Shown here: one piece after another, positions 1-64,000 of the stretch | How positions within the stretch are numbered: the stretch's first letter is position 1 | Layout: the number at the start of each line of letters is the position of its first letter | From: Candidatus Limihabitans stercoravium | GTDB taxonomy: Bacteria > Bacillota > Clostridia > Christensenellales > CAG-314 | DNA length: 64,000 nucleotides | Assembly (NCBI GenBank): GCA_018715495.1 | Contig: DVLO01000022.1 | Coordinates: 13,172 to 77,171, forward strand | Direction of reading: 5' to 3' | Position numbers and translations under genes: made by a program | Notes under the pieces: model-generated | Database searches by the model: none | Seen by the model: the letters and a program-made list of their open reading frames with translations, nothing else | What the model was told of the DNA's origin: nothing

Positions 1-1
1 C

Positions 2-910
2 GAAGCTATCAAGAATGCCGATCTGACAAAAGCCGATCTCAACAAGCGCTACCAGGAAGCAGGCGAAGAACGTATGCGCCTTGGTACCGAAACGGAAAAC
101 ATCAGGGGTGCTATTGACAAGGAACAGTACATTCTGGAAAGAATTGACCTTGACCTAGAAGAAATGCAACAGCACATCAACGATGATTACGGTATCACCT
201 ATTCGGCAGCAATGCAGTTTAAGGATGACGACTTTGACGCAAGCAACTGCAAACAGGTTATTTCCGATCTGCGCACAGCTATCAATAAATTGGGCTACGT
301 CAATGTAAATTCTATTGAAGAATTGAAGCAAGTTGAGGAACGTTACGGCGATATTACAACGCAACTTAATGACCTCAAGCAGGCGGAAAGTGATCTTCAG
401 GACATCCTGAAAGAACTTACCGTTGAAATTGAAGCACGATTTGAAAAGGGAATGGAAGAAATCAACGATAATTTCAAGGTAGTATTCCGCGAACTGTTTA
501 ATGGTGGTAACGCTAAACTTACACTTGATAGAGACGAAACAAAGAACTCTCTTGACTACGGCGTTGAAATCGAAGCTCAACCGCCGGGAAAGAAATTGCA
601 GAACATCTCATTGTTGTCAGGTGGTGAACGTACCATGACGGCGGCGGCAATACTTTTTGCAATCTTGAAACTTCATCCAATGCCTTTCTGTGTACTGGAC
701 GAAATTGAAGCTGCGTTGGACGATGCTAATGCCGAACGCATTGCAAGATATCTGCGCAAGTTCTCTACATCAACACAATTTGTAGTAATCACCCACAAAA
801 AGCCTACAATGGAAAACGCCGATGTTTTGTACGGTGTTACAATGGAAGAAAAGGGCGTTTCCAAGATTGTTTCCGTTAAACTTACAGAGGCAATCAGGCA
901 GGCTATGTAA
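2..910 (+). CDS. smc: Chromosome partition protein SMC, C-terminal fragment (5' end is upstream of the window)
   Basis: The frame is open from the window edge. It carries the ABC signature LLSGGERTMTAAAILFAILK and Walker B FCVLDEIEAALD. ftsY follows, as in Bacillota rnc-smc-ftsY. Confidence 0.9.
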   Translation, partial: EAIKNADLTKADLNKRYQEAGEERMRLGTETENIRGAIDKEQYILERIDLDLEEMQQHINDDYGITYSAAMQFKDDDFDASNCKQVISDLRTAINKLGYVNVNSIEELKQVEERYGDITTQLNDLKQAESDLQDILKELTVEIEARFEKGMEEINDNFKVVFRELFNGGNAKLTLDRDETKNSLDYGVEIEAQPPGKKLQNISLLSGGERTMTAAAILFAILKLHPMPFCVLDEIEAALDDANAERIARYLRKFSTSTQFVVITHKKPTMENADVLYGVTMEEKGVSKIVSVKLTEAIRQAM

Positions 911-921
911 AGAGGTAAATT

Positions 922-1815
922 ATGGGATTTTTCAAAAAAATTATTGACGGTTTGAAGAAGACTAAGCAAGCTATCGGATTCAAACTCAATGAATTGTTCA
1001 AGCGTGGAATTTTCGATGAGGAGTTCTACGAAGAACTGGAGTTCATTTTGCTTGGTGCGGACGTAGGTGCTGAAACAACGGAAAACATCATCGAAGAACT
1101 TCGTGAACGCATGCGTCGTGACAGTGTTTCCGATACAGCAAAGGCACGTGAGTATTTGAAGGGAATCTTGCTTGAAATACTGGGGGACGACCAATTTGAG
1201 TTGGAATGTCCTGCAGTAATCATGGTGTCGGGTGTAAACGGTGTTGGTAAGACAACAACTATCGGTAAACTTGCCAATATCTTTGTAAAGCAGAAAAAAT
1301 CCGTATTGATTGCAGCAGCCGACACATTCCGTGCCGCAGCAGGCGAACAACTTGACGTATGGGCTAAACGTGCCAACGTGCGTATAATCAAGCATGAAGA
1401 AGGTTCCGATCCCGCATCAGTTGTATTCGATGCCGTAAGTTCCGCTAAAAGCCGTGGCAATGACGTAGTGTTGGTTGACACAGCGGGCAGACTTCACAAC
1501 AAGAAAAACCTCATGGAAGAATTGAAGAAGATCAACCGTGTAATTGACCGTGAATTTCCCGAAGCTGTACGTTACAATCTGATTGTACTTGATGCAACCA
1601 CGGGGCAAAACGCTGTTCAACAGGTAGAAATTTTCAATGAAGCAATTGACATCGACGGCATTGTTCTTACAAAACTTGACGGAACAGCCAAGGGCGGTGT
1701 GGTTCTTGCAATCAAGGATACAATGGACATTCCCGTTTACTTCGTGGGCGTTGGTGAAGGCATTGACGACCTGATGTTGTTTGATGCAAATTCCTACGTT
1801 GAAGGGATTTTGTAA
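922..1815 (+). CDS. ftsY: Signal recognition particle receptor FtsY
   Basis: SRP-GTPase motifs GVNGVGKTTTIGKLA, DTAGRLH and TKLDGTAKGG. ATG start follows a GAGG-type RBS. Confidence 0.95.
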   Translation: MGFFKKIIDGLKKTKQAIGFKLNELFKRGIFDEEFYEELEFILLGADVGAETTENIIEELRERMRRDSVSDTAKAREYLKGILLEILGDDQFELECPAVIMVSGVNGVGKTTTIGKLANIFVKQKKSVLIAAADTFRAAAGEQLDVWAKRANVRIIKHEEGSDPASVVFDAVSSAKSRGNDVVLVDTAGRLHNKKNLMEELKKINRVIDREFPEAVRYNLIVLDATTGQNAVQQVEIFNEAIDIDGIVLTKLDGTAKGGVVLAIKDTMDIPVYFVGVGEGIDDLMLFDANSYVEGIL

Positions 1816-1842
1816 AAAAATTTTCACAGCCTTGTCAAATGC

Positions 1843-1871
1843 TTGACAATACGGTTTAGGTAATGTATATT
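1843..1871 (+). promoter_or_regulatory. Putative sigma-A promoter for ylxM-ffh
   Basis: TTGACA (1843-1848), 17-nt spacer, TATATT (1866-1871). Confidence 0.45.
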
Positions 1872-1873
1872 AT

Positions 1874-1910
1874 GGGTGTAAAGTTGTTTTACTTTACACC
1901 CTATATTGTA
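1874..1910 (+). terminator. Hairpin after ftsY; weak terminator or ylxM-ffh leader element
   Basis: GGGTGTAAAGT (1874-1884) pairs perfectly with ACTTTACACCC (1891-1901) across a 6-nt loop. The tail TATATTGTAT is only moderately U-rich. Confidence 0.35.
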
Positions 1911-1924
1911 TAACAGGGGCAGAT

Positions 1925-2254
1925 ATGGACAAACTTTCTAAAATTGACATTTCCGTATTGAAGGACATCTACGGAGCAATGCTGACCGACAGGCAGTCGG
2001 AAGTGTTGCAGATGTACTGTGATTGCGATTGTTCATTGGGCGAAATTGCCGAACAAACGGGCATTTCCAGACAAGGGGTGCGTGACGCAATCGTCAATGG
2101 GGAGAAAACTCTTGTCAATCTTGAAAACAAACTGCATCTGTTGGCTGACAAGCGCAAGCGCATGGAAAATCTTGTGGAATTGAAAGCCCACCTTTTAAAT
2201 GACGATTGTCAGAAGGCGTTGCAGGTTGTTGACAAAATGATATTTGGAGAGTAG
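1925..2254 (+). CDS. ylxM: UPF0122 helix-turn-helix protein YlxM (SRP operon accessory protein)
   Basis: 109 aa, sigma-70 region 4-like HTH (LGEIAEQTGISRQGVRDAI). It sits directly upstream of ffh, the conserved position. Confidence 0.85.
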   Translation: MDKLSKIDISVLKDIYGAMLTDRQSEVLQMYCDCDCSLGEIAEQTGISRQGVRDAIVNGEKTLVNLENKLHLLADKRKRMENLVELKAHLLNDDCQKALQVVDKMIFGE

Positions 2255-2257
2255 AAC

Positions 2258-3568
2258 ATGGCATTATTTCAAAATTTATCAGATAAAATCAACCACGCAT
2301 TTTCCAAGTTGACAAACAGAGGTGCGTTGACGGAACTTGAAATCAAGCAGGCAATGCGTGAAGTTCGTGTTGCATTGTTGGAAGCGGACGTCAACTACAC
2401 AGTGGCTAAGGACTTCATCGCCAAGGTTACCGAAAAGGCAATGGGCGAACAGATCTTAAAGAGTCTTACTCCCGGTCAACAGGTAATCAAGGTTGTAAAC
2501 GAAGAACTGTGTGAACTGATGGGTTCTACTCAGAGCAAGCTTGCGATTTCTTCCAAGTTGCCTACCGTCATCATGATGTGCGGTTTGCAAGGTGCAGGTA
2601 AGACCACAATGTGCGGTAAACTTGCATTACATCTTAAGAAACAAGGTAAGAAAGTTCTTCTTGTTGCAGACGACATCTATCGTCCTGCGGCAATCAATCA
2701 GTTGGAAATCGTTTCGGGCAAATCGGGTGCAGGTTTCTTCCAGATGGGACAGACCAATCCCACCAAGATTGCAACAAGCGGTGTTGAATTTGCCAAGAAA
2801 AACGGCTACGACACAGTAATCATCGATACCGCAGGTCGTCTTCACATCAACGAAGAACTGATGGACGAACTGAAAAACATCAAGAAGGCTGTTGAAATCA
2901 CCGAAACATTGCTGGTAGTAGACGCAATGACAGGTCAGGACGCTGTAAACGTTGCTAAGTCTTTCGACGAAGCGCTTGATATTACAGGCGTAATTGTGAC
3001 CAAACTTGACGGCGACACCCGTGGCGGTGCAACATTGTCTGTCAAGGCAGTAACAGGCAAGCCCATCAAGTTCTGCGGTGTGGGTGAGAAAATGGAAGAT
3101 CTTGAACCTTTCCATCCCGACCGTATGGCATCACGTATTCTTGGTATGGGCGACGTGCTGACGTTGATTGAAAAGGCACAAGCGACAATAAATGAAGAAG
3201 ACGCCAAGAAGATGGCGAAGAAGTTGAAAGAAGCGTCCTTCGACCTCAATGACTTCTTGGAACAGTATGACCAGGTTGCCAAGATGGGTAACATCAACGA
3301 CCTTGTAAGCATGATTCCCGGTGCAAACAAATTGAAACTGGGATCTGCTGAAATCGACGAAAAGCAAATCAAACGTAACAAGTGCATCATTCAGTCCATG
3401 ACGATGGAAGAACGTAGCAATCCCAAGTTGCTCAACTTCTCAAGAAGAAAGCGTATTGCAATGGGTAGTGGCACAACAGTACAGGATGTCAACAAACTCA
3501 TCAAACAGTACGAACAGACCAAGGACATGATGAAGCGTTTCGGTAAGTCCAAGCGACTTCCTTTCTAA
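2258..3568 (+). CDS. ffh: Signal recognition particle protein Ffh
   Basis: GLQGAGKTTMCGKLA, DTAGRLH and TKLDGDTRGG motifs, plus a Met-rich M domain at the C-terminus. Confidence 0.97.
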   Translation: MALFQNLSDKINHAFSKLTNRGALTELEIKQAMREVRVALLEADVNYTVAKDFIAKVTEKAMGEQILKSLTPGQQVIKVVNEELCELMGSTQSKLAISSKLPTVIMMCGLQGAGKTTMCGKLALHLKKQGKKVLLVADDIYRPAAINQLEIVSGKSGAGFFQMGQTNPTKIATSGVEFAKKNGYDTVIIDTAGRLHINEELMDELKNIKKAVEITETLLVVDAMTGQDAVNVAKSFDEALDITGVIVTKLDGDTRGGATLSVKAVTGKPIKFCGVGEKMEDLEPFHPDRMASRILGMGDVLTLIEKAQATINEEDAKKMAKKLKEASFDLNDFLEQYDQVAKMGNINDLVSMIPGANKLKLGSAEIDEKQIKRNKCIIQSMTMEERSNPKLLNFSRRKRIAMGSGTTVQDVNKLIKQYEQTKDMMKRFGKSKRLPF

Positions 3569-3629
3569 TCAGTTAGCGTGCGTTATTCGCTAAACATAAA
3601 TTAAACAATTATTTACGGAGGAACTACAA

Positions 3630-3893
3630 ATGGCAGTAAAAATGAGATTGACAAGATTGGGTGACAAGAAGTCTCCTTTCTATCGTGTGGTTGTAATCGA
3701 TTCTCACAAGGCTCGTGACGGACAATACGTTGACCTTGTTGGTACTTACGATCCCTTGAAGGCTGAAGGCGGTTTGAAGCTGGACGTTGAAAAGGCTAAG
3801 AAGTGGATTGAATGTGGTGTTCAACCTACCGAAACAGTTAAGTCCTTGCTTGTTAAAGAAGGCGTAATCGCTCCTAAGAAGATCAAGGGCTAA
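3630..3893 (+). CDS. rpsP: 30S ribosomal protein S16
   Basis: MAVKMRLTRLGDKKSPFYRVVV is the canonical S16 N-terminus. Strong GGAGG RBS. Confidence 0.97.
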   Translation: MAVKMRLTRLGDKKSPFYRVVVIDSHKARDGQYVDLVGTYDPLKAEGGLKLDVEKAKKWIECGVQPTETVKSLLVKEGVIAPKKIKG

Positions 3894-3897
3894 AACT

Positions 3898-4128
3898 ATG
3901 ACGGAACTTATCAAGTACATTGTCGAGCAACTTGTGGAAGACAAAGACGCCATTGAAATTACCCGTGTCGATGAAGAAAACGTCGTGAAGATCACCATCA
4001 AGGTGGCTGACGGGGACATTGGCAAGGTAATCGGCAAACAGGGCAAGATTGCTTCCGCTATTCGCACATTGGCTAAGGCGGTAGGTATTAAGGAAGGCGT
4101 AAAGTATTCCATCGATATTCTTGACTGA
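3898..4128 (+). CDS. KH-domain RNA-binding protein (YlqC/UPF0109 family)
   Basis: 76 aa with the KH motif GKVIGKQGKIASAIRTL. Conserved position between rpsP and rimM. Confidence 0.85.
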   Translation: MTELIKYIVEQLVEDKDAIEITRVDEENVVKITIKVADGDIGKVIGKQGKIASAIRTLAKAVGIKEGVKYSIDILD

Positions 4129-4134
4129 TCAGTC

Positions 4135-4171
4135 GCCACAGGCTCCTAATTGAGCTTGTGGCATTTTTTTT
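4135..4171 (+). terminator. Intrinsic terminator-like hairpin inside the rpsP-rimM-trmD cluster
   Basis: GCCACAGGCTC (4135-4145) pairs with GAGCTTGTGGC (4152-4162), one G:U pair, 6-nt loop. An 8-T run follows (4164-4171). Confidence 0.6.
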
Positions 4172-4181
4172 GGGGTACATA

Positions 4182-4685
4182 ATGAAGATTTTAATTGGTA
4201 AAATTGTCAAAGCGCAAGGTATTAAGGGGGAAGTCAAGGTAGAGTGTTACCTTGACAGTCCTGCTGTGCTGAAAAAGGTTTCAACATTGTTTGTGGGAAC
4301 AACAAGCCGTGCTGTCAAGAGTGTTCGTCCGTCTAAAGACTGCTGGTACGTTTCCTTTGTCGGTGTGGATGACCGCAATACGGCGGAAACATTGCGTGGC
4401 TGGGAAGTGTACGCACTGCGTACCGATGTTGAACTTGCCGAAGGCAGTTACTTTCTGGAAGACGTCATCGGGTGCGATGTGTTTTTGGACAATGGCAAAC
4501 GTGTTGGCGAAGTAACGGAGGTATTGCAATACGGCAGTGCGGACGTCTACATTGTCAAGGACGGTAAAAAGAGTTTGTCTTTTCCGTGGCTCAAAGATCT
4601 CATTTCCAATGTTGACGTACAGTCCAAGCGTATCACGTTAAACAACGACCGTTTTGAACAGGTGGTAGTGTACGATGAAGATTGA
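4182..4685 (+). CDS. rimM: 16S rRNA processing protein RimM
   Basis: MKILIGKIVKAQGIKGEVKV is the RimM N-terminal signature, with a PRC barrel at the C-terminus. I chose ATG 4182 because the tracked GTG at 4158 lies inside the upstream terminator hairpin. Confidence 0.9.
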   Translation: MKILIGKIVKAQGIKGEVKVECYLDSPAVLKKVSTLFVGTTSRAVKSVRPSKDCWYVSFVGVDDRNTAETLRGWEVYALRTDVELAEGSYFLEDVIGCDVFLDNGKRVGEVTEVLQYGSADVYIVKDGKKSLSFPWLKDLISNVDVQSKRITLNNDRFEQVVVYDED

Positions 4686-5355
4686 TGTCTTGACGCTTTT
4701 CCCCGAAATGTTTGACGTGTTCAATCACTCTCTTATGGGTAAGGCACAGGAAAAGCAACTGTTTACATTGAATCGTCACAACATTCGTGACTACTCTTTG
4801 GACAAACACAAGCGTTGTGATGACTATCCTTTTGGCGGTGGCGCAGGAATGGTCATGATGCCACAGCCTATTCACGATTGTATAATGGCTGTCGATCCTT
4901 CCCACACGGCATTGCGTATATTTATGTCGCCCAAGGGGGAGACGTTGTCGCAGAAAAAGGTTGCACAACTTGCCAACTGCGATCATCTTCTCATCTTGTG
5001 CGGACATTACGAAGGTGTGGATCAGCGTGTGTTGGACAGTGACATTGACTGCGAAATTTCTATTGGCGACTACGTGTTGTCGGGTGGTGAAATTCCTGCA
5101 ATGGTGTTGATTGACAGTGTTGCAAGATACATTCCCGAAGTATTGGGCAACAGAGAAGCAACTGTTGAAGAATCCTTTTCATCCAATTTGCTGGAATATC
5201 CTCAATACACCCGTCCGCAGGAATTCAACGGCATGAAAGTGCCCGATGTTCTTGTGTCGGGTAACCATCAACTTGTAGATGAGTGGCGACGTCAACAATC
5301 GTTGGAATTGACGAAAAAACTTCGTCCCGATTTACTTAAAAAAGGTGATTTATGA
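4675..5355 (+). CDS. trmD: tRNA (guanine37-N1)-methyltransferase TrmD
   Basis: MKIDVLTLFPEMF start and the SIGDYVLSGGEIPAMVLIDSV SAM-binding knot motif. Overlaps the rimM stop. Confidence 0.95.
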   Translation: MKIDVLTLFPEMFDVFNHSLMGKAQEKQLFTLNRHNIRDYSLDKHKRCDDYPFGGGAGMVMMPQPIHDCIMAVDPSHTALRIFMSPKGETLSQKKVAQLANCDHLLILCGHYEGVDQRVLDSDIDCEISIGDYVLSGGEIPAMVLIDSVARYIPEVLGNREATVEESFSSNLLEYPQYTRPQEFNGMKVPDVLVSGNHQLVDEWRRQQSLELTKKLRPDLLKKGDL

Positions 5356-6218
5356 GTATACAATGGTTTCCGGGGCATATGACAAAGGCGCTTCGCATGA
5401 TGCAGGACAACATTGCATTGAGCGATGCCGTTGGATACGTGCTGGACGCAAGAGCGCCTGCATCGTCATTTAATCCCGAACTGGACAAGATCACAGGCAG
5501 CAAACCCTGTGTATATATATTGAATAAATGCGACCTTGCCGATGACAGCAAAATCAAGGCTTGGGATGAATTTTTCCGTTCGAAGGGAAGTTTGTGTGTC
5601 AAGGTTTCGGCAACTAAACTTGGCGATGCGTCAAGAATTGCATCGGCGTTTGTTGAAGCAACGGCAAGCGTTTCGGAAAAGTATCGCAAGAAAGGTATTG
5701 TTCGTCCCGTCAGAGTCATGATTCTAGGGATTCCCAATAGCGGAAAATCCACAATCATCAACTGTCTTGCAGGCAAGAAGTCAGTAATTACAGGGGACAA
5801 ACCAGGCGTTACAAAGGGCAAGCAGTGGGTTAGGTTGTCTGTTGGCATTGAACTTTTGGACACTCCCGGTACTTTGTGGCCGAAGTTCGACAATCAGACT
5901 GTTGCTTACAGGTTGTGTTTTGTGGGTAGTATCAAGGATGAGGTTGTGGATGATTTGTATGACGTTTCAACTAATCTGCTCACTCAACTAAAAGAACAGT
6001 ATCCACAGTTGTTGAAGGAAAGATACAAGTTGGACAGTATTGACATGGACGCAAATCAACTTCATGAGACAATTGCACGCAAACGTGGATTTGTCGTGCG
6101 TGGGGGAGAGACAGACTGGGAAAGATGTTCCAAGGCAATTCTGGACGACTTCCGCAAGGGCAGAATAGGAAAGATTACTTTTGAACTGCCCGACGACATC
6201 GCAAGGTTGTCGAAGTGA
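5352..6218 (+). CDS. rbgA: Ribosome biogenesis GTPase A (YlqF/RbgA)
   Basis: IQWFPGHMTKA start and circularly permuted GTPase motifs (NKCDL ... GIPNSGKSTIIN ... DTPG). Confidence 0.9.
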   Translation: MSIQWFPGHMTKALRMMQDNIALSDAVGYVLDARAPASSFNPELDKITGSKPCVYILNKCDLADDSKIKAWDEFFRSKGSLCVKVSATKLGDASRIASAFVEATASVSEKYRKKGIVRPVRVMILGIPNSGKSTIINCLAGKKSVITGDKPGVTKGKQWVRLSVGIELLDTPGTLWPKFDNQTVAYRLCFVGSIKDEVVDDLYDVSTNLLTQLKEQYPQLLKERYKLDSIDMDANQLHETIARKRGFVVRGGETDWERCSKAILDDFRKGRIGKITFELPDDIARLSK

Positions 6219-6224
6219 GGAAAC

Positions 6225-6806
6225 ATGCTTGATTACGAAATACAAATGCAACAAAAGGGACACACTTTGATTGGCGGAGTGGATGAGGCGGGCAGAGGTC
6301 CGCTTGCCGGTCCTGTTGTTGTGGCAGGGGTAGTAATGCCTCTTGATGATCTCATCGAAGGCGTAAACGACAGCAAGAAACTGTCGGAAAAGAAACGTGA
6401 AAAACTTTACGATGAAATAGTAAAAAAGGCAATCAGTTGGCATGTGGCAATTGTGGACGCAGAGCGTATTGATGAAATAAACATCCTCAATGCAACCAAA
6501 GAAGGTATGTTGCAATGTGTGGAAAATCTGGGTGCAAGCTGTGTGCTGATAGATGCCGTGAAACTTGACAGCAGGGTTGAAACTGTTTCTATCATCAAGG
6601 GCGATCAGTTGAGCTACAACATTGCGGCAGCTAGTATAATTGCTAAAGTCACCCGTGACAGGTTGATGAAACAGTACGCATTGGAGTACCCCAAGTACCA
6701 ATTTGAAAAGCACAAGGGATACGGCACAGCGTTGCACGTTTCGTTGCTGAAAGAGTACGGTCCTTGTCCGTTGCACAGACGTACATTTATAAAGAATTTT
6801 TTTTAA
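6225..6806 (+). CDS. rnhB: Ribonuclease HII
   Basis: GVDEAGRGPLAGPVV catalytic motif and DSKKLS. Confidence 0.93.
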   Translation: MLDYEIQMQQKGHTLIGGVDEAGRGPLAGPVVVAGVVMPLDDLIEGVNDSKKLSEKKREKLYDEIVKKAISWHVAIVDAERIDEINILNATKEGMLQCVENLGASCVLIDAVKLDSRVETVSIIKGDQLSYNIAAASIIAKVTRDRLMKQYALEYPKYQFEKHKGYGTALHVSLLKEYGPCPLHRRTFIKNFF

Positions 6807-6809
6807 GTC

Positions 6810-7163
6810 ATGATTTTTAACAAGTTTACGGGAAAAAGCGGTGAACAAGTAGCTGCAAAATATCTGAAAAGTAAGGGGTACAAGATACTTGACACCAATT
6901 ACCGCTCAAGACACGGTGAAATAGACATTGTGTGCATGCACAAGGGAATGCTTGTCTTTGTAGAAGTCAAGAGTCGCAAGAACCTTTCTTTCGGATTGCC
7001 CCGTGAGGCGGTCACTTACCGTAAACAACAATCTATAATATACACAGCACAGTACTACATTTTTCGCAATGCGCTGGTGGATATTCCCGTCCGATTTGAC
7101 GTAATCGAAGTAGTGGATGACAAGATTTCATCACACATCGAAAACGCATTTCAGTTAAATTGA
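6810..7163 (+). CDS. yraN: YraN family endonuclease (UPF0102)
   Basis: 117 aa. GEQVAAKYLKSKGYKILDTNYRSRHGEIDIV...VFVEVK is the typical YraN motif. Confidence 0.85.
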   Translation: MIFNKFTGKSGEQVAAKYLKSKGYKILDTNYRSRHGEIDIVCMHKGMLVFVEVKSRKNLSFGLPREAVTYRKQQSIIYTAQYYIFRNALVDIPVRFDVIEVVDDKISSHIENAFQLN

Positions 7164-7213
7164 AAGGGATTAAAAATGTTGCGAAAATTACAGTATTTTT
7201 TGTTTTAAAACAG

Positions 7214-7242
7214 TTGCCAATTACAGGCAGGTGTGATAAGAT
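7214..7242 (+). promoter_or_regulatory. Putative sigma-A promoter for rplS
   Basis: TTGCCA (7214-7219), 17-nt spacer, extended -10 TGaTAAGAT (7234-7242). Confidence 0.45.
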
Positions 7243-7333
7243 ATACAAGTGACTTCGGGTGTTCCTCTGGCATGATTTTGTGTACGAACACTTAGTTAAC
7301 TTAAATACAAAATTCAAGGAGGAAAAGTCAACG

Positions 7334-7672
7334 ATGGATATCATCAAGAGCATTGAGCAAGAAAGTCTCAGACAAGTTACTTCCTTCAACGTAGGCGACA
7401 CAGTTCGTGTTATGTTCAAGGTTATCGAAGGTAACAAGGAAAGAATTCAGGCATACGAAGGTATTGTAATCGCTCGTAAGCACGGCGGCTTGAGAGAAAC
7501 CTTTACTGTAAGAAGAATTTCTTCCGGTATCGGCGTAGAAAGAACTTTCCCTGTACACAGTCCTAAGATCGACAACATTATCGTTGTAAGAAAGGGTGCT
7601 GTTAAACGTGCTAAGTTGTACTACTTGCGTGAACGTACAGGTAAGGCTGCTAAGATTCGTGAAAACATCTAA
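7334..7672 (+). CDS. rplS: 50S ribosomal protein L19
   Basis: [10 protein letters not shown]... and FNVGDTVRV...[28 protein letters not shown] lies 8 nt upstream of ATG 7334. The tracked 7259 GTG extension lacks an RBS. Confidence 0.95.
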
Positions 7673-7687
7673 TTGAAGTAAAGAATT

Positions 7688-7714
7688 CGGGCAATTTGTT
7701 TGCCCGTTTTTTTT
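7688..7714 (+). terminator. Rho-independent terminator after rplS
   Basis: CGGGCAA (7688-7694) pairs with TTGCCCG (7700-7706). A T8 run follows. Confidence 0.8.
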
Positions 7715-7746
7715 ATTCACAAATTTTACAATTTTTGTAAAACCTC

Positions 7747-7775
7747 TTGTATTATTTTGCGCTATACTTTATACT
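7747..7775 (+). promoter_or_regulatory. Putative promoter for comM-dprA-topA
   Basis: TTGTAT (7747-7752), 17-nt spacer, TATACT (7770-7775). Confidence 0.35.
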
Positions 7776-7805
7776 TTATTGAGATTACTTTAAGCAGGTG
7801 GGAGT

Positions 7806-9320
7806 ATGCTAGCTAAAATAAACAGTTACGGATTGCAGGGATTAGAGGGTTTTCCCGTAGAGGCGGAAGTGGACATGCATTCAGGCATGCCTACCTTCGA
7901 CATTGTCGGACTTGCCGACACAGCGGTAAAGGAATCCAAGGAAAGAGTGCGTTCGGCATTGAAGAACTGCGGGTACAACTATCCCGTTGCGTCGGTCGTG
8001 ATAAACCTTGCGCCTGCCGATGTCAAGAAAGAGGGCAGTTACTACGATCTTCCCATTGCAATAGGAATGCTTGTTGCCAGTAAACAGATTCAGATTTTGC
8101 ACAAGGATTGCGTTGTGATGGGCGAATTGTCTCTTAAAGGTGAGTTGCGCAAGATAAAGGGAGTTTTACCCATGCTCATTTCCGCCCGTCAGGCAGGGTA
8201 CAAGAGTGCTTTGATTCCGTCGGGTAATGCCAAGGAGGCACAATACATTGACGGCCTTGACGTGTACTGCGCCGATGATCTGACGCAGGCGGTGGAGTTC
8301 CTGTGCGGACAGCAACATCTTGATCCCGTACCTATTTCCAAGTGGATGGCTTGCGGCAGTGAAAGCAGTCATTACGACTTCAAATACATAAAAGGTCAGT
8401 TTTCGGCAAAAAGAGCCATGGAAATTGCCGTTGCAGGAGGGCATAATATCCTGATGATAGGTCCACCCGGAGCAGGTAAAACCATGCTTGCAAAGGCTGT
8501 TCCTACAATCATGCCCGACATGAGTTTCGATGAAGCGTTGGAAGTTGCCAAGATTCACAGTGTGGCAGGTATATTGGAAGACGGATTTGTGTCGCAACGC
8601 CCCTTCCGCAGTCCTCATCACTCTGCAACGATGGTGTCGTTGACAGGTGGCGGAAACAAGGCTAAACCGGGGGAGATCAGTCTTGCTCACAATGGTGTAC
8701 TGTTTCTTGACGAACTGCCCGAATACGGCAGACGGACATTGGAAACACTTCGCCAGCCGTTGGAAGACGGTGTCATTACAATAGCAAGAAACGCAACAAG
8801 CGTTACTTACCCTGCGCACTTCATGTTGATTGCCAGCATGAATCCCTGTCCGTGTGGTAACTACGGCAGCAGTGTAGAGTGTACATGTTCGGCGTCGCAG
8901 ATACACAAGTATCTGACCAAATTGTCAGGACCGTTGATGGATCGTATCGACATTCATGTTGAAGTGGACAACGTTACTTTTACGCAGTTGACAGAAGAAA
9001 GTTGCGGAGAAAGTTCGGCAACAGTCAAAAAACGTGTAGACGCTGCACGTCAACTTCAGCGTGACAGATTCGGTACTAAGATACATTGCAATGCACAGAT
9101 GACTTCTCAAGATATGGAAAAGTACTGCAAGATTGACAGTCGTTCCTCTGCGCTGTTGCAGGAAAGTTTCGAAAAGCTGCAATTGTCCGCCCGTGCGTAC
9201 AACCGTATATTAAAGGTGGCACGCACAATTGCTGACCTTGATGGCAAGGCGCAGATTGAGGTTCAGCACATTGCCGAAGCATTGCAGTACCGCACATTAG
9301 ACAGAAAATACAGGGTTTAA
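7806..9320 (+). CDS. comM: Mg-chelatase-like AAA+ protein ComM/YifB
   Basis: Lon-protease-like N-domain, Walker A GPPGAGKTMLA, Walker B LFLDELPE, and the C-terminal YifB domain. Confidence 0.9.
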   Translation: MLAKINSYGLQGLEGFPVEAEVDMHSGMPTFDIVGLADTAVKESKERVRSALKNCGYNYPVASVVINLAPADVKKEGSYYDLPIAIGMLVASKQIQILHKDCVVMGELSLKGELRKIKGVLPMLISARQAGYKSALIPSGNAKEAQYIDGLDVYCADDLTQAVEFLCGQQHLDPVPISKWMACGSESSHYDFKYIKGQFSAKRAMEIAVAGGHNILMIGPPGAGKTMLAKAVPTIMPDMSFDEALEVAKIHSVAGILEDGFVSQRPFRSPHHSATMVSLTGGGNKAKPGEISLAHNGVLFLDELPEYGRRTLETLRQPLEDGVITIARNATSVTYPAHFMLIASMNPCPCGNYGSSVECTCSASQIHKYLTKLSGPLMDRIDIHVEVDNVTFTQLTEESCGESSATVKKRVDAARQLQRDRFGTKIHCNAQMTSQDMEKYCKIDSRSSALLQESFEKLQLSARAYNRILKVARTIADLDGKAQIEVQHIAEALQYRTLDRKYRV

Positions 9321-9322
9321 CA

Positions 9323-10399
9323 ATGTACAATTTGAAAGAAAAACTTACAGTTGCAATGTATGTTGCAGGATTGTCTGCTTCACAGATAGTGGGGTTGTGG
9401 GAAAGATTCGACACTCCCGACAAATTGTTGAATGGCATTGACAAGGCTTCAGACATTCTTGACTGTAAACAGCTTGCAACTGTCAAAAAGCATTTAAAAG
9501 ACACATTTGTTGCTAAGTATTTCAACAAACTTGCACAAGATAACATACTATGTGTGACATACTACTCTGAAAATTACCCCGAAACATTGAAAAACATCAG
9601 TGACCCACCAATCGTGCTGTTTGCAAGGGGAAATGTAGGGTTACTCAAAAGCAAGTGTTTCGCAGTGGTAGGAACACGAAAGTTGTCTAACTACGGCAAA
9701 CGTGTCACGATGAATTTCACTTCCGAACTTGCAAGGTATTTTACCATTGTCAGCGGTCTTGCTTACGGTGCGGACAGTGTTGCTCACACAATTACTCTTG
9801 ACAACAACGGCAAGACAATCGCAGTGCTTGGTAGTGGATTGAACAACATTTACCCATCTACAAACAGGGGGCTTGCGGAAAGAATTGCCATGAGCGGTTC
9901 GTTGATTATTTCGGAATTTCTGCCTGATGCTCCGCCGTTGGCATTTCACTTTCCACGGCGCAATCGTATTGTATCGGCATTGTCAGTGGGATTACTTGTT
10001 ACCGAAGCACCGGAAAAGAGCGGTACATTGGGTACTGTCAATCTTGCGCTGGATCAGGGCAGAGACGTTTACGTTGTGCCCGGTGAAATTTACGCTTCCG
10101 GGTTTAAAGGAAGCAACAATCTGATAAAGAGTTTACAGGGGTGTATGGTAACTTCCCCATCGGATATACTAAGTCATTACAATTTCACGCCACGACAAAA
10201 AGTTACTGTTCAGCTCAATATTGAGGAGCAAGCCATTGTGGATTTGTTGAGCCAAGACAAGATGAATTTTGACGATTTGCTTGTTTCGACAGGGTTTTCT
10301 GTCAGTACACTCAATTTTTTGTTGGCAAATTTGGAATTACGGAGTATAATTGCAAAGTTACCCGGTAATTTTTACTGTTTAGACGGAGGAAACAGATGA
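9323..10399 (+). CDS. dprA: DNA processing protein DprA
   Basis: Rossmann-like DprA core (VVGTRKLSNYGK...SGLAYGADSVAH...VVPG). Confidence 0.9.
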   Translation: MYNLKEKLTVAMYVAGLSASQIVGLWERFDTPDKLLNGIDKASDILDCKQLATVKKHLKDTFVAKYFNKLAQDNILCVTYYSENYPETLKNISDPPIVLFARGNVGLLKSKCFAVVGTRKLSNYGKRVTMNFTSELARYFTIVSGLAYGADSVAHTITLDNNGKTIAVLGSGLNNIYPSTNRGLAERIAMSGSLIISEFLPDAPPLAFHFPRRNRIVSALSVGLLVTEAPEKSGTLGTVNLALDQGRDVYVVPGEIYASGFKGSNNLIKSLQGCMVTSPSDILSHYNFTPRQKVTVQLNIEEQAIVDLLSQDKMNFDDLLVSTGFSVSTLNFLLANLELRSIIAKLPGNFYCLDGGNR

Positions 10400-12609
10400 A
10401 ACTTGTCATTGTTGAATCGCCTGCAAAGGCTAAAACAATTGCCAAATATCTTGGAAAAGGTTACGAAGTGGAAGCATCCAAGGGTCACATCATGGATTTG
10501 CCCGAAAAGACAATGGGTGTTGATGTGGCAAATAACTACAAACCTGAGTACAAGATCAAGACCAAAGAACAGAAAGAAACTGTAAAGAGATTGCAATCCA
10601 AGGTAGAAAATGCCGAACAAGTATTTCTTGCAACCGACCCGGACCGTGAAGGAGAAGCAATTTCGTGGCATTTACAAACAGCCTTGAAACTTGATCCCAA
10701 TGCGAAAAATCGCATCATGTTTAATGAAATTTCCAACAGGGCTGTAAATGAAGCAATCAAGAATCCATCCAACATTAACATGGATTTGGTCAATGCACAA
10801 CAGGCAAGACGTGTTCTTGACCGTCTTGTGGGTTACACATTGTCGCCGGTGTTGTGTAAGAAAATCCGAAACAAGTTGTCGGCAGGACGTGTTCAATCTG
10901 CGGCATTGAAAATAATTGTTGACCGTGAAAAGGAAATAAAGGCATTTGTTCCCGAAGAGTACTGGACAGTTACCGCTAATCTTGAAAAGCCGTCCAACAA
11001 GCCAACATTCAAGGCAACTCTTTCGGAATGTAACGGCAAGAAATTCAAGATTACATCTAAAGAGCAGTGTGATACCGTCCTTAGTGACATCGACGGAAAG
11101 CCTTACAAGGTATCCAATGTAAAAAAGAGCGTGACATACGGACGTCCTCAGCCGCCCTTTACTACAAGTACAATGCAACAGGATGCCGTCAACAAGCTGA
11201 AGATGTCAAGCAGCCAGGTAATGCAGACTGCACAGCAGTTGTATGAAGGCGTTGACATTCCGGGGCAAGGACATCTTGCTTTGGTAACTTACATCCGTAC
11301 TGACTCAGTGCGTATTTCCGATGATGCTGTGAAATCCGCAAGAGAGTACATCAAGGCGCATTACGGTGAAAAATATATTCCATCAACGCCTAACGTGTAC
11401 TCATCGAAAAAACAGGCACAGGATGCTCACGAAGCAATACGTCCTATCAATCTTGATATCACCCCCGATTCGTTGAAGGACAAACTTCAACGCAGTCAAT
11501 ATCAGTTGTACAAGTTGATTTACAACAGATTTTTGGCAAGTCAGGCAAGTCGTGCAGTGTATGACAGCGTATCGGTAGAAGTTGGTTGCGACAAGTACAC
11601 ATTTACAGCTTCGGGTAAAACTGTCGTATTTGACGGTTATCTTGCTATTTACTCAACTGAAGAAAAGTCCAAGAAAGGCAAGTCCAACGACGAAGAAACG
11701 AACACAGTTTTGCCTCCGCTTGAAGAGGGAGACTTGTTGAAACTTCTGGAACTCACACACGAACAAAAGTTTACCAAAGCTCCTGCCCGTTACACTGAAG
11801 CAAGCCTCATCAAGGCAATGGAAGAACTGGGCATCGGTCGTCCAAGTACATTTGCCACAATCATGTCAACACTGTACAAGCGTGAATACATGGCTAAGGA
11901 TAACAAGAGCCTTGCTCCCACTGAATTGGGTATTACCGTTACAGATTACCTGGATCAGCATTTCCATGACATTGTAGACGTTGACTTTACGGCAGGCATG
12001 GAAGACAAACTGGACTCAATAGAAGAAGGAAAAGCGGTCTGGTATGAAATTGTCGATCAGTTCTACAAGCCAATGTGCGATGAGGTCAAGAAAGCATCCA
12101 AGTCGGAACGTGTTGTAGTGCAGGATGAACCATCTGACGAAGTGTGTGAAAAATGCGGATCGCCGATGGTGTACAAGACGGGTCCTTACGGTAAGTACCT
12201 TGCATGTTCCAATTACCCCAATTGCTCCAACAGACGCAGTCTGAAACAAAAGGTTGTGCCCAAGCAAACGGACATTCTGTGCGAAAAGTGCGGATCTCCC
12301 ATGCTTGAAAGGGAAGGCAAATACGGCAAGTATCTTGCATGTTCCAATTACCCCAAGTGTAAAAACATCAAGAGTATTACCGAATCCGTGTGCAAGTGTC
12401 CGCAGTGTGGCAAGGACGTTGTCAAGAAGGTGTCACGCACAGGAAAGGTGTTTTACGGTTGCAGCGGCTACCCCGAATGTAATTTCGTTACATGGGATAT
12501 GCCCACGGGGGAATTGTGTCCCAAATGCAACCAGCCGTTGGTTTATCGCAATTCCGACAAGGAAAAGGGCGTAATTTGTTCCAATAAAAAATGTGATTTT
12601 ACTAAGTGA
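10396..12609 (+). CDS. topA: DNA topoisomerase I
   Basis: TOPRIM domain (LVIVESPAKAKTI, DPDREGEAISWH), active-site region YIRTDS, and four C-terminal C4 zinc ribbons. Confidence 0.97.
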   Translation: MKLVIVESPAKAKTIAKYLGKGYEVEASKGHIMDLPEKTMGVDVANNYKPEYKIKTKEQKETVKRLQSKVENAEQVFLATDPDREGEAISWHLQTALKLDPNAKNRIMFNEISNRAVNEAIKNPSNINMDLVNAQQARRVLDRLVGYTLSPVLCKKIRNKLSAGRVQSAALKIIVDREKEIKAFVPEEYWTVTANLEKPSNKPTFKATLSECNGKKFKITSKEQCDTVLSDIDGKPYKVSNVKKSVTYGRPQPPFTTSTMQQDAVNKLKMSSSQVMQTAQQLYEGVDIPGQGHLALVTYIRTDSVRISDDAVKSAREYIKAHYGEKYIPSTPNVYSSKKQAQDAHEAIRPINLDITPDSLKDKLQRSQYQLYKLIYNRFLASQASRAVYDSVSVEVGCDKYTFTASGKTVVFDGYLAIYSTEEKSKKGKSNDEETNTVLPPLEEGDLLKLLELTHEQKFTKAPARYTEASLIKAMEELGIGRPSTFATIMSTLYKREYMAKDNKSLAPTELGITVTDYLDQHFHDIVDVDFTAGMEDKLDSIEEGKAVWYEIVDQFYKPMCDEVKKASKSERVVVQDEPSDEVCEKCGSPMVYKTGPYGKYLACSNYPNCSNRRSLKQKVVPKQTDILCEKCGSPMLEREGKYGKYLACSNYPKCKNIKSITESVCKCPQCGKDVVKKVSRTGKVFYGCSGYPECNFVTWDMPTGELCPKCNQPLVYRNSDKEKGVICSNKKCDFTK

Positions 12610-12615
12610 TAATAT

Positions 12616-13917
12616 ATGAAGGTTAAAGTTGTGGGTGGCGGTCTTGCCGGATGTGAGGCTTGTTACCAATTGTTGAAAAGAGGTGTAGACGTAACTCTTG
12701 TTGAGATGAAAAAGATCAAGAAGTCGCCTGCACACAATGTGGACGGATTGTGTGAACTTGTTTGTTCCAATTCGTTGAAGTCAATGGACATAAACACTGC
12801 AAGCGGACTGCTTAAGGCGGAACTTGACATGCTGGACAGCATGGTGTTGCGTGTTGCAAGACAATGCGCTGTTCCTGCCGGCAATGCTCTTGCGGTAGAC
12901 AGAGATTTGTTTTCCGAAAAAGTTACGGAATGTCTAAAAAGTTACAGCAACCTTACATTTGTTGACGGTGTTGAAGACAAGATTTTCGACGACGATTTCG
13001 ATGCGGTAATTGTTGCAACAGGTCCTTTGACGGACGAAGCACTTGTTCCTGCAATGAAGGAACTGTTCGGCAGTAACTTTCTGTACTTTTTCGACGCCGT
13101 TGCTCCCATTGTAACGGCAGACAGCCTTGATCGCAGCCGTTGCTTTACAGCAAGCAGGTACGGTAAGGGTGACAGTGACTATATCAACTGTCCAATGGAA
13201 AAGGATGAATTCATTGAATTCTATCGTGAATTGGTTTCAGCCGAAACGGTACCTGTAAAGGATTTCGAAAACAACGTATTCGAAGGCTGTATGCCAATTG
13301 AAGTCATGGCAGGTCGTGGACAGGATACAATTCGCTTTGGTCCTCTAAAACCTGTCGGATTAACTGATCCCAACACGGGAAAACGTCCTTACGCAGTTTT
13401 GCAGTTGCGCAGCGAAAACGCACAATGCACTCTGTACAATCTTGTGGGATTTCAGACTCACCTGCGCTTCGGTGAACAGAAACGTGTGTTCAGCATGATT
13501 CCCGCATTGAAGGACGCTGAATTTGTCAGATACGGTGTAATGCACCGTAATACATATATAAATGCACCCGAATTTTTGGACGAAACATTCCGTCTTAAGA
13601 ACAGCAAACAAAATATTTACTTTGCAGGACAGATGACAGGTGTAGAAGGTTACGTCGAATCGCTTGCCAGCGGACTGGTTGCGGGTGTACAATGTTTCAA
13701 TAGACTGAGCGGACTGGAACAGTTGGACTTTACCGACTGCACGATAATCGGCGCATTGACAAAGCATGTTTCCGTTGCGTATGGAAAGTACTCGCCGATG
13801 AACAGCAATTTCGGAATTTTGAGAACGCTGGAAGAAAACATCCGTGACAAGTCGTTGAAAAAACAGAAATTGAGTGAGCGTTCGTTGGAAACAATGAAAG
13901 CCGTATTGAAGTTGTAA
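12616..13917 (+). CDS. trmFO: Methylenetetrahydrofolate--tRNA-(uracil54-C5)-methyltransferase TrmFO
   Basis: FAD-binding [11 protein letters not shown]. Conserved topA-trmFO-hslVU order. Confidence 0.95.
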
Positions 13918-13933
13918 TTTAAGGAGGTACATT

Positions 13934-14485
13934 ATGGCGGAAGTTTTTGCCGATAGTATCAAGGGAACTACAATTTGTGCTGTCAAGCGTGACGGTCGCA
14001 TTGCTGTGGCGGGTGACGGTCAGGTTACACAAGGACAAAGTGTAATAATGAAAGGTAACGCCGTAAAGGTAAGACGTATTTTTGACGGCAAGGTTGTAAC
14101 CGGTTTTGCAGGATCCGTTGCCGATGCATTTACTCTTTCGGAAAAGTTTGAAGCAATGCTGCAAAAGTACAGCGGAAATCTCATGCGCAGTGCTGTTGAA
14201 GTTGCCCAATTGTGGCGTCAGGATAAGATGATGCGTAAACTTGAGGCGATGATGATTGTTGCCGACAAGGAAAACATTCTGCTGCTCAGCGGAAGCGGTG
14301 ACGTAATCGAACCGGATGACGGTGTATGTGCAATCGGTAGTGGCGGAAACTACGCTCTGGCAGCAGCTAAGGCGTTGTATCGCAACACGGACATGTCAGC
14401 ACGTGAAATCGCCGAAAACGCATTGCGTATAGCCAGTGAAATCTGTGTGTTCACCAACGGTCACATCACAGTGGAGGAGGCGTAA
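13934..14485 (+). CDS. hslV: ATP-dependent protease subunit HslV
   Basis: [21 protein letters not shown] and [11 protein letters not shown] motifs. Strong AAGGAGG RBS. Eleven residues precede the Thr-Thr. Confidence 0.93.
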
Positions 14486-15769
14486 ATGACACCCAAACAA
14501 ATTGTACAGGAACTGGACAGATACATTGTCGGACAGTATCAGGCTAAAAAGGCAGTGGCCGTTGCGCTTCGCAACAGATATCGCCGCAGCAAGCTGTCCA
14601 AACATGACATGGAAGAAATTACACCTAAAAATATCATCATGAAGGGACCTACAGGTGTGGGCAAGACGGAAATTGCAAGAAGACTTGCTAAACTTGTCAA
14701 GGCGCCTTTCCTTAAAGTAGAAGCTACCAAGTACACCGAAGTAGGATTTGTAGGCAGGGACGTCGAATCAATGATTCGTGATCTTGTTGAAGTGTCCATT
14801 CGTCTTGTCAAGGACGAACGTTACCGCATGGTAGAACCTAAGGCGTTCCAGAAGGCAAGTGAAAGAGTTGCAGATCTGATTTCTAAGCAGGTTACCGACC
14901 TTCCCGAAGGAATCACCAAGGAAACATTGGTGGATGAAGTTGCTAAGCACAACCTTGATCAGCTGACAATTGCCATCAAGGTTCAAGACAACCCAAAGGG
15001 TATTGAAATCCCTAACAGTGGCGGACAGGAAATCAATCTTGGCAGTATCTTTGGCGACATGATGCCAAAGAAGACCAAGACACGTTCGGTAACAGTAGCC
15101 GATGCACTTCGCATCTACACCGATGAAGAATGTTCCAAACTCATTGACCTTGACAGTGTAAATGATGAAGCGTTGAGACGTGCAGAAAACGACGGCGTCA
15201 TCTTCATTGACGAAATCGACAAGATTGCAAGCAAGGGCAACACGAATGGTCCTGACGTATCCCGTGAAGGCGTGCAACGTGACATTCTTCCGATAGTTGA
15301 AGGCTGTACCGTTACTACAAAGTACGGCAACATCAAGACGGACTACATTCTGTTTATTGCCAGCGGCGCATTCCACATCAGCAAGGTGGGCGATCTTATT
15401 CCCGAATTGCAGGGACGTTTCCCCGTTGTTGTTGACTTGACAAGTCTTGGCGTTGATGAATTTGTAAGCATCCTGACCGAACCGGAAAACGCAGTAACAC
15501 GTCAATACGCTAAATTGCTTGCCGTAGACAACATCGACTTGCAGTTTACCGAAGACGGAATCCTGGAAATTGCCAAGGTTGCATATGAACTCAACACAAC
15601 ACGTGAAGACATCGGTGCAAGACGTCTGCACAGCATAATGGAACACATTACTGAAGACATTTCCTTCGAAGCTGACGGAACACCTCGTACTGTTGTAGTG
15701 GACAGTAAGTATGTTGCCGACAACTTTACGGATCTTTCCACAAGAAATCTCAAAAAATATATTTTATAA
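14486..15769 (+). CDS. hslU: ATP-dependent protease ATPase subunit HslU
   Basis: TPKQIVQELDRYIVGQ start, Walker A GPTGVGKTEIARRLA, Walker B IIFIDEIDKI. Confidence 0.95.
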   Translation: MTPKQIVQELDRYIVGQYQAKKAVAVALRNRYRRSKLSKHDMEEITPKNIIMKGPTGVGKTEIARRLAKLVKAPFLKVEATKYTEVGFVGRDVESMIRDLVEVSIRLVKDERYRMVEPKAFQKASERVADLISKQVTDLPEGITKETLVDEVAKHNLDQLTIAIKVQDNPKGIEIPNSGGQEINLGSIFGDMMPKKTKTRSVTVADALRIYTDEECSKLIDLDSVNDEALRRAENDGVIFIDEIDKIASKGNTNGPDVSREGVQRDILPIVEGCTVTTKYGNIKTDYILFIASGAFHISKVGDLIPELQGRFPVVVDLTSLGVDEFVSILTEPENAVTRQYAKLLAVDNIDLQFTEDGILEIAKVAYELNTTREDIGARRLHSIMEHITEDISFEADGTPRTVVVDSKYVADNFTDLSTRNLKKYIL

Positions 15770-15799
15770 TTTACCTACGATAAATTTAGGGGGCTAAAA

Positions 15800-17596
15800 A
15801 TGGCAGAATTACTCAACGGTCAACAACGCACCAACATGTGTGGAGAGTTGACTGCCGAACACAACGGAAAGCAAGTTACAATCATGGGCTGGGTTCACCG
15901 CAGACGTGACCTTGGCGGTTTGATCTTTTTGCAACTGCGTGACAGAAGCGGAATTTCACAGGTAGTTTTCGACACTGATGTCTGCGACAAACAATTGCTT
16001 GAAAAAGCATCGCAAATCAAGTTGGAATATGTTGTATTGGTAAGCGGATTTGTGCGTCTTCGTACAGGTAACAACATCAACCGCAACATGAAGACAGGTG
16101 AAATCGAAGTTGTTGCAACGGAACTCAAGATCTTGTCCGAAGCGGAAACAACACCTTTCTCTATCGGTGACGATGGTGCAAACGAATTGCTTCGTCTTAA
16201 ATACAGATATCTTGACTTGCGCCGTGAAGGTTTGCAACAAAATCTGATCATCCGCAGCAAGTTGTGCAACATCGTCCGCAACTACTTGTCTGAACACGGT
16301 TTCCTGGAAATCGAAACACCTTTCCTTGGTAAGTCCACACCCGAAGGTGCAAGAGACTATCTTGTTCCCAGTCGTGTTCATCCCGGCGAATTTTACGCAT
16401 TGCCTCAATCTCCGCAATTGTACAAGCAGTTGCTCATGATTGGCGGTATGGACAGATATTTCCAAATTGTAAAGTGCTTCCGTGACGAAGACCTTCGTGC
16501 TAACAGACAGCCTGAATTCACTCAGATCGATATCGAAATGAGTTTTGTCGACAAGGAAGAACAGTTGATGGTCATCATGGAAGGTCTGATTGCTAAGATC
16601 TTCAAGGAAATCAAGGGCATGGATGTTCAGTTGCCTTTGAGACGTTTGCCTTACTCCGAAGCAATGGACCGTTTCGGTTCCGACAAGCCGGACCTGCGTT
16701 TCGGAATGGAAATTCAGGATCTCACAAGTATTGTAAAGGACAGCGGTTTTGTTGTATTTGACAACTGCATTGCTAACGGCGGTACTGTTCGCTGCATAGT
16801 TGCAAAAGGTCTGTGTGACAGCCTTTCACGTAAGGAAATTGACAAACTTTCCGAACGTGCAAAAACATACCGTGCTAAGGGACTTGCATGGTACGGATTG
16901 GGCAAGGACGGCGTAAAGAGTAGTTTCGCTAAAAATCTTACGGCTGAAAAACTGCAGGAAATCGAAAAAGCAGTTGGTCTTGAACAAGGCGACATTTTGT
17001 TTGCCGTTGCCGACAATTACGATACGACAGTTACAACACTGGGCGATCTTCGTTGTCACCTTGCTAAGAAGCTCGATCTTATCAAGAAAGATCACTACGA
17101 AATGTTGTGGGTAGTTGACTTCCCGTTGTTTGAGTACGACGAAGAAGAACACAGATATGTTGCTAAGCATCACCCGTTTACAAGCCCCAAGAACGAAGAC
17201 CTTCCTTATCTTCTGAGCGATCCTGCACGCTGCCGTGCTAAGGCTTACGACATTGTAATCAACGGCGATGAAATGGGCGGCGGTAGTATGAGAATTTACA
17301 ACCGTGACGTACAACGTCAGATGTTCGAAGCTCTTGGTTTCACCGACGAACAGATTGCCGAACGTTTCGGATTCTTCGTTGACGCATTCAAGTACGGAAC
17401 TCCACCTCACGGCGGGCTGGCATTCGGTCTTGACCGTCTTGTAATGACATTGACAGGCACAGAAAACATCAAGGATGTAATTGCATTCCCGAAAATTCAG
17501 AATGCAAGCGATCTCATGACGGAAGCTCCTTCGACTGTAGAAGACAAACAGCTTGAAGAACTGTACATCAGATGCGTTTCCAAGGAGAGTAAGTAA
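15800..17596 (+). CDS. aspS: Aspartate--tRNA ligase
   Basis: Class IIb synthetase: OB anticodon-binding domain, motif 1/2 region (FRDEDLRANRQPEFTQID), motif 3 (GLAFGLDRLVM). Confidence 0.97.
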   Translation: MAELLNGQQRTNMCGELTAEHNGKQVTIMGWVHRRRDLGGLIFLQLRDRSGISQVVFDTDVCDKQLLEKASQIKLEYVVLVSGFVRLRTGNNINRNMKTGEIEVVATELKILSEAETTPFSIGDDGANELLRLKYRYLDLRREGLQQNLIIRSKLCNIVRNYLSEHGFLEIETPFLGKSTPEGARDYLVPSRVHPGEFYALPQSPQLYKQLLMIGGMDRYFQIVKCFRDEDLRANRQPEFTQIDIEMSFVDKEEQLMVIMEGLIAKIFKEIKGMDVQLPLRRLPYSEAMDRFGSDKPDLRFGMEIQDLTSIVKDSGFVVFDNCIANGGTVRCIVAKGLCDSLSRKEIDKLSERAKTYRAKGLAWYGLGKDGVKSSFAKNLTAEKLQEIEKAVGLEQGDILFAVADNYDTTVTTLGDLRCHLAKKLDLIKKDHYEMLWVVDFPLFEYDEEEHRYVAKHHPFTSPKNEDLPYLLSDPARCRAKAYDIVINGDEMGGGSMRIYNRDVQRQMFEALGFTDEQIAERFGFFVDAFKYGTPPHGGLAFGLDRLVMTLTGTENIKDVIAFPKIQNASDLMTEAPSTVEDKQLEELYIRCVSKESK

Positions 17597-18024
17597 TGCG
17601 TGAAAGCGGTACTGTAGTAAAGACAGATTCCAAACTTGCAACAGTCAGGATTGAAAGACACTCTGCTTGCGGTAAGTGCGGAATGTGCGGAATGAGTGAC
17701 AAAAACAAGCACATTGATTTCAACATTGTCAACTCTCTTCAAGCCAAGGTGGGTGACAAGGTGGAAATTGAAGTGCACGATGTCAATTCATTCAAAATTG
17801 CTGCCATTGTGTATGTCATTCCTTTGGCAATAGCATTGCTTGGATTTCTTGTCACTTTTCTGTGCAAGTTGCCTGACTGGGCAATGATAATAGGTTTCGT
17901 TGTAGGACTTGTGATAGGATTTGTAATTGTTGCATTGATTGACAAACACAAACGTCACAAGTGGCTTGATACTCCCGAAATGGTGAGTATAATAAAGCCC
18001 ACTGACGGCAATAAATCTGAATAA
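17596..18024 (+). CDS. RseC/MucC-family (SoxR-reducing system-like) membrane protein
   Basis: 142 aa. N-terminal beta domain with a CGKCGMCG cluster, followed by two TM helices. Its ATG overlaps the aspS stop (TAATG). Confidence 0.6.
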   Translation: MRESGTVVKTDSKLATVRIERHSACGKCGMCGMSDKNKHIDFNIVNSLQAKVGDKVEIEVHDVNSFKIAAIVYVIPLAIALLGFLVTFLCKLPDWAMIIGFVVGLVIGFVIVALIDKHKRHKWLDTPEMVSIIKPTDGNKSE

Positions 18025-18031
18025 ATTTTGT

Positions 18032-18066
18032 AAGATGTCAGGTCTTGTACTTGACATCTTTTTTTA
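18032..18066 (+). terminator. Rho-independent terminator ending the comM...aspS-rseC unit
   Basis: AAGATGTCA (18032-18040) pairs with TGACATCTT (18052-18060). A T-run follows. Confidence 0.8.
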
Positions 18067-18190
18067 TTGTTGCGGCGAAAAAACCGATGTTTTGTAAACA
18101 AATGACAGCAATGTGTTACTTTAAAATTTTTTTTAGTAATTTTTTTTGTTAAAATACGATAAAATTTACTTAAAAATTCCTACAATTTAT

Positions 18191-18219
18191 TTGACTTAAA
18201 AAATGCTTGGTGCTATTAT
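18191..18219 (+). promoter_or_regulatory. Putative sigma-A promoter of the Rrf2-iscS-iscU operon
   Basis: TTGACT (18191-18196), 17-nt spacer, extended -10 TGcTATTAT (18211-18219). An A/T-rich UP-like region lies upstream. Confidence 0.55.
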
Positions 18220-18242
18220 ATTCCTAGTAAATTAGTAGGAAT
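18220..18242 (+). promoter_or_regulatory. Candidate Rrf2 operator (23-nt near-perfect palindrome at the predicted transcription start)
   Basis: ATTCCTAGTAA-A-TTAGTAGGAAT, 10 of 11 positions symmetric, directly abutting the -10 element. Confidence 0.45.
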
Positions 18243-18249
18243 TGCAAAA

Positions 18250-18648
18250 ATGAAGATTTCATCTAAAGCCAGGTACGGTCTGTACGCCGTTACGGAACTT
18301 GCACGCAACCACGGAAAGAGTATTTCAGCAGTGGAACTTGCGGAAAGAACAGGCGTCACAGAGAAATACCTTGAACAAATTTTGTCAATACTCAAAAAGA
18401 ACAACATTGTCACGGCAACACGTGGTGCTGCAGGCGGTTACACCCTGTCCGACAGTCCTGAAAATATATCTGTCGGCGCAGTCATCAGGTCGCTGGAAAA
18501 CAACCTTGAAATTGTAGGTTGTATCAATGGTGGCTGCGGTAAGATGTGCGGGTGCACACAGCGTTCTCTGTGGGAAAAACTGTACGACTACATCAACGAT
18601 TACCTGGACAAAATCAATCTCAGACAACTTGCGGAGGAAAATATATGA
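18250..18648 (+). CDS. Rrf2-family transcriptional regulator (IscR/CymR-like)
   Basis: MKISSKARYGLYAVTELA and a winged HTH. C-terminal Cys cluster CINGGCGKMCGC. Confidence 0.85.
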   Translation: MKISSKARYGLYAVTELARNHGKSISAVELAERTGVTEKYLEQILSILKKNNIVTATRGAAGGYTLSDSPENISVGAVIRSLENNLEIVGCINGGCGKMCGCTQRSLWEKLYDYINDYLDKINLRQLAEENI

Positions 18649-19832
18649 AGGTTTATCTTGATCATTGTTCAACAACACCTTGTGACAAGGCAGTAGTGGA
18701 CAAGATGATACCTTACTTTACACAAACATTCGGCAATGCCGACAGTCAACACAGTTTCGGTCGTGAAACAGCCAAGGTTGTAGCGGAAGCACGCAACACA
18801 ATTGCTCAGCTGTTAAACTGTCTGCCAAATGAAGTTTACTTTACAGCAAGCGGTACGGAAGCAGACAACTGGGCTCTCAAGGGTACTGCAATTGCAAGAA
18901 AGCACAAGGACGGCAGAAACAAGGTGGTTATTTCAGCAATAGAACACCACGCAATACTCAATTCGGCTGAATGGCTTAAAGAAAACGGTTACGAAGTTGT
19001 GCATTGCCCTGTAACAAAGAAGGGCATTGTCGATCTTGAAGAACTTGAAAAGATTGTCGACGACAACACATCTTTGGTATCGGTGATGTATGTAAACAAC
19101 GAAGTAGGTACAATTCAACCCGTTGAAAAAATTGCCGAAATTGCCCACAAGCACGGCGCTTACTTCCACACTGACTGTGTTCAAGCTGTTCCTTATCTTG
19201 ATGTAAATGTCAAGGAACTTGGAGCAGACCTTGTAAGCATTTCCGGACACAAGTTCTACGGTCCTAAGGGAGTGGGTGCGTTGTTCATCCGCAACGGCCT
19301 CCGAATCGACAAACTTGTGCATGGCGGTGGTCAGGAGCGCTCACGCAGAGGCGGAACAACCAATACCCCGGGCGTTGTAGGTATGGCTGAAGCTATGAAA
19401 ATCAACGCAGTTGAAATGCAGGAAAACAACAGACACATCAAGGAGCTTCGTGACAGCTTTGTAAAAAAGGTTCTTGAAGAAATACCTTACGTTTACTTTA
19501 ACGGCGACCTTGACAACAGTGTGCCATCCGTTGCAAACTTTTCATTCGAATTTATCGAAGGGGAAGGAATACTCATGATGCTTGATCTTAAAGGCGTTGC
19601 CGTTTCCAGCGGTTCGGCTTGTTCAAGCGGAAGTCTTGACCCGTCACACGTATTGCTGGCAATGGGTGTTCCTGTTGAACTTGCTCACGGCTCTATCCGT
19701 TTTTCATTCGGTAAGCACAACACAATGGAAGAAGTGCTGTACACGGTTGACGTTTTAAAACAAAGCATTGCGACACTGCGTCAGATGTCGCCACTATTCA
19801 AATTGCGTGAAGGAGAAATACACAATGTATAA
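18645..19832 (+). CDS. iscS: Cysteine desulfurase (NifS/IscS type)
   Basis: MKVYLDHCSTTP start, PLP-lysine region SISGHKFYGPKG, and active-site loop SSGSACSSG. ATG 18645 overlaps the Rrf2 stop (ATGA). Confidence 0.93.
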   Translation: MKVYLDHCSTTPCDKAVVDKMIPYFTQTFGNADSQHSFGRETAKVVAEARNTIAQLLNCLPNEVYFTASGTEADNWALKGTAIARKHKDGRNKVVISAIEHHAILNSAEWLKENGYEVVHCPVTKKGIVDLEELEKIVDDNTSLVSVMYVNNEVGTIQPVEKIAEIAHKHGAYFHTDCVQAVPYLDVNVKELGADLVSISGHKFYGPKGVGALFIRNGLRIDKLVHGGGQERSRRGGTTNTPGVVGMAEAMKINAVEMQENNRHIKELRDSFVKKVLEEIPYVYFNGDLDNSVPSVANFSFEFIEGEGILMMLDLKGVAVSSGSACSSGSLDPSHVLLAMGVPVELAHGSIRFSFGKHNTMEEVLYTVDVLKQSIATLRQMSPLFKLREGEIHNV

Positions 19833-20196
19833 CGAAAAAGTTTTACAAGCATTTGCTAATCCCAAGAATGTAGGCGTGATTGAAAATCCCGACGGTGAAG
19901 GCATTGTCGGAAACGCATCATGCGGTGACATCATGAAGATAACCCTTCGTATTGACGGGGACATCATCAAGGACGCTAAGTTCCAGACATTCGGTTGTAC
20001 GGCTGCAATTGCAACAAGTTCCACAGCTACCGAAATGATCAAGGGCAAGACAATAGAAGATGCATTGAAGGTTACCAATGCACAGGTTGTTGAGGAACTT
20101 GAAGGACTTCCTCCTCAGAAGTTGCATTGCTCTGTTCTTGCCGAAGAAGCAATCAAGAAGGCTATTGAAGATTATTACAGCAAAAAATCCAAATAG
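19825..20196 (+). CDS. iscU: Fe-S cluster scaffold protein IscU/NifU N-terminal type
   Basis: NPKNVG...GNASCGDIM...FGCTAAIATSS...LHCSVLAEEAI carries the three conserved Cys. The start overlaps the iscS stop. Confidence 0.92.
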   Translation: MYNEKVLQAFANPKNVGVIENPDGEGIVGNASCGDIMKITLRIDGDIIKDAKFQTFGCTAAIATSSTATEMIKGKTIEDALKVTNAQVVEELEGLPPQKLHCSVLAEEAIKKAIEDYYSKKSK

Positions 20197-20252
20197 TCTA
20201 TAAATTTCAGGATTTGAAGCATACTAATCCCATCAAATACAGGAGGTGCGGT

Positions 20253-20378
20253 ATGCAAAGATTGCTTACAGGTATGGCAATGGGTCTTCTTGCCGGATGT
20301 GTACTTTCCGAAGTTTCACCCGGTGTCAGGAAGATGGTGCAAGAAGGTAAACAAAAGTTACAACAACTGAAAAAGTAG
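20253..20378 (+). CDS. Small (41 aa) membrane-associated protein, YtxH-like; absent from the ORF track because it is under 60 aa
   Basis: MQRLLTGMAMGLLAGCVLSEVSPGVRKMVQEGKQKLQQLKK. AGGAGG RBS lies 7 nt upstream, and its own terminator follows directly. Confidence 0.45.
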   Translation: MQRLLTGMAMGLLAGCVLSEVSPGVRKMVQEGKQKLQQLKK

Positions 20379-20383
20379 TGTTT

Positions 20384-20408
20384 GAGTGCGGTAAAACCGC
20401 ACTCTTTT
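20384..20408 (+). terminator. Rho-independent terminator
   Basis: GAGTGCGG (20384-20391) pairs with CCGCACTC (20397-20404). TTTT follows. Confidence 0.75.
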
Positions 20409-20508
20409 CACTGTAAGGTGTGCAACAATTGAAAAAGTTTGTCGCAATCAAATGTTTGTGTTGCTAAACGCTACCAATTTTATAAAAAGTGTGTTACAAT
20501 ACTTGCAT

Positions 20509-20928
20509 ATGGGAAGACTGGTAGCATTGGACGTTGGCGATGTTCGCATCGGTGTTGCAGCGTCGGATTTAATGAAAATAATTGCCAATCCCGTGACAAC
20601 CTATCACCGTTCGGGCGATGAGGAAAAGGACGCCCAGGAAATTGCAAGGTTGATCAGGGAAAAGGAGGGCGAACTGATCGTGTGCGGATTGCCTGTTGCA
20701 ATGGACAACAGCGAAAATGAACAAACCGCAAAGACACGTCATTTCGTTGATGTATTGAAAAAGTACATTGATTTGCCTGTGGAGTTCTGTGATGAACGTT
20801 TTACGTCCATCAGTGCCGAACGTGTGCTGATTGACGCCAACATGAGACGTAAAGATCGCAAGCAGGTAATTGATAAAATTGCCGCTACAATAATCCTTGA
20901 AACATACATGCGTAAGAAAGGTTATTGA
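20509..20928 (+). CDS. ruvX: Putative pre-16S rRNA nuclease / Holliday junction resolvase-like YqgF (RuvX)
   Basis: MGRLVALDVGDVRIGVAASD is the canonical YqgF N-terminus, and DERFTS is present. The tracked upstream extension (20452) is not homologous. Confidence 0.88.
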   Translation: MGRLVALDVGDVRIGVAASDLMKIIANPVTTYHRSGDEEKDAQEIARLIREKEGELIVCGLPVAMDNSENEQTAKTRHFVDVLKKYIDLPVEFCDERFTSISAERVLIDANMRRKDRKQVIDKIAATIILETYMRKKGY

Positions 20929-20965
20929 TGCAAATAAAACTAAATTAAATTTATGGAGGTCTATC

Positions 20966-21337
20966 ATGGCTGAAAAAGAATTGAAGGATACTTGTAACTG
21001 CGAACCCGTTGAGGAAGAAACAGATATCGTCGAACTTGAAGACGAAGAAGGCAACCTCATTAAGTTCCATCACATCACAACACTTGAACATGAAGGTAAA
21101 GACTACGTTTTCCTTCAAGCTGTTGAAAGCGAAGAAGGCGATGAAATTGAAATCTTCGAACTGTCCAGTGAAGAACAGGATGGCGAAATGTTCGACCTTC
21201 TCAATCCTATCGAAGACGAATTGTACGAAACATTGTATGCACGTCTTATGAAGGAAATTGAGGAATTCGACGGTTGCGACTGTGATGAAGAAGGTTGTGA
21301 CTGTGGCGAAGAAGGCTGCACCTGCCATCACGAATAA
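20966..21337 (+). CDS. DUF1292 (YrzB-like) protein with a Cys/His-rich C-terminal tail
   Basis: Acidic DUF1292 core (IVELEDEEGNLIKFHHITTLEHEGKDYVFLQAVE...IEIFEL). Sits after ruvX as in Bacillota. GGAGG RBS precedes ATG 20966. Confidence 0.7.
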   Translation: MAEKELKDTCNCEPVEEETDIVELEDEEGNLIKFHHITTLEHEGKDYVFLQAVESEEGDEIEIFELSSEEQDGEMFDLLNPIEDELYETLYARLMKEIEEFDGCDCDEEGCDCGEEGCTCHHE

Positions 21338-21346
21338 TTGTTTGCA

Positions 21347-21375
21347 AAAAGAATGTCGAAAGGCATTCTTTTTTG
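21347..21375 (+). terminator. Rho-independent terminator
   Basis: AAGAATG (21349-21355) pairs with CATTCTT (21364-21370). A T-run follows. Confidence 0.65.
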
Positions 21376-21386
21376 CTGTAAAATTC

Positions 21387-21415
21387 TTGCCAAAAGCACG
21401 GCCTTGTGCTATAAT
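21387..21415 (+). promoter_or_regulatory. Putative sigma-A promoter for rpsB-tsf
   Basis: TTGCCA (21387-21392), 17-nt spacer, extended -10 TGcTATAAT (21407-21415). Confidence 0.6.
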
Positions 21416-21534
21416 CGTATAGGTTTAATTCGCATTTGTGTATATTTGGCTGTTGTGCCGTATGCCATTCGGTAATTGTCAGAGTTTTAAAACACAAAGA
21501 GGTTAAAAACAACAAAAAAAGGAGATTTTAAATT

Positions 21535-22266
21535 ATGGCAGTAGTATCAATGAAGAGCCTTTTGGAAGCAGGTGTTCACTTCGGACACCAGACCAGAAGA
21601 TGGAACCCCAAGATGAAGAAGTACATCTACACTGAAAGAAATGACATTCACATCATTGACCTTCAGCAGACAGAAGCGCAGGCAGAAGTTGCTTACAAGT
21701 TTGTACGTGACATCGCTGCATCCGGCAAGCCCATCTTGTTCGTAGGAACTAAGAAACAGGCTCAGGCTGCAATTCAACAGGAAGCTGAAAGATGCGGAAT
21801 GTACTACATCAACAACAGATGGTTGGGTGGTACTCTTACAAACTACAAGACAATCAAGACACGTATTGAAAGACTCAACAAGATCAACCAGATGGAAAAG
21901 TTGGGTGACTTCGATGTTCTTCCTAAGAAGGAAGTTGCTAAACTCATCGAAGAACGCAACAAGTTGCAAGCAAACCTTGGCGGTATCAAGGACATGAAGG
22001 GTATGCCCGGATGTATGTTCATCGTTGACACCAAGAAGGAAGCTCTTGCTGTTGCTGAAGCTCACAAGCTCAACATCCCCATCGTTGCTATCGTTGACAC
22101 AAACTGCGATCCCGATGAAGTTGACGTTGTTATCCCCGGTAACGACGACGCTATCGGTGCTGTAAAGGTAATCACTTCCATCATCAGCGCTGCAGTTATC
22201 GAAGCTAAGGAAGGCGTTGTTCTTTCCGTTGATGAAGACGAAGCAAAAGAAGAAGTTGCTGAATAA
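21535..22266 (+). CDS. rpsB: 30S ribosomal protein S2
   Basis: [22 protein letters not shown] is the canonical S2 N-terminus. Confidence 0.97.
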
Positions 22267-22297
22267 TTTGAATAATTTATAAGGAGATTTTAGCAAA

Positions 22298-23224
22298 ATG
22301 GCTAATTTTACCAACAAGGATATAATGAAACTCCGTGAACAAACAGGCGTTGGCATGATGGATTGCAAGAAGGCTCTTATCGCTACAGACGGCGATTTCG
22401 AAGAAGCAATCAAGTACCTTCGTGAAAAGGGTATGGCATCCGCAGCCAAGAAGGCAAGCAGAGTTGCTGCTGAAGGTCTTGTAAACTGCCTTGTTGCTGA
22501 TGACAAGAAGACAGCTGTTGTTCTTGAAGTTAACTGCGAAACAGACTTCGTTGCCAGAAGCGAACAATTTGTTGCATTGGTTGACAAACTTTCCAAGCAC
22601 ATCCTCACATCTGATGCTAAGACAGTTGAAGAATTGCTTGCTGAACAGTTCGAAGACGGTAAGACAGGTAACGATCTTGTTGCTGAAGCTGTTGCTTCTA
22701 TCGGTGAAAAGATCAGCGTAAGAAGATTTACAAAGTTTGCTTTGGACGTTGACGGACTTATTGCTAGCTACATCCACATGGGCGGTAAAATCGGTGTACT
22801 TGTTGAAATCAAGAGCGCCGGCGACAAGGCTGCGTTGCAAGAATTGGCTAAGAACCTTGCTATGCAGGTTGCTGCTGCTAAGCCCGAATTCCTTAACAAG
22901 GAAGATGTTGATCCCGCTAAACTGGAAAATGAAAAGGAAATCCTTACAGCTCAATCCAGAAACGAAGGCAAGCCTGAAGCTGTTATCGAAAAGATGGTTC
23001 TTGGACGTATCAACAAGTACTACAAGGAAGTTTGCCTTATCGAACAAGAATACGTTCGTGACAACTCCATGACAATCAAGCAAGTTGTTGCTGAATGTGA
23101 AAAGGCTGTTGGTTGCCCTGTTACAGTATCTGCATTCGTTCGTTACGAAATGGGTGAAGGTATTGAAAAGCGTGTTGACAACTTTGTTGACGAAATTGCT
23201 GAACAACTTAAAGCTATTCAATAA
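22298..23224 (+). CDS. tsf: Elongation factor Ts
   Basis: IMKLREQTGVGMMDCKKAL UBA-like N-terminus and two EF-Ts core repeats. Confidence 0.97.
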   Translation: MANFTNKDIMKLREQTGVGMMDCKKALIATDGDFEEAIKYLREKGMASAAKKASRVAAEGLVNCLVADDKKTAVVLEVNCETDFVARSEQFVALVDKLSKHILTSDAKTVEELLAEQFEDGKTGNDLVAEAVASIGEKISVRRFTKFALDVDGLIASYIHMGGKIGVLVEIKSAGDKAALQELAKNLAMQVAAAKPEFLNKEDVDPAKLENEKEILTAQSRNEGKPEAVIEKMVLGRINKYYKEVCLIEQEYVRDNSMTIKQVVAECEKAVGCPVTVSAFVRYEMGEGIEKRVDNFVDEIAEQLKAIQ

Positions 23225-23247
23225 TTAGTTTAATTGTATTTACAAGA

Positions 23248-23278
23248 GGGAACAATTGAGGCAGATTGTTCCCTTTTT
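23248..23278 (+). terminator. Terminator/attenuator between tsf and pyrH
   Basis: GGGAACAAT (23248-23256) pairs with ATTGTTCCC (23265-23273). T5 follows. Confidence 0.7.
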
Positions 23279-23295
23279 ACAAAAGTGAGGGTAGT

Positions 23296-23994
23296 ATGTT
23301 AAAGTACAAGCGTATTTTGTTAAAGGTAAGTGGTGAGGCGTTGTCGTCTGGTCATGGAATCGACGACAGTGCGGTGAAAAATGTTGCAAGACAAATCAAG
23401 AGTGTAGTTGACTTGGGCGTAGAAGTGGGCGTTGTTGTCGGTGGCGGTAATTTCTGGCGTGGCAGACAGAACAACACCATGGACCGTGGTACTGCCGATT
23501 ACATCGGCATGCTTGCAACTGTGATGAACGCATTGGCACTGGGCGAAGGTCTTACTTCCTGTGGGGTGGAAAACCGTGTGGTAACTGCTCTTGCCATGGA
23601 CAAGGTTGCGGAACCGTATTTTCTTCCCAAGGTATTGAAATACCTTGAACAAGGCAAGGTCGTTGTATTTGGTGCCGGTACAGGAAGTCCGTACTTTTCG
23701 ACAGACACAACATCTGCTTTGCGTGCATGTGAAATTCATGCGGATGCTTTACTTTGCGCTAAGAACATTGACGGAGTTTACGACAGTGATCCCAAGGTCA
23801 ATCCCCAAGCACACAAGTACGATACATTGACTTACACCAAGGTTTTGACAGACAATCTCAAGGCTCTGGACCTGACAGCTGTTGCTATGTGTCGTGAGTA
23901 CAACATTCCGGTAGTGGCATTCGGCATGGATGTTGAGGACGGTATTGTCAAGGTTGTTTGCGGTGAAAAAATTGGTACTACCATCACAAACTAA
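23296..23994 (+). CDS. pyrH: UMP kinase
   Basis: YKRILLKVSGEAL and VVVGGGNFWRG motifs. ATG 23296 follows a GAGGG RBS. The tracked TTG 23266 lies in the terminator stem. Confidence 0.95.
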   Translation: MLKYKRILLKVSGEALSSGHGIDDSAVKNVARQIKSVVDLGVEVGVVVGGGNFWRGRQNNTMDRGTADYIGMLATVMNALALGEGLTSCGVENRVVTALAMDKVAEPYFLPKVLKYLEQGKVVVFGAGTGSPYFSTDTTSALRACEIHADALLCAKNIDGVYDSDPKVNPQAHKYDTLTYTKVLTDNLKALDLTAVAMCREYNIPVVAFGMDVEDGIVKVVCGEKIGTTITN

Positions 23995-24008
23995 TTTTAA
24001 AATAACTA

Positions 24009-24037
24009 TTGAAATTTACTCTGTGATATTGTAAAAT
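24009..24037 (+). promoter_or_regulatory. Putative internal promoter upstream of frr
   Basis: TTGAAA (24009-24014), 17-nt spacer, TAAAAT (24032-24037). Confidence 0.35.
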
Positions 24038-24066
24038 ATAGTCACTACATTTTTAGGAGAGATAAT

Positions 24067-24642
24067 ATGAATTACGCTAACGATCAAGTTGCTGAAGTTT
24101 TTTTGAACCTTGAAGACAGCTGCAACAAGGCAATCGAATACATGAAGAATGAATTCGCCTTGATGCGTGCAGGTCGTGCTAATCCAAAATTGGTAGAAAA
24201 GATTACCGTTGACTACTACGGAGCAATGACTCCCATCAATCAGATGGGCAACATCGCCGTTCCCGAATCACGTACATTGACAATTACATTGTGGGATAAA
24301 TCCGCACTGGGTCTTGTTGAAAAGGCAATACTTGCGGCAAACATCGGCGTTACTCCGCAAAATGACGGTACTCTGATTCGCCTGACTTTCCCTGCTCTTA
24401 CCGAAGAACGCAGACGTGACCTTGTAAAGGGCGCCAAGAAACTTGCCGAAGACACAAAGGTGACATTGAGAAACGCTAGAAGAGACGCAATGGAAGGATT
24501 GAAAAAGGTCAAGAACAGCAAGACTGTATCCGAAGATCTCATTGCCGACTACGAAAAGGAAGTTGACAAGACTCTTGCTAAACTCATTGAAACTGTTGAC
24601 AAGCTGTTTAAGGAAAAGGAAACAGACATCATGTCTGTGTAA
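24067..24642 (+). CDS. frr: Ribosome recycling factor
   Basis: MRAGRANPKLVEKITVDYYG and LTEERRRDLVK motifs. Confidence 0.96.
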   Translation: MNYANDQVAEVFLNLEDSCNKAIEYMKNEFALMRAGRANPKLVEKITVDYYGAMTPINQMGNIAVPESRTLTITLWDKSALGLVEKAILAANIGVTPQNDGTLIRLTFPALTEERRRDLVKGAKKLAEDTKVTLRNARRDAMEGLKKVKNSKTVSEDLIADYEKEVDKTLAKLIETVDKLFKEKETDIMSV

Positions 24643-24647
24643 TTACA

Positions 24648-24848
24648 ATGGACAAAGATTTGATAGGACTTGAAGTTTCTGAAGCCGTTTCCTTGTTGGA
24701 ACAGGACGGCGAAGTGAACTTCAAGTTCATTTCTTATAAGGATAAAAAACAACTTTACGCCGATTCGGAAAGAGTGTGTGCAGTGCAAAAAGATGAGCAC
24801 GGTCTTGTTCTTGTTGTCTGTCCTTTCCTGTTCAATCCGATTGGCTGA
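24648..24848 (+). CDS. Hypothetical 66-aa protein
   Basis: The ORF exactly fills the frr-uppS gap on the coding strand. No clear SD sequence and no recognised family. Confidence 0.35.
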   Translation: MDKDLIGLEVSEAVSLLEQDGEVNFKFISYKDKKQLYADSERVCAVQKDEHGLVLVVCPFLFNPIG

Positions 24849-24857
24849 CGGAGGCAT

Positions 24858-25535
24858 ATGCAACAATTACGTCACATTGCATTCATAATGGATGGCAACG
24901 GAAGATGGGCAAAATTACGTGGCAAGCCAAGAAACTACGGTCACAGACAAGGGCTTAAAACAGTTGAAAAAGTTCTTGAGTGGACTGTTTCAGCGGGTAT
25001 TCCATATATTTCCTTGTACGTTTTTTCTACTGAAAACTGGAAACGTTCAAAGGTAGAGGTTGATGGATTGTTCAGTCTTGCGGAACAGTATCTGTCAAAT
25101 TTCCGCAAATTTTGCGAAAACAGAATTCGTGTTGTGGTTTCCGGTTCAAGAAGCGGTCTTCCGTCGAAACTTTTAAAATCTATTGATGAAGTTGTTGAAA
25201 ACACACGTAATTGTACGCAACTAACGTGCAATCTGTGCATAAACTACGGTGGCAGGCAAGAAATTGCCGACGCCCTAAAAAGGGTGGCTGAAAGCGGTGA
25301 TTTTTCCGTTGAAAATATCTGCCGCAATATGTACAACGAATTGCCCGATCCGGATCTTATTGTGCGCACCGGCGGGCACAAACGTTTGTCCAATTTTTTG
25401 TTGTTTCAGTCTGCATATGCGGAGTTGAATTTTACTGATACTCTTTGGCCTGATTTCAGTCTTGATGAGTACAATGAAATCATACGACAATATATGGGTA
25501 CTGAGCGTAATTTTGGAGGGGTAAATAACCAATGA
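24858..25535 (+). CDS. uppS: Undecaprenyl diphosphate synthase
   Basis: HIAFIMDGNGRWA, and RTGGHKRLSNFLLFQSAYAEL. Confidence 0.94.
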   Translation: MQQLRHIAFIMDGNGRWAKLRGKPRNYGHRQGLKTVEKVLEWTVSAGIPYISLYVFSTENWKRSKVEVDGLFSLAEQYLSNFRKFCENRIRVVVSGSRSGLPSKLLKSIDEVVENTRNCTQLTCNLCINYGGRQEIADALKRVAESGDFSVENICRNMYNELPDPDLIVRTGGHKRLSNFLLFQSAYAELNFTDTLWPDFSLDEYNEIIRQYMGTERNFGGVNNQ

Positions 25536-26512
25536 TAAGCAAAAAAGTGCTTGCAAACAGAATACTTGTTGGCGTTGGCGTTGCGATTGTAATGGTGGGA
25601 ATGGTTCTCATTGCCGCATTCTCCGCAGGAATGGATACATTGGTCGACCGTTCAATTGATTCGGTGATAATTTCGGCGTTGATACTTATGGCTGTAGTTG
25701 AAATGCGTCGTGCATTGGGCAGAGAACGTATTCCGGACAGTTTCAGCTGGTTGCTGTGGGCATATGGCTTCGGATTGGGACCGGCTTATGCGTTTTTCGG
25801 ATTTACCGGATTGACGTTCTTCACTTTGATGATTTTTGCAGGGTCAGCAATTACTGCAGTATATACAAATAATGCCCGTGCATTGATGTATGTTGCTTTC
25901 ATGTTGGTGTACCCCGGAATGTTTCTTGCATCATTGTTGTACATCAACAAGTGTGTAAGCACCAGATATATCACGCCTGATTCCGCATTGTATCCTTACA
26001 TCGTCAATGACATCTGGACATTGATTGGCGACAAGCGTGTAGCTCAGTTGTTGCCTTACAATGCAATAGGACTTGCTTTCGTATTTGCCGTATCGGCTTT
26101 TACGGATGTATTTGCCTTCATTTTCGGCATCAGTTTCGGTAAACGTAAGTTGTGCCCCGAAATCAGTCCCAAAAAGACAGTCGAAGGTGCAATAGGCGGA
26201 TTGTTTGGCGGATTGTTTGGCTCGGCGGTTGTGTTCTTCGTGTTTGATTTCTTCAAACTGTTTGGACCGCAGTGCGGATTGACCTTCCATGATTTGTCTA
26301 CATTCAACCTCGTGTTGGTTTATGTTCTGATCGGGCTTATTGGCTCTGTGATGACCCAACTTGGCGATCTTGTAGCAAGCATGGTCAAGCGTTACTGCGG
26401 AATAAAGGATTACAGTCATGTTCTTGGTTCGCATGGCGGTATCATGGACAGACTTGACGGTGTAATGTTTAACTCGGTATTTGTAGCTACAGTCTACATG
26501 TTTATTTTGTAA
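25532..26512 (+). CDS. cdsA: Phosphatidate cytidylyltransferase
   Basis: Multi-TM protein with CTP-transferase signature KRKLCPEISPKKTVEGAIGG and GGIMDRLDG. It has a longer N-terminal TM region than typical CdsA. Confidence 0.85.
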   Translation: MISKKVLANRILVGVGVAIVMVGMVLIAAFSAGMDTLVDRSIDSVIISALILMAVVEMRRALGRERIPDSFSWLLWAYGFGLGPAYAFFGFTGLTFFTLMIFAGSAITAVYTNNARALMYVAFMLVYPGMFLASLLYINKCVSTRYITPDSALYPYIVNDIWTLIGDKRVAQLLPYNAIGLAFVFAVSAFTDVFAFIFGISFGKRKLCPEISPKKTVEGAIGGLFGGLFGSAVVFFVFDFFKLFGPQCGLTFHDLSTFNLVLVYVLIGLIGSVMTQLGDLVASMVKRYCGIKDYSHVLGSHGGIMDRLDGVMFNSVFVATVYMFIL

Positions 26513-27603
26513 TGAAGAAAGTAGCAGTTTTGGGAAGTACCGGCTCTATCGGTACTCAAACATTGGAAGTCATTTCCCGTCGAAGCGATTTGTTTAGTGT
26601 ACATTCACTTGTGGCATATAGCAACGGCGAGAAGTTGCAGGAGCAGTGCGAACAATTTCATCCGCAATACAGTCAATTGCTTACTGTTGACAGTGATGCC
26701 ATGATTAAGGCTGTAAAGGGTGCAGACATTGTGATGGTGGCAACAAGGGGAATTTCTGCCCTGAAGGCAGTCCTTTACTGTCTTGACAACGGAATTGAAA
26801 TTGCATTGGCAAACAAGGAAACACTAATCTGTGCAGGTAAGCTCATTAAAGAAAGACTTGCAGTTTCCAAAGCACATCTTTACCCGGTTGACAGCGAACA
26901 CTGTGCAATCTGGCAATGTCTTAACGGGCAAAAACCAGCTTCATTGGTTCTTACTGCAAGTGGTGGTGCGTTTTACAACATACCTACTGAGCAACTGGAT
27001 AAAATGAAGTCTGTTGACGCATTACGTCATCCCAATTGGAATATGGGGAGTAAGATCACAATAGACAGTGCAACGCTGATGAACAAGGCTTTTGAAGTGC
27101 TGGAAGCATCGGTGTTGTTTGACGTTCCTCTTTGCGATATAGAAGTTGTTGTGCACAGACAAAGTGTTGTCCACTCTATGGTTCGCTACCCTGACGGCAG
27201 TATAATTGCTCAGATGGCTGTGCCGGACATGCGTCTTCCGATACTTTATGCATTGACGGGAGGACATCACGTTGAAGGTTGTGTTTCTCAACTGTCATTT
27301 GACAAAATGCTTTCGCTAACATTTGAAAGACCTGACATGGAGAAGTTCCCCTGCCTGAAATTGCCTGCTTATATTGACGGCAAGGGCGATCTTATGCCCA
27401 CAGTTTTGTGCGCTGCTGATGAAGTGTGTGTGGAAGCGTACATGAATGGAGACATTGTCTTTGGTGATTTTTACAAAATAATCAGCAAAGCAGTGGAGCA
27501 TTTTTCAGGAATTCTACCGCCTGTGCAAACTGTTTCTGACATAGAAGAAACAGACAAAAAGGTAAGATTATATACAAAATCACTGATTTATGAGGTACTA
27601 TGA
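26512..27603 (+). CDS. dxr: 1-deoxy-D-xylulose 5-phosphate reductoisomerase
   Basis: KKVAVLGSTGSIGTQTL NADPH-binding site, LANKETLI, DSEHCAIWQCL and HPNWNMG. Confidence 0.94.
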   Translation: MKKVAVLGSTGSIGTQTLEVISRRSDLFSVHSLVAYSNGEKLQEQCEQFHPQYSQLLTVDSDAMIKAVKGADIVMVATRGISALKAVLYCLDNGIEIALANKETLICAGKLIKERLAVSKAHLYPVDSEHCAIWQCLNGQKPASLVLTASGGAFYNIPTEQLDKMKSVDALRHPNWNMGSKITIDSATLMNKAFEVLEASVLFDVPLCDIEVVVHRQSVVHSMVRYPDGSIIAQMAVPDMRLPILYALTGGHHVEGCVSQLSFDKMLSLTFERPDMEKFPCLKLPAYIDGKGDLMPTVLCAADEVCVEAYMNGDIVFGDFYKIISKAVEHFSGILPPVQTVSDIEETDKKVRLYTKSLIYEVL

Positions 27604-28889
27604 TAAACATAATATCTAATTTTTCATCAGCAATAGGTCAGTTTCTCTACATCTTGTTAGCAATTGCATTGTTGTTGGTGATGGTGCTGATTCACGAATT
27701 CGGACACTATACTGCAGGAAAACTGCTGGGATTTAAGATAAACGAATTTGCGGTAGGCATGGGTCCCAAGATTTTGTCCAAGAAAAAGAAAAACGGCGAA
27801 GTCTTTTCTTTGCGTGCTTTTCCCTTGGGGGGATTCTGTGCTTTTGAAGGAGAAAATGAAGATTCTTCCGAACCTGTTCCCGGTGCATTCAACAATCAAG
27901 CGCCATGGAAGCGCATCATTGTGTTGGTGTCGGGTGCTTTGTTCAACTTCCTTACTGCAGTGGTCTGTATTGTCATTGCTTTTTCAGCATTTGGTGACAC
28001 TGCAGTTTCCGTCGGCAAGGTGTATGAATACTCACCATCTTACACCCAGGGAAAGTTGCAGGAAGGTGACGTATTTTACTCTGTCAATGGAAAGCTCATT
28101 TATCTTGCGGCAGATTTTTCTTCCTATATAAGTGGTAAGGAAACGTTCGATGCGGTTGTAATCCGTGACGGTGAATACGTTGAGGTAAAAGACATCCCAA
28201 TGGGGGAATATCACATTAATTATGTGCAGGCTTCCTCAGCTGACTACGATTTTGGCGATTACAGACCTGAATACGGACATGCTTTGTACAAGATCAACGG
28301 CCAGTTGATTTACGAAGGCGATCAAAAGGACATTGTGTTGAGTTCTATTGAAGATGGTGAAACAATAGAAGTCGTGTTTATTGACAATTACGCCAAGGAG
28401 CACACAATCACAATGACCAAGGCGGATTTTGTCAAGAATATTTCGTGGTACAATCAGTCGTACAAGGGTGTTGGTATTGCAACAAACTACGCCCATGTGG
28501 ACTATACATTCGGTCAGGCTTTATCACGTACTTTCCCGTACTGTTTCAGAGTGGGCGGATTGATTCTTGAAACACTGGGCGGATTGTTTACGGGTGCTGT
28601 CGGAGTAAATGAAATGAGCGGTCCTGTAGGTACAATAGGGCTTACAAGCCAGATCGTGTCAACCGGTATAGGAAACATTTTGTTACTGGTGGCAATCATT
28701 TCTGTGAACCTTGCGGTATTCAATCTGTTGCCTGTTCCTGCACTGGACGGCTGTCAGGTGATTTTCGTAATTATTGAATGGATTCGCAAGAAGCCCATTG
28801 ACAGAAATCTGCAAGGATACATCAACTTTGCAGGACTTGTCTTCATCTTGTTGTTTGCGGTAATGATAGACTTGTTAAAGGTATTTTAG
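27600..28889 (+). CDS. rseP: RIP zinc metalloprotease RseP/RasP (M50, PDZ-containing)
   Basis: HEFGHY zinc site, a PDZ region, and the C-terminal NLLPVPALDG motif. Confidence 0.88.
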   Translation: MINIISNFSSAIGQFLYILLAIALLLVMVLIHEFGHYTAGKLLGFKINEFAVGMGPKILSKKKKNGEVFSLRAFPLGGFCAFEGENEDSSEPVPGAFNNQAPWKRIIVLVSGALFNFLTAVVCIVIAFSAFGDTAVSVGKVYEYSPSYTQGKLQEGDVFYSVNGKLIYLAADFSSYISGKETFDAVVIRDGEYVEVKDIPMGEYHINYVQASSADYDFGDYRPEYGHALYKINGQLIYEGDQKDIVLSSIEDGETIEVVFIDNYAKEHTITMTKADFVKNISWYNQSYKGVGIATNYAHVDYTFGQALSRTFPYCFRVGGLILETLGGLFTGAVGVNEMSGPVGTIGLTSQIVSTGIGNILLLVAIISVNLAVFNLLPVPALDGCQVIFVIIEWIRKKPIDRNLQGYINFAGLVFILLFAVMIDLLKVF

Positions 28890-28890
28890 C

Positions 28891-29937
28891 ATGAGTAAAG
28901 TTGTAAAAGTAGGCGGCGTTGAAATTGGCGGCGGCAATAAGATTGCCATTCAGTCAATGACAAACGTTGCTGTTAAAAACATTGACGCAACGGCGGAACA
29001 GTTCAAGAGACTTCAACTTGCCGGCTGCGATATAGTAAGAGTTGCTGTTCCCGATATGGACAGTGCAAAGGCATTGGTGACGGTAAAGCCTTTTACAACA
29101 ATGCCTGTTGTTGCGGACATTCATTATGACTACAGCCTTGCAATTGCTTCAATGGAACACGGGGCTGACAAGATTCGTATAAATCCCGGCAACATGTCTG
29201 TTGAACATCTTAAGTCGGTTGTGGATTGCGCACGTATGCACAATGTTCCCATTCGAATTGGCGTAAACGGCGGCTCGCCCCACAAAGAGTTTTTGCAAAA
29301 ATACGGTGACAAACAGGCTGCGTTGGTGGAAAGTTTGTTGCATTATACTTCGGTCATTGAAAAAATGGGTTTTAGCGACATTGTTCTATCTGTAAAAAGT
29401 AGTGATGTAACAGAAACAATTGCCGTCAACCGTATTGTTGCTAAAAGGTGTGATTACCCTTTGCACCTGGGAGTTACAGAGGCGGGGCCCTCATATCAGG
29501 GCATCATAAAAAATTCTGTCGGTATCGGCTCATTGCTTGCAGACGGTATCGGAGATACAATCAGAATTTCTTTGACGGATGACCCCGTGGAAGAAGTGCG
29601 TGCGGCAAAAACATTGCTCAATGCGTTAAATCTTGGTGGCGGAGTAACATTTGTGTCCTGTCCTAAGTGCGGTAGATGTCGTATTGATCTTGAAAAATAC
29701 GCAAAGGAAGTATACGATTACGTCAAGGACATTGATTGCAGGCTGAAGATTGCTGTGATGGGCTGCGAAGTGAATGGCATTGGAGAATGCTCTGACGCTG
29801 ATTTGGGTATGGCAGGAGGCAATGGAAAAGTTGCTTTCTTTAAGAAAGGTAAGGTTTTCGCTACCGTAGACGAATGTAACGCTTTGCCATTGTTTTTCGA
29901 CGAAATTGACAAACTTACCAACGAAAAAAGGAATTGA
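28891..29937 (+). CDS. ispG: 4-hydroxy-3-methylbut-2-enyl diphosphate synthase
   Basis: IAIQSMTN, RVAVPD, and the C-terminal [4Fe-4S] Cys residues SCPKCGRC...GCEVNG. Confidence 0.95.
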   Translation: MSKVVKVGGVEIGGGNKIAIQSMTNVAVKNIDATAEQFKRLQLAGCDIVRVAVPDMDSAKALVTVKPFTTMPVVADIHYDYSLAIASMEHGADKIRINPGNMSVEHLKSVVDCARMHNVPIRIGVNGGSPHKEFLQKYGDKQAALVESLLHYTSVIEKMGFSDIVLSVKSSDVTETIAVNRIVAKRCDYPLHLGVTEAGPSYQGIIKNSVGIGSLLADGIGDTIRISLTDDPVEEVRAAKTLLNALNLGGGVTFVSCPKCGRCRIDLEKYAKEVYDYVKDIDCRLKIAVMGCEVNGIGECSDADLGMAGGNGKVAFFKKGKVFATVDECNALPLFFDEIDKLTNEKRN

Positions 29938-29939
29938 AA

Positions 29940-31589
29940 ATGATAGTTGATGTGTTGAAGCAAAAGTTTCCTGATATTGAAGGACTGCGTGTCAGGGATA
30001 TAGTAGTTGACAAGACAAGCAAGCGTATAACTTGCGTTGTCACTACGCCTGTGTTGTCCAAATTGGACTTTGCTTTACGCAACGATATAATCAATGCGGC
30101 AAAAGACTGTCTGCCCAAGGGTTACGTTTCCTACGTTTCCATGAAAAACGATTTGTTTACATCTGTAACATATCGCAACTTTTTTCTGGAAGTTTTAAAG
30201 AAAAGATTTGTTGCAATTTCAAATATCAAAAAAGACAACGTCATTGTCAAGGAACAGCCCGGTAGACACTTCGAAATATCCCTGACGGTAAACCAGGTGC
30301 AAAAAAGCCTGATTGATGAATTGGATTTTATAAACAGATATACTGCCTATAACGACGGTTACACAAGTTACTCCGTCGATATAAACATCACTGTGGTAGA
30401 GCAGGATTTATCCATCGAAATTGCCAATCAGAAGATGTATGAACAACTGGCAATCAGTAAGCATCTCAGCCGTCCGCAAAGATATGTAGCTGTCAGCGAT
30501 TTAAAGGTGCTTGTTGGCAAAAAAATCGGCGGCAAGCCTTGTTACATTTCCGACGTGCGTGAAGCCCGTGACAATTGTGTGTTGTGTGGCGTGGTTTCGG
30601 AAAAGAAGTCAATGAAAGCCAAGAACAATCCCGGTATATACATTACCAAGTTTGTTTTGACAGATATTTCCGAAGCATCAATGCCTGTTGTTGTTTTTAC
30701 AAAATTGCAAACGGAAAATGTTGATGTAATCAAGCAGGCAACCGGAAAAGGTGATGCAGAAGCTCAGACTGTTTCCAAGAAAAATCAGCTCAGCAACGAA
30801 AGAAAAATGAAGATGCTTCTTGGTTTATATGACGGCACGGAAGTGGTAGTATTCGGCAAGGTCGCTAAAAGCAGTTTCAACGGCAATTGGGAGTTGACAG
30901 CACGTGACATTTCGATGTGTCGTATTGTCGGTCAGGACAACTCTTCTACATTGGTGCGTGCTTTGCCTGACAAGTATCTGCTTGTAAAACCTAAAGTTTA
31001 CCAACAATATCGTCAGCAATCGCTCATTGATACTGAAGATGTTCCCGTTCCTTTTGAGTTGTCGGGCAGTATTGTATTTCTTGACATAAACGCTACGGGA
31101 CTAAATCCGTTAAAAGACAAGGTGTTCAAGTTGTGTGCAGTCAAAATGACTAACGGTAAAATTGTTGAAAGTTTGTCCTGTACGTTAAATCCTGAATGCG
31201 ACATTGAACAACGTAAATTGTCGGAATCAAATGTTTCAGTTGAAAAGCTGGTGGTCAGCCCTACCTTGTCGGAAGTGGTAGGTGACTTGTACAAGTTTTG
31301 TCACGGCTGTTCAATTGCATCCTTTAATACAGATAAATTCATGGAAATGATAAAATACTACGCAACGCCTGTAGGTTATATCTTCGACAACAAGTTGATC
31401 AGACTTCCTGATCTGTTGACAAGGCTTTACGACATTGCAGGTGAAAACAAGCGTCCCAACATGACAGTTCTTGCGGAGATTGCCAAGTCGCTGCATGTGC
31501 CGCTTGATTCTCAGACTGATTGCTTTGCAACTGCGATGGTATCGGCAAGATGCGTAAGCGAAATCAGCAAGAAGCGTAGCGATCTGTAA
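29940..31589 (+). CDS. PolC-derived protein: PolC-like N-terminal domain, OB fold and a degenerate DEDD exonuclease-like domain, with no PHP or polymerase domains
   Basis: Sits in the syntenic slot of polC (ispG ... rimP-nusA). The OB-like segment [19 protein letters not shown] resembles the PolC OB domain. The C-terminal domain aligns by eye with the B. subtilis PolC exonuclease ([10 protein letters not shown] vs [23 protein letters not shown] vs [14 protein letters not shown]). ATG 29940 lies 2 nt after the ispG stop. Confidence 0.6.
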   Translation: [549 protein letters not shown]

Positions 31590-31620
31590 TCTCATTCCGA
31601 CACAATTTGTTGTAAAGTGC

Positions 31621-31649
31621 TTGCCAAAGTCAGTGTACTGTGGTATAAT
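31621..31649 (+). promoter_or_regulatory. Putative sigma-A promoter of the rimP-nusA-infB operon
   Basis: TTGCCA (31621-31626), 17-nt spacer, extended -10 TGgTATAAT (31641-31649). Confidence 0.6.
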
Positions 31650-31677
31650 CTAAGTACTGTTAAATCTGTAGTTCGGT

Positions 31678-31712
31678 TTGAGAGTGGAGCTTTCTCCACT
31701 CTCAACTTGTTG
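31678..31712 (+). promoter_or_regulatory. Leader hairpin of the nusA operon (possible attenuator)
   Basis: TTGAGAGTGGAG (31678-31689) pairs perfectly with CTCCACTCTCAA (31694-31705), 12 bp, 4-nt loop. CTTGTTGT follows. Confidence 0.4.
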
Positions 31713-31726
31713 TAAGGAGAATTTAT

Positions 31727-32182
31727 ATGAGTAAAGTTGCAGACAGCGTCAGACAACTTGTAGAACCAATTGCAGGTCAATTCGGTCTTGAAGTTGTCGA
31801 AGTTGTTTACGAAAAGAAGTACGATGGAATGAATCTTACAATTTTCATTGACAAGGACGGTGGCGTCTCCATCGACGATTGTGAAAAACTTCACCGTGCA
31901 ATTGATGAACCCTTGGACGAATTGGACCCTATCAGTGAGTCATATACTCTCAACGTTTCGTCTCTTGGAATAGATCGTCCTTTGAAAACAGACAGAGATT
32001 TCAAACGCAATCTGAACAAAAAGATATCCGTCAAGCTCTACAAAGCTATTGACGGCAAAAAGACATTCAGCGGTGAGCTGATTTCCTACGATGAACAACA
32101 GTTTGTGATCGACACAGGCAAACAACAGCTTACCTTTAACAGACAACAATGCGCTCACATTGAGCCGGTAATCGAATTTTAA
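31727..32182 (+). CDS. rimP: Ribosome maturation factor RimP
   Basis: VEPIAGQFGLEVVEVVYEKK...LTIFIDK is typical RimP. Sits upstream of nusA. Confidence 0.9.
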   Translation: MSKVADSVRQLVEPIAGQFGLEVVEVVYEKKYDGMNLTIFIDKDGGVSIDDCEKLHRAIDEPLDELDPISESYTLNVSSLGIDRPLKTDRDFKRNLNKKISVKLYKAIDGKKTFSGELISYDEQQFVIDTGKQQLTFNRQQCAHIEPVIEF

Positions 32183-32196
32183 GTGGAGGAACACAC

Positions 32197-33297
32197 ATGA
32201 ACAGTAAAGACTTTTTCGCTGCTTTGGAAGATCTTGAAAGAGAAAAAGGTATAAGCAAAGAGACATTTTTACAATCGCTTGAAACAGCATTGTCCATTGC
32301 ATGCAAGAAGAACTTTGGCGAACAATCCAACGTAACAGTCAAGCTCAATCCGGAAAAGGCATCCATCAAGGTTTACATTTCCAAGCAGATCGTGGAAAAT
32401 GTAGAAGTTCCCGAAAAGGAAATTTCTCTGGCAGACGCTCAGTTGGAAAAGAAGTCCTACAAGTTAGGCGACATGTACACCAAGGAAATTTTCCCTCGTG
32501 ACTTCGGACGCATCGCCGCTCAGACTGCACGTCAGGTAATTATGAACAGTCTGCACCAGGCTGAAAAAGACATCACTTACAATCAGTTCCTCGACAAGGA
32601 AAGCGAACTGCTCATCGGCGTCGTTTCCCGTGTAAAGGACGACGGCACAATCTACGTCGAAATCGGCAAAAACCAGATGGAAGGGGTGTTGACCGTTCAG
32701 GAACAGATCCCCGGCGAAAAGTACAGCGCAGGCGATCGTATCAAGGTTCTTGTAAAGCGTGTTCGTGAAAGCAACAGCGGTGCACAGGTAATCTTGTCCC
32801 GTGCAAGTCATCTGTTCATCAAGCGCCTGTTCGAAATTGAAGTTCCAGAAATCCGTTCGGAAATCGTACAAATCAAGGCAATTGTCCGTGAGGCAGGTTT
32901 CCGTACCAAGATGGCAGTGTATTCTACAGATCCCGACATTGATCCTGTCGGTGCATGCGTAGGTAACAAGGGCGTACGTGTAAACTCCATTGTTAACGAA
33001 ATCGGCGGCGAAAAGATCGACATCATTCCTTGGAGCAGCGATATCCTGGACTATATCGCAAGGGCATTGTCTCCTGCGAAGGTTCTGATTGTTCAGGCTA
33101 ACGAAGAAACCAAGGAAGCCAAGGTCATTGTTCCCGATGAAAAGCTGTCGCTTGCTATCGGTAAGGAAGGACAAAACGCACGTCTTGCTGCACGTCTTAC
33201 CGGCTGGAAGATCGATGTCAAGTCCTACACAGCTGCTATGCAAAGCGGTATGTTCGACCATGTAGAAGAAACAGAAGGTGCAACTGATGAACAATAA
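32197..33297 (+). CDS. nusA: Transcription termination/antitermination factor NusA
   Basis: S1 domain and two KH domains ([29 protein letters not shown]; [23 protein letters not shown]). Confidence 0.96.
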
Positions 33298-33556
33298 GCC
33301 CGTTCCTGAAAGAATGTGCGTTGCCTGCCGACAGATGAAGCCCAAGTCACAGCTGATACGAATTGTCCGTGACAAGGCAAGCGGTACTGTATCAATAGAT
33401 ACTACCGGCAAGCAAAACGGCAGAGGTTGTTACCTTTGCAAAAACAAAGAATGTATTAAAAAGTTTTGTAAAATCAAAAATTTTGAAAAAGTGTTGGGTT
33501 TCAACATAGAAGGCGAAATTCTTGCACAGTTGGAGGAATCCGTTGAACAAGATTGA
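33287..33556 (+). CDS. ylxR: YlxR (DUF448) RNA-binding protein
   Basis: PERMCVACRQMKPKSQLIRIV ... GRGCYLC is the hallmark motif. I chose ATG 33287 within the tracked GTG ORF. Confidence 0.85.
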   Translation: MNNKPVPERMCVACRQMKPKSQLIRIVRDKASGTVSIDTTGKQNGRGCYLCKNKECIKKFCKIKNFEKVLGFNIEGEILAQLEESVEQD

Positions 33557-33818
33557 TTCTTACATTGGCTTCAGCCTGAAAAACGGTACTGCAGTAATTG
33601 GTCTTGACAAGATAGAAGTGTGCAGAAAAAGAATTTACCTGATTTTGTACAGTCAGGAACTTAAAGAAAATTCGTTGAAAAAACTTACCAAATACGCTCA
33701 ACAGAGAAACTGTCCAATGATGGTTTACGATTTGTCTTTTTTAAATCGTGGTTGCAAAGCAATTGGTTTGTGCGACGCTAATTTGGCTAATGCCGCTATA
33801 AATGTATACAAGGGTTGA
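33543..33818 (+). CDS. ylxQ: L7Ae-family RNA-binding protein YlxQ
   Basis: Conserved slot between ylxR and inf[18 protein letters not shown] is L7Ae-like. TTG 33543 has a GGAGGA RBS 5 nt upstream. The tracked TTG 33522 is an alternative start. Confidence 0.7.
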
Positions 33819-33831
33819 CAGGGAGGATGTA

Positions 33832-36483
33832 ATGTCAAACACTAATCAACAAAAAACTTTCGATAATATCAAAAATGTACGTGACAGTGTGGGTGCTGCA
33901 GCAAAACAGTTGCAGTCAAATATAGCACAGTTCAAGAAACAGGTTACTGCGCTCAATGAACGTATTGCAAAGCGTGAAGAACAGCTTGTTTCAGGCGTTG
34001 AGCAGGAAGTTGCTGTCAAGACTGCACCCGTCCAGGAACCTGCAGTTGAAAAGACGGAACCTGTTGCTAAACCTGTACCGGAACAAACAGAAAAGGTTGT
34101 AGTTGAAGAAAAGCCTGTAGAAGAGAAGGTACAAAAGAAGGTTGAAGTCAAGAAGACTGAAACCGTTACTCAGCCTGCTGAAAAACCAGTGGAGAAGCAA
34201 CCTGAAAAGCCACAGGGTACAGTAGTTACTACAGTGCGTGAAGGCGGACTGGAAGTAAAGACCTTTACCGACGAAAAGGGTAATGTACGTGTACGTAAAT
34301 TTCTTGATACTTCCTATAAGAAGCCTCAGCCACAGCCTCAACAGCAACCTCAGCAAAGAGACGGACGCTTTGGCAAGGACAAGACAGCACGTGACAACCG
34401 TGGGGGAAAACCCAACGGACAGGGTTCTGCTACGCAACAACGTTTCGAACGCAAACCCTTACCTGATAAGGATCAACCGACAAGACAGCAGGGAAGTACA
34501 TCCAAACCTGCTGCTAAAAAGACATTTGCTCCTGTCGTTGACATTCCACGTCCTTCTGAACAGAAGTCTTTCGGCAACAAAAACAAGACTCACGAACGCA
34601 GTGAAGAAAAGCGTCAACCAAGCAAGAAGAGTCTCATTACACGTAATTACACTCCCGATTACGATGATGAAGACAAGGTTGTTCGTCGTGCAAAGACTAA
34701 GAAAACCGAAGCTGCTAAACCTGTCGTAACTCAGAAGATAACCCATGCTGTTGTAAGCACGCAGGAAGTGCCCATCAAGTTGTTGAGCGAACGTATTGGC
34801 GTTTCCGTATCGGAAATCATCAAGCAATTGTTCAAGGAAAGCATTTTCAAGACAATCAATGACTCTATTGATTTCGATTACGCAGCTTATATTGCAGGTC
34901 TTTACGATGTTACTCTGGAACTCAAAGCTGACAAAACAGCTGATGAAATGCTGGACGCTGACGATGACGGACTTGTAGATGACACTCCACGTCCTCCCAT
35001 TGTCACAGTAATGGGTCACGTTGACCATGGTAAAACATCACTTTTGGATGCTATCAGAAATACCAATGTAACAAGTACTGAATCGGGTGGTATCACTCAG
35101 CACATCGGTGCTTATACGGTTACTGCTCAGGGACAGCAAATTACATTCATTGACACTCCTGGCCACGCTGCGTTTACTGCAATGCGTGCAAGAGGTGCTA
35201 AAATTACCGACGTTGCAATCATAGTTGTTGCGGCTGACGACGGTGTAATGCCACAGACCATTGAAGCAATCAACCATGCCAAGGCTGCAGAGGTTTCAAT
35301 TGTTGTTGCAATCAACAAAATGGACAAACCCGACATCAATGTCGACAGAGTAAAACAGCAACTTGCCGAACTTGATTTGCTTTGTGAAGAATGGGGCGGC
35401 GATACCATCATGGTACCTGTTTCCGCTAAGAAGGGTCTCAATATCGACAAATTGCTGGAAGCAGTGTTGTTGGTAACTGAAATCAAGGAACTCAAGGCTA
35501 ATCCGCTGAAGCGTGCTACAGGTACTGTTCTTGAAGCCAAACTTGACAAGGGCAGAGGCCCTGTTGCAACAGTACTGGTAAGCAACGGTACATTGAAGGT
35601 TGGCGACAGTGTAATTGCAGGCTTTGCAACCGGTAAGATTCGTGCAATGTTTGACGACAAGGGTAAGCGTATCCGTACTGCCGGTCCATCTATTCCTGTT
35701 GAAGTACTTGGTTTCAGTGAAGTTCCTCAGGCAGGCGACTTCCTGCATGTAGCAGATGAAAAACTTGTTAAAAAGGCAGCTGAAGAACGTAAGAATCGTC
35801 AGAAAATCGAATCGGCACGTCAGTCACAGACTGTTACATTGGGCGATTTGTTCGGACGTATTTCAGAAGGTCAGTTGAAGACTTTGAACCTCATCATCAA
35901 GACAGACGTTCAGGGTAGTTTGGAAGCCTTGAAGTCAAGTTTGCAAAAACTTTCAAATGATGAAGTTCGTGTTTGCCCCATCCATGGTGGTGTAGGCGCA
36001 GTCAATGAAACAGATATCATGCTTGCCCGTGCATCTAACGCAATCATTATCGGATTTAACGTAAGAGCTGATGCCAATGCTAAGGTAACAGCTGAACGTG
36101 AGGGCGTGGACGTAAGACTGTACAACGTAATTTACGACGCAGTAGACGACGTAACTGCAGCTATGAAGGGTATGCTTGCTCCCAAGTTCAAGGAAACTGT
36201 TGTCGGTAGCATTGAAGTGCGTGAAGTATTCAAGATTACCGGTGTCGGTGCTGTTGCAGGTGCTTACGTAACTTCAGGTAAGGCTGTAAGAAACGGCAAG
36301 GTACGCATTTATCGTGATGATATCAAGATTTATGAGGGCAACATTCTTGCATTGAAGCGTTTCAAGGATGATGTCAAGGAAGTTGCTGCAGGTTACGAAT
36401 GTGGTGTGTCTGTTGAAAACTACAACGACATCAAGGTTGGCGACGTATTTGAAATTTATCAGATGGAAGAAATTAAAGAATGA
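33832..36483 (+). CDS. infB: Translation initiation factor IF-2
   Basis: Low-complexity K/E/P/Q-rich N-terminus, then GTPase motifs [21 protein letters not shown] and NKMD. GGGAGGA RBS precedes ATG 33832. Confidence 0.96.
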
Positions 36484-36836
36484 GTAACAGAACAGAAAAA
36501 CTCAATTCGGAGTTCAAACGCTATATTTACGATTTGCTGACAAAAAAAGTCAAGGATCCACGTATTACTGAGATGTTTACAATCCTAAACGTGGACTGTG
36601 ACAGGGAATTGTCTACAGCAAGGGTTTACGTCAGTATCTATTCCACTGATGTAAACCGTGCTGCCCAGACGTTTTCGGCTATTTGCGACAGTGAACCGTT
36701 TATTCGTCAGCAGATTTCCCGACTTATGCACATACGCACCGTTCCTGAATTCAGATTCATTTTGGACGAATCACTGGCATACAGCCAAAAAATCAATGAG
36801 ATTTTAAATGAAATACTGCCAAAAGACAACAATTAA
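36480..36836 (+). CDS. rbfA: Ribosome-binding factor A
   Basis: [17 protein letters not shown]...DPRI...V...[10 protein letters not shown] matches RbfA. The start overlaps the infB stop. Confidence 0.92.
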
Positions 36837-37770
36837 ACAGTGCTACGAAGTACTGAAAAGTGCCAATACTGTAGCGATTTTTGCCCACACCAGACCTGAC
36901 GGTGACACAGTGGGGGCATGCGTCGGTTTGCGCTTTTTACTGGAAAAAATGGGTAAAACCTGTCATATGTTCTGCGATACGGCTTTGGGTAATTCGTTCA
37001 AACGGTTTCCTGAGGCTGTTTTTGCCGATTCGATCCCAACCGATGTCAAATTTGATTTGTATGTCGCTGTTGACTGCGGCGACTTACTCAGGACCGGTAT
37101 ATTTGCCACTCAGTTTGACCGATTTAACAACACAATGGTCATTGACCATCATTGTGGTGAACCCTACGCCAAGTATAACTGCCTGATGCCGTATGCAAGC
37201 ACGTGCGAAATGGTGCTGGATTTATACGACATTGCAGGTATTGTTCCTGACAATGTTCCAGCTACCTACTTATATTTGGGACTGTGCACCGATACTGGGA
37301 ACTTTTCTAATTCAGCAACGGATCAGCACGCATTTTTAGCTGCTGCCAAACTTGTGGGAGCGGGCGCAGATATACAGAAAATATCGTTGGACTTTTTCCG
37401 TAATACAACATTTGCCGAAAACAAACTTCTTGCTGTAGCACTTAAAAACATGCGCAGTTACTTTGATGGAAAGTTGATTCTCACGTACGTATTGCGCAGC
37501 GATCTTGAGCAATTGGGGCTAGCTGATTCATCCACGGCAGGTTTCGTGCAGTATGCAATAAACTGCGAAACGGCGAAGATGGGCGTTTCACTTGTTGAAC
37601 ATGCAAATAATGTTTTTAAGGTGAGTACACGTGGTAAAGAATTTGATGTTCGCAGTATTTGTACTGCATTTGGTGGTGGCGGACATCTTTATGCTTCCGG
37701 GTGTATGATAAGCGGATTTTTGGAAGACGTCATAGAAAAAATTGTTCGAGAGGCGTCCTTTACTATATGA
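36808..37770 (+). CDS. nrnA: DHH/DHHA1 phosphoesterase (NrnA-type oligoribonuclease / pAp phosphatase)
   Basis: HTRPDGDTVGA, DCGD, IDHH and GGGGHLYASG motifs. Confidence 0.8.
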   Translation: MKYCQKTTIKQCYEVLKSANTVAIFAHTRPDGDTVGACVGLRFLLEKMGKTCHMFCDTALGNSFKRFPEAVFADSIPTDVKFDLYVAVDCGDLLRTGIFATQFDRFNNTMVIDHHCGEPYAKYNCLMPYASTCEMVLDLYDIAGIVPDNVPATYLYLGLCTDTGNFSNSATDQHAFLAAAKLVGAGADIQKISLDFFRNTTFAENKLLAVALKNMRSYFDGKLILTYVLRSDLEQLGLADSSTAGFVQYAINCETAKMGVSLVEHANNVFKVSTRGKEFDVRSICTAFGGGGHLYASGCMISGFLEDVIEKIVREASFTI

Positions 37771-38621
37771 ATGGATTTGTAAATCTAATCAAACCTGTGG
37801 GCGCAACCGCAAGCGATATGGTTGTTTGCCTGAAGAAAATATACTCAATTAAAAAGGTGGGACACATGGGTACGCTGGATCCGGGAGCGGCAGGGGTACT
37901 TCCTGTTGCCGTGGGTAAAGCAACGTGTTTGTTCGATTATCTTACGGCAAAGCGTAAGACATATCGTGCGTGGTTTACCTTTGGTAAAACTACAGATACG
38001 CTTGACTCTTACGGAGTTGTAACGGGTCGATCGGATTTACCTGAGCGCAGTGCAGTTGTCGGCGCTTTACCGCAGTTTGTCGGAGAGATTGTGCAAGTTC
38101 CGCCAATGTATTCGGCAATCAATGTCAATGGCCAGCGCGCCTATGACCTGGCACGACAGGGACAAACGGTAGAACTCAAAAGTCGTACTGTAAATGTTTA
38201 CCGATTTGAACTGGTGCGGACTGAAGGCGAAGCTACCTACGTTTTTGATATAGAATGCGGTGGTGGTACTTACATTCGTTCGCTGTGCCGTGACCTTGCT
38301 GAAAAACTTGGTTGCGTTGCCTATATGTCGGCATTGATACGCACGTCCTCAGGGACATTCGACTTGTCGAATGCTGTTACAATCGATCAGGTCAGGGAAA
38401 GACCGATGGATTGTCTGTTGTCTGTTGACTTTGCAATAGGCGATGTCGGAAGTTACGTTTTTTCTGGTACGTTGTATGATAAATTGAACAACGGCGTAAA
38501 ACTAAAATGTAATTTTACCGGTTACAAAAAGATATATTGTAACGACATTTTGTTCGGACTGGGCAGATGTGTAGATGGAAAACTACAACTTGATTACTAC
38601 TTGAAAGATGCAAACAATTGA
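37767..38621 (+). CDS. truB: tRNA pseudouridine55 synthase TruB
   Basis: GFVNLIKPVGATASDMV and HMGTLDPGAAGVLPV (catalytic Asp). ATG 37767 overlaps the nrnA stop. The tracked 37659 extension lies inside nrnA. Confidence 0.93.
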   Translation: MNGFVNLIKPVGATASDMVVCLKKIYSIKKVGHMGTLDPGAAGVLPVAVGKATCLFDYLTAKRKTYRAWFTFGKTTDTLDSYGVVTGRSDLPERSAVVGALPQFVGEIVQVPPMYSAINVNGQRAYDLARQGQTVELKSRTVNVYRFELVRTEGEATYVFDIECGGGTYIRSLCRDLAEKLGCVAYMSALIRTSSGTFDLSNAVTIDQVRERPMDCLLSVDFAIGDVGSYVFSGTLYDKLNNGVKLKCNFTGYKKIYCNDILFGLGRCVDGKLQLDYYLKDANN

Positions 38622-39501
38622 ACTTGGACAACAATTTAATAAGCCCTTTGTCATTGCGCTGGGTTTCTTCGACTGTATGCACCTGGGACATCGTGCATTG
38701 TTGAATGAAGCTAAAAGCATTGCAGACAAGTACAATTGTATGGTAGCAATGTTTACTTTCAGCAACAACCACTTTAAGGTTTTAGGCAAGGATACAAAAC
38801 TCATTTACACGATTGAAGAACGGCAGCAGATTTTCGAAGATCTTGGCGTCGATCTTACAGTGTGTTCTGTATTTGACAAAAATTTCATGGCAATGAAGTC
38901 AGAGGAATTTTTGGGTCGTTTGTTTGGTTACGATATCAAGGGTGTTGTGTGCGGATTTGATTACTCCTGTGGTAGCGATATTGCTAAGAGCAGTGATGTT
39001 GTACGTTACTGCAACGGAAAAGGTGTTGAGTGTCACGTTGTCGGAGAGGTTACGGTAGGGGGCGAAAAGGTTTCCAGCACGTTAGTCAGAAATTTACTGA
39101 CCAGCGGTAATGTGGAAAAAGCCAACAAATTGCTCAGCCAGGATTTCTTCATATGTGGAACTGTTGTGCATGGCAGAGGCGTGGGACACACAATTGGTTT
39201 CCCTACAGCAAATGTTGCTGTTGCAGCTGACAAATTGTTGCCTGTCGGCGTATATGGAGGATATGTTTACATTGACGGAGTACGCCACAAAGCAATTGTT
39301 AACATAGGTTCCAAACCAACATTTGATGTTGACAATCAAACGTTGGAAGCGCATATACTGGATTTTGCGCAGGATATTTACGGTAAACATATAAAGGTGT
39401 CTGTCGTTGAGTATCTGCGTGGAATCTCAAAATTCAGTAGTGTTGAACAGTTGTGTAATCAGCTGCGACAAGATTTAAAGAGGGTGAGACTTTATGATTA
39501 A
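38608..39501 (+). CDS. ribF: Bifunctional riboflavin kinase / FAD synthetase
   Basis: ALGFFDCMHLGHRAL nucleotidyltransferase motif. C-terminal kinase domain (GRGVGHTIGFPTAN, PTFD). Confidence 0.92.
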   Translation: MQTIELGQQFNKPFVIALGFFDCMHLGHRALLNEAKSIADKYNCMVAMFTFSNNHFKVLGKDTKLIYTIEERQQIFEDLGVDLTVCSVFDKNFMAMKSEEFLGRLFGYDIKGVVCGFDYSCGSDIAKSSDVVRYCNGKGVECHVVGEVTVGGEKVSSTLVRNLLTSGNVEKANKLLSQDFFICGTVVHGRGVGHTIGFPTANVAVAADKLLPVGVYGGYVYIDGVRHKAIVNIGSKPTFDVDNQTLEAHILDFAQDIYGKHIKVSVVEYLRGISKFSSVEQLCNQLRQDLKRVRLYD

Positions 39502-40339
39502 ATTCGGCCCCAGCGGCAACAGTCAAAGATTTTACGATGAAGGAAACAATCGTACCATTGAGGCGGCAAAGTGGCTTTATAATCTTGGACTCAATGCGTA
39601 CGAATATTCTTTTGGCAGAGGTATAAACATCAGTGACGCCACTGCGCAGGATATTGGCAGAGAGTTTAATAAATACGGTGTTGAAATTTCTGTTCATGCT
39701 CCCTATTACATCAATTTTGCCAATCCGGACGACAGCATGGCGGAAAAATCCTACAACTACGTAATTAACAGTTGCAGAAAGTTACAGCAATTTGGTGGTA
39801 ACAGAGTTGTTTTTCATCCTGCTACAGTTGGTAAAATGCAGCGTGAAGACGCTGTTGCTCTCGCTGAAAAACGCATTGCGCAACTTGTTGAGCGTATCTA
39901 TCTTGAAGGACTTGACAACTACATGTTTTGCCCCGAAACCATGGGCAAGATCAATCAGATAGGTGATGTTCAGGAAATTGTACGTTTCTGTAAGTTGGAC
40001 AAGTGCCTTGTTCCGTGCGTTGATTTCGGTCATCTCAATGCCCGTACAATGGGTAGTCTCAAGACTGTTGAAGACTTCGAAAAACTGGTAGTGTACATGC
40101 TTGACAACCTTGATTTTTACAAGGTGGACAATATGCATATACACTTTTCTAAGATAGAGTTTGCAAAAGGCGGCGAAGTTCGTCATCTGACATTTGCCGA
40201 TCAGATGTACGGACCTGATTTTTCTAATCTTGCTGAAGTGCTGAAAAAGTACAATCTCAATCCTTACATTGTGTGCGAATCGGACGGAACACAGGCTGAC
40301 GACGCTATTACAATGAAGAACATATATTACAGTTTATAA
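39494..40339 (+). CDS. Xylose-isomerase-like TIM-barrel protein (endonuclease IV-related family)
   Basis: 281 aa. FGPSG...YEYSFGRG...SVHAPYYINFANPD...VFHPA...PETMGK...DFGH is an AP-endonuclease-2/TIM-barrel metal-site pattern. Confidence 0.55.
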   Translation: MIKFGPSGNSQRFYDEGNNRTIEAAKWLYNLGLNAYEYSFGRGINISDATAQDIGREFNKYGVEISVHAPYYINFANPDDSMAEKSYNYVINSCRKLQQFGGNRVVFHPATVGKMQREDAVALAEKRIAQLVERIYLEGLDNYMFCPETMGKINQIGDVQEIVRFCKLDKCLVPCVDFGHLNARTMGSLKTVEDFEKLVVYMLDNLDFYKVDNMHIHFSKIEFAKGGEVRHLTFADQMYGPDFSNLAEVLKKYNLNPYIVCESDGTQADDAITMKNIYYSL

Positions 40340-40357
40340 ATATTCGGAGGAATTTTT

Positions 40358-41434
40358 ATGAAAGATATTGCTAAACTGTTTTCAATCGCTCCCGACGTGG
40401 ATGCCATACTTGTTACATCGGAAAAGAACAGAAGGTATTTCACCGGATTTGCATCAACATTCGGTTATCTTGTGCTGCTCAAGGACAGAGCGTCTGTTTT
40501 TATTACAGACCCACGATACTTTGAAATGGCTGAGTTTCTTGCAAATGACGGATTTGATGTAAGACAGATTGAAAACGGAGTCAGCGGTCTTGCAATGGTC
40601 TGCTCTATATTGCGTGATATCGGTGCAAAACGTCTTGGGTTTGAAGATACTGAGCTTACGGTTTCTGAATTTGGCTCAATGATAAAGGTGTTTGAGTCTG
40701 AAAAGGTTGCACTTGTTCCTTGCGGAGAGGCAATCAACAAGATGCGCCGTACAAAGACGGAAGAGGAAATTGAATACATCACAAAGGCACAGAGTATTAC
40801 TGACAAGGCATTCAGTCAGATTCTCAACTTTGTAAAACCGGGCGTTACCGAACTTGAAGTAGCAACGGAGTTGCAATACATCATTCACAAACTTGGCGGT
40901 CACGGTCTTGCTTTCGACACAATTGTTGCTTCGGGTGTAAACACATCCAAGCCGCATGCTCATCCTACTGAAAAGGCAATTGAACACGGTGATGCAGTGA
41001 CCATTGACTTCGGCGCATCCTACAATGGATACTGTTCCGACATGACACGTACGTTCTTTGTAGGTGAACCGTCTGAACAAATGCGTTCAATTTACAACAT
41101 TGTATTGCTTGCTCAGAAGACGGCAATCAAAAATGCTTACTGCGGTATGACAGGCAAGGAACTGGACTCATGGGCAAGAGAATTGATTGTTGCTAACGGC
41201 TACGGACAATACTTTACTCACAGTACAGGACACAGCCTTGGTATTGACATTCACGAAGAACCACGTGCTTCTAAACTGTCTGACGACAAGCTGCTTGCAA
41301 ATCAATTTATCACCGTAGAACCTGGAATTTACATCCCGGGAGTGGGCGGCGTACGTATAGAAGATTTGTTGTTAATCAAAGAAGATACAGTTATTGATTT
41401 GACAACTTCCGATAAAAATATTATAATATTATAA
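40358..41434 (+). CDS. Xaa-Pro aminopeptidase/dipeptidase (M24B)
   Basis: Creatinase-like N-domain and a pita-bread fold with metal ligands (DFGASYNGYCSDMTRT, HSTGHSLGIDIHE, EPGIY, RIED). Sits upstream of efp as in B. subtilis yqhT-efp. Confidence 0.85.
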   Translation: MKDIAKLFSIAPDVDAILVTSEKNRRYFTGFASTFGYLVLLKDRASVFITDPRYFEMAEFLANDGFDVRQIENGVSGLAMVCSILRDIGAKRLGFEDTELTVSEFGSMIKVFESEKVALVPCGEAINKMRRTKTEEEIEYITKAQSITDKAFSQILNFVKPGVTELEVATELQYIIHKLGGHGLAFDTIVASGVNTSKPHAHPTEKAIEHGDAVTIDFGASYNGYCSDMTRTFFVGEPSEQMRSIYNIVLLAQKTAIKNAYCGMTGKELDSWARELIVANGYGQYFTHSTGHSLGIDIHEEPRASKLSDDKLLANQFITVEPGIYIPGVGGVRIEDLLLIKEDTVIDLTTSDKNIIIL

Positions 41435-41455
41435 AACACAGGAGGACTGCATTAA

Positions 41456-42016
41456 ATGATTTTAGCTGGCGATTTCAGAAAGGGTGTCACCTTTGTATAC
41501 AACAACGGTATTTATGTAATTGTCGATTTCCAACACGTAAAACCGGGCAAGGGTGCTGCTTTTGTAAGAACAAAGATCAAGAACATTGTAACAGGAGCTG
41601 TTCGTGAAGAAACATTCAACCCTTCAGAAAAGTTCGAAAAGGCTGTTATTGAAAGCAAGGAAATGGAATACTTGTACAACGACGGCGAATTGTATTACTT
41701 CATGGATGGCGAAACCTATGAACAGGTTCCCCTTAACAAGTCTCAGGTTGAAGATGCTTTGATGTTCATGAAAGAAAACATGACAGCATCCATCAAGTTC
41801 TACAAGGGCGAAGCATTTTCTGTTGAACCACCTAACTTCGTTGTTCTTCAGGTTACCGTTTGTGAACCGGGCGCTGTAGGTAACACAGCAACCAACGTAA
41901 CGAAGCCTGCTACACTTGAAACAGGTTATGAATTGATGGTTCCTATGTTCGTGGAAGAAGGCGACTACATCCGTGTCGACACACGTACAGGCGAATACAT
42001 GGAAAGAGCTAAGTAA
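41456..42016 (+). CDS. efp: Elongation factor P
   Basis: [37 protein letters not shown] is canonical EF-P. Confidence 0.96.
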
Positions 42017-42036
42017 TCAATTGTAAAATTTTAAAG

Positions 42037-42065
42037 ACACAAGCAATAGTGCTTGTGTTTTTTTT
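42037..42065 (+). terminator. Rho-independent terminator after efp
   Basis: ACACAAGC (42037-42044) pairs with GCTTGTGT (42051-42058). T7 follows. Confidence 0.85.
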
Positions 42066-42178
42066 ATGCCTTAAAAATCTTTAACGCAGCGGTGTAGAAA
42101 TTTGTTACAAATAGAATGTTGTTGTCGTAAATGCTATTTGAAGTAATAAGTGTAATTGCCTTTAAATAATTGTATTGT

Positions 42179-43015
42179 ATGAGATTGATTGACTGCGTTG
42201 ATGGACAATTGAAGCACGTAGTTGCCGACACGAAATTGCGTGAATTGCGTTTAAGGTGTGGCAAGCCGATAGCCGCTGATCTCAATGGGCAAAGATACTT
42301 TGTTACGGCAAATGGCTACAGTACTTCAGACAGCAATGCAATTGTTGCAGACGGTGAGATGGTGCAGAATCTGTTTCAAAAAGCTACTGAGTCATCAATC
42401 TACACGTACGAACAACAACTCATGCAGGGCTATTTTACGCTTTCTGACGGAGTACGTGTTGGGGTAGCGGGAGAAATTTCCACGGGCGCTAGCGGTAAAT
42501 TTTTCCGCAAGATAAACTCCATGTGTATTCGTGTGCCGCACGATATTTATGGTGCAAGCAGTTGTGTGTGGGGAAATGACTGTGGAAATCTTTTAGTGTG
42601 TGGTAAACCATCATCGGGGAAGACAACGTTTATAAGAGATTACGCCGTGTACCTGTCACGTAAGCGTAATGTGCTTGTGGTCGATGAGCGTGGCGAAATC
42701 AGTCAATCGCAAGGATTCAGAAAAAGTGTTCTTTGTGATGTGTTGCTGTGGGCAGATAAAAAATATTGTTTCGAACTAGGTATTCGCAGCATGTCCCCCG
42801 AAGTGATTGTTTGTGATGAACTGGCGTCGGACGATTCAGATATCCTTACCTACGCTTTGAACAGTGGTGTAAACGTTGTCGCTACATTGCATGCAAGCAG
42901 TGAACAGGATGCAATGGGAAAACTTGGCAATGCGTACAATTTGTTCCAGACGGTAGTCGTGCTTGAAGATCCGAATAAACCGGCATTGATTATCAGAAAT
43001 CATATAAATATGTAG
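42179..43015 (+). CDS. spoIIIAA: Stage III sporulation protein AA (ATPase)
   Basis: Walker A GKPSSGKTTFIRD and Walker B VIVCDE. First gene of an eight-gene spoIIIA-type cluster. I chose ATG 42179. Confidence 0.85.
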   Translation: MRLIDCVDGQLKHVVADTKLRELRLRCGKPIAADLNGQRYFVTANGYSTSDSNAIVADGEMVQNLFQKATESSIYTYEQQLMQGYFTLSDGVRVGVAGEISTGASGKFFRKINSMCIRVPHDIYGASSCVWGNDCGNLLVCGKPSSGKTTFIRDYAVYLSRKRNVLVVDERGEISQSQGFRKSVLCDVLLWADKKYCFELGIRSMSPEVIVCDELASDDSDILTYALNSGVNVVATLHASSEQDAMGKLGNAYNLFQTVVVLEDPNKPALIIRNHINM

Positions 43016-43019
43016 TAGT

Positions 43020-43487
43020 ATGACAGACATAGTATTATTAATTTTGTGCATTTTGCTAGGTTTTTGGCTTGGTAAGTCTTGGGAACGTCAGCTGTGGCTT
43101 CGTGAGGAAGTTATATCGCTTCACTGTGAATTTGCCAGAAATCTGCTGTCAAATGTTAAATGCGGTAAAGTTACAATGACTCAATTCGTTTCCGATTTTA
43201 CCGCTGAATGTAAGTCGGACGCATTTATCAAATGTGTAGATAAGTTCTTTTACGGTAAAGAAACTTCAATTGGAGTCAAACTTACCACTCAGCAATTAAA
43301 GAGCATCAGCGATTTTTGGTCAGGCAGGTTTACCAGCACGCAGCAATTTATATCTCACATTGAGTACTACATTGACTACTTCGGTAACCTATCCCGACAG
43401 CTGAAAGAGGAATGTCGTCAGCGTTCTTCTCTTGGTGTGAAATTAGGCATACTGCTTGGCAGTGCGCTGGGATTGATGTTGATTTAG
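43020..43487 (+). CDS. spoIIIAB: Stage III sporulation protein AB
   Basis: 155 aa with N- and C-terminal TM helices flanking a helical cytoplasmic domain. Operon position. Confidence 0.7.
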   Translation: MTDIVLLILCILLGFWLGKSWERQLWLREEVISLHCEFARNLLSNVKCGKVTMTQFVSDFTAECKSDAFIKCVDKFFYGKETSIGVKLTTQQLKSISDFWSGRFTSTQQFISHIEYYIDYFGNLSRQLKEECRQRSSLGVKLGILLGSALGLMLI

Positions 43488-43494
43488 GTGGATT

Positions 43495-43689
43495 ATGGAC
43501 ATTACAATCATTTTCAAGATTGCAGGCATCGGACTTCTGACAGCAGTTGCCTGCATGTTACTTAAAAAAGCAAATAAAGAGGAGATTGCAACCCTTGTTT
43601 CACTGGCAGGGCTTATACTTGCATTAGTGCTGGTATTGGACATGATCGTTCAGTTGTTTGATGTGGTCAAGGGGCTGTTCGAACTGTAG
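43495..43689 (+). CDS. spoIIIAC: Stage III sporulation protein AC
   Basis: 64-aa two-TM protein (IFKIAGIGLLTAV...LAGLILAL). Operon position. Confidence 0.85.
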   Translation: MDITIIFKIAGIGLLTAVACMLLKKANKEEIATLVSLAGLILALVLVLDMIVQLFDVVKGLFEL

Positions 43690-43691
43690 TT

Positions 43692-44078
43692 ATGGATGTC
43701 GTAAAAATTTGTGCAATGGCGTTGATTGCTGTGGTGGCTGTAGTGTTACTGAAAGAAACACGGCCTGAATTGGCAGTTGTTCTTACAATTGCAACCTCCG
43801 TGCTGATTGTCGCTTCTGCTGTAGACAATCTCTTTGACGTGGTGTATTCCTTTTACGAACTGTCCGAACAGTCGGGGGTGGACAAGCAGTCGTTAAGCTG
43901 TGTAGTCAAGATTATCGGTATTGGGTACATTGCCGAATTTGCAAACAACATCTGCATTGATGCCAATTGCAAGAGTATAGGTGCTAAGGTTTTGTTTGCG
44001 TCGAAAATTGCAATTGCCCTGACTGCATTACCGGTACTTACCCGTCTTTTCGAATTACTCAGGGGATTTCTACTATGA
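43692..44078 (+). CDS. spoIIIAD: Stage III sporulation protein AD
   Basis: 128-aa four-TM protein (VKIIGIGYIAEFANNICIDA is the conserved AC/AD-family motif). Confidence 0.85.
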   Translation: MDVVKICAMALIAVVAVVLLKETRPELAVVLTIATSVLIVASAVDNLFDVVYSFYELSEQSGVDKQSLSCVVKIIGIGYIAEFANNICIDANCKSIGAKVLFASKIAIALTALPVLTRLFELLRGFLL

Positions 44079-45220
44079 AGAAAATATTTGTTTTGCTGTT
44101 GCTTATAGCTGTTGTATTGTCCCTTGGCGCTACAGCGATAGCCGAAAATGACGTGGAACAAGGTCTCAACGATGCAATAGATGAAGCTTTGGACAATCTT
44201 GATTTTTCTGACGTCAACGAATTACTGGACGGAATGATGTTCGGCGATGTGGCTGAAAAGGTGCAAAGCATCTTAAACGGCGAATTCGACAGTGCGGAAA
44301 GTTTTCTCCAGTTTGTGCTCAATATATTTGCCGATCAATTAAAACGCATTTTGCCTACCTTGGCAACACTTTTTGCTATATGCGTTCTTTGCGGGCTGGT
44401 GACAGTCAATAAATCCGGATTTATAAGCAGCGGTACAAGTAACCTTGTTTACCTTGTTGGATTGTCCATAGTACTGACGACTCTTGTTGCTGTGATGTTT
44501 GACTTGTACCGTTCGGTGTACGTACTTTTTGCAAGACTGTCAGTGCTGATTGACGCAACAATGCCAATTGTACTTACATTGATGATTGCAAACGGTGCTA
44601 CTGTTTCGGCGTCTGTTTATCAACCGGCTGTAGCAATGTTGTCGGGAGGCATCATTACAATGGTGCGAAATGTAATACTTCCCATGTGTACTGTGGGATT
44701 GGTATTTGCAATTGTAAGTCATCTTTCAAACAACGTAAAGGTCACAAAGTTGTCTGGATTTTTCACCAGTTGTTCTTCATGGCTACTTGGTGTGATTTTC
44801 ATGATATTTGGTTCATTTCTCTCCGTGCAGGGAATAACATCAGCAACAATTGACGGAGTTTCCGTGCGTGCCATAAAGTTTGCAACCAAAAATTACATAC
44901 CCATTCTGGGAGGCTATCTTTCAGACGGATTCGACATGATTGTCGCTTCATCAACACTGATAAAAAACGCTTTCGGTGCGGTGGTTTTGTTGATGTTACT
45001 TTCTACAGTCTTGTCAACAATTGTATCTATTCTGGCCTATAATCTTGGATTGCAGCTTGTAAGTGCTTTTGCCGAACCACTTACAGACGGTAAATTCATC
45101 GGATTTTTTAGCGCAATCAGCAAAAATCTCACTTTTTTGACAGTTTTGGTTGTTGCAGTGACATTTATGTTCTTTATACTTGTAATGCTGACAATCTACA
45201 CTGCAAACGGTTTTTTTTAA
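44075..45220 (+). CDS. spoIIIAE: Stage III sporulation protein AE
   Basis: Signal peptide plus a polytopic membrane protein of about 380 aa. Operon position. Confidence 0.85.
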   Translation: MKKIFVLLLLIAVVLSLGATAIAENDVEQGLNDAIDEALDNLDFSDVNELLDGMMFGDVAEKVQSILNGEFDSAESFLQFVLNIFADQLKRILPTLATLFAICVLCGLVTVNKSGFISSGTSNLVYLVGLSIVLTTLVAVMFDLYRSVYVLFARLSVLIDATMPIVLTLMIANGATVSASVYQPAVAMLSGGIITMVRNVILPMCTVGLVFAIVSHLSNNVKVTKLSGFFTSCSSWLLGVIFMIFGSFLSVQGITSATIDGVSVRAIKFATKNYIPILGGYLSDGFDMIVASSTLIKNAFGAVVLLMLLSTVLSTIVSILAYNLGLQLVSAFAEPLTDGKFIGFFSAISKNLTFLTVLVVAVTFMFFILVMLTIYTANGFF

Positions 45221-45229
45221 GGAGGTTAT

Positions 45230-45697
45230 ATGGGAAACTGGGCGATTTCGGTTGTCGGCACAGTTTTACTTACCGTACTTGCCGACGTCATCCTGCCGGA
45301 CGGACAGACAAACAAATACGTCAAGACGGCGCTGTCTGTTGTTGTAATTGTAGCCATGCTGACACCTTTGTTGAAGTTGTCTGTAAATATTGGTTGGATA
45401 AGTTACGATAAAGAGTATCAACCGCAGTTGCAGTACCTTTACAGCGTTGAAGTCAAGCAGGAACAGACTCTTGAGGACATGCTGTCCGATAAACTGGCAG
45501 ATAAATACGGGCAATGTGAAGTTGATGTTGACGCAACACTTGATCAGGACGGACTGGAAATAAATAAAGTTTGCGTTGAGTTGGAAAAAAGAGTAATAGA
45601 CAGCGCACAGCAAAATATACTATTTACAGAGATTGGCAAAACCGTTGCTTCTCTGTGCGGAGTGTCAGAGGACAGAGTGGAGGTGTCATGGCAATAA
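45230..45697 (+). CDS. spoIIIAF: Stage III sporulation protein AF
   Basis: Two N-terminal TM helices (ILPDGQTNKYVKTALSVVVI) plus a soluble domain. Operon position. Confidence 0.7.
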   Translation: MGNWAISVVGTVLLTVLADVILPDGQTNKYVKTALSVVVIVAMLTPLLKLSVNIGWISYDKEYQPQLQYLYSVEVKQEQTLEDMLSDKLADKYGQCEVDVDATLDQDGLEINKVCVELEKRVIDSAQQNILFTEIGKTVASLCGVSEDRVEVSWQ

Positions 45698-46170
45698 AAC
45701 AGGCGATAAGTAAACTTAAAAACACCAAGAACATTGAGCTGATTATAGCGGTGATACTGTGTCTTGTAATCGTTGTTCTGTTTGCGTCAAACTTTCTGTC
45801 ATTACCTTCATCATCGTCGGGTCAATCGTTTGACAGCTACACAATGGGACTTGAAGACAAATTGAAACAGGTCATTTCGGCAATGGATGGTGTGAACGGC
45901 GTAGAAGTGGCAATTTCCTTTAAATCGGGCACAGAGAAAGTGTACGCATTCGAAACCATCGTAAAAACAAGCGGTGGCGTAACCACAGAAGAAACGCAGA
46001 TTGTGACCAGTCAGGGTCAACCGGTAGTGCTTAAAGAACTTGCACCTGACATATTAGGTGTTGTAGTTGTGGCAAGCGGACTGGAAGACGTGGGCGTCAG
46101 ACTGCGAATAGTTCAGGCGGTTGTAACTCTGCTGGGCATTGACGGCAGTAAAGTACAAGTTTTTAGTTAA
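45688..46170 (+). CDS. spoIIIAG: Stage III sporulation protein AG
   Basis: N-terminal TM helix and a ring-building-motif domain (MDGVNGVEVAISF...LGVVVVASG). ATG 45688 overlaps the end of spoIIIAF. Confidence 0.75.
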   Translation: MAIKQAISKLKNTKNIELIIAVILCLVIVVLFASNFLSLPSSSSGQSFDSYTMGLEDKLKQVISAMDGVNGVEVAISFKSGTEKVYAFETIVKTSGGVTTEETQIVTSQGQPVVLKELAPDILGVVVVASGLEDVGVRLRIVQAVVTLLGIDGSKVQVFS

Positions 46171-46191
46171 TATTTTAGGGGAGGCAAAACA

Positions 46192-46668
46192 ATGTCGAAA
46201 AAAGGAAAAATAATTACTCTTGTAGCAATGGTACTTGTGCTTGCAGGTGCGGCTGTACTCAATGTGGTGTTACTTGCTGATTCAAGCGGTAGTGACGGAT
46301 CGGTTCAACAGACAGCAGGGTTCTTCCAGACATCCAGACTTGACAGACAAAACACACGTGAGTTCGAACTTCAACAATTGAATGACATCATTGCAATGGA
46401 AGGCGACGAATATGCTGAAGCAAGGCAAAATGCAATTGATCAGAAATCCAAGCTCATTGATGCAATGGAAACAGAACTCCTGCTTGAAACGCTGCTCAAG
46501 GGTCAAGGCTTTGCAGATGCTCTTGTTACAATTTCTACAGCAAGTGACAACATCAGCGTTATTGTAGATGCTGACGAACTGACTCACGAAGACACAGTCA
46601 GAATTTACAGTACAATTACAACAGAAACAAGTACTTCGCCCGATTACGTAAAAATCTTTGCTATCTAA
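46192..46668 (+). CDS. spoIIIAH: Stage III sporulation protein AH
   Basis: N-terminal TM helix, FFQTSRLDRQNTRE motif and a YscJ-like C-terminus. Last gene of the cluster. Confidence 0.7.
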   Translation: MSKKGKIITLVAMVLVLAGAAVLNVVLLADSSGSDGSVQQTAGFFQTSRLDRQNTREFELQQLNDIIAMEGDEYAEARQNAIDQKSKLIDAMETELLLETLLKGQGFADALVTISTASDNISVIVDADELTHEDTVRIYSTITTETSTSPDYVKIFAI

Positions 46669-46697
46669 TTGTAATTTGGTAAAAAGTATGATATACT
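46669..46697 (+). promoter_or_regulatory. Putative sigma-A promoter for asp23-nusB-folD...
   Basis: TTGTAA (46669-46674), 17-nt spacer, extended -10 TGaTATACT (46689-46697). Confidence 0.45.
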
Positions 46698-46727
46698 ACC
46701 AGTAATATCTTATCTGTGAGGTAAAAT

Positions 46728-47060
46728 ATGAAGGTAGTTTCTAAAAGAGATGCTTCCGGAAGACTGGTTTACAACAGTTCATTGGTAAAGGATGTAGTAG
46801 ACTGTGCTTTGAGTGAAATTGATGGCGTTGTAAAGTATCCGCCGCAATCCAAGCAGGCACGTGACAGCATTCGTTACGAACAGTCAGGCGAAGAAATGTA
46901 CATTGACATTTACGTTAAACTTCGCCACAATGTCAAGGTTGGAACAGTTGCCGGTCAGATTCAGAGCGAAGTAAAAAGCAACATTGAAAACATGACGGAA
47001 TTCAAGGTGAAGAGCGTCAATGTTCACGTTGTTGACGTTGAATTTGAAGAAAACAATTGA
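46728..47060 (+). CDS. Asp23/Gls24-family (alkaline shock) protein
   Basis: 110 aa. VVDCALSEIDGVV...V.V..V.V matches the Asp23 pattern. Sits upstream of nusB as B. subtilis yqhY does. Confidence 0.8.
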   Translation: MKVVSKRDASGRLVYNSSLVKDVVDCALSEIDGVVKYPPQSKQARDSIRYEQSGEEMYIDIYVKLRHNVKVGTVAGQIQSEVKSNIENMTEFKVKSVNVHVVDVEFEENN

Positions 47061-47066
47061 TTGGTT

Positions 47067-47104
47067 CTAAACCCTTTGGCAATCAAAGGGTTTAGTGTTT
47101 ATTT
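47067..47104 (+). terminator. Hairpin between asp23 and nusB (terminator/attenuator-like)
   Basis: CTAAACCCTTTG (47067-47078) pairs perfectly with CAAAGGGTTTAG (47084-47095), 12 bp. TGTTTATTT follows. Confidence 0.5.
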
Positions 47105-47114
47105 AGGGGTTTAT

Positions 47115-47498
47115 ATGAGAGCATACGCAAGAGAAACAGCATTCTGCATGGTGTACCGTCAGTTGATGGCGGAACAACAACAGGATTTTTCTATGTTTGA
47201 TGAAGACAAACTGACGGAAGGAGACAAGCAATTTGCCTCACAACTGGCAGGATTTGTAGCTAAGAACAAGGAAGAAATTGATCAGACCATTGCTAAGTTT
47301 TCACGTGGATTCAGGTACGATCGTCTTTGCAAGACCGACCTGGCAGTACTTGAAACGGCTATTGCCGAAATCATGTCCTGTGATACGCCTTTCCCTGTGG
47401 TAATCAACGAAGCAGTAGGTTTTGCCAAGAAATATTCCACACCCAAGAGTGCATCTTTCGTCAACGGAATACTGGCAAGTTATGTAAGGGAGAAATGA
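47115..47498 (+). CDS. nusB: Transcription antitermination factor NusB
   Basis: RAYARETAFCMVYRQL ... DLAVLETAIAEI ... INEAVGFAKKY...FVNGIL. I chose ATG 47115 because the tracked extension runs through the hairpin. Confidence 0.9.
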   Translation: MRAYARETAFCMVYRQLMAEQQQDFSMFDEDKLTEGDKQFASQLAGFVAKNKEEIDQTIAKFSRGFRYDRLCKTDLAVLETAIAEIMSCDTPFPVVINEAVGFAKKYSTPKSASFVNGILASYVREK

Positions 47499-48316
47499 TG
47501 AATATTCTTTACGGAAAACCCGTTGCCGAACAGATCAGGCAACGGATTTTGTCATATACAAAAAACAATAGAGTAACAGTTGCAACGATAGGTCTTGAAG
47601 GTGATGAACAGTGGAATCAGTACACGGCATCTTTGTCTAAAAGCGCAGCAAATTACAACTGCAATGTTGTAAATTGCACATTGTCTTCAGATGTGGATTT
47701 TCAGACCTTTAAACAGGAAATAGAAAAACTCAACGGCGATGATGATGTGGACGGAGTGTTGATTCAACAACCGTTACCTAAACACCTTGCCGCCGTAGTG
47801 GATGTTTTGAGCCCATTCAAGGATATTGACGGACTGACAGCTTCGTCTGTCAAGGCAATGTACACCGGTAAAGAAAACTTCTTGCCTGCAACGGCACTGG
47901 CAGTAATAAGATTACTTGAGTTCTACGAAATAGCCACAGCGGTCAACGTTACAATTGTGGGCAGAGGTCTGGCTGTAGGTAAACCCCTTGCTTTAATGCT
48001 GACAAATCGCAATGCAACGGTTACAGTATGCCACACAAAGACAAAGAATGTTCAATGGCACACACAAAATGCCGACATCATTGTATCTGCCTGCGGTGTG
48101 GCAAATCTGATAGGCAAAGATCATGTCAATAAAAATTCTGTTGTGATTGACGTGGGGCTGAGTTTTGTCAACGGCAAGACATGCGGAGATCTCAATGTTG
48201 AAGAAATTGCCGACAATTGCTTGGCGTATTCCCCCGTTCCGGGTGGAGTTGGACCTGTGACACGTGCATGTCTTTTTGAAAATGCTGTAAAAGCACATTC
48301 TTTAAAGGTAAAATGA
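47495..48316 (+). CDS. folD: Bifunctional methylenetetrahydrofolate dehydrogenase/cyclohydrolase
   Basis: VDGVLIQQPLP, VTIVGRGLAVGKPLALML and PVPGGVGPVT. Confidence 0.94.
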   Translation: MMNILYGKPVAEQIRQRILSYTKNNRVTVATIGLEGDEQWNQYTASLSKSAANYNCNVVNCTLSSDVDFQTFKQEIEKLNGDDDVDGVLIQQPLPKHLAAVVDVLSPFKDIDGLTASSVKAMYTGKENFLPATALAVIRLLEFYEIATAVNVTIVGRGLAVGKPLALMLTNRNATVTVCHTKTKNVQWHTQNADIIVSACGVANLIGKDHVNKNSVVIDVGLSFVNGKTCGDLNVEEIADNCLAYSPVPGGVGPVTRACLFENAVKAHSLKVK

Positions 48317-49491
48317 TTGTTTCTGTAACTCAACTTAACAACTATATAAAGGGTGTAATGGACCTTGATGAAACGTTGAATTTTATTTCTGTCAAGGGTG
48401 AAGTAACATCCTGCAAAATGTCGCATGGAAACATCTACATGACGATAAGTGACGACGGCGGGCAAATTGACTGCTTTTCTTTCGGGGATTTGGTGACCCA
48501 ACCGGAAGTGGGCGTCAATGTCGTTGTAACAGGTAAGGTGCGTTATCTTCCCAAATACGGTAAGATTTCCCTTTTTGTCAGCAAGATACAACTCGCCGAT
48601 TTCGGAAAAAACTACCTGTTGTTCGTAGAGCTTCGTGACAGATTGCAAAAGGAAGGTTTATTTGACCTTGCACGAAAGAAGGCATTACCCAAACTTCCTA
48701 AAAAGATTGGCGTTGTAACCAGTCGTACAGGGGCGGTCATTCGTGACATTACAGATGTTGTAAGCAGACGTCAGCCGTTTACTGACATTTTGCTGTATCC
48801 TGTACATGTTCAGGGTGACAGTGCGGAAGATGAAATCGTGGACGGCATAAACTACTTTTCACGCACACAGAACGTGGATGTCGTCATTGTTGCACGTGGC
48901 GGAGGATCAAATGAGGATCTTTCTGTTTTCAACAGTGAAAGGATTGTTCGTGCCGTTGCAGCTTGTCCGCTGCCAATTGTTTCCGCTATAGGCCACGGCG
49001 TCGATTTTACCCTGACTGACTTTGCTGCAGACCAGCGTGCTGTAACACCAACGGAAGCGGGCGAACTTGTAACAGTAGATGTAATAACCCTGTACAAGTA
49101 CATTGACGATTGTTTGTACACATTGTCAACAGTTGCCGAAAATTCAGTACGCACACGTCAGCACATGTTGTCACGTGCATTGTATTCGATGTATTCGGTG
49201 GTGGGCAGCGCTATACAGCAACGCAAAAATTTCATTCTGAGCACTTTATCTGAAATGCAATGGACTTGTCAGCAACTTGCAGACAAGAGACAGCAGCAGG
49301 TAGAGATGTCTTTGCAGAAGTTATCCGACAACAATCCGGCAAAGATTCTTTCTAAAGGTTACGCAGTCGTGGAAAAGAACGGGCACAGAGTGACGTCGTC
49401 AGGTCAGTTGACAACGGGTGACGAAGTGCTGCTGAAACTTAGCGACGGTAGTGCAAATGCAGTGATTACCGCTAGTGAGGTGAACAAATGA
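48313..49491 (+). CDS. xseA: Exodeoxyribonuclease VII large subunit
   Basis: VTQLNNYIKGVMD, an OB fold, KIGVVTSRTGAVIRDI and VARGGGSNEDL. Confidence 0.92.
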   Translation: MIVSVTQLNNYIKGVMDLDETLNFISVKGEVTSCKMSHGNIYMTISDDGGQIDCFSFGDLVTQPEVGVNVVVTGKVRYLPKYGKISLFVSKIQLADFGKNYLLFVELRDRLQKEGLFDLARKKALPKLPKKIGVVTSRTGAVIRDITDVVSRRQPFTDILLYPVHVQGDSAEDEIVDGINYFSRTQNVDVVIVARGGGSNEDLSVFNSERIVRAVAACPLPIVSAIGHGVDFTLTDFAADQRAVTPTEAGELVTVDVITLYKYIDDCLYTLSTVAENSVRTRQHMLSRALYSMYSVVGSAIQQRKNFILSTLSEMQWTCQQLADKRQQQVEMSLQKLSDNNPAKILSKGYAVVEKNGHRVTSSGQLTTGDEVLLKLSDGSANAVITASEVNK

Positions 49492-49688
49492 AACTTGAAG
49501 AAAATATAACTAAACTTACACAACTTGCTGAAAAAATGGAAAGTCAGGATATTTCGGTGCAGGACGCCTTGAAAAGTTACGAACAAGGTATTCGCCTTGC
49601 CGAAGAGTGTCTTAAAGAAATAAACGGCTACAAGGGCAAGCTGATTGAACTCAAAACACAGATGGACGAATTGAACAATGACAACTGA
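49488..49688 (+). CDS. xseB: Exodeoxyribonuclease VII small subunit
   Basis: 66-aa helical protein (LEE...L..YEQGIRLAEEC). Overlaps the xseA stop. Confidence 0.88.
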   Translation: MKLEENITKLTQLAEKMESQDISVQDALKSYEQGIRLAEECLKEINGYKGKLIELKTQMDELNNDN

Positions 49689-50469
49689 ATTTGACATTGA
49701 CAAACTGATATACACCTACTTTATGCCCTCCGATGACAAGGTGAGTCAGGCGATGGTGTACTGTCTGGGTAGCGGTGGTAAGCGTATAAGGCCCAATCTG
49801 TTGCTGAAGACCGCAGCTAATTTGGGGTGCGTGGATGACAACATCTGTCGTCTTGCAGTAGCTTTGGAGTGTATTCACACCTATTCGCTGGTGCATGATG
49901 ATTTGCCGTGTATGGACAATGACGATTTCCGTCGGGGAAAGCCAACTTGTCACAAACAGTTTGGTGAGGCAACGGCTGTATTGTGCGGAGACGCACTGTT
50001 AAATCTTGCAATGGAAATCGTTTCGGGTGGAAGTGCTACCGACAATTATATGAAGTGTATCAACATGCTGTTTACAAACAGCGGTTACAGTGGAATGATA
50101 CGTGGTCAGACGCTTGACCTCAATGGAAGCGACAACAGTGACGGTCTTATGGAAATATCGTTGTGCAAGACTGCCAAGATGATAATCTCAGCCATTGCCA
50201 TACCCGCAGTTTACGCTGGTCTTCCCGCCGATGAGGTGGAAAAATACAAGCAAATCGGGCAATATATAGGTATAGCTTATCAGGTTGCAGACGATCTTCT
50301 TGATGAGAAAAGTGGTGAAAATTCCTTTGTGTCTGTATTGGGTCATGACGAAACGGTACAGTTGCTCAATTGCCTGTCCAACGAAACGCTGTGCTTACTT
50401 GACAAACTTAATGTAGGTCAGGAGCACATTCGACAACTTGTGACATTCAATCTGACACGAAAGTTCTAA
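49678..50469 (+). CDS. ispA: (2E,6E)-farnesyl diphosphate synthase / polyprenyl synthetase
   Basis: First Asp-rich motif LVHDDLPCMDNDDFRRGKPT and second motif VADDLLD. Confidence 0.9.
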   Translation: MTTEFDIDKLIYTYFMPSDDKVSQAMVYCLGSGGKRIRPNLLLKTAANLGCVDDNICRLAVALECIHTYSLVHDDLPCMDNDDFRRGKPTCHKQFGEATAVLCGDALLNLAMEIVSGGSATDNYMKCINMLFTNSGYSGMIRGQTLDLNGSDNSDGLMEISLCKTAKMIISAIAIPAVYAGLPADEVEKYKQIGQYIGIAYQVADDLLDEKSGENSFVSVLGHDETVQLLNCLSNETLCLLDKLNVGQEHIRQLVTFNLTRKF

Positions 50470-50490
50470 ACTTTAAAAAGGCTGAATAAA

Positions 50491-50519
50491 CAAATGACTG
50501 CAGTCATTTGCATTTTTTT
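50491..50519 (+). terminator. Terminator-like hairpin after ispA
   Basis: CAAATGACTG (50491-50500) and CAGTCATTTG (50501-50510) form a perfect inverted repeat. CATTTTTTT follows. It overlaps the -35 of the downstream promoter. Confidence 0.6.
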
Positions 50520-50536
50520 CAGCAATGTGCTATAAT
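50508..50536 (+). promoter_or_regulatory. Putative sigma-A promoter driving the large ncRNA
   Basis: TTGCAT (50508-50513), 17-nt spacer, extended -10 TGcTATAAT (50528-50536). Confidence 0.6.
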
Positions 50537-50542
50537 ATTATA

Positions 50543-51166
50543 CGTGGGTAACCACACAACTTAATAAAAAAATACTGGTGGTGCAGTATTCTAGTCAGAA
50601 ACAGGTGCGAAGAAGACGGGGTTAAAATATCGTCGAAGGGCATATCGATGAAGTTTCTTGTGCTGGCTTCCGTTGCCCAAACGGGGGCTTGTGCTGGAAG
50701 TTAAGATTGCTGGGTAAGACGTAATGGCATACGTGTGATCCCCAACAGTCGTGGAGACTCTACAGGGTGGTTGTACGCTACGGAGCGCAACTACTCTCTG
50801 AGATTAAACCTGCTATGCGGCATCAAAGCTGTGTACAGAGTAGCTTGTTTTGAGTGAAGTTTTGGGAGTAATGAACGGCGTTTGCTTTGTTGGCCGACAA
50901 CAACCGTCCGAATGCTTTATGAAATGAATTTTGCAAAAGAAACTAAGCGTAGTTGTTTCTGCAAAGGAAATCTTCTAGACTGCAATTCAGGTAAGTCGGG
51001 GATTATAGTACGGTCTGAGTGGCGATTCAGTTAAGCGTGTGGCGACACCGCTTGTGCGAAATGAAAAGGAAACTGCTCTTTCGGCGACGAGGAGTTTTTG
51101 CACGGGAAATCCTACTGAACCTATGCCGTAAGGTTTATCCGACTTATCACCACCTTATTTTTTTTA
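50543..51166 (+). ncRNA. ole: OLE (ornate, large, extremophilic) RNA candidate; boundaries approximate
   Basis: The ispA-oapA interval has no tracked + strand ORF of 60 aa or more. It has its own promoter and many hairpins, including GNRA loops (GTGG-GTAA-CCAC 50544-50555; GTG-GCGA-CAC 51039-51048). Long-range complementarities: GGTGGTG 50577-50583 with CACCACC 51148-51154; TAAGTCGG 50992-50999 with CCGACTTA 51139-51146; CTACTCT 50791-50797 with AGAGTAG 50837-50843. The synteny folD-xseA-xseB-ispA-[RNA]-TM protein-dxs...argR-recN is the published OLE context. Confidence 0.75.
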
Positions 51167-51184
51167 CATTTTACAGGAGTTTAT

Positions 51185-51823
51185 ATGAATAAGCAGGGCA
51201 GCGACCCCACATCGGACAATGGTAAAAATCAAGAAATAAACAGTACTGACTTGACATCCAAGAGCAAGGCGCAGGACAAGACAAATCCCAAAAAGAAGAA
51301 GAAAAAGAATCTTTGGCCGTTGAAGGCTTGCTTGATTACTCTTGTTTTGTCTTTTGCGGTCAATACTGCGTCGGAACTTGCGCTTACGGGCGCACACATT
51401 GCAATTGCAATTGTAATTACGCTGGTAATTGTAATGATTGGCGTGTTTTTCGATATAATAGGTACTGCAAGTACTTCTTGTGACATTCAGCCTTTTCTTG
51501 CTATGGCGTCAAGAAAGGTGAAGGGAGCTAAAACTGCCGTCAAATTTGCCAAAAACAGCGACGTTGTATCTTCCGTCTGCAATGACATCATAGGTGACAT
51601 ATGTGGTGTCGTATCAGGCGTGTGCGGTGCGGCAATTGTAGGCAACGTTACAGGTAACGTTACAGGCAACTTTTCATTCTGGTTCAGCGTGTTGACTTAC
51701 GCAATTGTTTCTACGCTGACAATCACGGGAAAGGCTTTGGGTAAGAATTACGCCGTAAACAACGCTAACAAAATTGTATTTAACACTGCTAAGTTTATCA
51801 GTTTGTTTAGTAAAGAGGGTTAA
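51185..51823 (+). CDS. oapA: OLE-associated protein A candidate (small polytopic membrane protein)
   Basis: 212 aa. Basic, disordered N-terminus with a KKKKKK run, then predicted TM helices with repeated DIIG motifs (FFDIIGTAS; CNDIIGDICG). Sits immediately 3' of the ncRNA and 5' of dxs. AGGAG RBS lies 5 nt upstream. Confidence 0.7.
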   Translation: MNKQGSDPTSDNGKNQEINSTDLTSKSKAQDKTNPKKKKKKNLWPLKACLITLVLSFAVNTASELALTGAHIAIAIVITLVIVMIGVFFDIIGTASTSCDIQPFLAMASRKVKGAKTAVKFAKNSDVVSSVCNDIIGDICGVVSGVCGAAIVGNVTGNVTGNFSFWFSVLTYAIVSTLTITGKALGKNYAVNNANKIVFNTAKFISLFSKEG

Positions 51824-53607
51824 TGATTAGAGACATCAACAGCCCCGACGATCTCAAAAAATTGTCTGTAAAGCAACTTCCTAAACTGTGTGAGGAAATC
51901 AGACAACTGCTTGTTGACACGGTGCTTTCAACGGGCGGACATCTTGCTTCCAATCTTGGAGTGGTGGAACTTACTGTTGCATTGCATTACGTTTTCGATT
52001 CGTCGGATAAAATCGTGTGGGATGTAGGGCATCAGAGCTACGTTCACAAAATACTTACGGGAAGGTTGTCCCGTTTCGCAACGCTCAGACAGAAAGACGG
52101 TCTGGGCGGTTTTCCCCGTATGGACGAAAGCATGACTGACTCTTTCAACACAGGTCATGCCAGCACGGCTATTTCTGCTGCGCTGGGAATTGCAAAAGCA
52201 CGTGATTTAAAGGGAGAAGACTACAATGTAGTGGCAGTAGTCGGAGATGGTGCATTGACCGGTGGGCTTGCTTACGAAGGGCTTAACAATGTCGGAAACA
52301 CTAAGATGTTGATTGTGGTAAACGACAACAACATGTCAATCGCTGAAAACGTAGGTTCGGCCACTCTCAACATGAGTAAAATCCGTGTAGGATCTTACGA
52401 CAGAAACAAGGAGCGTTTAAAAAAGTTTTTGTCTAAAATCCCCCTTCTGGGAAAACCTACATACAAATTCCTTCATTGGTGCAAGCGTCGTGTCAAGATG
52501 TCTTACGGAGAGAACAGTTACTTCGATAAGTTTGATATAAAGTACATCGGTGCAATTGACGGCAATGATGTAGGAGATTTGGTTTACTTCCTTACTAAAA
52601 TCAAAAACAATGTTACAAAACCAACTGTTTTACACGTGTTGACCAAGAAGGGCAAGGGTTACAAACCTGCAGAAGACGATCCCGAACAGTTCCATTCTGT
52701 TGGGAAAACAGGAGCGGTGCTTTCAAGCGAAACTGTAGGCGAAACTCTTTGTCAACTTGCGCAACACAACAACATATGTGCAATTACTGCAGCAATGCAG
52801 GATGCTGTGGGGCTGGGAGAAATGGCTAAGCAATTTCCCGACAGAGTATTCGATGTCGGTATTGCCGAAGAACACGCAGTTACATTTGCAGCGGGACTTG
52901 CCACCGGCGGTGTTAAACCGTATGTGGCAATTTACTCTACATTCTTGCAGCGCGCGTTTGACCAGATACAGCATGATGTATCTTTGCAGAATTTACCTGT
53001 CACATTCCTGCTTGACCGCAGTGGACTTGTCGGCAGCGACGGTGCGACTCATCAGGGAATTTACGACTTGAGTTATCTGACGTGTATTCCCAACATGACA
53101 GTCTGGACTCCTGCAAGTTACAGTCAGCTAAAATCCATGATTGAGAAATCTGTTGAATTTCCAACGCCGTTGGCAATCAGATACGCCAAAACTCTGTCTT
53201 CGGACAAACTGCCTTTTGACGGTAATTGGAATGTTCTTCTTGATGGTAAGCATATCCATTTACTTGCAGTAGGCAACAATATGCTTGAAGTGGCAATAAG
53301 AGTCAAGCAAGACTACCTTCTAAAAGCTCAGGTAGTCAATGTTACTACAGTCAAGCCGCTAGACAGCGTCTATCTTGAAACAATCAATGACGGTGATGTC
53401 GTTGTAGCCTTGGAAGAAAATGTCCGCCAGGGCGGTTTCGGAAGTCTTGTAAAGGATTATTTTGCCGATAGAAATGTAAAGGTGCTAGGTTTTGCTGTTG
53501 GTGATTCGGTTGCTCAAGGCACAGTTGATGAGCAGATGAAGATGTGCGGACTTGATGCAGAAAGCGTTGGAAGATATCTGTTGCAGACATTAAAAAATGA
53601 AATTTAA
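51823..53607 (+). CDS. dxs: 1-deoxy-D-xylulose-5-phosphate synthase
   Basis: GGHLASNLGVVELTVALH, GHASTAISAALG, thiamine-PP motif GDGALTGGLAYEGLNN, and a transketolase-like C-terminus. The start overlaps the oapA stop (TAATG). Confidence 0.96.
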   Translation: MIRDINSPDDLKKLSVKQLPKLCEEIRQLLVDTVLSTGGHLASNLGVVELTVALHYVFDSSDKIVWDVGHQSYVHKILTGRLSRFATLRQKDGLGGFPRMDESMTDSFNTGHASTAISAALGIAKARDLKGEDYNVVAVVGDGALTGGLAYEGLNNVGNTKMLIVVNDNNMSIAENVGSATLNMSKIRVGSYDRNKERLKKFLSKIPLLGKPTYKFLHWCKRRVKMSYGENSYFDKFDIKYIGAIDGNDVGDLVYFLTKIKNNVTKPTVLHVLTKKGKGYKPAEDDPEQFHSVGKTGAVLSSETVGETLCQLAQHNNICAITAAMQDAVGLGEMAKQFPDRVFDVGIAEEHAVTFAAGLATGGVKPYVAIYSTFLQRAFDQIQHDVSLQNLPVTFLLDRSGLVGSDGATHQGIYDLSYLTCIPNMTVWTPASYSQLKSMIEKSVEFPTPLAIRYAKTLSSDKLPFDGNWNVLLDGKHIHLLAVGNNMLEVAIRVKQDYLLKAQVVNVTTVKPLDSVYLETINDGDVVVALEENVRQGGFGSLVKDYFADRNVKVLGFAVGDSVAQGTVDEQMKMCGLDAESVGRYLLQTLKNEI

Positions 53608-53622
53608 TTTGTAATTTTAGTG

Positions 53623-53651
53623 TTGCATAATTATAAATACTGATGTATAAT
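53623..53651 (+). promoter_or_regulatory. Putative promoter for argR-recN
   Basis: TTGCAT (53623-53628), 17-nt spacer, TATAAT (53646-53651). Confidence 0.5.
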
Positions 53652-53674
53652 ATAACCAACTGCTGGGGGTTGGT

Positions 53675-54127
53675 ATGACTAGAAACCAAAGACAATGGAA
53701 AATACTTGAAATAATAAGACAAGAAGTAGTTGAGACACAGGAAGAACTTGTCAATGCTCTGCGTTCACGTGGATTTGATGTGACGCAGGCTACTATTTCC
53801 CGTGATATCAAGGATCTTGGGCTCATCAAGACGCAAACGGAATCGGGTGCGTACAAATACGTAACCAAGCAATCAATGGATGTAAAGGTGTCGGGCAAGT
53901 TGCTTACCCTTTTTAAAGATTGCTTTGTTTCTGCTCAAAGTGCAGGTAACGTAGTTGTGGTAAAGACTGTTGAGCAGTGCGGAAACGTCGCTTCGGAGGT
54001 GGTTGAGCAAATGGGACTTAGCTACGTTCTTGGTGTAGTAGGAAGTAAAGACACAGCTATTGCCGTTTGTGCGGACAACTCCGCAGCTGCAATGCTGGTA
54101 GACAAACTCAATCAATTGCAGTACTGA
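53675..54127 (+). CDS. argR: Arginine repressor ArgR/AhrC
   Basis: RQWKILEIIRQEVVETQEELVNALRSRGFDVTQATISRDIKDLGL winged-helix domain, and a C-terminal GTIAGDDT-like oligomerisation domain. Confidence 0.92.
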   Translation: MTRNQRQWKILEIIRQEVVETQEELVNALRSRGFDVTQATISRDIKDLGLIKTQTESGAYKYVTKQSMDVKVSGKLLTLFKDCFVSAQSAGNVVVVKTVEQCGNVASEVVEQMGLSYVLGVVGSKDTAIAVCADNSAAAMLVDKLNQLQY

Positions 54128-54142
54128 TGATGAGGTGTTGAG

Positions 54143-55831
54143 ATGATACGAAGTCTGACGATAAACAACATTGCGCTGATTGACAAACTGCAACTTGATT
54201 TTGAAGAAGGTCTGACCGTGTTGTCGGGTGAAACCGGCAGCGGTAAGTCAATCATCATTGATTCATTGGCTTTTGTCTTAGGCGAACGTGCGGACAAGAC
54301 ATTGATCAAGCACGGACAGTCCAAGGCATTTGTGGAAGTTGTGTTCGAAACTCAGGACAAGGGCATACTTGAACTTGTTGAAGATCTGGGTTTTGAAAGT
54401 GACGGAACAATTGTAATAGCCCGTACAATGACAGATACGGGCAAAAATGATTGTCGTGTCAATGGAAGAAGTTGTACCGCTTCAATGCTGAAGACGCTGA
54501 CAACCAGGCTGGTGGACATTTTCGGTCAGAGTCAGCATCTGAATTTGCTAAGGCCGGACAATCACCTTGCTGTTCTTGATGGATTCTGTAAATTCGGGAA
54601 CCTCATGTCCGATGCGGAAAGTTTATACGAACATTACAAAGATATAGAAAAGCAACTAAAGCGATTTGGCGGTTCGGAGGCGGAACGTCAGCGTGCGTTG
54701 GATATGCTTTCCTACCAAATAGACGAATTAGAAAAGGCTGATTTGTCCGAAGAGGAAGAAGAGGAGCTTGAGGCTGCCCACAAGCGACTTGTTAATATTG
54801 AAAAAATTGCCACTGCAGTGGACAGTGCTCTCCAGTATCTGTCACGTGGTGAAGGAGCTGTCACTCAGCTGTCACTGGCAAGAAACAACATCAACAATGC
54901 TTCTGCCTACGATGAACAGTTGAATAGTGTATCAAGCAGGCTTGAACAGTTGTACATAGAAGCTGATGATGTTTCTCAGACTTTGGAACAGTACCTCAGT
55001 GATACGCAGTACAGTGCCAGTGAGGCAGACAGGATAGAAGAACGTCGTGAGCGTATTCGCACTTTGAAGAGAAAGTATGGCGGAACGGTAGCAAAAGCGT
55101 TGGAATTTCTTGCTGATGCTAAAATACAGTACGCAAACCTGGTTGACAGCGACGAACAGATTGCCCGTCTTTTGAAGGAGAAATCCGATGTTGTCAGACA
55201 ATTGTTTTCTGTTTCAAAAAAGATTTCCGCAGTACGTCACAAACAAGCTGAGATTTTCGCTGAAGATATACGAACTCAACTTGATGACTTGGGTATGAAA
55301 GGTACACAGTTTGCCGTACAGTTCAATGACGATGTAAACGAAGAAAATTACGAACAGTATGTGAGCGCCAACGGATACGACAGCGCAGAGTTTCTGTTTT
55401 CTGCAAACAAGGGTGAACCGCTGAAACCGCTGAGTAAAGTAATCAGTGGTGGTGAAATGTCCAGGTTCATGCTTGCAGTAAAGAACATAACTGCCAAAGT
55501 TGAGAACATTCCGACAATGGTATTCGATGAAATCGACACCGGTATTTCTGGAAATATGGCGCAAAAAGTTGCAATCAAACTTGCCAAGGTTTCAAAGGAT
55601 TACCAATGTCTTGTCATTACGCACCTGCCACACATTGTTGCAATGGCAGACAACAACATTGTAATTACCAAAGGTGAAGAAGGCGGGCGCACAGTATCGC
55701 ATGCAAGACATATTGATCGCACTGAAAAGGCAATGGAAGTTGCACGTCTTATGGGCGGAGTAGGGCAACACTCAATAGTCAATGCTAATGAGCTTATTGA
55801 TTGGGCTGCATCTTTCAAGAGTGAGAAGTAA
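54143..55831 (+). CDS. recN: DNA repair protein RecN
   Basis: Walker A GETGSGKSIIIDSL, a long coiled coil, signature ISGGEMSRFMLA and Walker B MVFDEIDTG. Confidence 0.95.
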   Translation: MIRSLTINNIALIDKLQLDFEEGLTVLSGETGSGKSIIIDSLAFVLGERADKTLIKHGQSKAFVEVVFETQDKGILELVEDLGFESDGTIVIARTMTDTGKNDCRVNGRSCTASMLKTLTTRLVDIFGQSQHLNLLRPDNHLAVLDGFCKFGNLMSDAESLYEHYKDIEKQLKRFGGSEAERQRALDMLSYQIDELEKADLSEEEEEELEAAHKRLVNIEKIATAVDSALQYLSRGEGAVTQLSLARNNINNASAYDEQLNSVSSRLEQLYIEADDVSQTLEQYLSDTQYSASEADRIEERRERIRTLKRKYGGTVAKALEFLADAKIQYANLVDSDEQIARLLKEKSDVVRQLFSVSKKISAVRHKQAEIFAEDIRTQLDDLGMKGTQFAVQFNDDVNEENYEQYVSANGYDSAEFLFSANKGEPLKPLSKVISGGEMSRFMLAVKNITAKVENIPTMVFDEIDTGISGNMAQKVAIKLAKVSKDYQCLVITHLPHIVAMADNNIVITKGEEGGRTVSHARHIDRTEKAMEVARLMGGVGQHSIVNANELIDWAASFKSEK

Positions 55832-55849
55832 CTTAATAATGAAGTTTTT

Positions 55850-55878
55850 AGGGTGAGTTTTTTAAAACTCACCCTTTT
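55850..55878 (+). terminator. Rho-independent terminator after recN
   Basis: GGGTGAG (55851-55857) pairs with CTCACCC (55868-55874), with flanking A/T extension. TTTT follows. Confidence 0.7.
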
Positions 55879-56007
55879 ACAATATACTATTTCTGACATA
55901 GTATATCAAAATTGATTTATTTTCATCATTCCCAACAATTTTAAACATTGTAAATAAATTGCAATAAACTGTGCAAACTACTTGTAAATTGCATTTGAGA
56001 GGGACTG

Positions 56008-57078
56008 ATGAAAAGACTTTTACTTTTTGTATTACTTGCAGTTGTGGTGGTTTCGTTAGTGATTGTTCCTACACAACAGGCTATTGCAGAGACAACAGAT
56101 GACTTCTTTGACAGGTTGGGCAATTTGTTTTTACCGCAGTCCAACAAGGGAACGGTGAATGAGCAAGTATATATAGGCGGTCATGCTTTAGGTATGACAA
56201 TAGACGGAAATGGCGTCACAGTAATTGGGTTAAATGAGTTTTTTAACAACGAAGGGAAATTGGTCTGTCCTGCTGTAGAAGCTAAATTGCAACTACATGA
56301 CGTAATCATCCAGCTTGACGGAAAAAACATTTACAGTTCAACAAAACTTTCGGAAATTGCAACTTCAAGTGAAGGCGAACCTCTGAAAGTAAAGTATATC
56401 AGACAGGGTAAGACGGAAGAAACCGTCATTACACCTCAATTAGATTTGTCAACCAAACAGTATAGACTTGGTTTGTGGACTAAGGACAGCAGTAGCGGTA
56501 TTGGGACTTTGACTTATATAAGAAAGGATCTTTCCTTTGGTTCACTTGGACATCCCATATGTGACAGCAACGGCAGCATTGTTGACTGCGGCAACGGTGC
56601 TGTTTACAGATGCAAAATCAACGGCGTCAACAAGGGGACTAAGGGAACTGCAGGGGAATTGAAGGGTAACTTCAGTTTCGAAGATAACCTTGGAACACTA
56701 TATAAAAACAACAAGTTCGGTGCATTCGGTACTTTCAATGCGATGCCTTTCGATGACATGGAATTGATAGACGTTGCGTCTGTGGGTGAAGTACATCCCG
56801 GTAAAGCGTATATCTATTCTACAATTAGCGGAAGTACACGCCAACGATACAGTATTGAAATTATCAAGGCGACACATCAGACATCACCGCAGGACAAAGG
56901 CATGGTACTGCGTGTTACCGATGAAAGATTGTTGCAAACTACGGGTGGAATTGTTCAGGGAATGAGCGGAAGCCCAATTATTCAGGATGGCAAATTGGTT
57001 GGTGCAGTAACGCACGTATTTGTAAACGACCCGACAAAGGGCTACGGCATGTTTGCCGAATGGATGTTAAAGAATTAG
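56008..57078 (+). CDS. spoIVB: SpoIVB peptidase (S55), sporulation signalling protease
   Basis: Signal/TM helix, PDZ domain, GIGTLTYI...FGSLGHPI (His) and QGMSGSPII (Ser). recN-spoIVB adjacency as in B. subtilis. Confidence 0.9.
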   Translation: MKRLLLFVLLAVVVVSLVIVPTQQAIAETTDDFFDRLGNLFLPQSNKGTVNEQVYIGGHALGMTIDGNGVTVIGLNEFFNNEGKLVCPAVEAKLQLHDVIIQLDGKNIYSSTKLSEIATSSEGEPLKVKYIRQGKTEETVITPQLDLSTKQYRLGLWTKDSSSGIGTLTYIRKDLSFGSLGHPICDSNGSIVDCGNGAVYRCKINGVNKGTKGTAGELKGNFSFEDNLGTLYKNNKFGAFGTFNAMPFDDMELIDVASVGEVHPGKAYIYSTISGSTRQRYSIEIIKATHQTSPQDKGMVLRVTDERLLQTTGGIVQGMSGSPIIQDGKLVGAVTHVFVNDPTKGYGMFAEWMLKN

Positions 57079-57117
57079 TCGTGGTATACTTTGGCCAGAC
57101 ATTTCATACAATGTGGT

Positions 57118-57702
57118 ATGAAAGTATCAAGCAGTCTGTCTTTAACGATGTCTGACCTGTGGGAAACCTTCAAACGGGATAAATTTCTGATGCTGCTGTG
57201 TTACCTATTGTTCACAGCAGCATTTTTTATTACCTTGGGGTTTTACAACAGGATTCTGGCGTCATGGTTTTATTCTAATAGGTATGAATACGTTTACAAC
57301 ATGATCATACAACGCAAGTTGTTTACAGTTATATTCAATTATATCTGGAGGTCGGCGTTGCTTTACGGCGTGTTGATGCTGTTGATGTGCAATCGTTTTA
57401 CACGATACATTTGTCTTGCCTTGCCTGTTCTCTGTGGCATTTCGGCGGGCATATATTTCTGTATCGCTTTGACTTTCGGTGTCGGTGGTATAATAGCAGG
57501 TGTACTTGTACTGGTTGTTAGTCAACTGCTCAATGTCACGGTAATAGTGGTGGCATTGGGCGAATCAAGTGCTTTTTCTTGCGGCTGTCTTACGGATGTG
57601 TTCTGCTACTACAAACTGACCAGGTTTGCCGTTATTTTAACAATTTTGTCAAAATGTATTGTCAATTTGCTAATATTGGGTGTAATTTTGGCTTTATTTT
57701 GA
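57118..57702 (+). CDS. Hypothetical polytopic membrane protein (tentatively SpoIIM/DUF95-like); start uncertain
   Basis: About five predicted TM helices. Only loose by-eye resemblance to SpoIIM topology. No convincing RBS at any candidate start (57091 TTG, 57118 ATG, 57148 ATG). Confidence 0.4.
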   Translation: MKVSSSLSLTMSDLWETFKRDKFLMLLCYLLFTAAFFITLGFYNRILASWFYSNRYEYVYNMIIQRKLFTVIFNYIWRSALLYGVLMLLMCNRFTRYICLALPVLCGISAGIYFCIALTFGVGGIIAGVLVLVVSQLLNVTVIVVALGESSAFSCGCLTDVFCYYKLTRFAVILTILSKCIVNLLILGVILALF

Positions 57703-57731
57703 TTGTTAAAATTGAAAACTTTTGATATAAT
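57703..57731 (+). promoter_or_regulatory. Putative promoter for deoB
   Basis: TTGTTA (57703-57708), 17-nt spacer, extended -10 TGaTATAAT (57723-57731). Confidence 0.45.
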
Positions 57732-57754
57732 AGCAGTACAGGTGGTAGTAAATT

Positions 57755-58903
57755 ATGAGAGCTTTTATTATTGTTATAGATGGATTTGGAGTGGGCGCAA
57801 TGCCTGACTGCAAGAAATACGGCGATTACGGCGCTAACACTTTGAAGAATGTTCGAAGTGCCTATGACCTCAACTTGCCTTACCTTGCCGACATGGGTTT
57901 GTACAACATCGAAGGCACTTACAACGATGACCGCATGCCCAACGGTGCCTACGGCAGGATGATGGAATTGTCCAAAGGAAAGGACACAACAGTAGGTCAC
58001 TGGGAAATCGCTGGGGTAATTACCAAAGATTTCATGCCAACATTCCCTAACGGATTTCCAAAAGAATTTGTTACCAAGCTGGAAAAAGCACTTGGCACAA
58101 AGATACTGTGCAACAAGCCTTACAGCGGCACGGAAGTAATCAAGGATTACGGCGAGGAACATTTGCGTACAGGTTACCCGATTGTTTACACATCGGCAGA
58201 CAGCGTTTTGCAGATTGCCGTACACATGGACAAGTACACAATTGACCAATTGTACGACATGTGCATTAAGGCACGCAAGTTGTGTGAAGGCAAGTACGGC
58301 GTTGGTCGTATTATTGCACGTCCTTTTGAAGGTCAATATCCCTTTGTACGTACTGCCGAACGTAAGGATTTCTCATTGGATCCGACAGGCGAAACCTTGC
58401 TTGACGCTGTAAAAGCAGCAGGTCTTGAAAGTGTGGCTGTAGGTAAAATTGAGTACATCTTTAACGGCAGAGGAATTACAAGAAGTATTCACACCGAAAG
58501 CAATCTGGACGGTCTTGAGAAGACAATTGAAATTGCCAAGGAAAACTTCGATGGTCTTGTATTTGTAAATCTTGTTGACACCGACATGAAGTACGGCCAC
58601 AGACGTGACGTTTACGGATACGCTCAGGCTCTTGAAGAAATTGACAAGAAGATTGGCGAACTGTTGCCTTTGCTTAAAAAGGATGATGTCTTGTACATCA
58701 CTGGCGATCATGGTTGCGATCCTACTCACAAGGCGCACACCGACCACACACGTGAGTACACGCCTTTGTTGGTTTACGGATGCGACATTGTTCCGACAAA
58801 CCTTGGAACTCTTGTCGGAATGGATGTTATCAACGATACCATCCGTCAACAACTTGATTTGCCTTTCGGTCCCAAATCAGTATGGGAAAAAATCACACGA
58901 TAA
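57755..58903 (+). CDS. deoB: Phosphopentomutase
   Basis: RAFIIVIDGFGVGAMPD, TTVGHWE, and the metal site ITGDHGCDPT. Confidence 0.94.
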   Translation: MRAFIIVIDGFGVGAMPDCKKYGDYGANTLKNVRSAYDLNLPYLADMGLYNIEGTYNDDRMPNGAYGRMMELSKGKDTTVGHWEIAGVITKDFMPTFPNGFPKEFVTKLEKALGTKILCNKPYSGTEVIKDYGEEHLRTGYPIVYTSADSVLQIAVHMDKYTIDQLYDMCIKARKLCEGKYGVGRIIARPFEGQYPFVRTAERKDFSLDPTGETLLDAVKAAGLESVAVGKIEYIFNGRGITRSIHTESNLDGLEKTIEIAKENFDGLVFVNLVDTDMKYGHRRDVYGYAQALEEIDKKIGELLPLLKKDDVLYITGDHGCDPTHKAHTDHTREYTPLLVYGCDIVPTNLGTLVGMDVINDTIRQQLDLPFGPKSVWEKITR

Positions 58904-59554
58904 ATGTCTGGTAAGTTTCGAAAGATTTTGGAAGAGGAAAGAAAAAACATGCCCTCTTATCAATACAATTTTCTTTACAAGCGTGTTCTGCCGGGATTTA
59001 TATTTGTCGTCGGCGGTGCGATAGTTGTACTGATTGTCGGATTGATACTGGGGTTTACTGTAGGCGAAAGCTACGCATTTATTCCTCTTGCCCTTTGGGG
59101 AGTGGGTGTTGTTATTTGTCTTGTGTTGTTTGTAATTTCTTCCAGAAAATTGACCACAAGACTGATTAATGACAAAACTAACGAATTGGAAAAATACTTT
59201 GTTGAATGCAATCGTGATGAGGCAACAGCGCAATTGAATTCACTGGGTGTTACTGACATGAGCATTGTCGCCGATGACGGTACGCTTGTTGAAATGTCGC
59301 AGTGTATTGTGCTTTTTGATTGTTTTGTCGTAAGCGGCAAGATTTGTCTGTCAATGTTGTTTGTATCAGCAATGGGCGTTTATTTGCGTTCATTACCTTT
59401 GGAAAAGTATTCCTACACATGGTTTGCGCACAACATTGATTTGATTGCCAACAAAAAGTTGTTTCAGTTGTTTATCGATGATAAAAGAGAATTTCTCAAA
59501 CTGCTTTATAAATACAACAATTCGGAAAAGATGACTAGAAAACTTAGCAAGTAA
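58904..59554 (+). CDS. Hypothetical membrane protein (two TM helices plus a cytoplasmic domain)
   Basis: 216-aa ORF that starts on the nucleotide after the deoB stop. Hydrophobic helices at about aa 29-55 and 58-80. No recognised family. Confidence 0.45.
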   Translation: MSGKFRKILEEERKNMPSYQYNFLYKRVLPGFIFVVGGAIVVLIVGLILGFTVGESYAFIPLALWGVGVVICLVLFVISSRKLTTRLINDKTNELEKYFVECNRDEATAQLNSLGVTDMSIVADDGTLVEMSQCIVLFDCFVVSGKICLSMLFVSAMGVYLRSLPLEKYSYTWFAHNIDLIANKKLFQLFIDDKREFLKLLYKYNNSEKMTRKLSK

Positions 59555-59557
59555 TTT

Positions 59558-59588
59558 GTGCCACTGGCGATTGTCGGTGGCATTTTTC
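59558..59588 (+). terminator. Weak terminator-like hairpin
   Basis: TGCCAC (59559-59564) pairs with GTGGCA (59577-59582), with inner CGA/TCG pairs. T5 follows. Confidence 0.45.
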
Positions 59589-59658
59589 ATGCTTTGCAGT
59601 AGTGCATATAGCGGAAGCAATTGCAAATACTAATGGTATCAAAATTTAAGGAGTGCTT

Positions 59659-60798
59659 ATGAAAAAGACAGTTTTGATATTACTGGTATTGACAATACTG
59701 GCTGTTGCTTTGACAAGCGGAACTGTGCTTGCTGAAAATTACACCAAACCGTCCATGAGCAGACAAGCATTGCTGATGAATGAAGATGGTGAAGTTCTGT
59801 ATCAGCACAATTCGACGGAAAAGCAACCAATTGCAAGTATGACAAAGATCATGACGTTGTTGTGCGTTTACGACGCAATCGACAGCGGCAAGATATCTCT
59901 CACAGATACGGTAACCTGTTCCGCAAATGCGTCAGGCATGGGTGGTTCGCAGGTGTTTCTTGAAACAGGCGGACAGTATACAGTTGACAATCTCATTAAA
60001 TCTGTAGCTGTGTGTTCAGCTAACGACAGCTGTGTGGCGCTTGCCGAACACATCAGCGGCAGTGTCGAAAGTTTTGTTGAAATGATGAACAACAAGGCAA
60101 GTCAATTGGGATTGGTTGCAACACACTTTGAAAATCCTACGGGTTTACCTCAACTTAATCACTATTCCTGTGCATTGGACGTTGCTAACATGATGAGACA
60201 ACTGATCAGGCATCCACATTACTTCACATGTGCAAGAATCTGGATGGAAGACTTTACTCACCCTGACGGAAGAGTAACGGGAATGACAAACACTAACAAA
60301 CTTGTCAGATTTTACAACGGATGTGACGGCGGCAAGACAGGATACACATCTGAAGCACAGCATTGTCTGTGTGCAACAGCTAAAAGGCAGGATACAAGAT
60401 TTATCGCAGTTGTAGTGGGTGCGCCTGATAGTAAGACAAGATTTGCCGAAGTGTCAGCAATGCTTGACTACGGTTTTGCCAACTATGAAAACAGAGTTTT
60501 CCTTGACAGTAACAGTCAAATAGGAAAAGTTTATGTTCATGGTGGTGAACAGCTGCAAGTTGAAGTGAATGCACTTGAACAATTGACTCACTTTACTAAG
60601 AAAGGACAAAACAACTGTGATGTCGTGATAGAAATGTCTGACAGTGTAAAGGCTCCCGTAATGAAGGGGGACGTAGTGGGTAAGGCTGTACTTGTCCATG
60701 ACGGTGAACGTGTGAAAGAAGTGGAACTGGTGGCTTCTACGGATGTAAAATGCAGAAGTTTTGTTCAGTATCTGACAGATATTCTGAATATAGACTAA
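59659..60798 (+). CDS. D-alanyl-D-alanine carboxypeptidase (S11; DacB/DacF-like)
   Basis: Signal peptide, SxxK (ASMTKIMT), SxN (CSANDS) and KTG (GKTGYT) motifs. AAGGAG RBS lies 5 nt upstream of ATG 59659. Confidence 0.88.
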   Translation: MKKTVLILLVLTILAVALTSGTVLAENYTKPSMSRQALLMNEDGEVLYQHNSTEKQPIASMTKIMTLLCVYDAIDSGKISLTDTVTCSANASGMGGSQVFLETGGQYTVDNLIKSVAVCSANDSCVALAEHISGSVESFVEMMNNKASQLGLVATHFENPTGLPQLNHYSCALDVANMMRQLIRHPHYFTCARIWMEDFTHPDGRVTGMTNTNKLVRFYNGCDGGKTGYTSEAQHCLCATAKRQDTRFIAVVVGAPDSKTRFAEVSAMLDYGFANYENRVFLDSNSQIGKVYVHGGEQLQVEVNALEQLTHFTKKGQNNCDVVIEMSDSVKAPVMKGDVVGKAVLVHDGERVKEVELVASTDVKCRSFVQYLTDILNID

Positions 60799-60836
60799 GG
60801 TAATTTTAAACTTTCAATGTTAAATTGTTTTCAGCG

Positions 60837-60874
60837 ACAAGGGGTAAGAACAAGTTTCTATCCCCTTGTTTTTG
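60837..60874 (+). terminator. Rho-independent terminator
   Basis: ACAAGGGG (60837-60844) pairs with CCCCTTGT (60862-60869). TTTT follows. Confidence 0.6.
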
Positions 60875-60903
60875 TTGATGCTCTAAATATTTATAGTAAT
60901 ACA

Positions 60904-60932
60904 TTGACTTTTACGGGCAAATTTGGTAAACT
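60904..60932 (+). promoter_or_regulatory. Putative promoter for M50 protease-scpA-scpB
   Basis: TTGACT (60904-60909), 17-nt spacer, extended -10 TGgTAAACT (60924-60932). Confidence 0.45.
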
Positions 60933-60947
60933 TGAACAAGGTGTTTT

Positions 60948-61661
60948 ATGTATATTATCGAACTTTTAAGGAACTTCGGCGACAGTTTCTGTCGTGAAGG
61001 TATACTCAACGTAATAGCTTTTATCATTGCACTTGTGTCGGCACTTGTACTGCACGAAGTTGCACACGGCGTTGTTGCAAAGTGGAACGGCGACGATACT
61101 GCCAAACTCATGGGCAGATTGTCACTTAACCCGATGAAACACTTCGACGCTGTGGGCTTGATCGTGATGTTGCTTGTCGGTTTCGGTTGGGCAAGGCCTG
61201 TACCTGTAAATCCCAACAATTTCAAGAACAAGCGCTGGGGCATGGTTTGGGTGTCAATTGCAGGCATTGTTACCAACTTGTTGGTAGCATTTGTTTTTGC
61301 GCTGTTTTATATGTTGTGGGTGACTTTTGCACCTGCTCCTCAAACAGAGGCGTTGTACTATCTCAACCACTTTATGACAATGTTGTTCAACCTGGTGGTT
61401 TCTATAAACATTTCATTTGCGTTGTTTAACATATTGCCATTGTTCCCTCTTGACGGTTACAGGTTTATTTCCTGCTTTGTGCCGCAAGAGAACAGATTTA
61501 TGGTGTTTATGAGGAGATACAGCCTTTACATATTGTTGTTCTTGTTGATTTGGGATTACTTCCCGATAATCGGTGGCTATTCGCCCCTCAGTCTGTACAT
61601 GACTTTCTGTGGAAATGGTATACTGCGAGGCTTTTTCGGGTTCTGGGGGTTGTTTTTCTGA
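60948..61661 (+). CDS. Site-2 protease family (M50) membrane metalloprotease
   Basis: HEVAHG zinc motif and NILPLFPLDG motif. Polytopic membrane protein. Confidence 0.8.
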   Translation: MYIIELLRNFGDSFCREGILNVIAFIIALVSALVLHEVAHGVVAKWNGDDTAKLMGRLSLNPMKHFDAVGLIVMLLVGFGWARPVPVNPNNFKNKRWGMVWVSIAGIVTNLLVAFVFALFYMLWVTFAPAPQTEALYYLNHFMTMLFNLVVSINISFALFNILPLFPLDGYRFISCFVPQENRFMVFMRRYSLYILLFLLIWDYFPIIGGYSPLSLYMTFCGNGILRGFFGFWGLFF

Positions 61662-62470
61662 TGAGCGATCAAGATGTAATGCAAGATTATCAGTATGAAG
61701 AATCCTCTTCCGGTGGCGGACTGAAACTGGAACTTTCTAACTTCGAAGGTCCTCTTGACTTGTTGCTGTTTCTTGTTAAAGAAAGCAAGATTGAAATCAA
61801 GGATATATTTTTGTCGCAGGTGACGGAGCAGTTCCTGCAATATATGTCGCAGCTTGCAACTGTTGACGTTGATCAGGCAAGCGAATATATGGCAATTGCA
61901 GCAACTCTGCTGGAAATCAAGTCTAGAGCTCTGTTGCCGATTGAACCAATTGACGATGAAGATCTTGAGGAAAAACAACGTAACCTCATTAGACAAGTGG
62001 AAGAGTACGAACAGTTCAAGAAGATCGTCAAGGAATTGAAGGGGCAGGAAATGGTAAACCGTTTCTACCGTGAGCCGGAAAAATCAGTAGGGCAGGAAGT
62101 TACTGTCGTTAAGGAAAACCTCAGCTTCGAAGGACTTATGCAGGCGTTCAACAAATTTCTGATGCGTATGCAAATCAAGTCCCAGGCGGAAAACGTTTCC
62201 CGTGCAATCACGAAAGAAACCTGGACCGTCGCACAGAAAATAGAATTTCTGCGTGAAAAACTGGAAGAAGTGGAAAGCCTGAAATTTTTTGATCTGTTTG
62301 ATGAATACTCCTCACGACTGGAAATAATTACTACATTCAGTGCCATGCTTGAACTGTTAAAATTACAGTACATCCGTGTGCAACAGAACGACTTGTTTGA
62401 AGACATAACCATTGTACGGCGAAAAGACGCTGTGCTTCAAGAGGTAAATTACAGTGAAGAACTTGAATAA
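61661..62470 (+). CDS. scpA: Segregation and condensation protein A
   Basis: LKLELSNFEGPLDLLLFLVKESKIEIKDI is the kleisin N-terminus. ATG 61661 overlaps the M50 stop. The tracked 61550 extension lies inside the M50 gene. Confidence 0.92.
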   Translation: MSDQDVMQDYQYEESSSGGGLKLELSNFEGPLDLLLFLVKESKIEIKDIFLSQVTEQFLQYMSQLATVDVDQASEYMAIAATLLEIKSRALLPIEPIDDEDLEEKQRNLIRQVEEYEQFKKIVKELKGQEMVNRFYREPEKSVGQEVTVVKENLSFEGLMQAFNKFLMRMQIKSQAENVSRAITKETWTVAQKIEFLREKLEEVESLKFFDLFDEYSSRLEIITTFSAMLELLKLQYIRVQQNDLFEDITIVRRKDAVLQEVNYSEELE

Positions 62471-63077
62471 TATAATTGAATCTATTTTGTTTATTTCGGG
62501 AAAACCGGTTGAAATTGCCTTCATTGCTGAAAAACTTGAAGTTTCCCTTGCTGAAGTAAACAAGGCAATTGAGGAGCTTAAACGGCATTACAGCGGCGAA
62601 AGCGGAATACACCTCATTACGTTTAACAAGAAGGCTCAATTCTCCAGTAATCCCGAATACGTAAAGTCTGTTGAAAGCGTATTGAATCCCATCAAGGAAA
62701 GAGAGCTGACGAATGCAATGCTGGAAACGCTTGCAATTGTTGCCTATAAGCAACCTGTAACACGTGTTGAAATTGAAGAAATACGTGGCGTCGATTGTAC
62801 ATATTCAGTACAAAACCTCACCAAATTGGGATTGATAGAAGCGGTGGGCAGAAAGGAGTCAATCGGTAAGCCATTGCTTTTTGCTACAACTGACGAATTT
62901 TTAAAGAGGTTCTCTTTGAGTTCGATCGATGAATTACCCGACCACGTGGCATTGCTTGGCAAATTGCAATCCATTGAACAAAACATGGGTAATGTTACTA
63001 CGGTTGAAAAGCCTATGCTTGGTACGGTTGAAATTCCTGAATTCCTTGAAGGCGAAAAGGTTGAGGTAGTTGAATGA
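62454..63077 (+). CDS. scpB: Segregation and condensation protein B
   Basis: IESILFISGKPV and ETLAIVAYKQPVTRVEIEEIRGV, two winged-helix domains. GTG start. Confidence 0.92.
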   Translation: MKNLNNIIESILFISGKPVEIAFIAEKLEVSLAEVNKAIEELKRHYSGESGIHLITFNKKAQFSSNPEYVKSVESVLNPIKERELTNAMLETLAIVAYKQPVTRVEIEEIRGVDCTYSVQNLTKLGLIEAVGRKESIGKPLLFATTDEFLKRFSLSSIDELPDHVALLGKLQSIEQNMGNVTTVEKPMLGTVEIPEFLEGEKVEVVE

Positions 63078-63412
63078 TGGAAGTCGAAGAAGTCAAGCGC
63101 AGAAACAGTTTATGTGGCATACTGGCACTGATCTTCTCAACCTTGCTAAACCTGATTCATTTTCCGCTGTTTGTTGTAGCGTTTATTGAGCAGATTCAGA
63201 CAGGCTGGGGGTATGGCACTGATCTAGAGATGGGTGTATTGTTCTGGTGGTTTGCAGAATGTGTAATGATTATACCACTTCTTACTTCAGCGGGACTGTT
63301 TGTTGCCTCTATGGTTAAAAGAGATTACAAGGCTAAAATAGTAATCAACGCTGCATTGCTTGTGTTGTGCGTGTTTCAGATTGTAATTTCTAACCTGTTC
63401 TTTATATATTGA
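63074..63412 (+). CDS. Hypothetical small membrane protein
   Basis: 112 aa with about three TM helices. The start overlaps the scpB stop (ATGA). No recognised family. Confidence 0.4.
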   Translation: MMEVEEVKRRNSLCGILALIFSTLLNLIHFPLFVVAFIEQIQTGWGYGTDLEMGVLFWWFAECVMIIPLLTSAGLFVASMVKRDYKAKIVINAALLVLCVFQIVISNLFFIY

Positions 63413-63420
63413 ACCCTTGG

Positions 63421-63452
63421 GATGTGTTGTGTTTACAACACATCTTTTTTTT
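63421..63452 (+). terminator. Rho-independent terminator
   Basis: GATGTGTTGT (63421-63430) pairs perfectly with ACAACACATC (63435-63444). T8 follows. Confidence 0.85.
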
Positions 63453-63496
63453 GTTTGCATCAGTATATTTTCTCTTTTTTGAAACATATTATCGGT

Positions 63497-64000
63497 ATGA
63501 TATTGCTTACAGTGTTACTAATGTTACTGACGTTGACTCTTGCTCCCCTTTATTTCAGGGTGGGAGCGGTTGTTAACTTCAGCGATTTATCAGCTGATAT
63601 AAAAGTAAGATTGTGGCGTATCACTTTACTGCAGGAACACTTTGAGTTGAAGGGTAACAACATCGTGTACAACGGAACGCTGGACGGAATTGCGCCCATA
63701 GATCTAACACCTAACGATGAAGGGGCAAATCTAGTAAGATGTTTTGACGTATACAAAATTCATTACAGAATTGTTTTTGCAGTAGACAAACCGTCAAGTC
63801 TGCTTCCAATGTTTGTAAATGTGCTGTCGGCGATTTCAACAGCTGTTACAGCCAGTTTATCGGAAGTATCAATCCGTGGCGGAACATCGTTTAGTTACGA
63901 TAAAAACGTCACGGTGGCGGAATGTCTTATAGGAACTACATTGTTCAGAGTGATGTCAACACTGATTGTACAAGGGGTGAAAAAATGGATTACAGAATAA
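63497..64000 (+). CDS. Hypothetical membrane-anchored protein (possibly DUF2953/YtfI-like sporulation protein)
   Basis: N-terminal TM helix (MILLTVLLMLLTLTLAPLYF) followed by a beta-rich domain. The stop codon falls on the last three bases of the window. The tracked ATG 63422 lies within the terminator stem, so I chose ATG 63497. Confidence 0.35.
   Translation: MILLTVLLMLLTLTLAPLYFRVGAVVNFSDLSADIKVRLWRITLLQEHFELKGNNIVYNGTLDGIAPIDLTPNDEGANLVRCFDVYKIHYRIVFAVDKPSSLLPMFVNVLSAISTAVTASLSEVSIRGGTSFSYDKNVTVAECLIGTTLFRVMSTLIVQGVKKWITE

What the first reader, a model, noticed from the sequence alone, without database searches (positions are those of the whole stretch)
29940..31589. PolC-derived pseudo-exonuclease protein occupying the polC slot, with no PHP or polymerase domains
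Between ispG and rimP-nusA, Bacillota typically encode proS and the ~1,430-aa replicative polymerase PolC. Here there is only a 549-aa ORF, translationally coupled to ispG. By eye it has three parts. (i) A PolC-like N-terminal region. (ii) An OB-fold-like segment (about nt 30486-30939; CYISDVRE...[19 protein letters not shown]...VVVFGKV). (iii) A C-terminal domain (about nt 31065-31589) that aligns with the B. subtilis PolC 3'-5' exonuclease: [33 protein letters not shown] vs [33 protein letters not shown]. The DEDDh catalytic residues are substituted: Exo I DxE becomes DIN (Glu to Asn, nt 31089-31091), Exo II AHNASFD becomes SFNTDKF, and Exo III HxxxxD becomes LDSQTD. The PHP segment that normally separates the OB and exonuclease domains is absent, and only 137 nt remain before rimP. 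So this is neither a simple truncation nor an assembly break. It looks like a domesticated, catalytically dead PolC fragment kept in its ancestral position, possibly a clamp-, SSB- or DNA-binding accessory factor, with the true polC elsewhere.
Basis: partly seen in the sequence, partly recalled or inferred. Interest (0 to 1): 0.7.

Follow-up and report, generated by a model that had tools for sequence, protein, structure and literature searches.

The report
Catalytically dead PolC relic protein
Where related bacteria encode their main DNA-copying enzyme PolC, this uncultured gut Clostridia lineage keeps only its front third, with a dead proofreading nuclease that selection still preserves, which hints that the lineage may replicate without PolC.

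Summary
A 549-aa ORF (29940-31589, +) sits between ispG and rimP-nusA. It aligns collinearly with the N-terminal ~600 residues of PolC: a KH-like N-terminal domain, an OB fold and a DnaQ-type exonuclease fold. It has no recognisable PHP domain and no polymerase core. The DEDDh catalytic residues are replaced. It is not an assembly artefact or a decaying pseudogene. Forty-one GTDB species genomes carry an intact 543-560-aa orthologue next to ispG, nearly all followed by rimP. dN/dS is 0.05-0.22, including across the dead nuclease domain.

That family has at least 185 clusters at 50% identity and more than 1000 proteins, all from uncultured Clostridia. All five contexts sampled from catalytically intact members occupy the polC slot. 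In 119 of 144 representatives the DEDDh site is intact. The window's clade (Christensenellales, around Ca. Fimimonas) lost catalysis once. It then gained a 31-residue helical insertion in the OB fold.

My best reading is a non-catalytic DNA- or replisome-binding subunit descended from a stand-alone, PolC-derived proofreader. I could not test whether a full polC survives elsewhere in these genomes.

The parts
29940..31589 (+). Whole gene: 549-aa PolC-derived NTD-OB-pseudo-exonuclease protein (stop codon 31587-31589).
   Evidence: ORF list. Six orthologues of 545-549 aa at 33-98% identity. 41 GTDB species loci with intact ORFs. AlphaFold2 model with pLDDT 94.8 and pTM 0.74.
29928..29942 (+). Ribosome-binding site AAGGA (29928-29932) and ATG start (29940-29942), placed 2 nt after the ispG stop TGA (29935-29937). 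This arrangement suggests translational coupling.
   Evidence: Sequence read. Orthologues overlap ispG by 4 nt.
29940..30467 (+). N-terminal domain, residues 1-176: two KH-like alpha/beta subdomains plus a long helix, equivalent to the PolC NTD (NI/NII).
   Evidence: Secondary-structure order alpha-beta-beta-alpha-beta, then alpha-beta-beta-alpha-alpha-beta, in the model. Collinear profile alignment to PolC residues 45-346 and 24-162. Only marginal Pfam NI/NII hits.
30483..30935 (+). OB-fold domain, residues 182-332, homologous to the PolC OB domain.
   Evidence: PF01336 in 45 of 56 family members. Profile hit to G. kaustophilus PolC 3f2b residues 13-99 (2.5e-6). Foldseek top hit is PolC 9qpc_A, spanning OB plus Exo.
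30705..30827 (+). Clade-specific ~31-residue helical insertion inside the OB fold (about residues 256-296, helices 261-268 and 272-294). Its sequence is strongly conserved ([18 protein letters not shown]).
   Evidence: The marker-to-marker distance is 52 residues in the window clade and 21 in 87 of 119 active members (20-24 in all but four, which carry other insertions). The basal inactive members also have 21. Conservation; helices.
30936..31064 (+). Linker, residues 333-375, replacing the N-terminal PHP segment of PolC. It contains the family's most conserved motif, Y346-x2-V-x-P351-x7-Q359-Q-S-L-I363 (nt 30975-31028).
   Evidence: Y346, P351 and Q359 are invariant or at least 90% conserved across the family. 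The motif [YFW]xx[V]xP-x6-9-Q-x-[NDS]-[LF]-F occurs in 245 of 258 family-length proteins. hhalign places the linker over PolC PHP strands. pLDDT is below 50 with the shallow alignment and 81-95 with the deep one.
31065..31586 (+). Pseudo-exonuclease domain, residues 376-549: DnaQ/DEDDh fold with the catalytic residues replaced (D382-I-N384; Exo II Asp to F467; Exo III His lost).
   Evidence: NCBIfam and PDB hits. BLASTP 28% identity to a clostridial PolC exonuclease, E 5e-14. Foldseek TM 0.77-0.80 to DnaQ domains. Catalytic pentad tabulated. dN/dS of this domain 0.07-0.21.
28891..29937 (+). ispG (upstream neighbour that defines the polC slot).
   Evidence: ORF list. PF04551 GcpE at the same position in orthologous loci. 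tblastn synteny.
31621..31705 (+). Promoter-like site (TTGCCA-17-TGgTATAAT, 31621-31649) and a 12-bp hairpin (31678-31705) in the spacer before rimP. If functional, they imply that rimP-nusA-infB has its own promoter and leader, and that the relic gene is transcribed with the upstream uppS-cdsA-dxr-rseP-ispG genes.
   Evidence: Consensus scan, 11 of 12 matches with a TG extension. Sequence read. Function was not tested.
31727..33297 (+). rimP (31727-32182) and nusA (32197-33297), the downstream neighbours that define the slot.
   Evidence: ORF list. Pfam RimP_N/RimP_C and NusA domains at the same position in orthologous loci. tblastn.

Best explanation
The gene is what remains of polC after in-situ loss of the PHP and polymerase modules.

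**Shown.**
- A large radiation of uncultured Clostridia carries, at the polC position, a ~505-590-aa protein. It consists of the PolC N-terminal KH-like domain, the PolC OB fold, a short conserved linker and the PolC-type DEDDh exonuclease.
- In most members the nuclease site is intact.
- The window's clade lost all five catalytic positions once, then acquired a conserved helical insertion in the OB fold.
- That clade has stayed under strong purifying selection in every domain.

**Inferred.**
- The intact family acts as a stand-alone 3'-5' proofreader or DNA-end-binding subunit working in trans with the remaining C-family polymerase. That polymerase would be a clostridial DnaE1, which the literature describes as fully equipped to replicate alone. 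This would make the family an epsilon-like subunit derived from PolC.
- In the window's clade only the non-catalytic roles remain. These would be binding of single-stranded DNA or the primer end through the modified OB fold, and protein contacts through the NTD, the linker motif and the family-specific D449-L-Y-K-F and Y480-x-F-x-N surfaces.
- The protein would then be a structural replisome subunit. Proofreading would fall to another activity, plausibly the PHP domain of DnaE1.
For: **PolC origin**
- The family profile aligns collinearly with PolC over NTD, OB and Exo. hhalign against the 720-aa N-terminal part of a clostridial PolC gives probability 100%, E 4.7e-50, 493 columns.
- HMM against E. 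faecium PolC 9qpc matches residues 45-346 and 440-605.
- The best NCBIfam hit for three of four active members tested is the PolC equivalog, second for the fourth.
- The best Foldseek hit is PolC 9qpc_A.

**Position**
- The gene lies between ispG or rseP and rimP-nusA in the window, in close orthologues and in distant active members.

**Family size and activity**
- 185 clusters at E<=1e-30 and more than 1000 proteins.
- 119 of 144 representatives have an intact DEDDh site.

**Single loss of catalysis, then insertion**
- NJ tree rooted on PolC: the inactive group is monophyletic in 37 of 40 bootstraps and the insertion clade in 35 of 40.

**Selection**
- 41 intact ORFs, with dN/dS 0.05-0.22 overall and 0.07-0.21 for the dead nuclease domain.
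- Window against a 98%-identical relative: dN/dS 0.17, compared with 0.15 for ispG.

**Fold**
- pLDDT 94.8 and pTM 0.74 point to a compact, defined multi-domain protein.

**Literature**
- Clostridial DnaE1 has a conserved PHP metal site, a clamp-binding motif and an epsilon-binding surface.
- Some Clostridia have DnaE1 only.
- Fragments without a polymerase site were discarded from that survey (PMC3919608).
Against: - No experiment or co-complex prediction links the protein to DnaE1, the clamp or the clamp loader.
- I could not establish whether these genomes lack a full-length PolC. No tool here queries a whole genome.
- The candidate clamp-binding motif keeps its terminal Phe in only 4 of 25 inactive members. 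The window has QQSLI.
- The deep-alignment model packs the linker against the domains rather than leaving it free.
- Homology of the NTD alone to the PolC NTD is modest (probability 77%).
- The DnaE1-only Firmicutes listed in the part of the 2026 survey table I could read do not include Christensenellales. That survey covers complete genomes only, and the stored file was cut.
Confidence: 0.55

Rival explanations
1. The relic is a paralogue, and a normal full-length polC is encoded elsewhere in the genome. The relic would then act as a modulator, for example by competing with or assisting PolC or DnaE at the clamp, at the clamp loader or on ssDNA. It would not stand in for a lost PolC.
For: - PolC is essential in the studied Firmicutes (PMC13220808).
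- Most Clostridia have PolC plus DnaE1 (PMC3919608 and PMC12926913).
- At least one clostridial PolC lies outside the canonical slot (L052), so relocation of polC does happen.
- Nothing here shows that PolC is absent.
Against: - All five active-member contexts and nearly all inactive-clade loci sampled have the short gene at the ancestral polC position. The simplest history is therefore reduction of the original gene, not duplication followed by relocation of the full copy.
- Named members of the window's clade have small genomes of about 1.4 Mb (PMC8035907), where a redundant paralogue kept for this long is less expected.
- No polC or dnaE lies within 6-10 kb of any of the ~50 loci, though this is weak evidence.
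Confidence: 0.3
2. After losing its polymerase, the relic was co-opted for RNA metabolism. KH-like domains, an OB fold and an RNase T-like fold could bind or trim RNA 3' ends during ribosome or tRNA maturation. This would fit the neighbouring rimP-nusA-infB-rbfA-nrnA-truB genes.
For: - The NTD has KH-like topology (PMC3919608).
- The DEDDh superfamily includes RNase T and oligoribonuclease, both among the Foldseek hits.
- The downstream operon is devoted to ribosome and RNA functions.
Against: - The position is inherited from polC, so it carries no functional information.
- If the promoter-like site and leader hairpin before rimP are functional, the gene is transcribed with the upstream lipid and isoprenoid genes, not with rimP-nusA.
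- The closest sequence and structure relatives are DNA proofreaders: PolC exonuclease, DinG exonuclease and epsilon.
- In a sub-lineage the gene stays with ispG while rimP-nusA is replaced by rplI-rho-mnmA.
Confidence: 0.07
3. The ORF is a non-functional remnant, meaning a decaying pseudogene of polC, or an assembly or truncation artefact.
For: Catalytic residues are lost, two thirds of PolC are missing, and the window protein has no Pfam hit.
Against: - The same architecture appears on more than 50 independent contigs from different samples and hosts.
- Every ORF is intact at 543-560 aa.
- dN/dS is 0.05-0.22 at dS up to 1-2.
- The structure prediction is confident and compact.
- The OB insertion was gained and then conserved.
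Confidence: 0.01

Closest known systems
PolC (PolC-type DNA polymerase III alpha subunit of Bacillota; e.g. E. faecium PolC, PDB 9qpc; G. kaustophilus PolC, 3f2b)
   Same: Same order of N-terminal KH-like domain, OB fold and DEDDh-type exonuclease fold. Same chromosomal position upstream of rimP-nusA. Best sequence, profile and structure matches.
   Different: No recognisable PHP domain, polymerase core or (HhH)2. The protein is 549 aa, against 1474 aa for E. faecium PolC. A 45-residue linker replaces the PHP segment between OB and Exo. The catalytic DEDDh residues are gone in the window's clade.
[quoted passage not shown]
   Same: A separate polypeptide with a DnaQ fold that, in the active family members, could proofread in trans for a DnaE-type polymerase. 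From general knowledge, epsilon carries a clamp-binding motif next to its nuclease domain and also has a structural role in the polymerase-clamp complex.
   Different: Epsilon has no NTD or OB fold, and from general knowledge it binds the alpha PHP domain through a C-terminal peptide that is absent here. The family's nuclease domain is closer to PolC than to epsilon (7.5e-51 and 6.4e-48 to PolC chains, against 1.2e-23 to epsilon). The window protein is catalytically dead.
PolA2 / APEX polymerases of Actinobacteria (vestigial 3'-5' exonuclease carrying a QxxLF clamp-binding motif; PMC12926913)
   Same: A DnaQ-like domain that lost its catalytic residues but is retained. A QxxLF-type motif sits in a loop associated with the dead domain (for PolA2; here).
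   Different: PolA2 keeps an active polymerase and belongs to family A. Here no polymerase is left. Clamp binding is only a sequence-pattern inference, and the motif is degenerate in the window's clade.
Exonuclease-less PolC variants of Clostridia and Negativicutes (PMC3919608)
   Same: They show that in PolC + DnaE1 lineages the PolC modules are evolutionarily separable.
   Different: Those variants keep NTD-OB-PHP-Pol3-HhH and lack Exo. This family keeps NTD-OB-Exo and lacks a recognisable PHP domain, Pol3 and HhH, which is nearly the complementary set. Co-occurrence was not tested.

Membership tests
PolC-type DNA polymerase III alpha subunit | Polymerase core (palm, thumb, fingers; PF07733/PF17657) with the catalytic aspartates | tested here: not met
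   The protein ends 174 residues after the start of the exonuclease fold, and 137 nt later rimP begins. No polymerase-domain hit in Pfam or NCBIfam. The PolC equivalog scores 47 bits against a cut-off of 873.
PolC-type DNA polymerase III alpha subunit | PHP domain split by the exonuclease insertion | tested here: not met
   Only a 45-residue linker lies between OB and Exo, and nothing follows Exo. There are no PHP histidine motifs.
PolC-type DNA polymerase III alpha subunit | PolC-specific N-terminal domain followed by an OB fold N-terminal to the nuclease | tested here: met
   Collinear profile alignments. PF01336 in 45 of 56 members. NTD alone: probability 77%, E 2e-5. The model shows two KH-like subdomains.
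DEDDh (DnaQ/RNase T, PF00929) 3'-5' exonucleases | DnaQ-like alpha/beta fold | tested here: met
   Foldseek TM 0.77-0.80 to DnaQ domains and epsilon, probability 1.00. HMM hits.
DEDDh (DnaQ/RNase T, PF00929) 3'-5' exonucleases | Catalytic residues: Exo I D-x-E, Exo II D, Exo III H-x4-D | tested here: not met
   The window pentad reads D-N-F-T-T instead of D-E-D-H-D. In orthologues the first Asp is also replaced. The wider family does meet this feature in 119 of 144 representatives.
Stand-alone NTD-OB-Exo 'PolC relic' family (defined here; no curated model found) | Full-length collinear similarity (~505-590 aa), position in the polC slot, and the linker motif Y-x2-V-x-P...Q-x2-hydrophobic | tested here: met
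   Profile search hits span residues 1-545. Synteny. The window motif is Y346..P351..Q359QSLI. No full-length NCBIfam or Pfam model exists.
Beta-clamp-binding proteins (QL[SD]LF-type motif) | An accessible pentapeptide Q-L-[SD]-L-F that binds the hydrophobic cleft of DnaN | tested here: inconclusive
   The family consensus Q-x-[NDS]-[LF]-F occurs in 245 of 258 proteins. The window has Q-Q-S-L-I. A terminal Phe is present in 75 of 119 active members but only 4 of 25 inactive ones. The linker is confidently packed in the deep-alignment model. hhalign lays the linker over former PHP strands. No binding test is possible with these tools.
Pseudogene or decaying remnant | Frameshifts, stops or relaxed selection in relatives | tested here: not met
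   41 of 41 loci carry intact ORFs. dN/dS is 0.05-0.22.

The most novel reading that the evidence does not exclude
A whole radiation of uncultured gut Clostridia (the Christensenellales group around Ca. Fimimonas and related lineages) has dispensed with the PolC polymerase and replicates with DnaE1 alone. The N-terminal third of PolC survives as a dedicated replisome subunit. In most lineages it is a trans-acting proofreader. In the window's clade it is a purely structural pseudo-enzyme whose modified OB fold and conserved surfaces hold DnaE1, the clamp or the clamp loader together. This would be a bacterial counterpart of the inactivated polymerase and exonuclease modules kept in eukaryotic replicases. 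Such bacteria would also be intrinsically insensitive to PolC-targeting antibiotics.
Probability: 0.3. Interest if true: 0.8.

Novelty: new variant of a known kind. Interest (0 to 1): 0.65.

Why it matters
PolC is regarded as the essential main replicase of Bacillota and is the target of the antibiotic ibezapolstat, now in late-stage clinical development (PMC12592400).

- **An unrecorded replisome component.** A large, conserved family keeps only PolC's N-terminal domain, OB fold and exonuclease at the polC locus. The two comprehensive surveys of bacterial C-family polymerases do not mention it. One of them explicitly discarded fragments without a polymerase site (PMC3919608).
- **A natural experiment on clostridial replication.** If these bacteria lack PolC, they bear on the open question raised in that survey: whether clostridial DnaE1 is the real replicase.
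- **A function for poorly understood domains.** The family would point to a role for the PolC NTD and OB fold that is independent of the polymerase.
- **A staged route to a pseudo-enzyme.** The window's clade adds a dated sequence: loss of the polymerase, then loss of nuclease catalysis, then gain of an OB insertion, with purifying selection seen in the present-day clade.
- **A practical consequence.** PolC-less gut Clostridia would be spared by PolC inhibitors.

Tried and rejected
1. A Pfam scan of the window protein returned nothing. Domain identity needed family profiles and structure prediction.
2. The word-indexed protein search reached only 6 close orthologues, both with the window protein and with the broad alignment. 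The exhaustive HMM search and a search seeded with an active member revealed the wider family.
The narrower alignment A3 worked, but it sampled only the inactive clade.
4. P0007, a 720-aa 'NTD-OB-PHP-Exo-PHP' protein, looked like a possible intermediate form. It is a frameshifted normal PolC from a long-read assembly, with polymerase fragments directly downstream.
5. I tried to learn whether a full polC or dnaE exists in the same genomes.
   - No polymerase lies within 6-10 kb of any locus.
   - The window has no ORF longer than 893 aa, and its large ORFs are topA, aspS, dxs, recN and others.
   - Extending the window through its terminal genes failed because there was no exact match on record.
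   - The supplementary tables of the two polymerase surveys were cut when stored, or did not cover these uncultured lineages.
6. Three loci lacking rimP downstream (L021, L022, L030) might have hidden a polymerase. They carry rplI, rho and mnmA instead.
7. The first NJ tree contained undefined distances, and I repeated it with capped distances.
8. Literature searches for a truncated or stand-alone PolC exonuclease protein, and for Christensenellales with PolC, found no description of the family.
Full report
**1. What is in the sequence**

The window carries the conserved Bacillota gene string frr-uppS-cdsA-dxr-rseP-ispG, then the ORF, then rimP-nusA-ylxR-(ylxQ-like)-infB-rbfA-DHH phosphoesterase-truB (Pfam assignments for the same genes in orthologous loci).

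- The ORF runs from ATG 29940 to the stop at 31587-31589 and encodes 549 aa.
- ispG stops at 29935-29937, and AAGGA lies 7 nt before the ATG.
- In orthologues the start overlaps the ispG stop by 4 nt, so translational coupling is plausible.
- After the ORF come 137 nt holding a strong promoter-like site (TTGCCA-17-TGgTATAAT, 11 of 12 matches) and a 12-bp hairpin. rimP follows.
- The window has no ORF longer than 893 aa. Its large ORFs are topA, aspS, dxs, recN, infB and others.

From my own knowledge of B. subtilis (rasP-proS-polC-rimP-nusA) and Clostridium (rseP-ispG-polC-rimP-nusA), this is the polC position. I did not verify the clostridial arrangement with a tool here.

**2. Domain identity**

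On its own the protein is nearly invisible to domain libraries.
- It has no Pfam hit.
- It gives weak NCBIfam hits to DnaQ-type and PolC models over residues 378-544 (best 8e-16; PolC equivalog 7e-13 at 47 bits against a cut-off of 873).
- Its one PDB sequence hit is the T. maritima PolC exonuclease domain (1.2e-5).

Family profiles settle the matter.
- A 56-sequence profile matches full-length E. faecium PolC (9qpc) in two collinear stretches. Profile positions 10-297 match PolC 45-346 (NTD plus OB, i-E 4.4e-6). Positions 340-507 match PolC 440-605 (Exo, 1.4e-38).
- The same profile's OB part also hits G. kaustophilus PolC.
- A 147-sequence profile aligned by hhalign to the N-terminal 720 residues of a clostridial PolC gives probability 100%, E 4.7e-50, with 493 aligned columns in one collinear block.
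- The NTD on its own is weaker (probability 77%, E 2e-5, 135 columns). Pfam NI/NII models are only marginally hit. [quoted passage not shown]

The AlphaFold2 model built on the deep alignment is confident (mean pLDDT 94.8, pTM 0.74). It shows:
- two KH-like alpha/beta subdomains (1-157) and a long helix;
- an OB barrel (182-332) with a helical hairpin inserted at 256-296;
- an extended linker (333-375);
- a DnaQ fold (377-549).

Foldseek ranks PolC 9qpc_A first (E 1.7e-13, 408 columns over OB plus Exo). DnaQ-type domains follow at TM 0.77-0.80.

**3. The nuclease site is dead**

In an alignment of 144 full-length family representatives, the five catalytic positions read D-E-D-H-D in 119. In the window protein they read D-N-F-T-T.
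- Exo I is D382-I-N384.
- The Exo II Asp aligns to F467.
- The Exo III His is absent in either possible register.
- In the 35%-identical orthologues even D382 is H, S, Y or N.

**4. Not an artefact and not a pseudogene**

- Six close orthologues (545-549 aa) lie on independent metagenome and MAG contigs of up to 219 kb.
- A scan of one genome per GTDB species found 41 loci, all with intact ORFs of 543-560 aa.
- All 41 have ispG directly upstream, and nearly all have rimP-nusA downstream.
- One sub-lineage has rplI-rho-mnmA downstream instead, while the gene stays attached to ispG.

| Comparison | dN | dS | dN/dS |
|---|---|---|---|
| L015 vs L023 | 0.024 | 0.449 | 0.053 |
| L045 vs L051 | not reported | not reported | 0.067 |
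| More distant pairs | not reported | not reported | 0.1-0.22 |
| NTD, by domain | not reported | not reported | 0.05-0.23 |
| OB, by domain | not reported | not reported | 0.02-0.18 |
| Pseudo-exonuclease, by domain | not reported | not reported | 0.07-0.21 |
| Window vs 98%-identical relative | not reported | not reported | 0.17 (ispG 0.15) |

Record titles and one taxonomic description place the clade among uncultured gut Clostridia.
- Ca. Fimimonas is assigned to GTDB order Christensenellales, family CAG-314, with genomes of about 1.4 Mb.
- Other records are titled 'Christensenellaceae', 'Oscillospiraceae' or 'Clostridia' MAGs.
- The hosts include chicken, rabbit, mouse, human, sheep and deer.

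**5. The wider family**

An exhaustive HMM search of 1.84 billion cluster representatives returned 185 clusters at E<=1e-30. Nearly all are 500-590 aa and match over the full length. A search seeded with one active member found more than 1000 proteins at E<=1e-10, and the best 120 are nearly all about 500-550 aa.

- These distant members have textbook motifs: FDFETTG, HNxxFD and HRAxxD.
- The few names attached to them are generic: 'exonuclease domain-containing protein', 'DNA polymerase III epsilon subunit family exonuclease', and once 'PolC-type DNA polymerase III'.
- No Pfam or NCBIfam model covers the full length. For three of the four active members tested the best NCBIfam hit is the PolC equivalog through the nuclease domain, far below its cut-off, and for the fourth it ranks second.
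- All five active-member contexts I looked at (L008, L009/L010, L054-L056, L057) place the gene between rseP or ispG and rimP-nusA.

So a whole radiation carries a stand-alone NTD-OB-Exo gene where polC would be. An NJ tree rooted on the corresponding parts of a PolC gives these results:
- All catalytically inactive members form one clade (37 of 40 bootstraps).
- The nearest active relatives are P0021 and P0022.
- The window's group is nested inside that clade (35 of 40 bootstraps).

The nested group alone carries a conserved ~31-residue helical insertion in the OB fold. The marker distance is 52 residues there, against 21 in 87 of 119 active members and in the basal inactive members. Four active members carry other insertions of 43-74 residues.

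The inferred order of events is:
1. polC is reduced to an NTD-OB-Exo protein.
2. The DEDDh residues are lost, once.
3. The OB insertion is gained.

**6. The linker**

The most conserved positions of the whole family lie in the 45-residue linker, not in the folds. Y346, P351 and Q359 are invariant or at least 90% conserved.

Across 258 family-length proteins, 245 contain [YFW]-x2-[V]-x-P-x6-9-Q-x-[NDS]-[LF]-F. Its last five residues match the bacterial beta-clamp-binding consensus QL[SD]LF, which I know from the general literature. The PolC I could inspect has no such motif at this place.

Three observations temper the clamp-binding reading:
- With the deep alignment, AlphaFold places the linker with pLDDT 81-95, packed against the domains. 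The shallow alignment left it disordered.
- hhalign lays the linker over the former PHP strands of PolC, so it may be a structural vestige.
- The terminal Phe is present in 75 of 119 active members but only 4 of 25 inactive ones. The window has QQSLI. These counts are not phylogenetically independent.

I treat clamp binding as a candidate, not a finding.

**7. Mechanism**

*Shown:*
- descent from PolC;
- in-situ position;
- absence of a recognisable PHP domain and of the polymerase;
- loss of the catalytic residues;
- purifying selection on every domain;
- a compact predicted fold;
- the clade-specific OB insertion.

*Inferred:* the active family is a trans-acting 3'-5' exonuclease with its own ssDNA-binding module. 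It most plausibly serves the other C-family polymerase of Clostridia, DnaE1.

The survey literature supports this context (PMC3919608; PMC12926913).
- Clostridial DnaE1 has a conserved PHP metal site, a clamp-binding motif and an epsilon-binding surface.
- Some Clostridia have DnaE1 only.
- The authors ask whether DnaE1 is the real replicase in that class.

In the window's clade only non-catalytic functions can remain: DNA binding through the remodelled OB fold, and protein contacts. The family-specific D449-L-Y-K452-F453 and Y480-x-F-x-N484 motifs are conserved in both active and dead members and differ in the two PolC sequences aligned here.

A structural role for a proofreading subunit has a precedent in E. 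coli epsilon. That paper appears in the reference list of PMC12592400, but I did not read it here.

**8. What I could not resolve**

Whether a full-length polC survives elsewhere in these genomes is the key unknown. The tools allowed no whole-genome query, and all indirect attempts failed (see the list of rejected attempts).

- Parsimony favours loss. The short gene occupies the ancestral position in all five active-member contexts and nearly all inactive-clade loci sampled, and the genomes are small.
- PolC is essential in every studied Firmicute.
- The DnaE1-only Firmicutes listed in the readable part of the 2026 survey are other lineages.

I put loss of the PolC polymerase at roughly 55-65% and a paralogue scenario at about 30%.

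**9. Novelty and verdict**

The two comprehensive C-family surveys (2014 and 2026) do not describe this architecture. The 2014 survey removed fragments lacking a polymerase active site. Targeted literature searches found nothing.

The parts are known kinds: a PolC NTD, an OB fold, a DnaQ fold, and a pseudo-enzyme. The stand-alone combination at the polC locus appears to be a new variant, and so does its inactivated, OB-modified sub-clade.

Its interpretation is partly supported. The important correction is that the window protein is the dead branch of a large, mostly active family, and 'true polC elsewhere' remains an open question rather than a given.

Noticed in passing
window 50562-51169 (+): A full-length OLE (Ornate Large Extremophilic) RNA, Rfam RF01071, scoring 450 bits with E 5e-129. 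It lies just upstream of dxs (51823-53607) and recN (54143-55831). Worth recording that this large structured RNA occurs in a small-genome, uncultured gut Clostridia lineage.
   Followed up: no
window 31621-31705 (+): The spacer before rimP holds a near-consensus extended -10 promoter (TTGCCA-17-TGgTATAAT). It is followed by a perfect 12-bp hairpin (TTGAGAGTGGAG-CTTT-CTCCACTCTCAA) without a clear T-run. This could be a leader or attenuator element of the rimP-nusA-infB operon.
   Followed up: partly
L012, L019 (record titles); NCBI taxid 2840648: NCBI taxonomy files Candidatus Fimimonas under Myxococcaceae, and two MAGs of this Clostridia clade are titled 'Corallococcus sp.'. The original description assigns the genus to Christensenellales, family CAG-314. 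This looks like a taxonomy-database error that propagates into record names.
   Followed up: partly
L021, L022, L030 (about 7640-13600 in each locus): In one sub-lineage of the inactive clade the relic gene is still attached to ispG, but rplI, rho, mnmA and an HGSNAT-like acyltransferase follow it instead of rimP-nusA. The old polC-rimP junction was broken by a rearrangement, while the ispG-relic junction was kept.
   Followed up: partly
L052 10001-13945: A clostridial PolC in a long-read assembly is split by frameshifts into a 720-aa N-terminal ORF and small polymerase fragments. It lies outside the canonical slot, after nrdD, DUF2142, spoIIID and an ASCH gene. This is probably sequencing error, but it shows that polC can sit elsewhere in some Clostridia.
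   Followed up: partly
L047 and L050 (contigs CAZHUH010000023.1 and CAZHUH010000002.1 of one MAG): The same MAG holds two contigs with identical copies of the relic gene and its neighbours. This is most likely redundant assembly rather than a real duplication.
   Followed up: no
L009, L054, L057 (genes upstream of the relic): Lineages carrying the active form lack dxr and ispG between cdsA/rseP and the relic gene, whereas the window's clade has both. The MEP-pathway genes at this locus therefore differ between the sub-families.
   Followed up: no

Follow-up and report, generated by a model that had tools for sequence, protein, structure and literature searches.

Few bacterial non-coding RNAs of unresolved biochemical function are as large and as well conserved as OLE. 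Approximately 2,800 genomic representatives have been catalogued (PMC11332333), and full-length members are represented by the Rfam family RF01071, by the RNA of Halalkalibacterium halodurans, and by cryo-EM structures from Clostridium acetobutylicum and C. botulinum. Recent work proposes that OLE spans the membrane as a dimer. Two variants have also been described: variant 1, common in TANB77, has a shortened P7 to P9 region and often lacks the OapB site, and variant 2, common in RF39, lacks P7 and P8 (Fernando and Breaker 2024).

Here, we describe an OLE locus within a 64,000-nt stretch of DNA, the whole of which is referred to as the window. With full-length OLE, the RNA in the window shares P4 to P14, the k-turn strands, the P13 GNRA loop with its bulge, the P14.1 GCGA loop, the A-rich L4, L5.1/L6.1, and the P9 GGCC, as well as its neighbors, ispA upstream and oapA directly downstream, followed by dxs, argR, and recN. 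It differs from full-length OLE in that approximately 33 nt of leader, including a small hairpin, precede P1, and from RF01071 in the deletion of a small hairpin at model positions 424 to 437. Variants 1 and 2 also occur in gut-associated Bacillota that are uncultured and represented by metagenome assemblies, yet P7 (45 nt), P8 (29 nt), and P9 (97 nt) in the window have the Rfam consensus lengths, and the OapB site in P13 is intact. The RNA is a further, canonical, full-length member of an already known class.

A full-length OLE match in the gap between ispA and oapA

The initial annotation had proposed an OLE RNA of about 600 nt in this gap. A cmscan analysis identified a match to RF01071 at window positions 50562 to 51169 on the + strand, with a score of 450.4 bits where the gathering score is 50 (E value, 5.4e-129). 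The match covers model positions 1 to 616 of 616, is not truncated, and spans 608 nt, close to the size proposed. This covariance-model search, named beforehand as the test on which the proposal could fail, was passed decisively. The Rfam scan of the window gave no match other than OLE. ROOL, GOLLD, and the raiA motif, also large and highly structured non-coding RNAs of unresolved biochemical function, had no Rfam match in the window. ROOL and GOLLD are phage-associated and cage-forming and have no dedicated membrane-protein partner. As with OLE, they form homo-oligomers (PMC12286853).

The gap runs from the end of ispA at 50469 to the next gene start at 51185 and is the largest in the window, as had been noted (715 to 716 nt; the next largest intergenic stretches reach approximately 270 nt). 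It had also been described as GC-rich and packed with helices, and both descriptions held: the OLE sequence is 45.1% GC, compared with 32.8% in the rest of the intergenic DNA, pooled, and 43.3% across the window, and the + strand folds with a minimum free energy of -204.6 kcal/mol (z = -4.75), which none of 20 shuffled sequences equaled. Folding of the - strand was weaker (z = -1.84).

Elsewhere in the window, two stretches that looked empty proved to be coding. An 837-nt gap in a greedy ORF map (37771 to 38607) corresponds to truB (37769 to 38621), and an apparent 1.7-kb gap at 19.8 to 21.5 kb to iscU, ruvX, and a DUF1292-like gene; both had looked empty because long overlapping or antisense ORFs masked them.

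Again as claimed, every + strand ORF in the gap is shorter than 60 aa. Those present are of 40, 50, and 57 aa (50735 to 50857, 50882 to 51034, and 51019 to 51192), and the gap could be supposed to code for at least one small protein instead of an RNA. The first two frames, however, are broken in 12 of the 12 nearest relatives by one to five stops, mostly lack a start codon, and show length differences that are mostly not multiples of three. The third keeps its GTG and its length and has stops in 8 of these 12. Moreover, substitutions in the region are compensatory for base-pairing and not codon-like, and the full-length covariance-model match accounts for the conservation. With its ORFs unconserved, the small-protein reading was rejected; we consider it to have next to no chance of being correct. 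That the interval is a functional ole gene is almost beyond doubt, and a + strand ole gene with the canonical fold, producing an OapA-partnered RNP, is the best explanation of the locus as a whole (probability, roughly 95%).

The gene downstream of the RNA is oapA

The gene order previously claimed for this region, folD-xseA-xseB-ispA-OLE-oapA-dxs-argR-recN, was confirmed with Pfam and NCBIfam; asp23/yqhY and nusB precede folD. Upstream of the RNA, ispA (49678 to 50469, + strand) encodes a farnesyl-diphosphate synthase (Pfam polyprenyl_synt, 157 bits; NCBIfam FPPsyn, 219 bits). Downstream, a 212-aa ORF (51185 to 51823, + strand) begins 16 nt beyond the Rfam match and is preceded by an AGGAG ribosome-binding site (51175 to 51179). 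The start of dxs (51823 to 53607, + strand; TIGR00204, 610.8 bits) overlaps the stop codon of this ORF by one base, which suggests that the two are co-transcribed. In the window, argR follows directly after dxs. In the corresponding clusters of H. halodurans and B. subtilis, genes for a tlyA-type methyltransferase and an NAD kinase presumably separate these two.

The 212-aa product, which the initial annotation had taken for a small transmembrane protein equivalent to OapA, has the published hallmarks of that protein (PMC11332333): a DxxxD motif, a cluster of basic residues, four predicted transmembrane helices, and a CNNM score just below the cut-off, the last also published for OapA proteins. 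The motif reads DIIGD (D134 to D138), with both aspartates invariant in 26 homologues, and the Pfam CNNM family PF01595 scores 27.0 bits, under its cut-off of 28.4. Basic clusters are located at residues 35 to 41 (a KKKKKK tract) and 109 to 123 (SRKVKGAKTAVKFAK). The gene can be named oapA.

An AlphaFold2 (AF2) model of OapA places long hydrophobic helices at residues 44 to 67, 72 to 97, 128 to 159, and 164 to 192. Since the confidence of this model is low (pLDDT, 59), we used only the separation of the CorB/CorC matches from the rest in structure searches. The Foldseek matches ranked 1 to 5 in the PDB were all CNNM/CorB/CorC proteins (E value, 8e-3 to 9e-2; probability, 0.94 to 1.0), and the next match had an E value of 1.6; a PDB sequence search with OapA gave nothing meaningful. 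The model points to a CNNM/CorB-like fold. OapA resembles the MpfA/CorB/CNNM divalent-cation transporters in its transmembrane domain (PF01595, 27 bits; top Foldseek matches 7M1U, 7M1T, and 7CFF), but at 212 aa it lacks a CBS-pair or CorC domain, and it has a fourth transmembrane helix as well as DxxxD, a motif specific to OapA. One hypothesis in the literature is that OLE RNA stands in for the missing domains.

Genes for the other known partners, oapB (KOW/ybzG) and oapC (L7Ae/YbxF), were not found among ten small ORFs scanned in the 64-kb window. The ORF at the ylxQ position (33522 to 33818) had no Pfam match and only chance-level PDB matches.

Covariation supports P1 and P3

Covariation and conservation were counted in a MAFFT alignment of 68 related OLE loci, the window included. 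Helices are named after the text of later OLE papers, and all elements described below lie on the + strand. The sequence strings quoted in the initial annotation are all present where it placed them, and two of its eight hand-drawn pairings fall outside the conserved fold.

Among the pairings that held, the helix proposed to close the two ends of the RNA, GGUGGUG (50577 to 50583) with CACCACC (51148 to 51154), is P1; it is 96% paired across the 68 homologues, with compensatory changes in six of seven pairs. The proposed long-range helix TAAGTCGG/CCGACTTA (50992 to 50999 with 51139 to 51146) is 98% paired and covaries at eight of eight pairs. It forms part of an 11-bp helix (50990 to 51000 with 51138 to 51148) that closes the 3' domain, seen both in the Rfam structure and by covariation. 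We also identified P3/P3.1 by covariation (50596 to 50609 with 50948 to 50961), in which CAGAAACA and then UGCG form the 5' strand and CGUA and then UGUUUCUG the 3' strand. Its 12 standard pairs and one G-U are close to the 12 bp to which P3 and P3.1 typically sum (PMC12265935). This pairing is 76% formed, compared with 58% for shuffled alignments, with covariation of 0.53 versus 0.23 (0 of 500 shuffles as high). Neither P1 nor P3 is in the Rfam structure line, and the 68-locus alignment is independent covariation support for both.

The two pairings outside the conserved fold fared differently. For the 5' hairpin AATACTG/CAGTATT, the strings are correct but the loop is not: the stem is 50571 to 50577 with 50584 to 50590, which leaves the loop GTGGTG (50578 to 50583) and not a 7-nt GGTGGTG. 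The hairpin is 49% paired in the alignment, no better than shuffles. CTACTCT/AGAGTAG shows no covariation and clashes with P7 of the model, within which CTACTCT is paired locally, and with the conserved single-stranded J8/9. A further hairpin, TTGTTG-GCCGA-CAACAA, is consistent with the tip of P9 in Rfam. It is 35 to 54% paired on poorly aligned MAFFT columns, and such column counts are uninformative both here and for the leader hairpin because the lengths of these regions vary.

Two conserved segments contain CUAG palindromes. The first, UCUAGUC (50590 to 50596), is invariant in all 68 sequences. The second, in the conserved CUAGACUG, follows a hairpin AAG-GAAAU-CUU (together 50964 to 50982; cmscan alignment and 68-sequence conservation). 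Around these palindromes P2 can adopt two registers, and covariation does not settle the choice because the bases are invariant. Published work places the OapA sites at palindromes within or close to P2 and P4a (PMC12265935), and by position UCUAGUC is the putative counterpart of the OapA-binding palindrome region near P2.

Predicted protein-binding and dimerization elements

The hairpin AAGCG-U-GUG-GCGA-CAC-CGCUU (51033 to 51053), picked out initially for its GNRA loop, is P13; the cmscan alignment and covariation agree on it (87% paired; eight of eight pairs covarying). OapB binding requires a GNRA loop and a single-nucleotide bulge (PMC7936274). With its GNRA tetraloop and single bulged U, P13 is a predicted OapB element. 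P14/P14.1 (51054 to 51103, from cmscan) carries a second GNRA loop, GCGA (51084 to 51087), which corresponds to a weak second OapB site (PMC7936274).

Helices P4 to P8 were assigned from the cmscan alignment only. P4 (50615 to 50634) has an A-rich loop, GUUAAAAU, at the position of the L4 A-A bridge that serves as a dimerization contact in the cryo-EM structures (PMC12286853). Next to it, J4a/5 (50635 to 50653) matches the consensus and includes AUCGAUGAAG, a conserved motif that supplies one k-turn strand; J6/7 (50751 to 50757; cmscan and conservation) contains GUGGAGA, the second k-turn strand in the cryo-EM model. Both segments match the consensus and are invariant or near-invariant at most positions among the 68 sequences. 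The location of the OapC-bound k-turn is published (PMC9723947, PMC12286853), and the strands around P5 (J4a/5 with J6/7 or J5/6), where OapC and bS21 would bind, are kept at the sequence level.

Between these strands lie P5/P5.1 (50654 to 50700), with the loop GCCCA, and P6/P6.1 (50705 to 50750), with the loop AAUGGCAU. In the P6.1 loop, AA-GGCAU is invariant and the intervening U near-invariant (68 sequences). Its GGCA is complementary to UGCC in the P5.1 loop region, where U50674 is the stem-closing base, and L5.1/L6.1 complementarity is a published kissing contact (PMC12265935). The P7 and P8 hairpins (50758 to 50802 and 50810 to 50838) are followed by the long P9 arm (50847 to 50943, from cmscan), which has the palindrome GGCC at its tip (50892 to 50895). 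Most of the 68 sequences keep TGGCC in P9, and a GGCC kissing loop forms dimer bridge B3 (PMC12286853). The candidate dimerization motifs are all present in the sequence: the A-rich GUUAAAAU, the complementary L5.1/L6.1, and the palindromic L9.

Conservation and distribution of related loci

In the 68-locus alignment, 130 columns are invariant (approximately 21% of nucleotides), and approximately 80 more are at least 90% conserved. The OLE interval is under purifying selection. In a second strain, 75 of 5,924 flanking bases differ and 0 of 608 OLE bases do; by our arithmetic, approximately 7.7 OLE differences would be expected between the two strains (P, approximately 5e-4). The sole strain-level substitution in the whole gap is at 50503.

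The RNA had been called divergent, which our comparison does not bear out. Its score is mid-range among 19 relatives (363 to 478 bits), and the OapB, OapC/bS21, and dimerization elements are all kept. No OLE of a GTDB species representative is more than 83% identical to it.

The association with oapA is likewise conserved. Of 20 loci found via OapA homologues, 19 have a full-length Rfam OLE just upstream of oapA, and nhmmer detected OLE directly upstream in 77 of 80 loci. In two of the three loci lacking a match (L046 and L065), the sequence ahead of oapA is shorter than 100 nt, so L015 is the sole real exception. One relative, L024, is shortened (531 nt, 276 bits).

The nearest OapA/OLE relatives come from metagenome-assembled genomes of uncultured Clostridia, Christensenellaceae, and Oscillospiraceae from animal guts. 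The window also holds a SpoIIIAC/AD-family gene in addition to the Bacillota block nusB-folD-xseAB-ispA-dxs-argR-recN. Its host is probably an uncultured gut-type Clostridia species.

Predicted promoter and ends of the RNA

A consensus scan of the region between ispA and P1 identified a terminator-like hairpin, CAAATGACTGCAGTCATTTG, followed by a T-run (50491 to 50520); the substitution at 50503 falls in its loop. The scan also found a promoter-like site (50508 to 50536), with a -35 element TTGCAT (50508 to 50513), a 17-nt spacer, and an extended -10 element TGcTATAAT (50528 to 50536). Shuffled sequences give 1.3 promoter-like sites where this region has one, and the weight of the site therefore comes only from its conservation across loci: of 68 OLE loci, 55 have TTGnnn-N13-16-TGnTAnnnT in the 100 nt that precede P1, compared with 2% of background 100-nt windows. 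The H. halodurans cluster is described as being transcribed into one polycistronic RNA (PMC12265935), whereas ole in the window has its own promoter-like site after a terminator-like site. Transcription from this extended -10 promoter would probably start near 50543 and, judged from the sequence, yield an RNA of roughly 610 to 625 nt, the promoter, start, and 3' end all being predictions.

Near this predicted start, and upstream of the Rfam model boundary, is the leader hairpin GTGG-GTAA-CCAC (50544 to 50555). We assessed it by folding each sequence separately. In 9 of the 12 nearest relatives the same 22-nt slot holds a hairpin of unrelated sequence, each with z of -2.5 or lower. The leader hairpin is specific to this clade and may act as a 5' stabilizer.

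At the other end, a U-run, UUAUUUUUUUU (51155 to 51165), directly follows P1. In the minimum free energy fold, the 5' A-run (50564 to 50572) pairs with it, and 26 of the 68 loci, among them almost every one in the nearest clade, have a T-rich tail after P1. The U-run may serve as a P1 extension with the A-run, as a termination signal, or as both; P1 is probably extended by the A-run/U-run pairing.

These features raise the question as to whether this region serves chiefly in cis, as a leader or attenuator controlling oapA-dxs, in which P1 and the U-run would terminate transcription and folding would set expression of the isoprenoid pathway. The U-run abuts P1 with the oapA start only approximately 20 nt beyond, the T-rich tail recurs in those 26 loci, and the overlap of oapA and dxs suggests one transcript. 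The U-run is missing, however, from the other 42 of 68 loci, for example, from those of the Oscillospiraceae group, in which GC-rich pairs lengthen P1 instead, and within the clade it is equally able to partner the 5' A-run. We know of no attenuator that needs 600 nt with 21% invariant positions, which also counts against this idea. Finally, OLE in H. halodurans is an abundant RNA that acts in trans and needs OapA for function (PMC12265935). We therefore regard a primarily cis-acting role as very improbable and retain the reading of the locus as an ole gene whose RNA partners with OapA.

Within that reading, the clade's OLE might form an autonomous transcription unit with a stabilizing 5' hairpin and a P1 placed before a U-run, whose folding also acts as a terminator or attenuator setting the amount of oapA-dxs mRNA. 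We consider this unlikely. Its two features, a 5' hairpin conserved in structure only and P1 before a U-run, may not have been described for the model systems. If true, it would tie OLE folding to partner stoichiometry and to isoprenoid precursor supply.

A possible role for the OLE ribonucleoprotein

The mechanism that we consider for this RNA is borrowed from the H. halodurans and Clostridium systems (PMC12265935, PMC12286853, PMC9723947, PMC7936274); dimerization, membrane localization, protein partners, and physiological role are all inferred from this literature. The RNA folds into the two domains of canonical OLE, one comprising P3 to P9 and the other P1, P2, and P10 to P15. By homology with those systems, it would form a homodimer via the A-rich L4, the L5.1/L6.1 kissing loops, and the P9 GGCC loop. 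OapA would bind the RNA and carry it to the membrane, and the RNA would recruit OapB through the P13 GNRA loop and bulge and OapC with bS21 through the k-turn region around P5/P6. The resulting RNP would most likely replace the regulatory module missing from OapA and tune transport of divalent cations (Mg2+), coupling it to stresses such as cold, excess Mg2+, poor carbon sources, and short-chain alcohols. That OLE regulates an OapA ion transporter is a tentative proposal, to which we give slightly less than even odds.

Another possibility is that OLE is chiefly a ribozyme for some reaction and not the regulatory or scaffold partner of a transporter. Its size, its approximately 21% invariant nucleotides, and its ornate conserved fold are typical of ribozymes, and passages in PMC11332333 and PMC12265935 present catalysis as a long-held hypothesis of the discoverers. 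Nearly twenty years after the first description, however, the OLE papers cited here report no catalysis, and a passage in a 2025 perspective suggests that the demands of spanning the membrane alone could account for the size and conservation. The window has nothing that bears on catalysis. We judge a chiefly catalytic role to be improbable and favor an RNP partnered by OapA.

With thousands of OLE RNAs from Bacillota genomes already catalogued, one more canonical representative adds little. The covariation in P1 and P3 and the widely conserved dedicated promoter-like site are incremental findings that could be useful for construct design and for mapping transcript ends. The practical value of the match lies in the annotation of the interval. 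In public metagenome contigs with the same locus, gene callers leave these 716 nt unannotated.

A full-length OLE RNA lies between ispA and oapA

When the whole window was scanned with the Rfam 15 covariance models, a single match exceeded the gathering threshold, to the large non-coding RNA class OLE (RF01071), at 50562-51169 on the + strand. The match is untruncated (model positions 1-616 of 616) and scores 450.4 bits (E = 5.4e-129) against a threshold of 50. The initial annotation had proposed an OLE RNA here from sequence alone and had named this search among those that could refute it; the full-length match supports that interpretation. It falls in the 715-716 nt separating ispA (49678-50469, +) from a gene for a 212-amino-acid membrane protein (51185-51823, +). 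This interval is the window's largest intergenic stretch and, as had been noted, has no + strand open reading frame (ORF) of at least 60 aa; those present, of 40, 50 and 57 aa, are broken in the closest relatives. Its core is 45.1% G+C, compared with 32.8% for 13 other intergenic segments pooled, which bears out the earlier impression of GC richness, and with 43.3% for the whole window. On the + strand, the predicted RNA has a minimum free energy (MFE) of -204.6 kcal/mol (z = -4.75 relative to dinucleotide shuffles), whereas the - strand fold reaches only z = -1.84.

The next-largest intergenic stretches, 18025-18298 (29% G+C) and 61277-61549 (39%), are both about 270 nt long, and the whole-window scan gave no Rfam match at gathering threshold in either. 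Two apparently larger gaps in an initial ORF map proved to be coding (truB; iscU/ruvX/DUF1292); long ORFs that overlap or run antisense had produced these false gaps.

Pfam and NCBIfam assignments confirmed the gene neighbors initially named. The order is Asp23 family (yqhY position)-nusB-folD-xseA-xseB-ispA-RNA-membrane protein-dxs-argR-recN, with dxs overlapping the stop codon of the membrane-protein gene and a SpoIIIAC/AD-family gene a few kilobases upstream. This is a conserved Bacillota block with ole-oapA placed between ispA and dxs. We put the probability that the locus is a functional ole gene at roughly 0.97.

The downstream gene encodes OapA

The 212-aa protein satisfies the published criteria for OapA, the membrane partner of OLE (PMC11332333, PMC12265935). 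Its DxxxD motif is D134-IIG-D138, with both aspartates invariant in 26 homologues. A lysine-rich tract precedes the first hydrophobic helix, and the second basic segment is SRKVKGAKTAVKFAK. An AlphaFold2 model of low confidence (pLDDT 59) contains four long hydrophobic helices. The protein scores 27.0 bits against Pfam CNNM (PF01595), slightly below the cut-off of 28.4, and OapA proteins are reported to cluster just under this value (PMC11332333). No CBS or CorC domain is present in the 212 residues. The five best Foldseek PDB matches of the low-confidence model are CNNM/CorB/CorC transporters, including 7M1U, 7M1T and 7CFF (E of 8e-3 to 9e-2; next match, E = 1.6); 7M1U is also the reported top match for Halalkalibacterium halodurans OapA (PMC11332333). 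Residues ~146-156 (window 51620-51650) read GNVTGNVTG, and relatives 91-96% identical are four residues shorter (208 versus 212 aa). The difference suggests that 12 nt were recently duplicated in tandem within the loop joining helices three and four.

Covariation supports the closing and long-range helices

The sequence strings quoted in the initial annotation all occur where it had placed them, and we scored its helices by counting pairs in A3, an alignment of 68 full-length OLEs. The proposed end-closing helix, GGUGGUG/CACCACC (50577-50583 with 51148-51154), is paired in 96% of cells, with two-sided changes in six of seven pairs; compensatory variants include GACGGUG/CACCGUC, GGCGGCG/CGCCGCC and UUAAGACA/UGUCUUAA. 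The long-range pairing TAAGTCGG/CCGACTTA, part of an 11-bp helix of the Rfam structure, likewise holds (98% paired, 8/8 pairs covarying), as does the GNRA hairpin, P13 (87%, 8/8). Two other proposals fared worse. For the 5' hairpin AATACTG/CAGTATT, only 49% of cells pair, the level of shuffles, and its stem takes up G50577, which shortens the loop from the 7 nt described (GGTGGTG) to 6 nt. CTACTCT/AGAGTAG shows no covariation and conflicts with the model, which places 50791-50797 in P7, closes P8 with 50837-50838 and leaves 50839-50843 unpaired, as the conserved segment joining P8 to P9.

P3/P3.1 (50596-50603 with 50954-50961 and 50606-50609 with 50948-50951, +), absent from the Rfam structure line, comprises 12 standard pairs and one G-U. 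It is 76% paired versus 58% in shuffles, and its covariation score is 0.53 versus 0.23, a value equaled by none of 500 shuffles. This length agrees with the published figure of ~12 bp for the putative membrane-crossing stem (PMC12265935).

Protein-binding and dimerization elements are represented

Functional elements were identified by comparing the cmscan alignment with the literature. P13, with its GCGA loop and single bulged U, matches in sequence the OapB site (PMC7936274) and would be its counterpart here; P14.1 bears a second GCGA loop. The two strands of the k-turn to which OapC and bS21 bind (PMC9723947, PMC12286853), AUCGAUGAAG in J4a/5 and GUGGAGA in J6/7, agree with the consensus, and nearly all of their positions are invariant or close to it. 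All four dimer contacts seen by cryo-EM (PMC12286853) are represented at the sequence level: the A-rich L4 loop GUUAAAAU, the complementary UGCC and GGCA of L5.1/L6.1 (counted twice) and the palindromic GGCC at the P9 tip, which is the TTGTTG-GCCGA-CAACAA hairpin picked out initially. Both CUAG palindromes flanking P3 are invariant in A3. P7, P8 and P9 have consensus lengths, which makes this a full-length OLE and neither of the reduced variants 1 and 2.

The sole missing element is a small, variable 4-bp hairpin (model positions 424-437), whose place is taken by the 6-nt linker AAUUCA (50984-50989), here as well as in the nearest relatives. Three related loci (L017, L027, L056) carry 15-25-nt insertions there, which marks it as a variable expansion site. 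Oscillospiraceae/Oscillibacter/Dysosmobacter OLEs (L070, L061, L069, L068, L067, L052, L050, L048, L058, L041, L028) share an extra GC-rich hairpin of ~20-23 nt after P5 (GGAAGCGCG...CGCGCTT; A3 columns 180-202) and also have longer P7 and P8 arms. These expansions are lineage specific and absent from the window.

Elsewhere, a 98-aa ORF (33522-33818, +) lies between ylxR and infB, where Bacillus has ylxQ, encoding an L7Ae-family k-turn binder. The ORF matched no Pfam family and no PDB sequence.

A candidate promoter and leader precede the RNA

A terminator-like hairpin with a T-run follows ispA (50491-50520, +), overlapped by a near-consensus promoter (TTGCAT, 17-nt spacer, TGcTATAAT ending at 50536, +). 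A single promoter-like site in this region is at chance level; across loci, 55 of 68 have TTGnnn-N13-16-TGnTAnnnT in the 100 nt preceding P1, versus 2% of background 100-nt windows. From these patterns we infer a conserved dedicated promoter for OLE and a putative 5' transcript end. In most lineages 6-14 nt separate the end of the -10 box from P1, versus 38-41 nt in the window's clade, which implies a leader of ~33 nt. It starts with the GTGG-GTAA-CCAC hairpin of the initial annotation; in nine of the 12 nearest relatives this slot also folds into a hairpin, unrelated in sequence (each z <= -2.5 versus shuffles), and a conserved CAACUUAAUAAAA linker follows.

UUAUUUUUUUU lies directly 3' of P1, and a T-rich tail follows P1 in 26/68 loci, among them almost every member of the nearest clade. 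In the MFE fold this U-run pairs with a 5' A-run, which would extend P1; in Oscillospiraceae OLEs, GC-rich pairs do so instead (GCUAAGC with GCUUAGC). The U-run may in addition serve as a transcription terminator.

Possible role of the OLE-OapA pair

We adopt the published picture with the best support (PMC12265935, PMC11332333), in which OLE RNA would dimerize and be bound by OapA, which would carry it to the membrane. With OapB, OapC and bS21, the two would make up a particle that responds to stress and is required to tolerate cold, short-chain alcohols, excess Mg2+ and poor carbon sources. In this picture OapA is a CNNM-type transporter core lacking regulatory domains, and the RNA may provide the regulation that it lacks. 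Across genomes, the transporter gene mpfA anticorrelates with ole. We give somewhat less than even odds to the proposal that OLE regulates an OapA transporter; action of OLE as a ribozyme is a live rival on mechanism.

Related loci and sequence conservation

An OapA-profile scan of GTDB species representatives yielded 80 loci. Each lies in a metagenome-assembled genome (MAG) of uncultured Clostridia, Christensenellaceae, Oscillospiraceae or "Bacilli", and most of these MAGs come from animal gut. The best OapA identity to the window's protein among them is only 60-65%. A full-length Rfam OLE lies directly upstream of oapA in 19 of the first 20 loci (363-478 bits), and an nhmmer profile places OLE there in 77/80; two of the other three have almost no sequence upstream of oapA. 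The window's OLE is at most 83% identical in nucleotides to these relatives. Its score is mid-range among them, so the initial description of it as divergent does not stand. It adds one more OLE, from an uncultured species, to a known class, and the public contigs with this locus do not annotate it. The additions are incremental: covariation support for P1 and P3, an apparent conserved dedicated promoter and a clade-specific leader hairpin.

An identical OapA protein occurs on contigs of four public samples. Over 6,639 bases, one of these contigs (L081) shows 76 differences from the window: 75 in 5,924 flanking bases, none in 608 OLE bases and one at 50503, within the terminator-like hairpin's loop. 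At the flanking rate, ~7.7 OLE differences would be expected (P ~5e-4 by our own arithmetic), which indicates purifying selection on the RNA.

Some loci depart from the common pattern. In L015 (uncultured Bacilli bacterium, CANQIS010000020.1), an OapA homologue at 2959-3561 is 47% identical over 162 aligned residues with DVIGD intact; ORFs occupy the 3 kb upstream, where OLE is absent, and neither Rfam (E <= 0.001) nor nhmmer found it anywhere in the 6.4-kb locus. Either ole lies elsewhere in this genome or the lineage retains oapA without the adjacent RNA. L024 (Bacilli bacterium RGIG2822; 2416-2946) has a shortened OLE of 531 nt (276 bits), its 5' half missed by the nhmmer profile; this RNA is probably one of the reduced variants of Fernando and Breaker 2024. 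NCBI taxonomy files Candidatus Fimimonas (taxid 2840648) under Myxococcota/Myxococcaceae, and the Candidatus Fimimonas merdipullorum MAG (L008) has a full-length OLE (444 bits) adjoining oapA, an arrangement typical of Bacillota. Another OapA homologue bears the NCBI label "Corallococcus sp." but appears in nr as "Bacillota bacterium". Some of the OLE hits reported outside Bacillota could stem from taxonomic mislabels of this sort.
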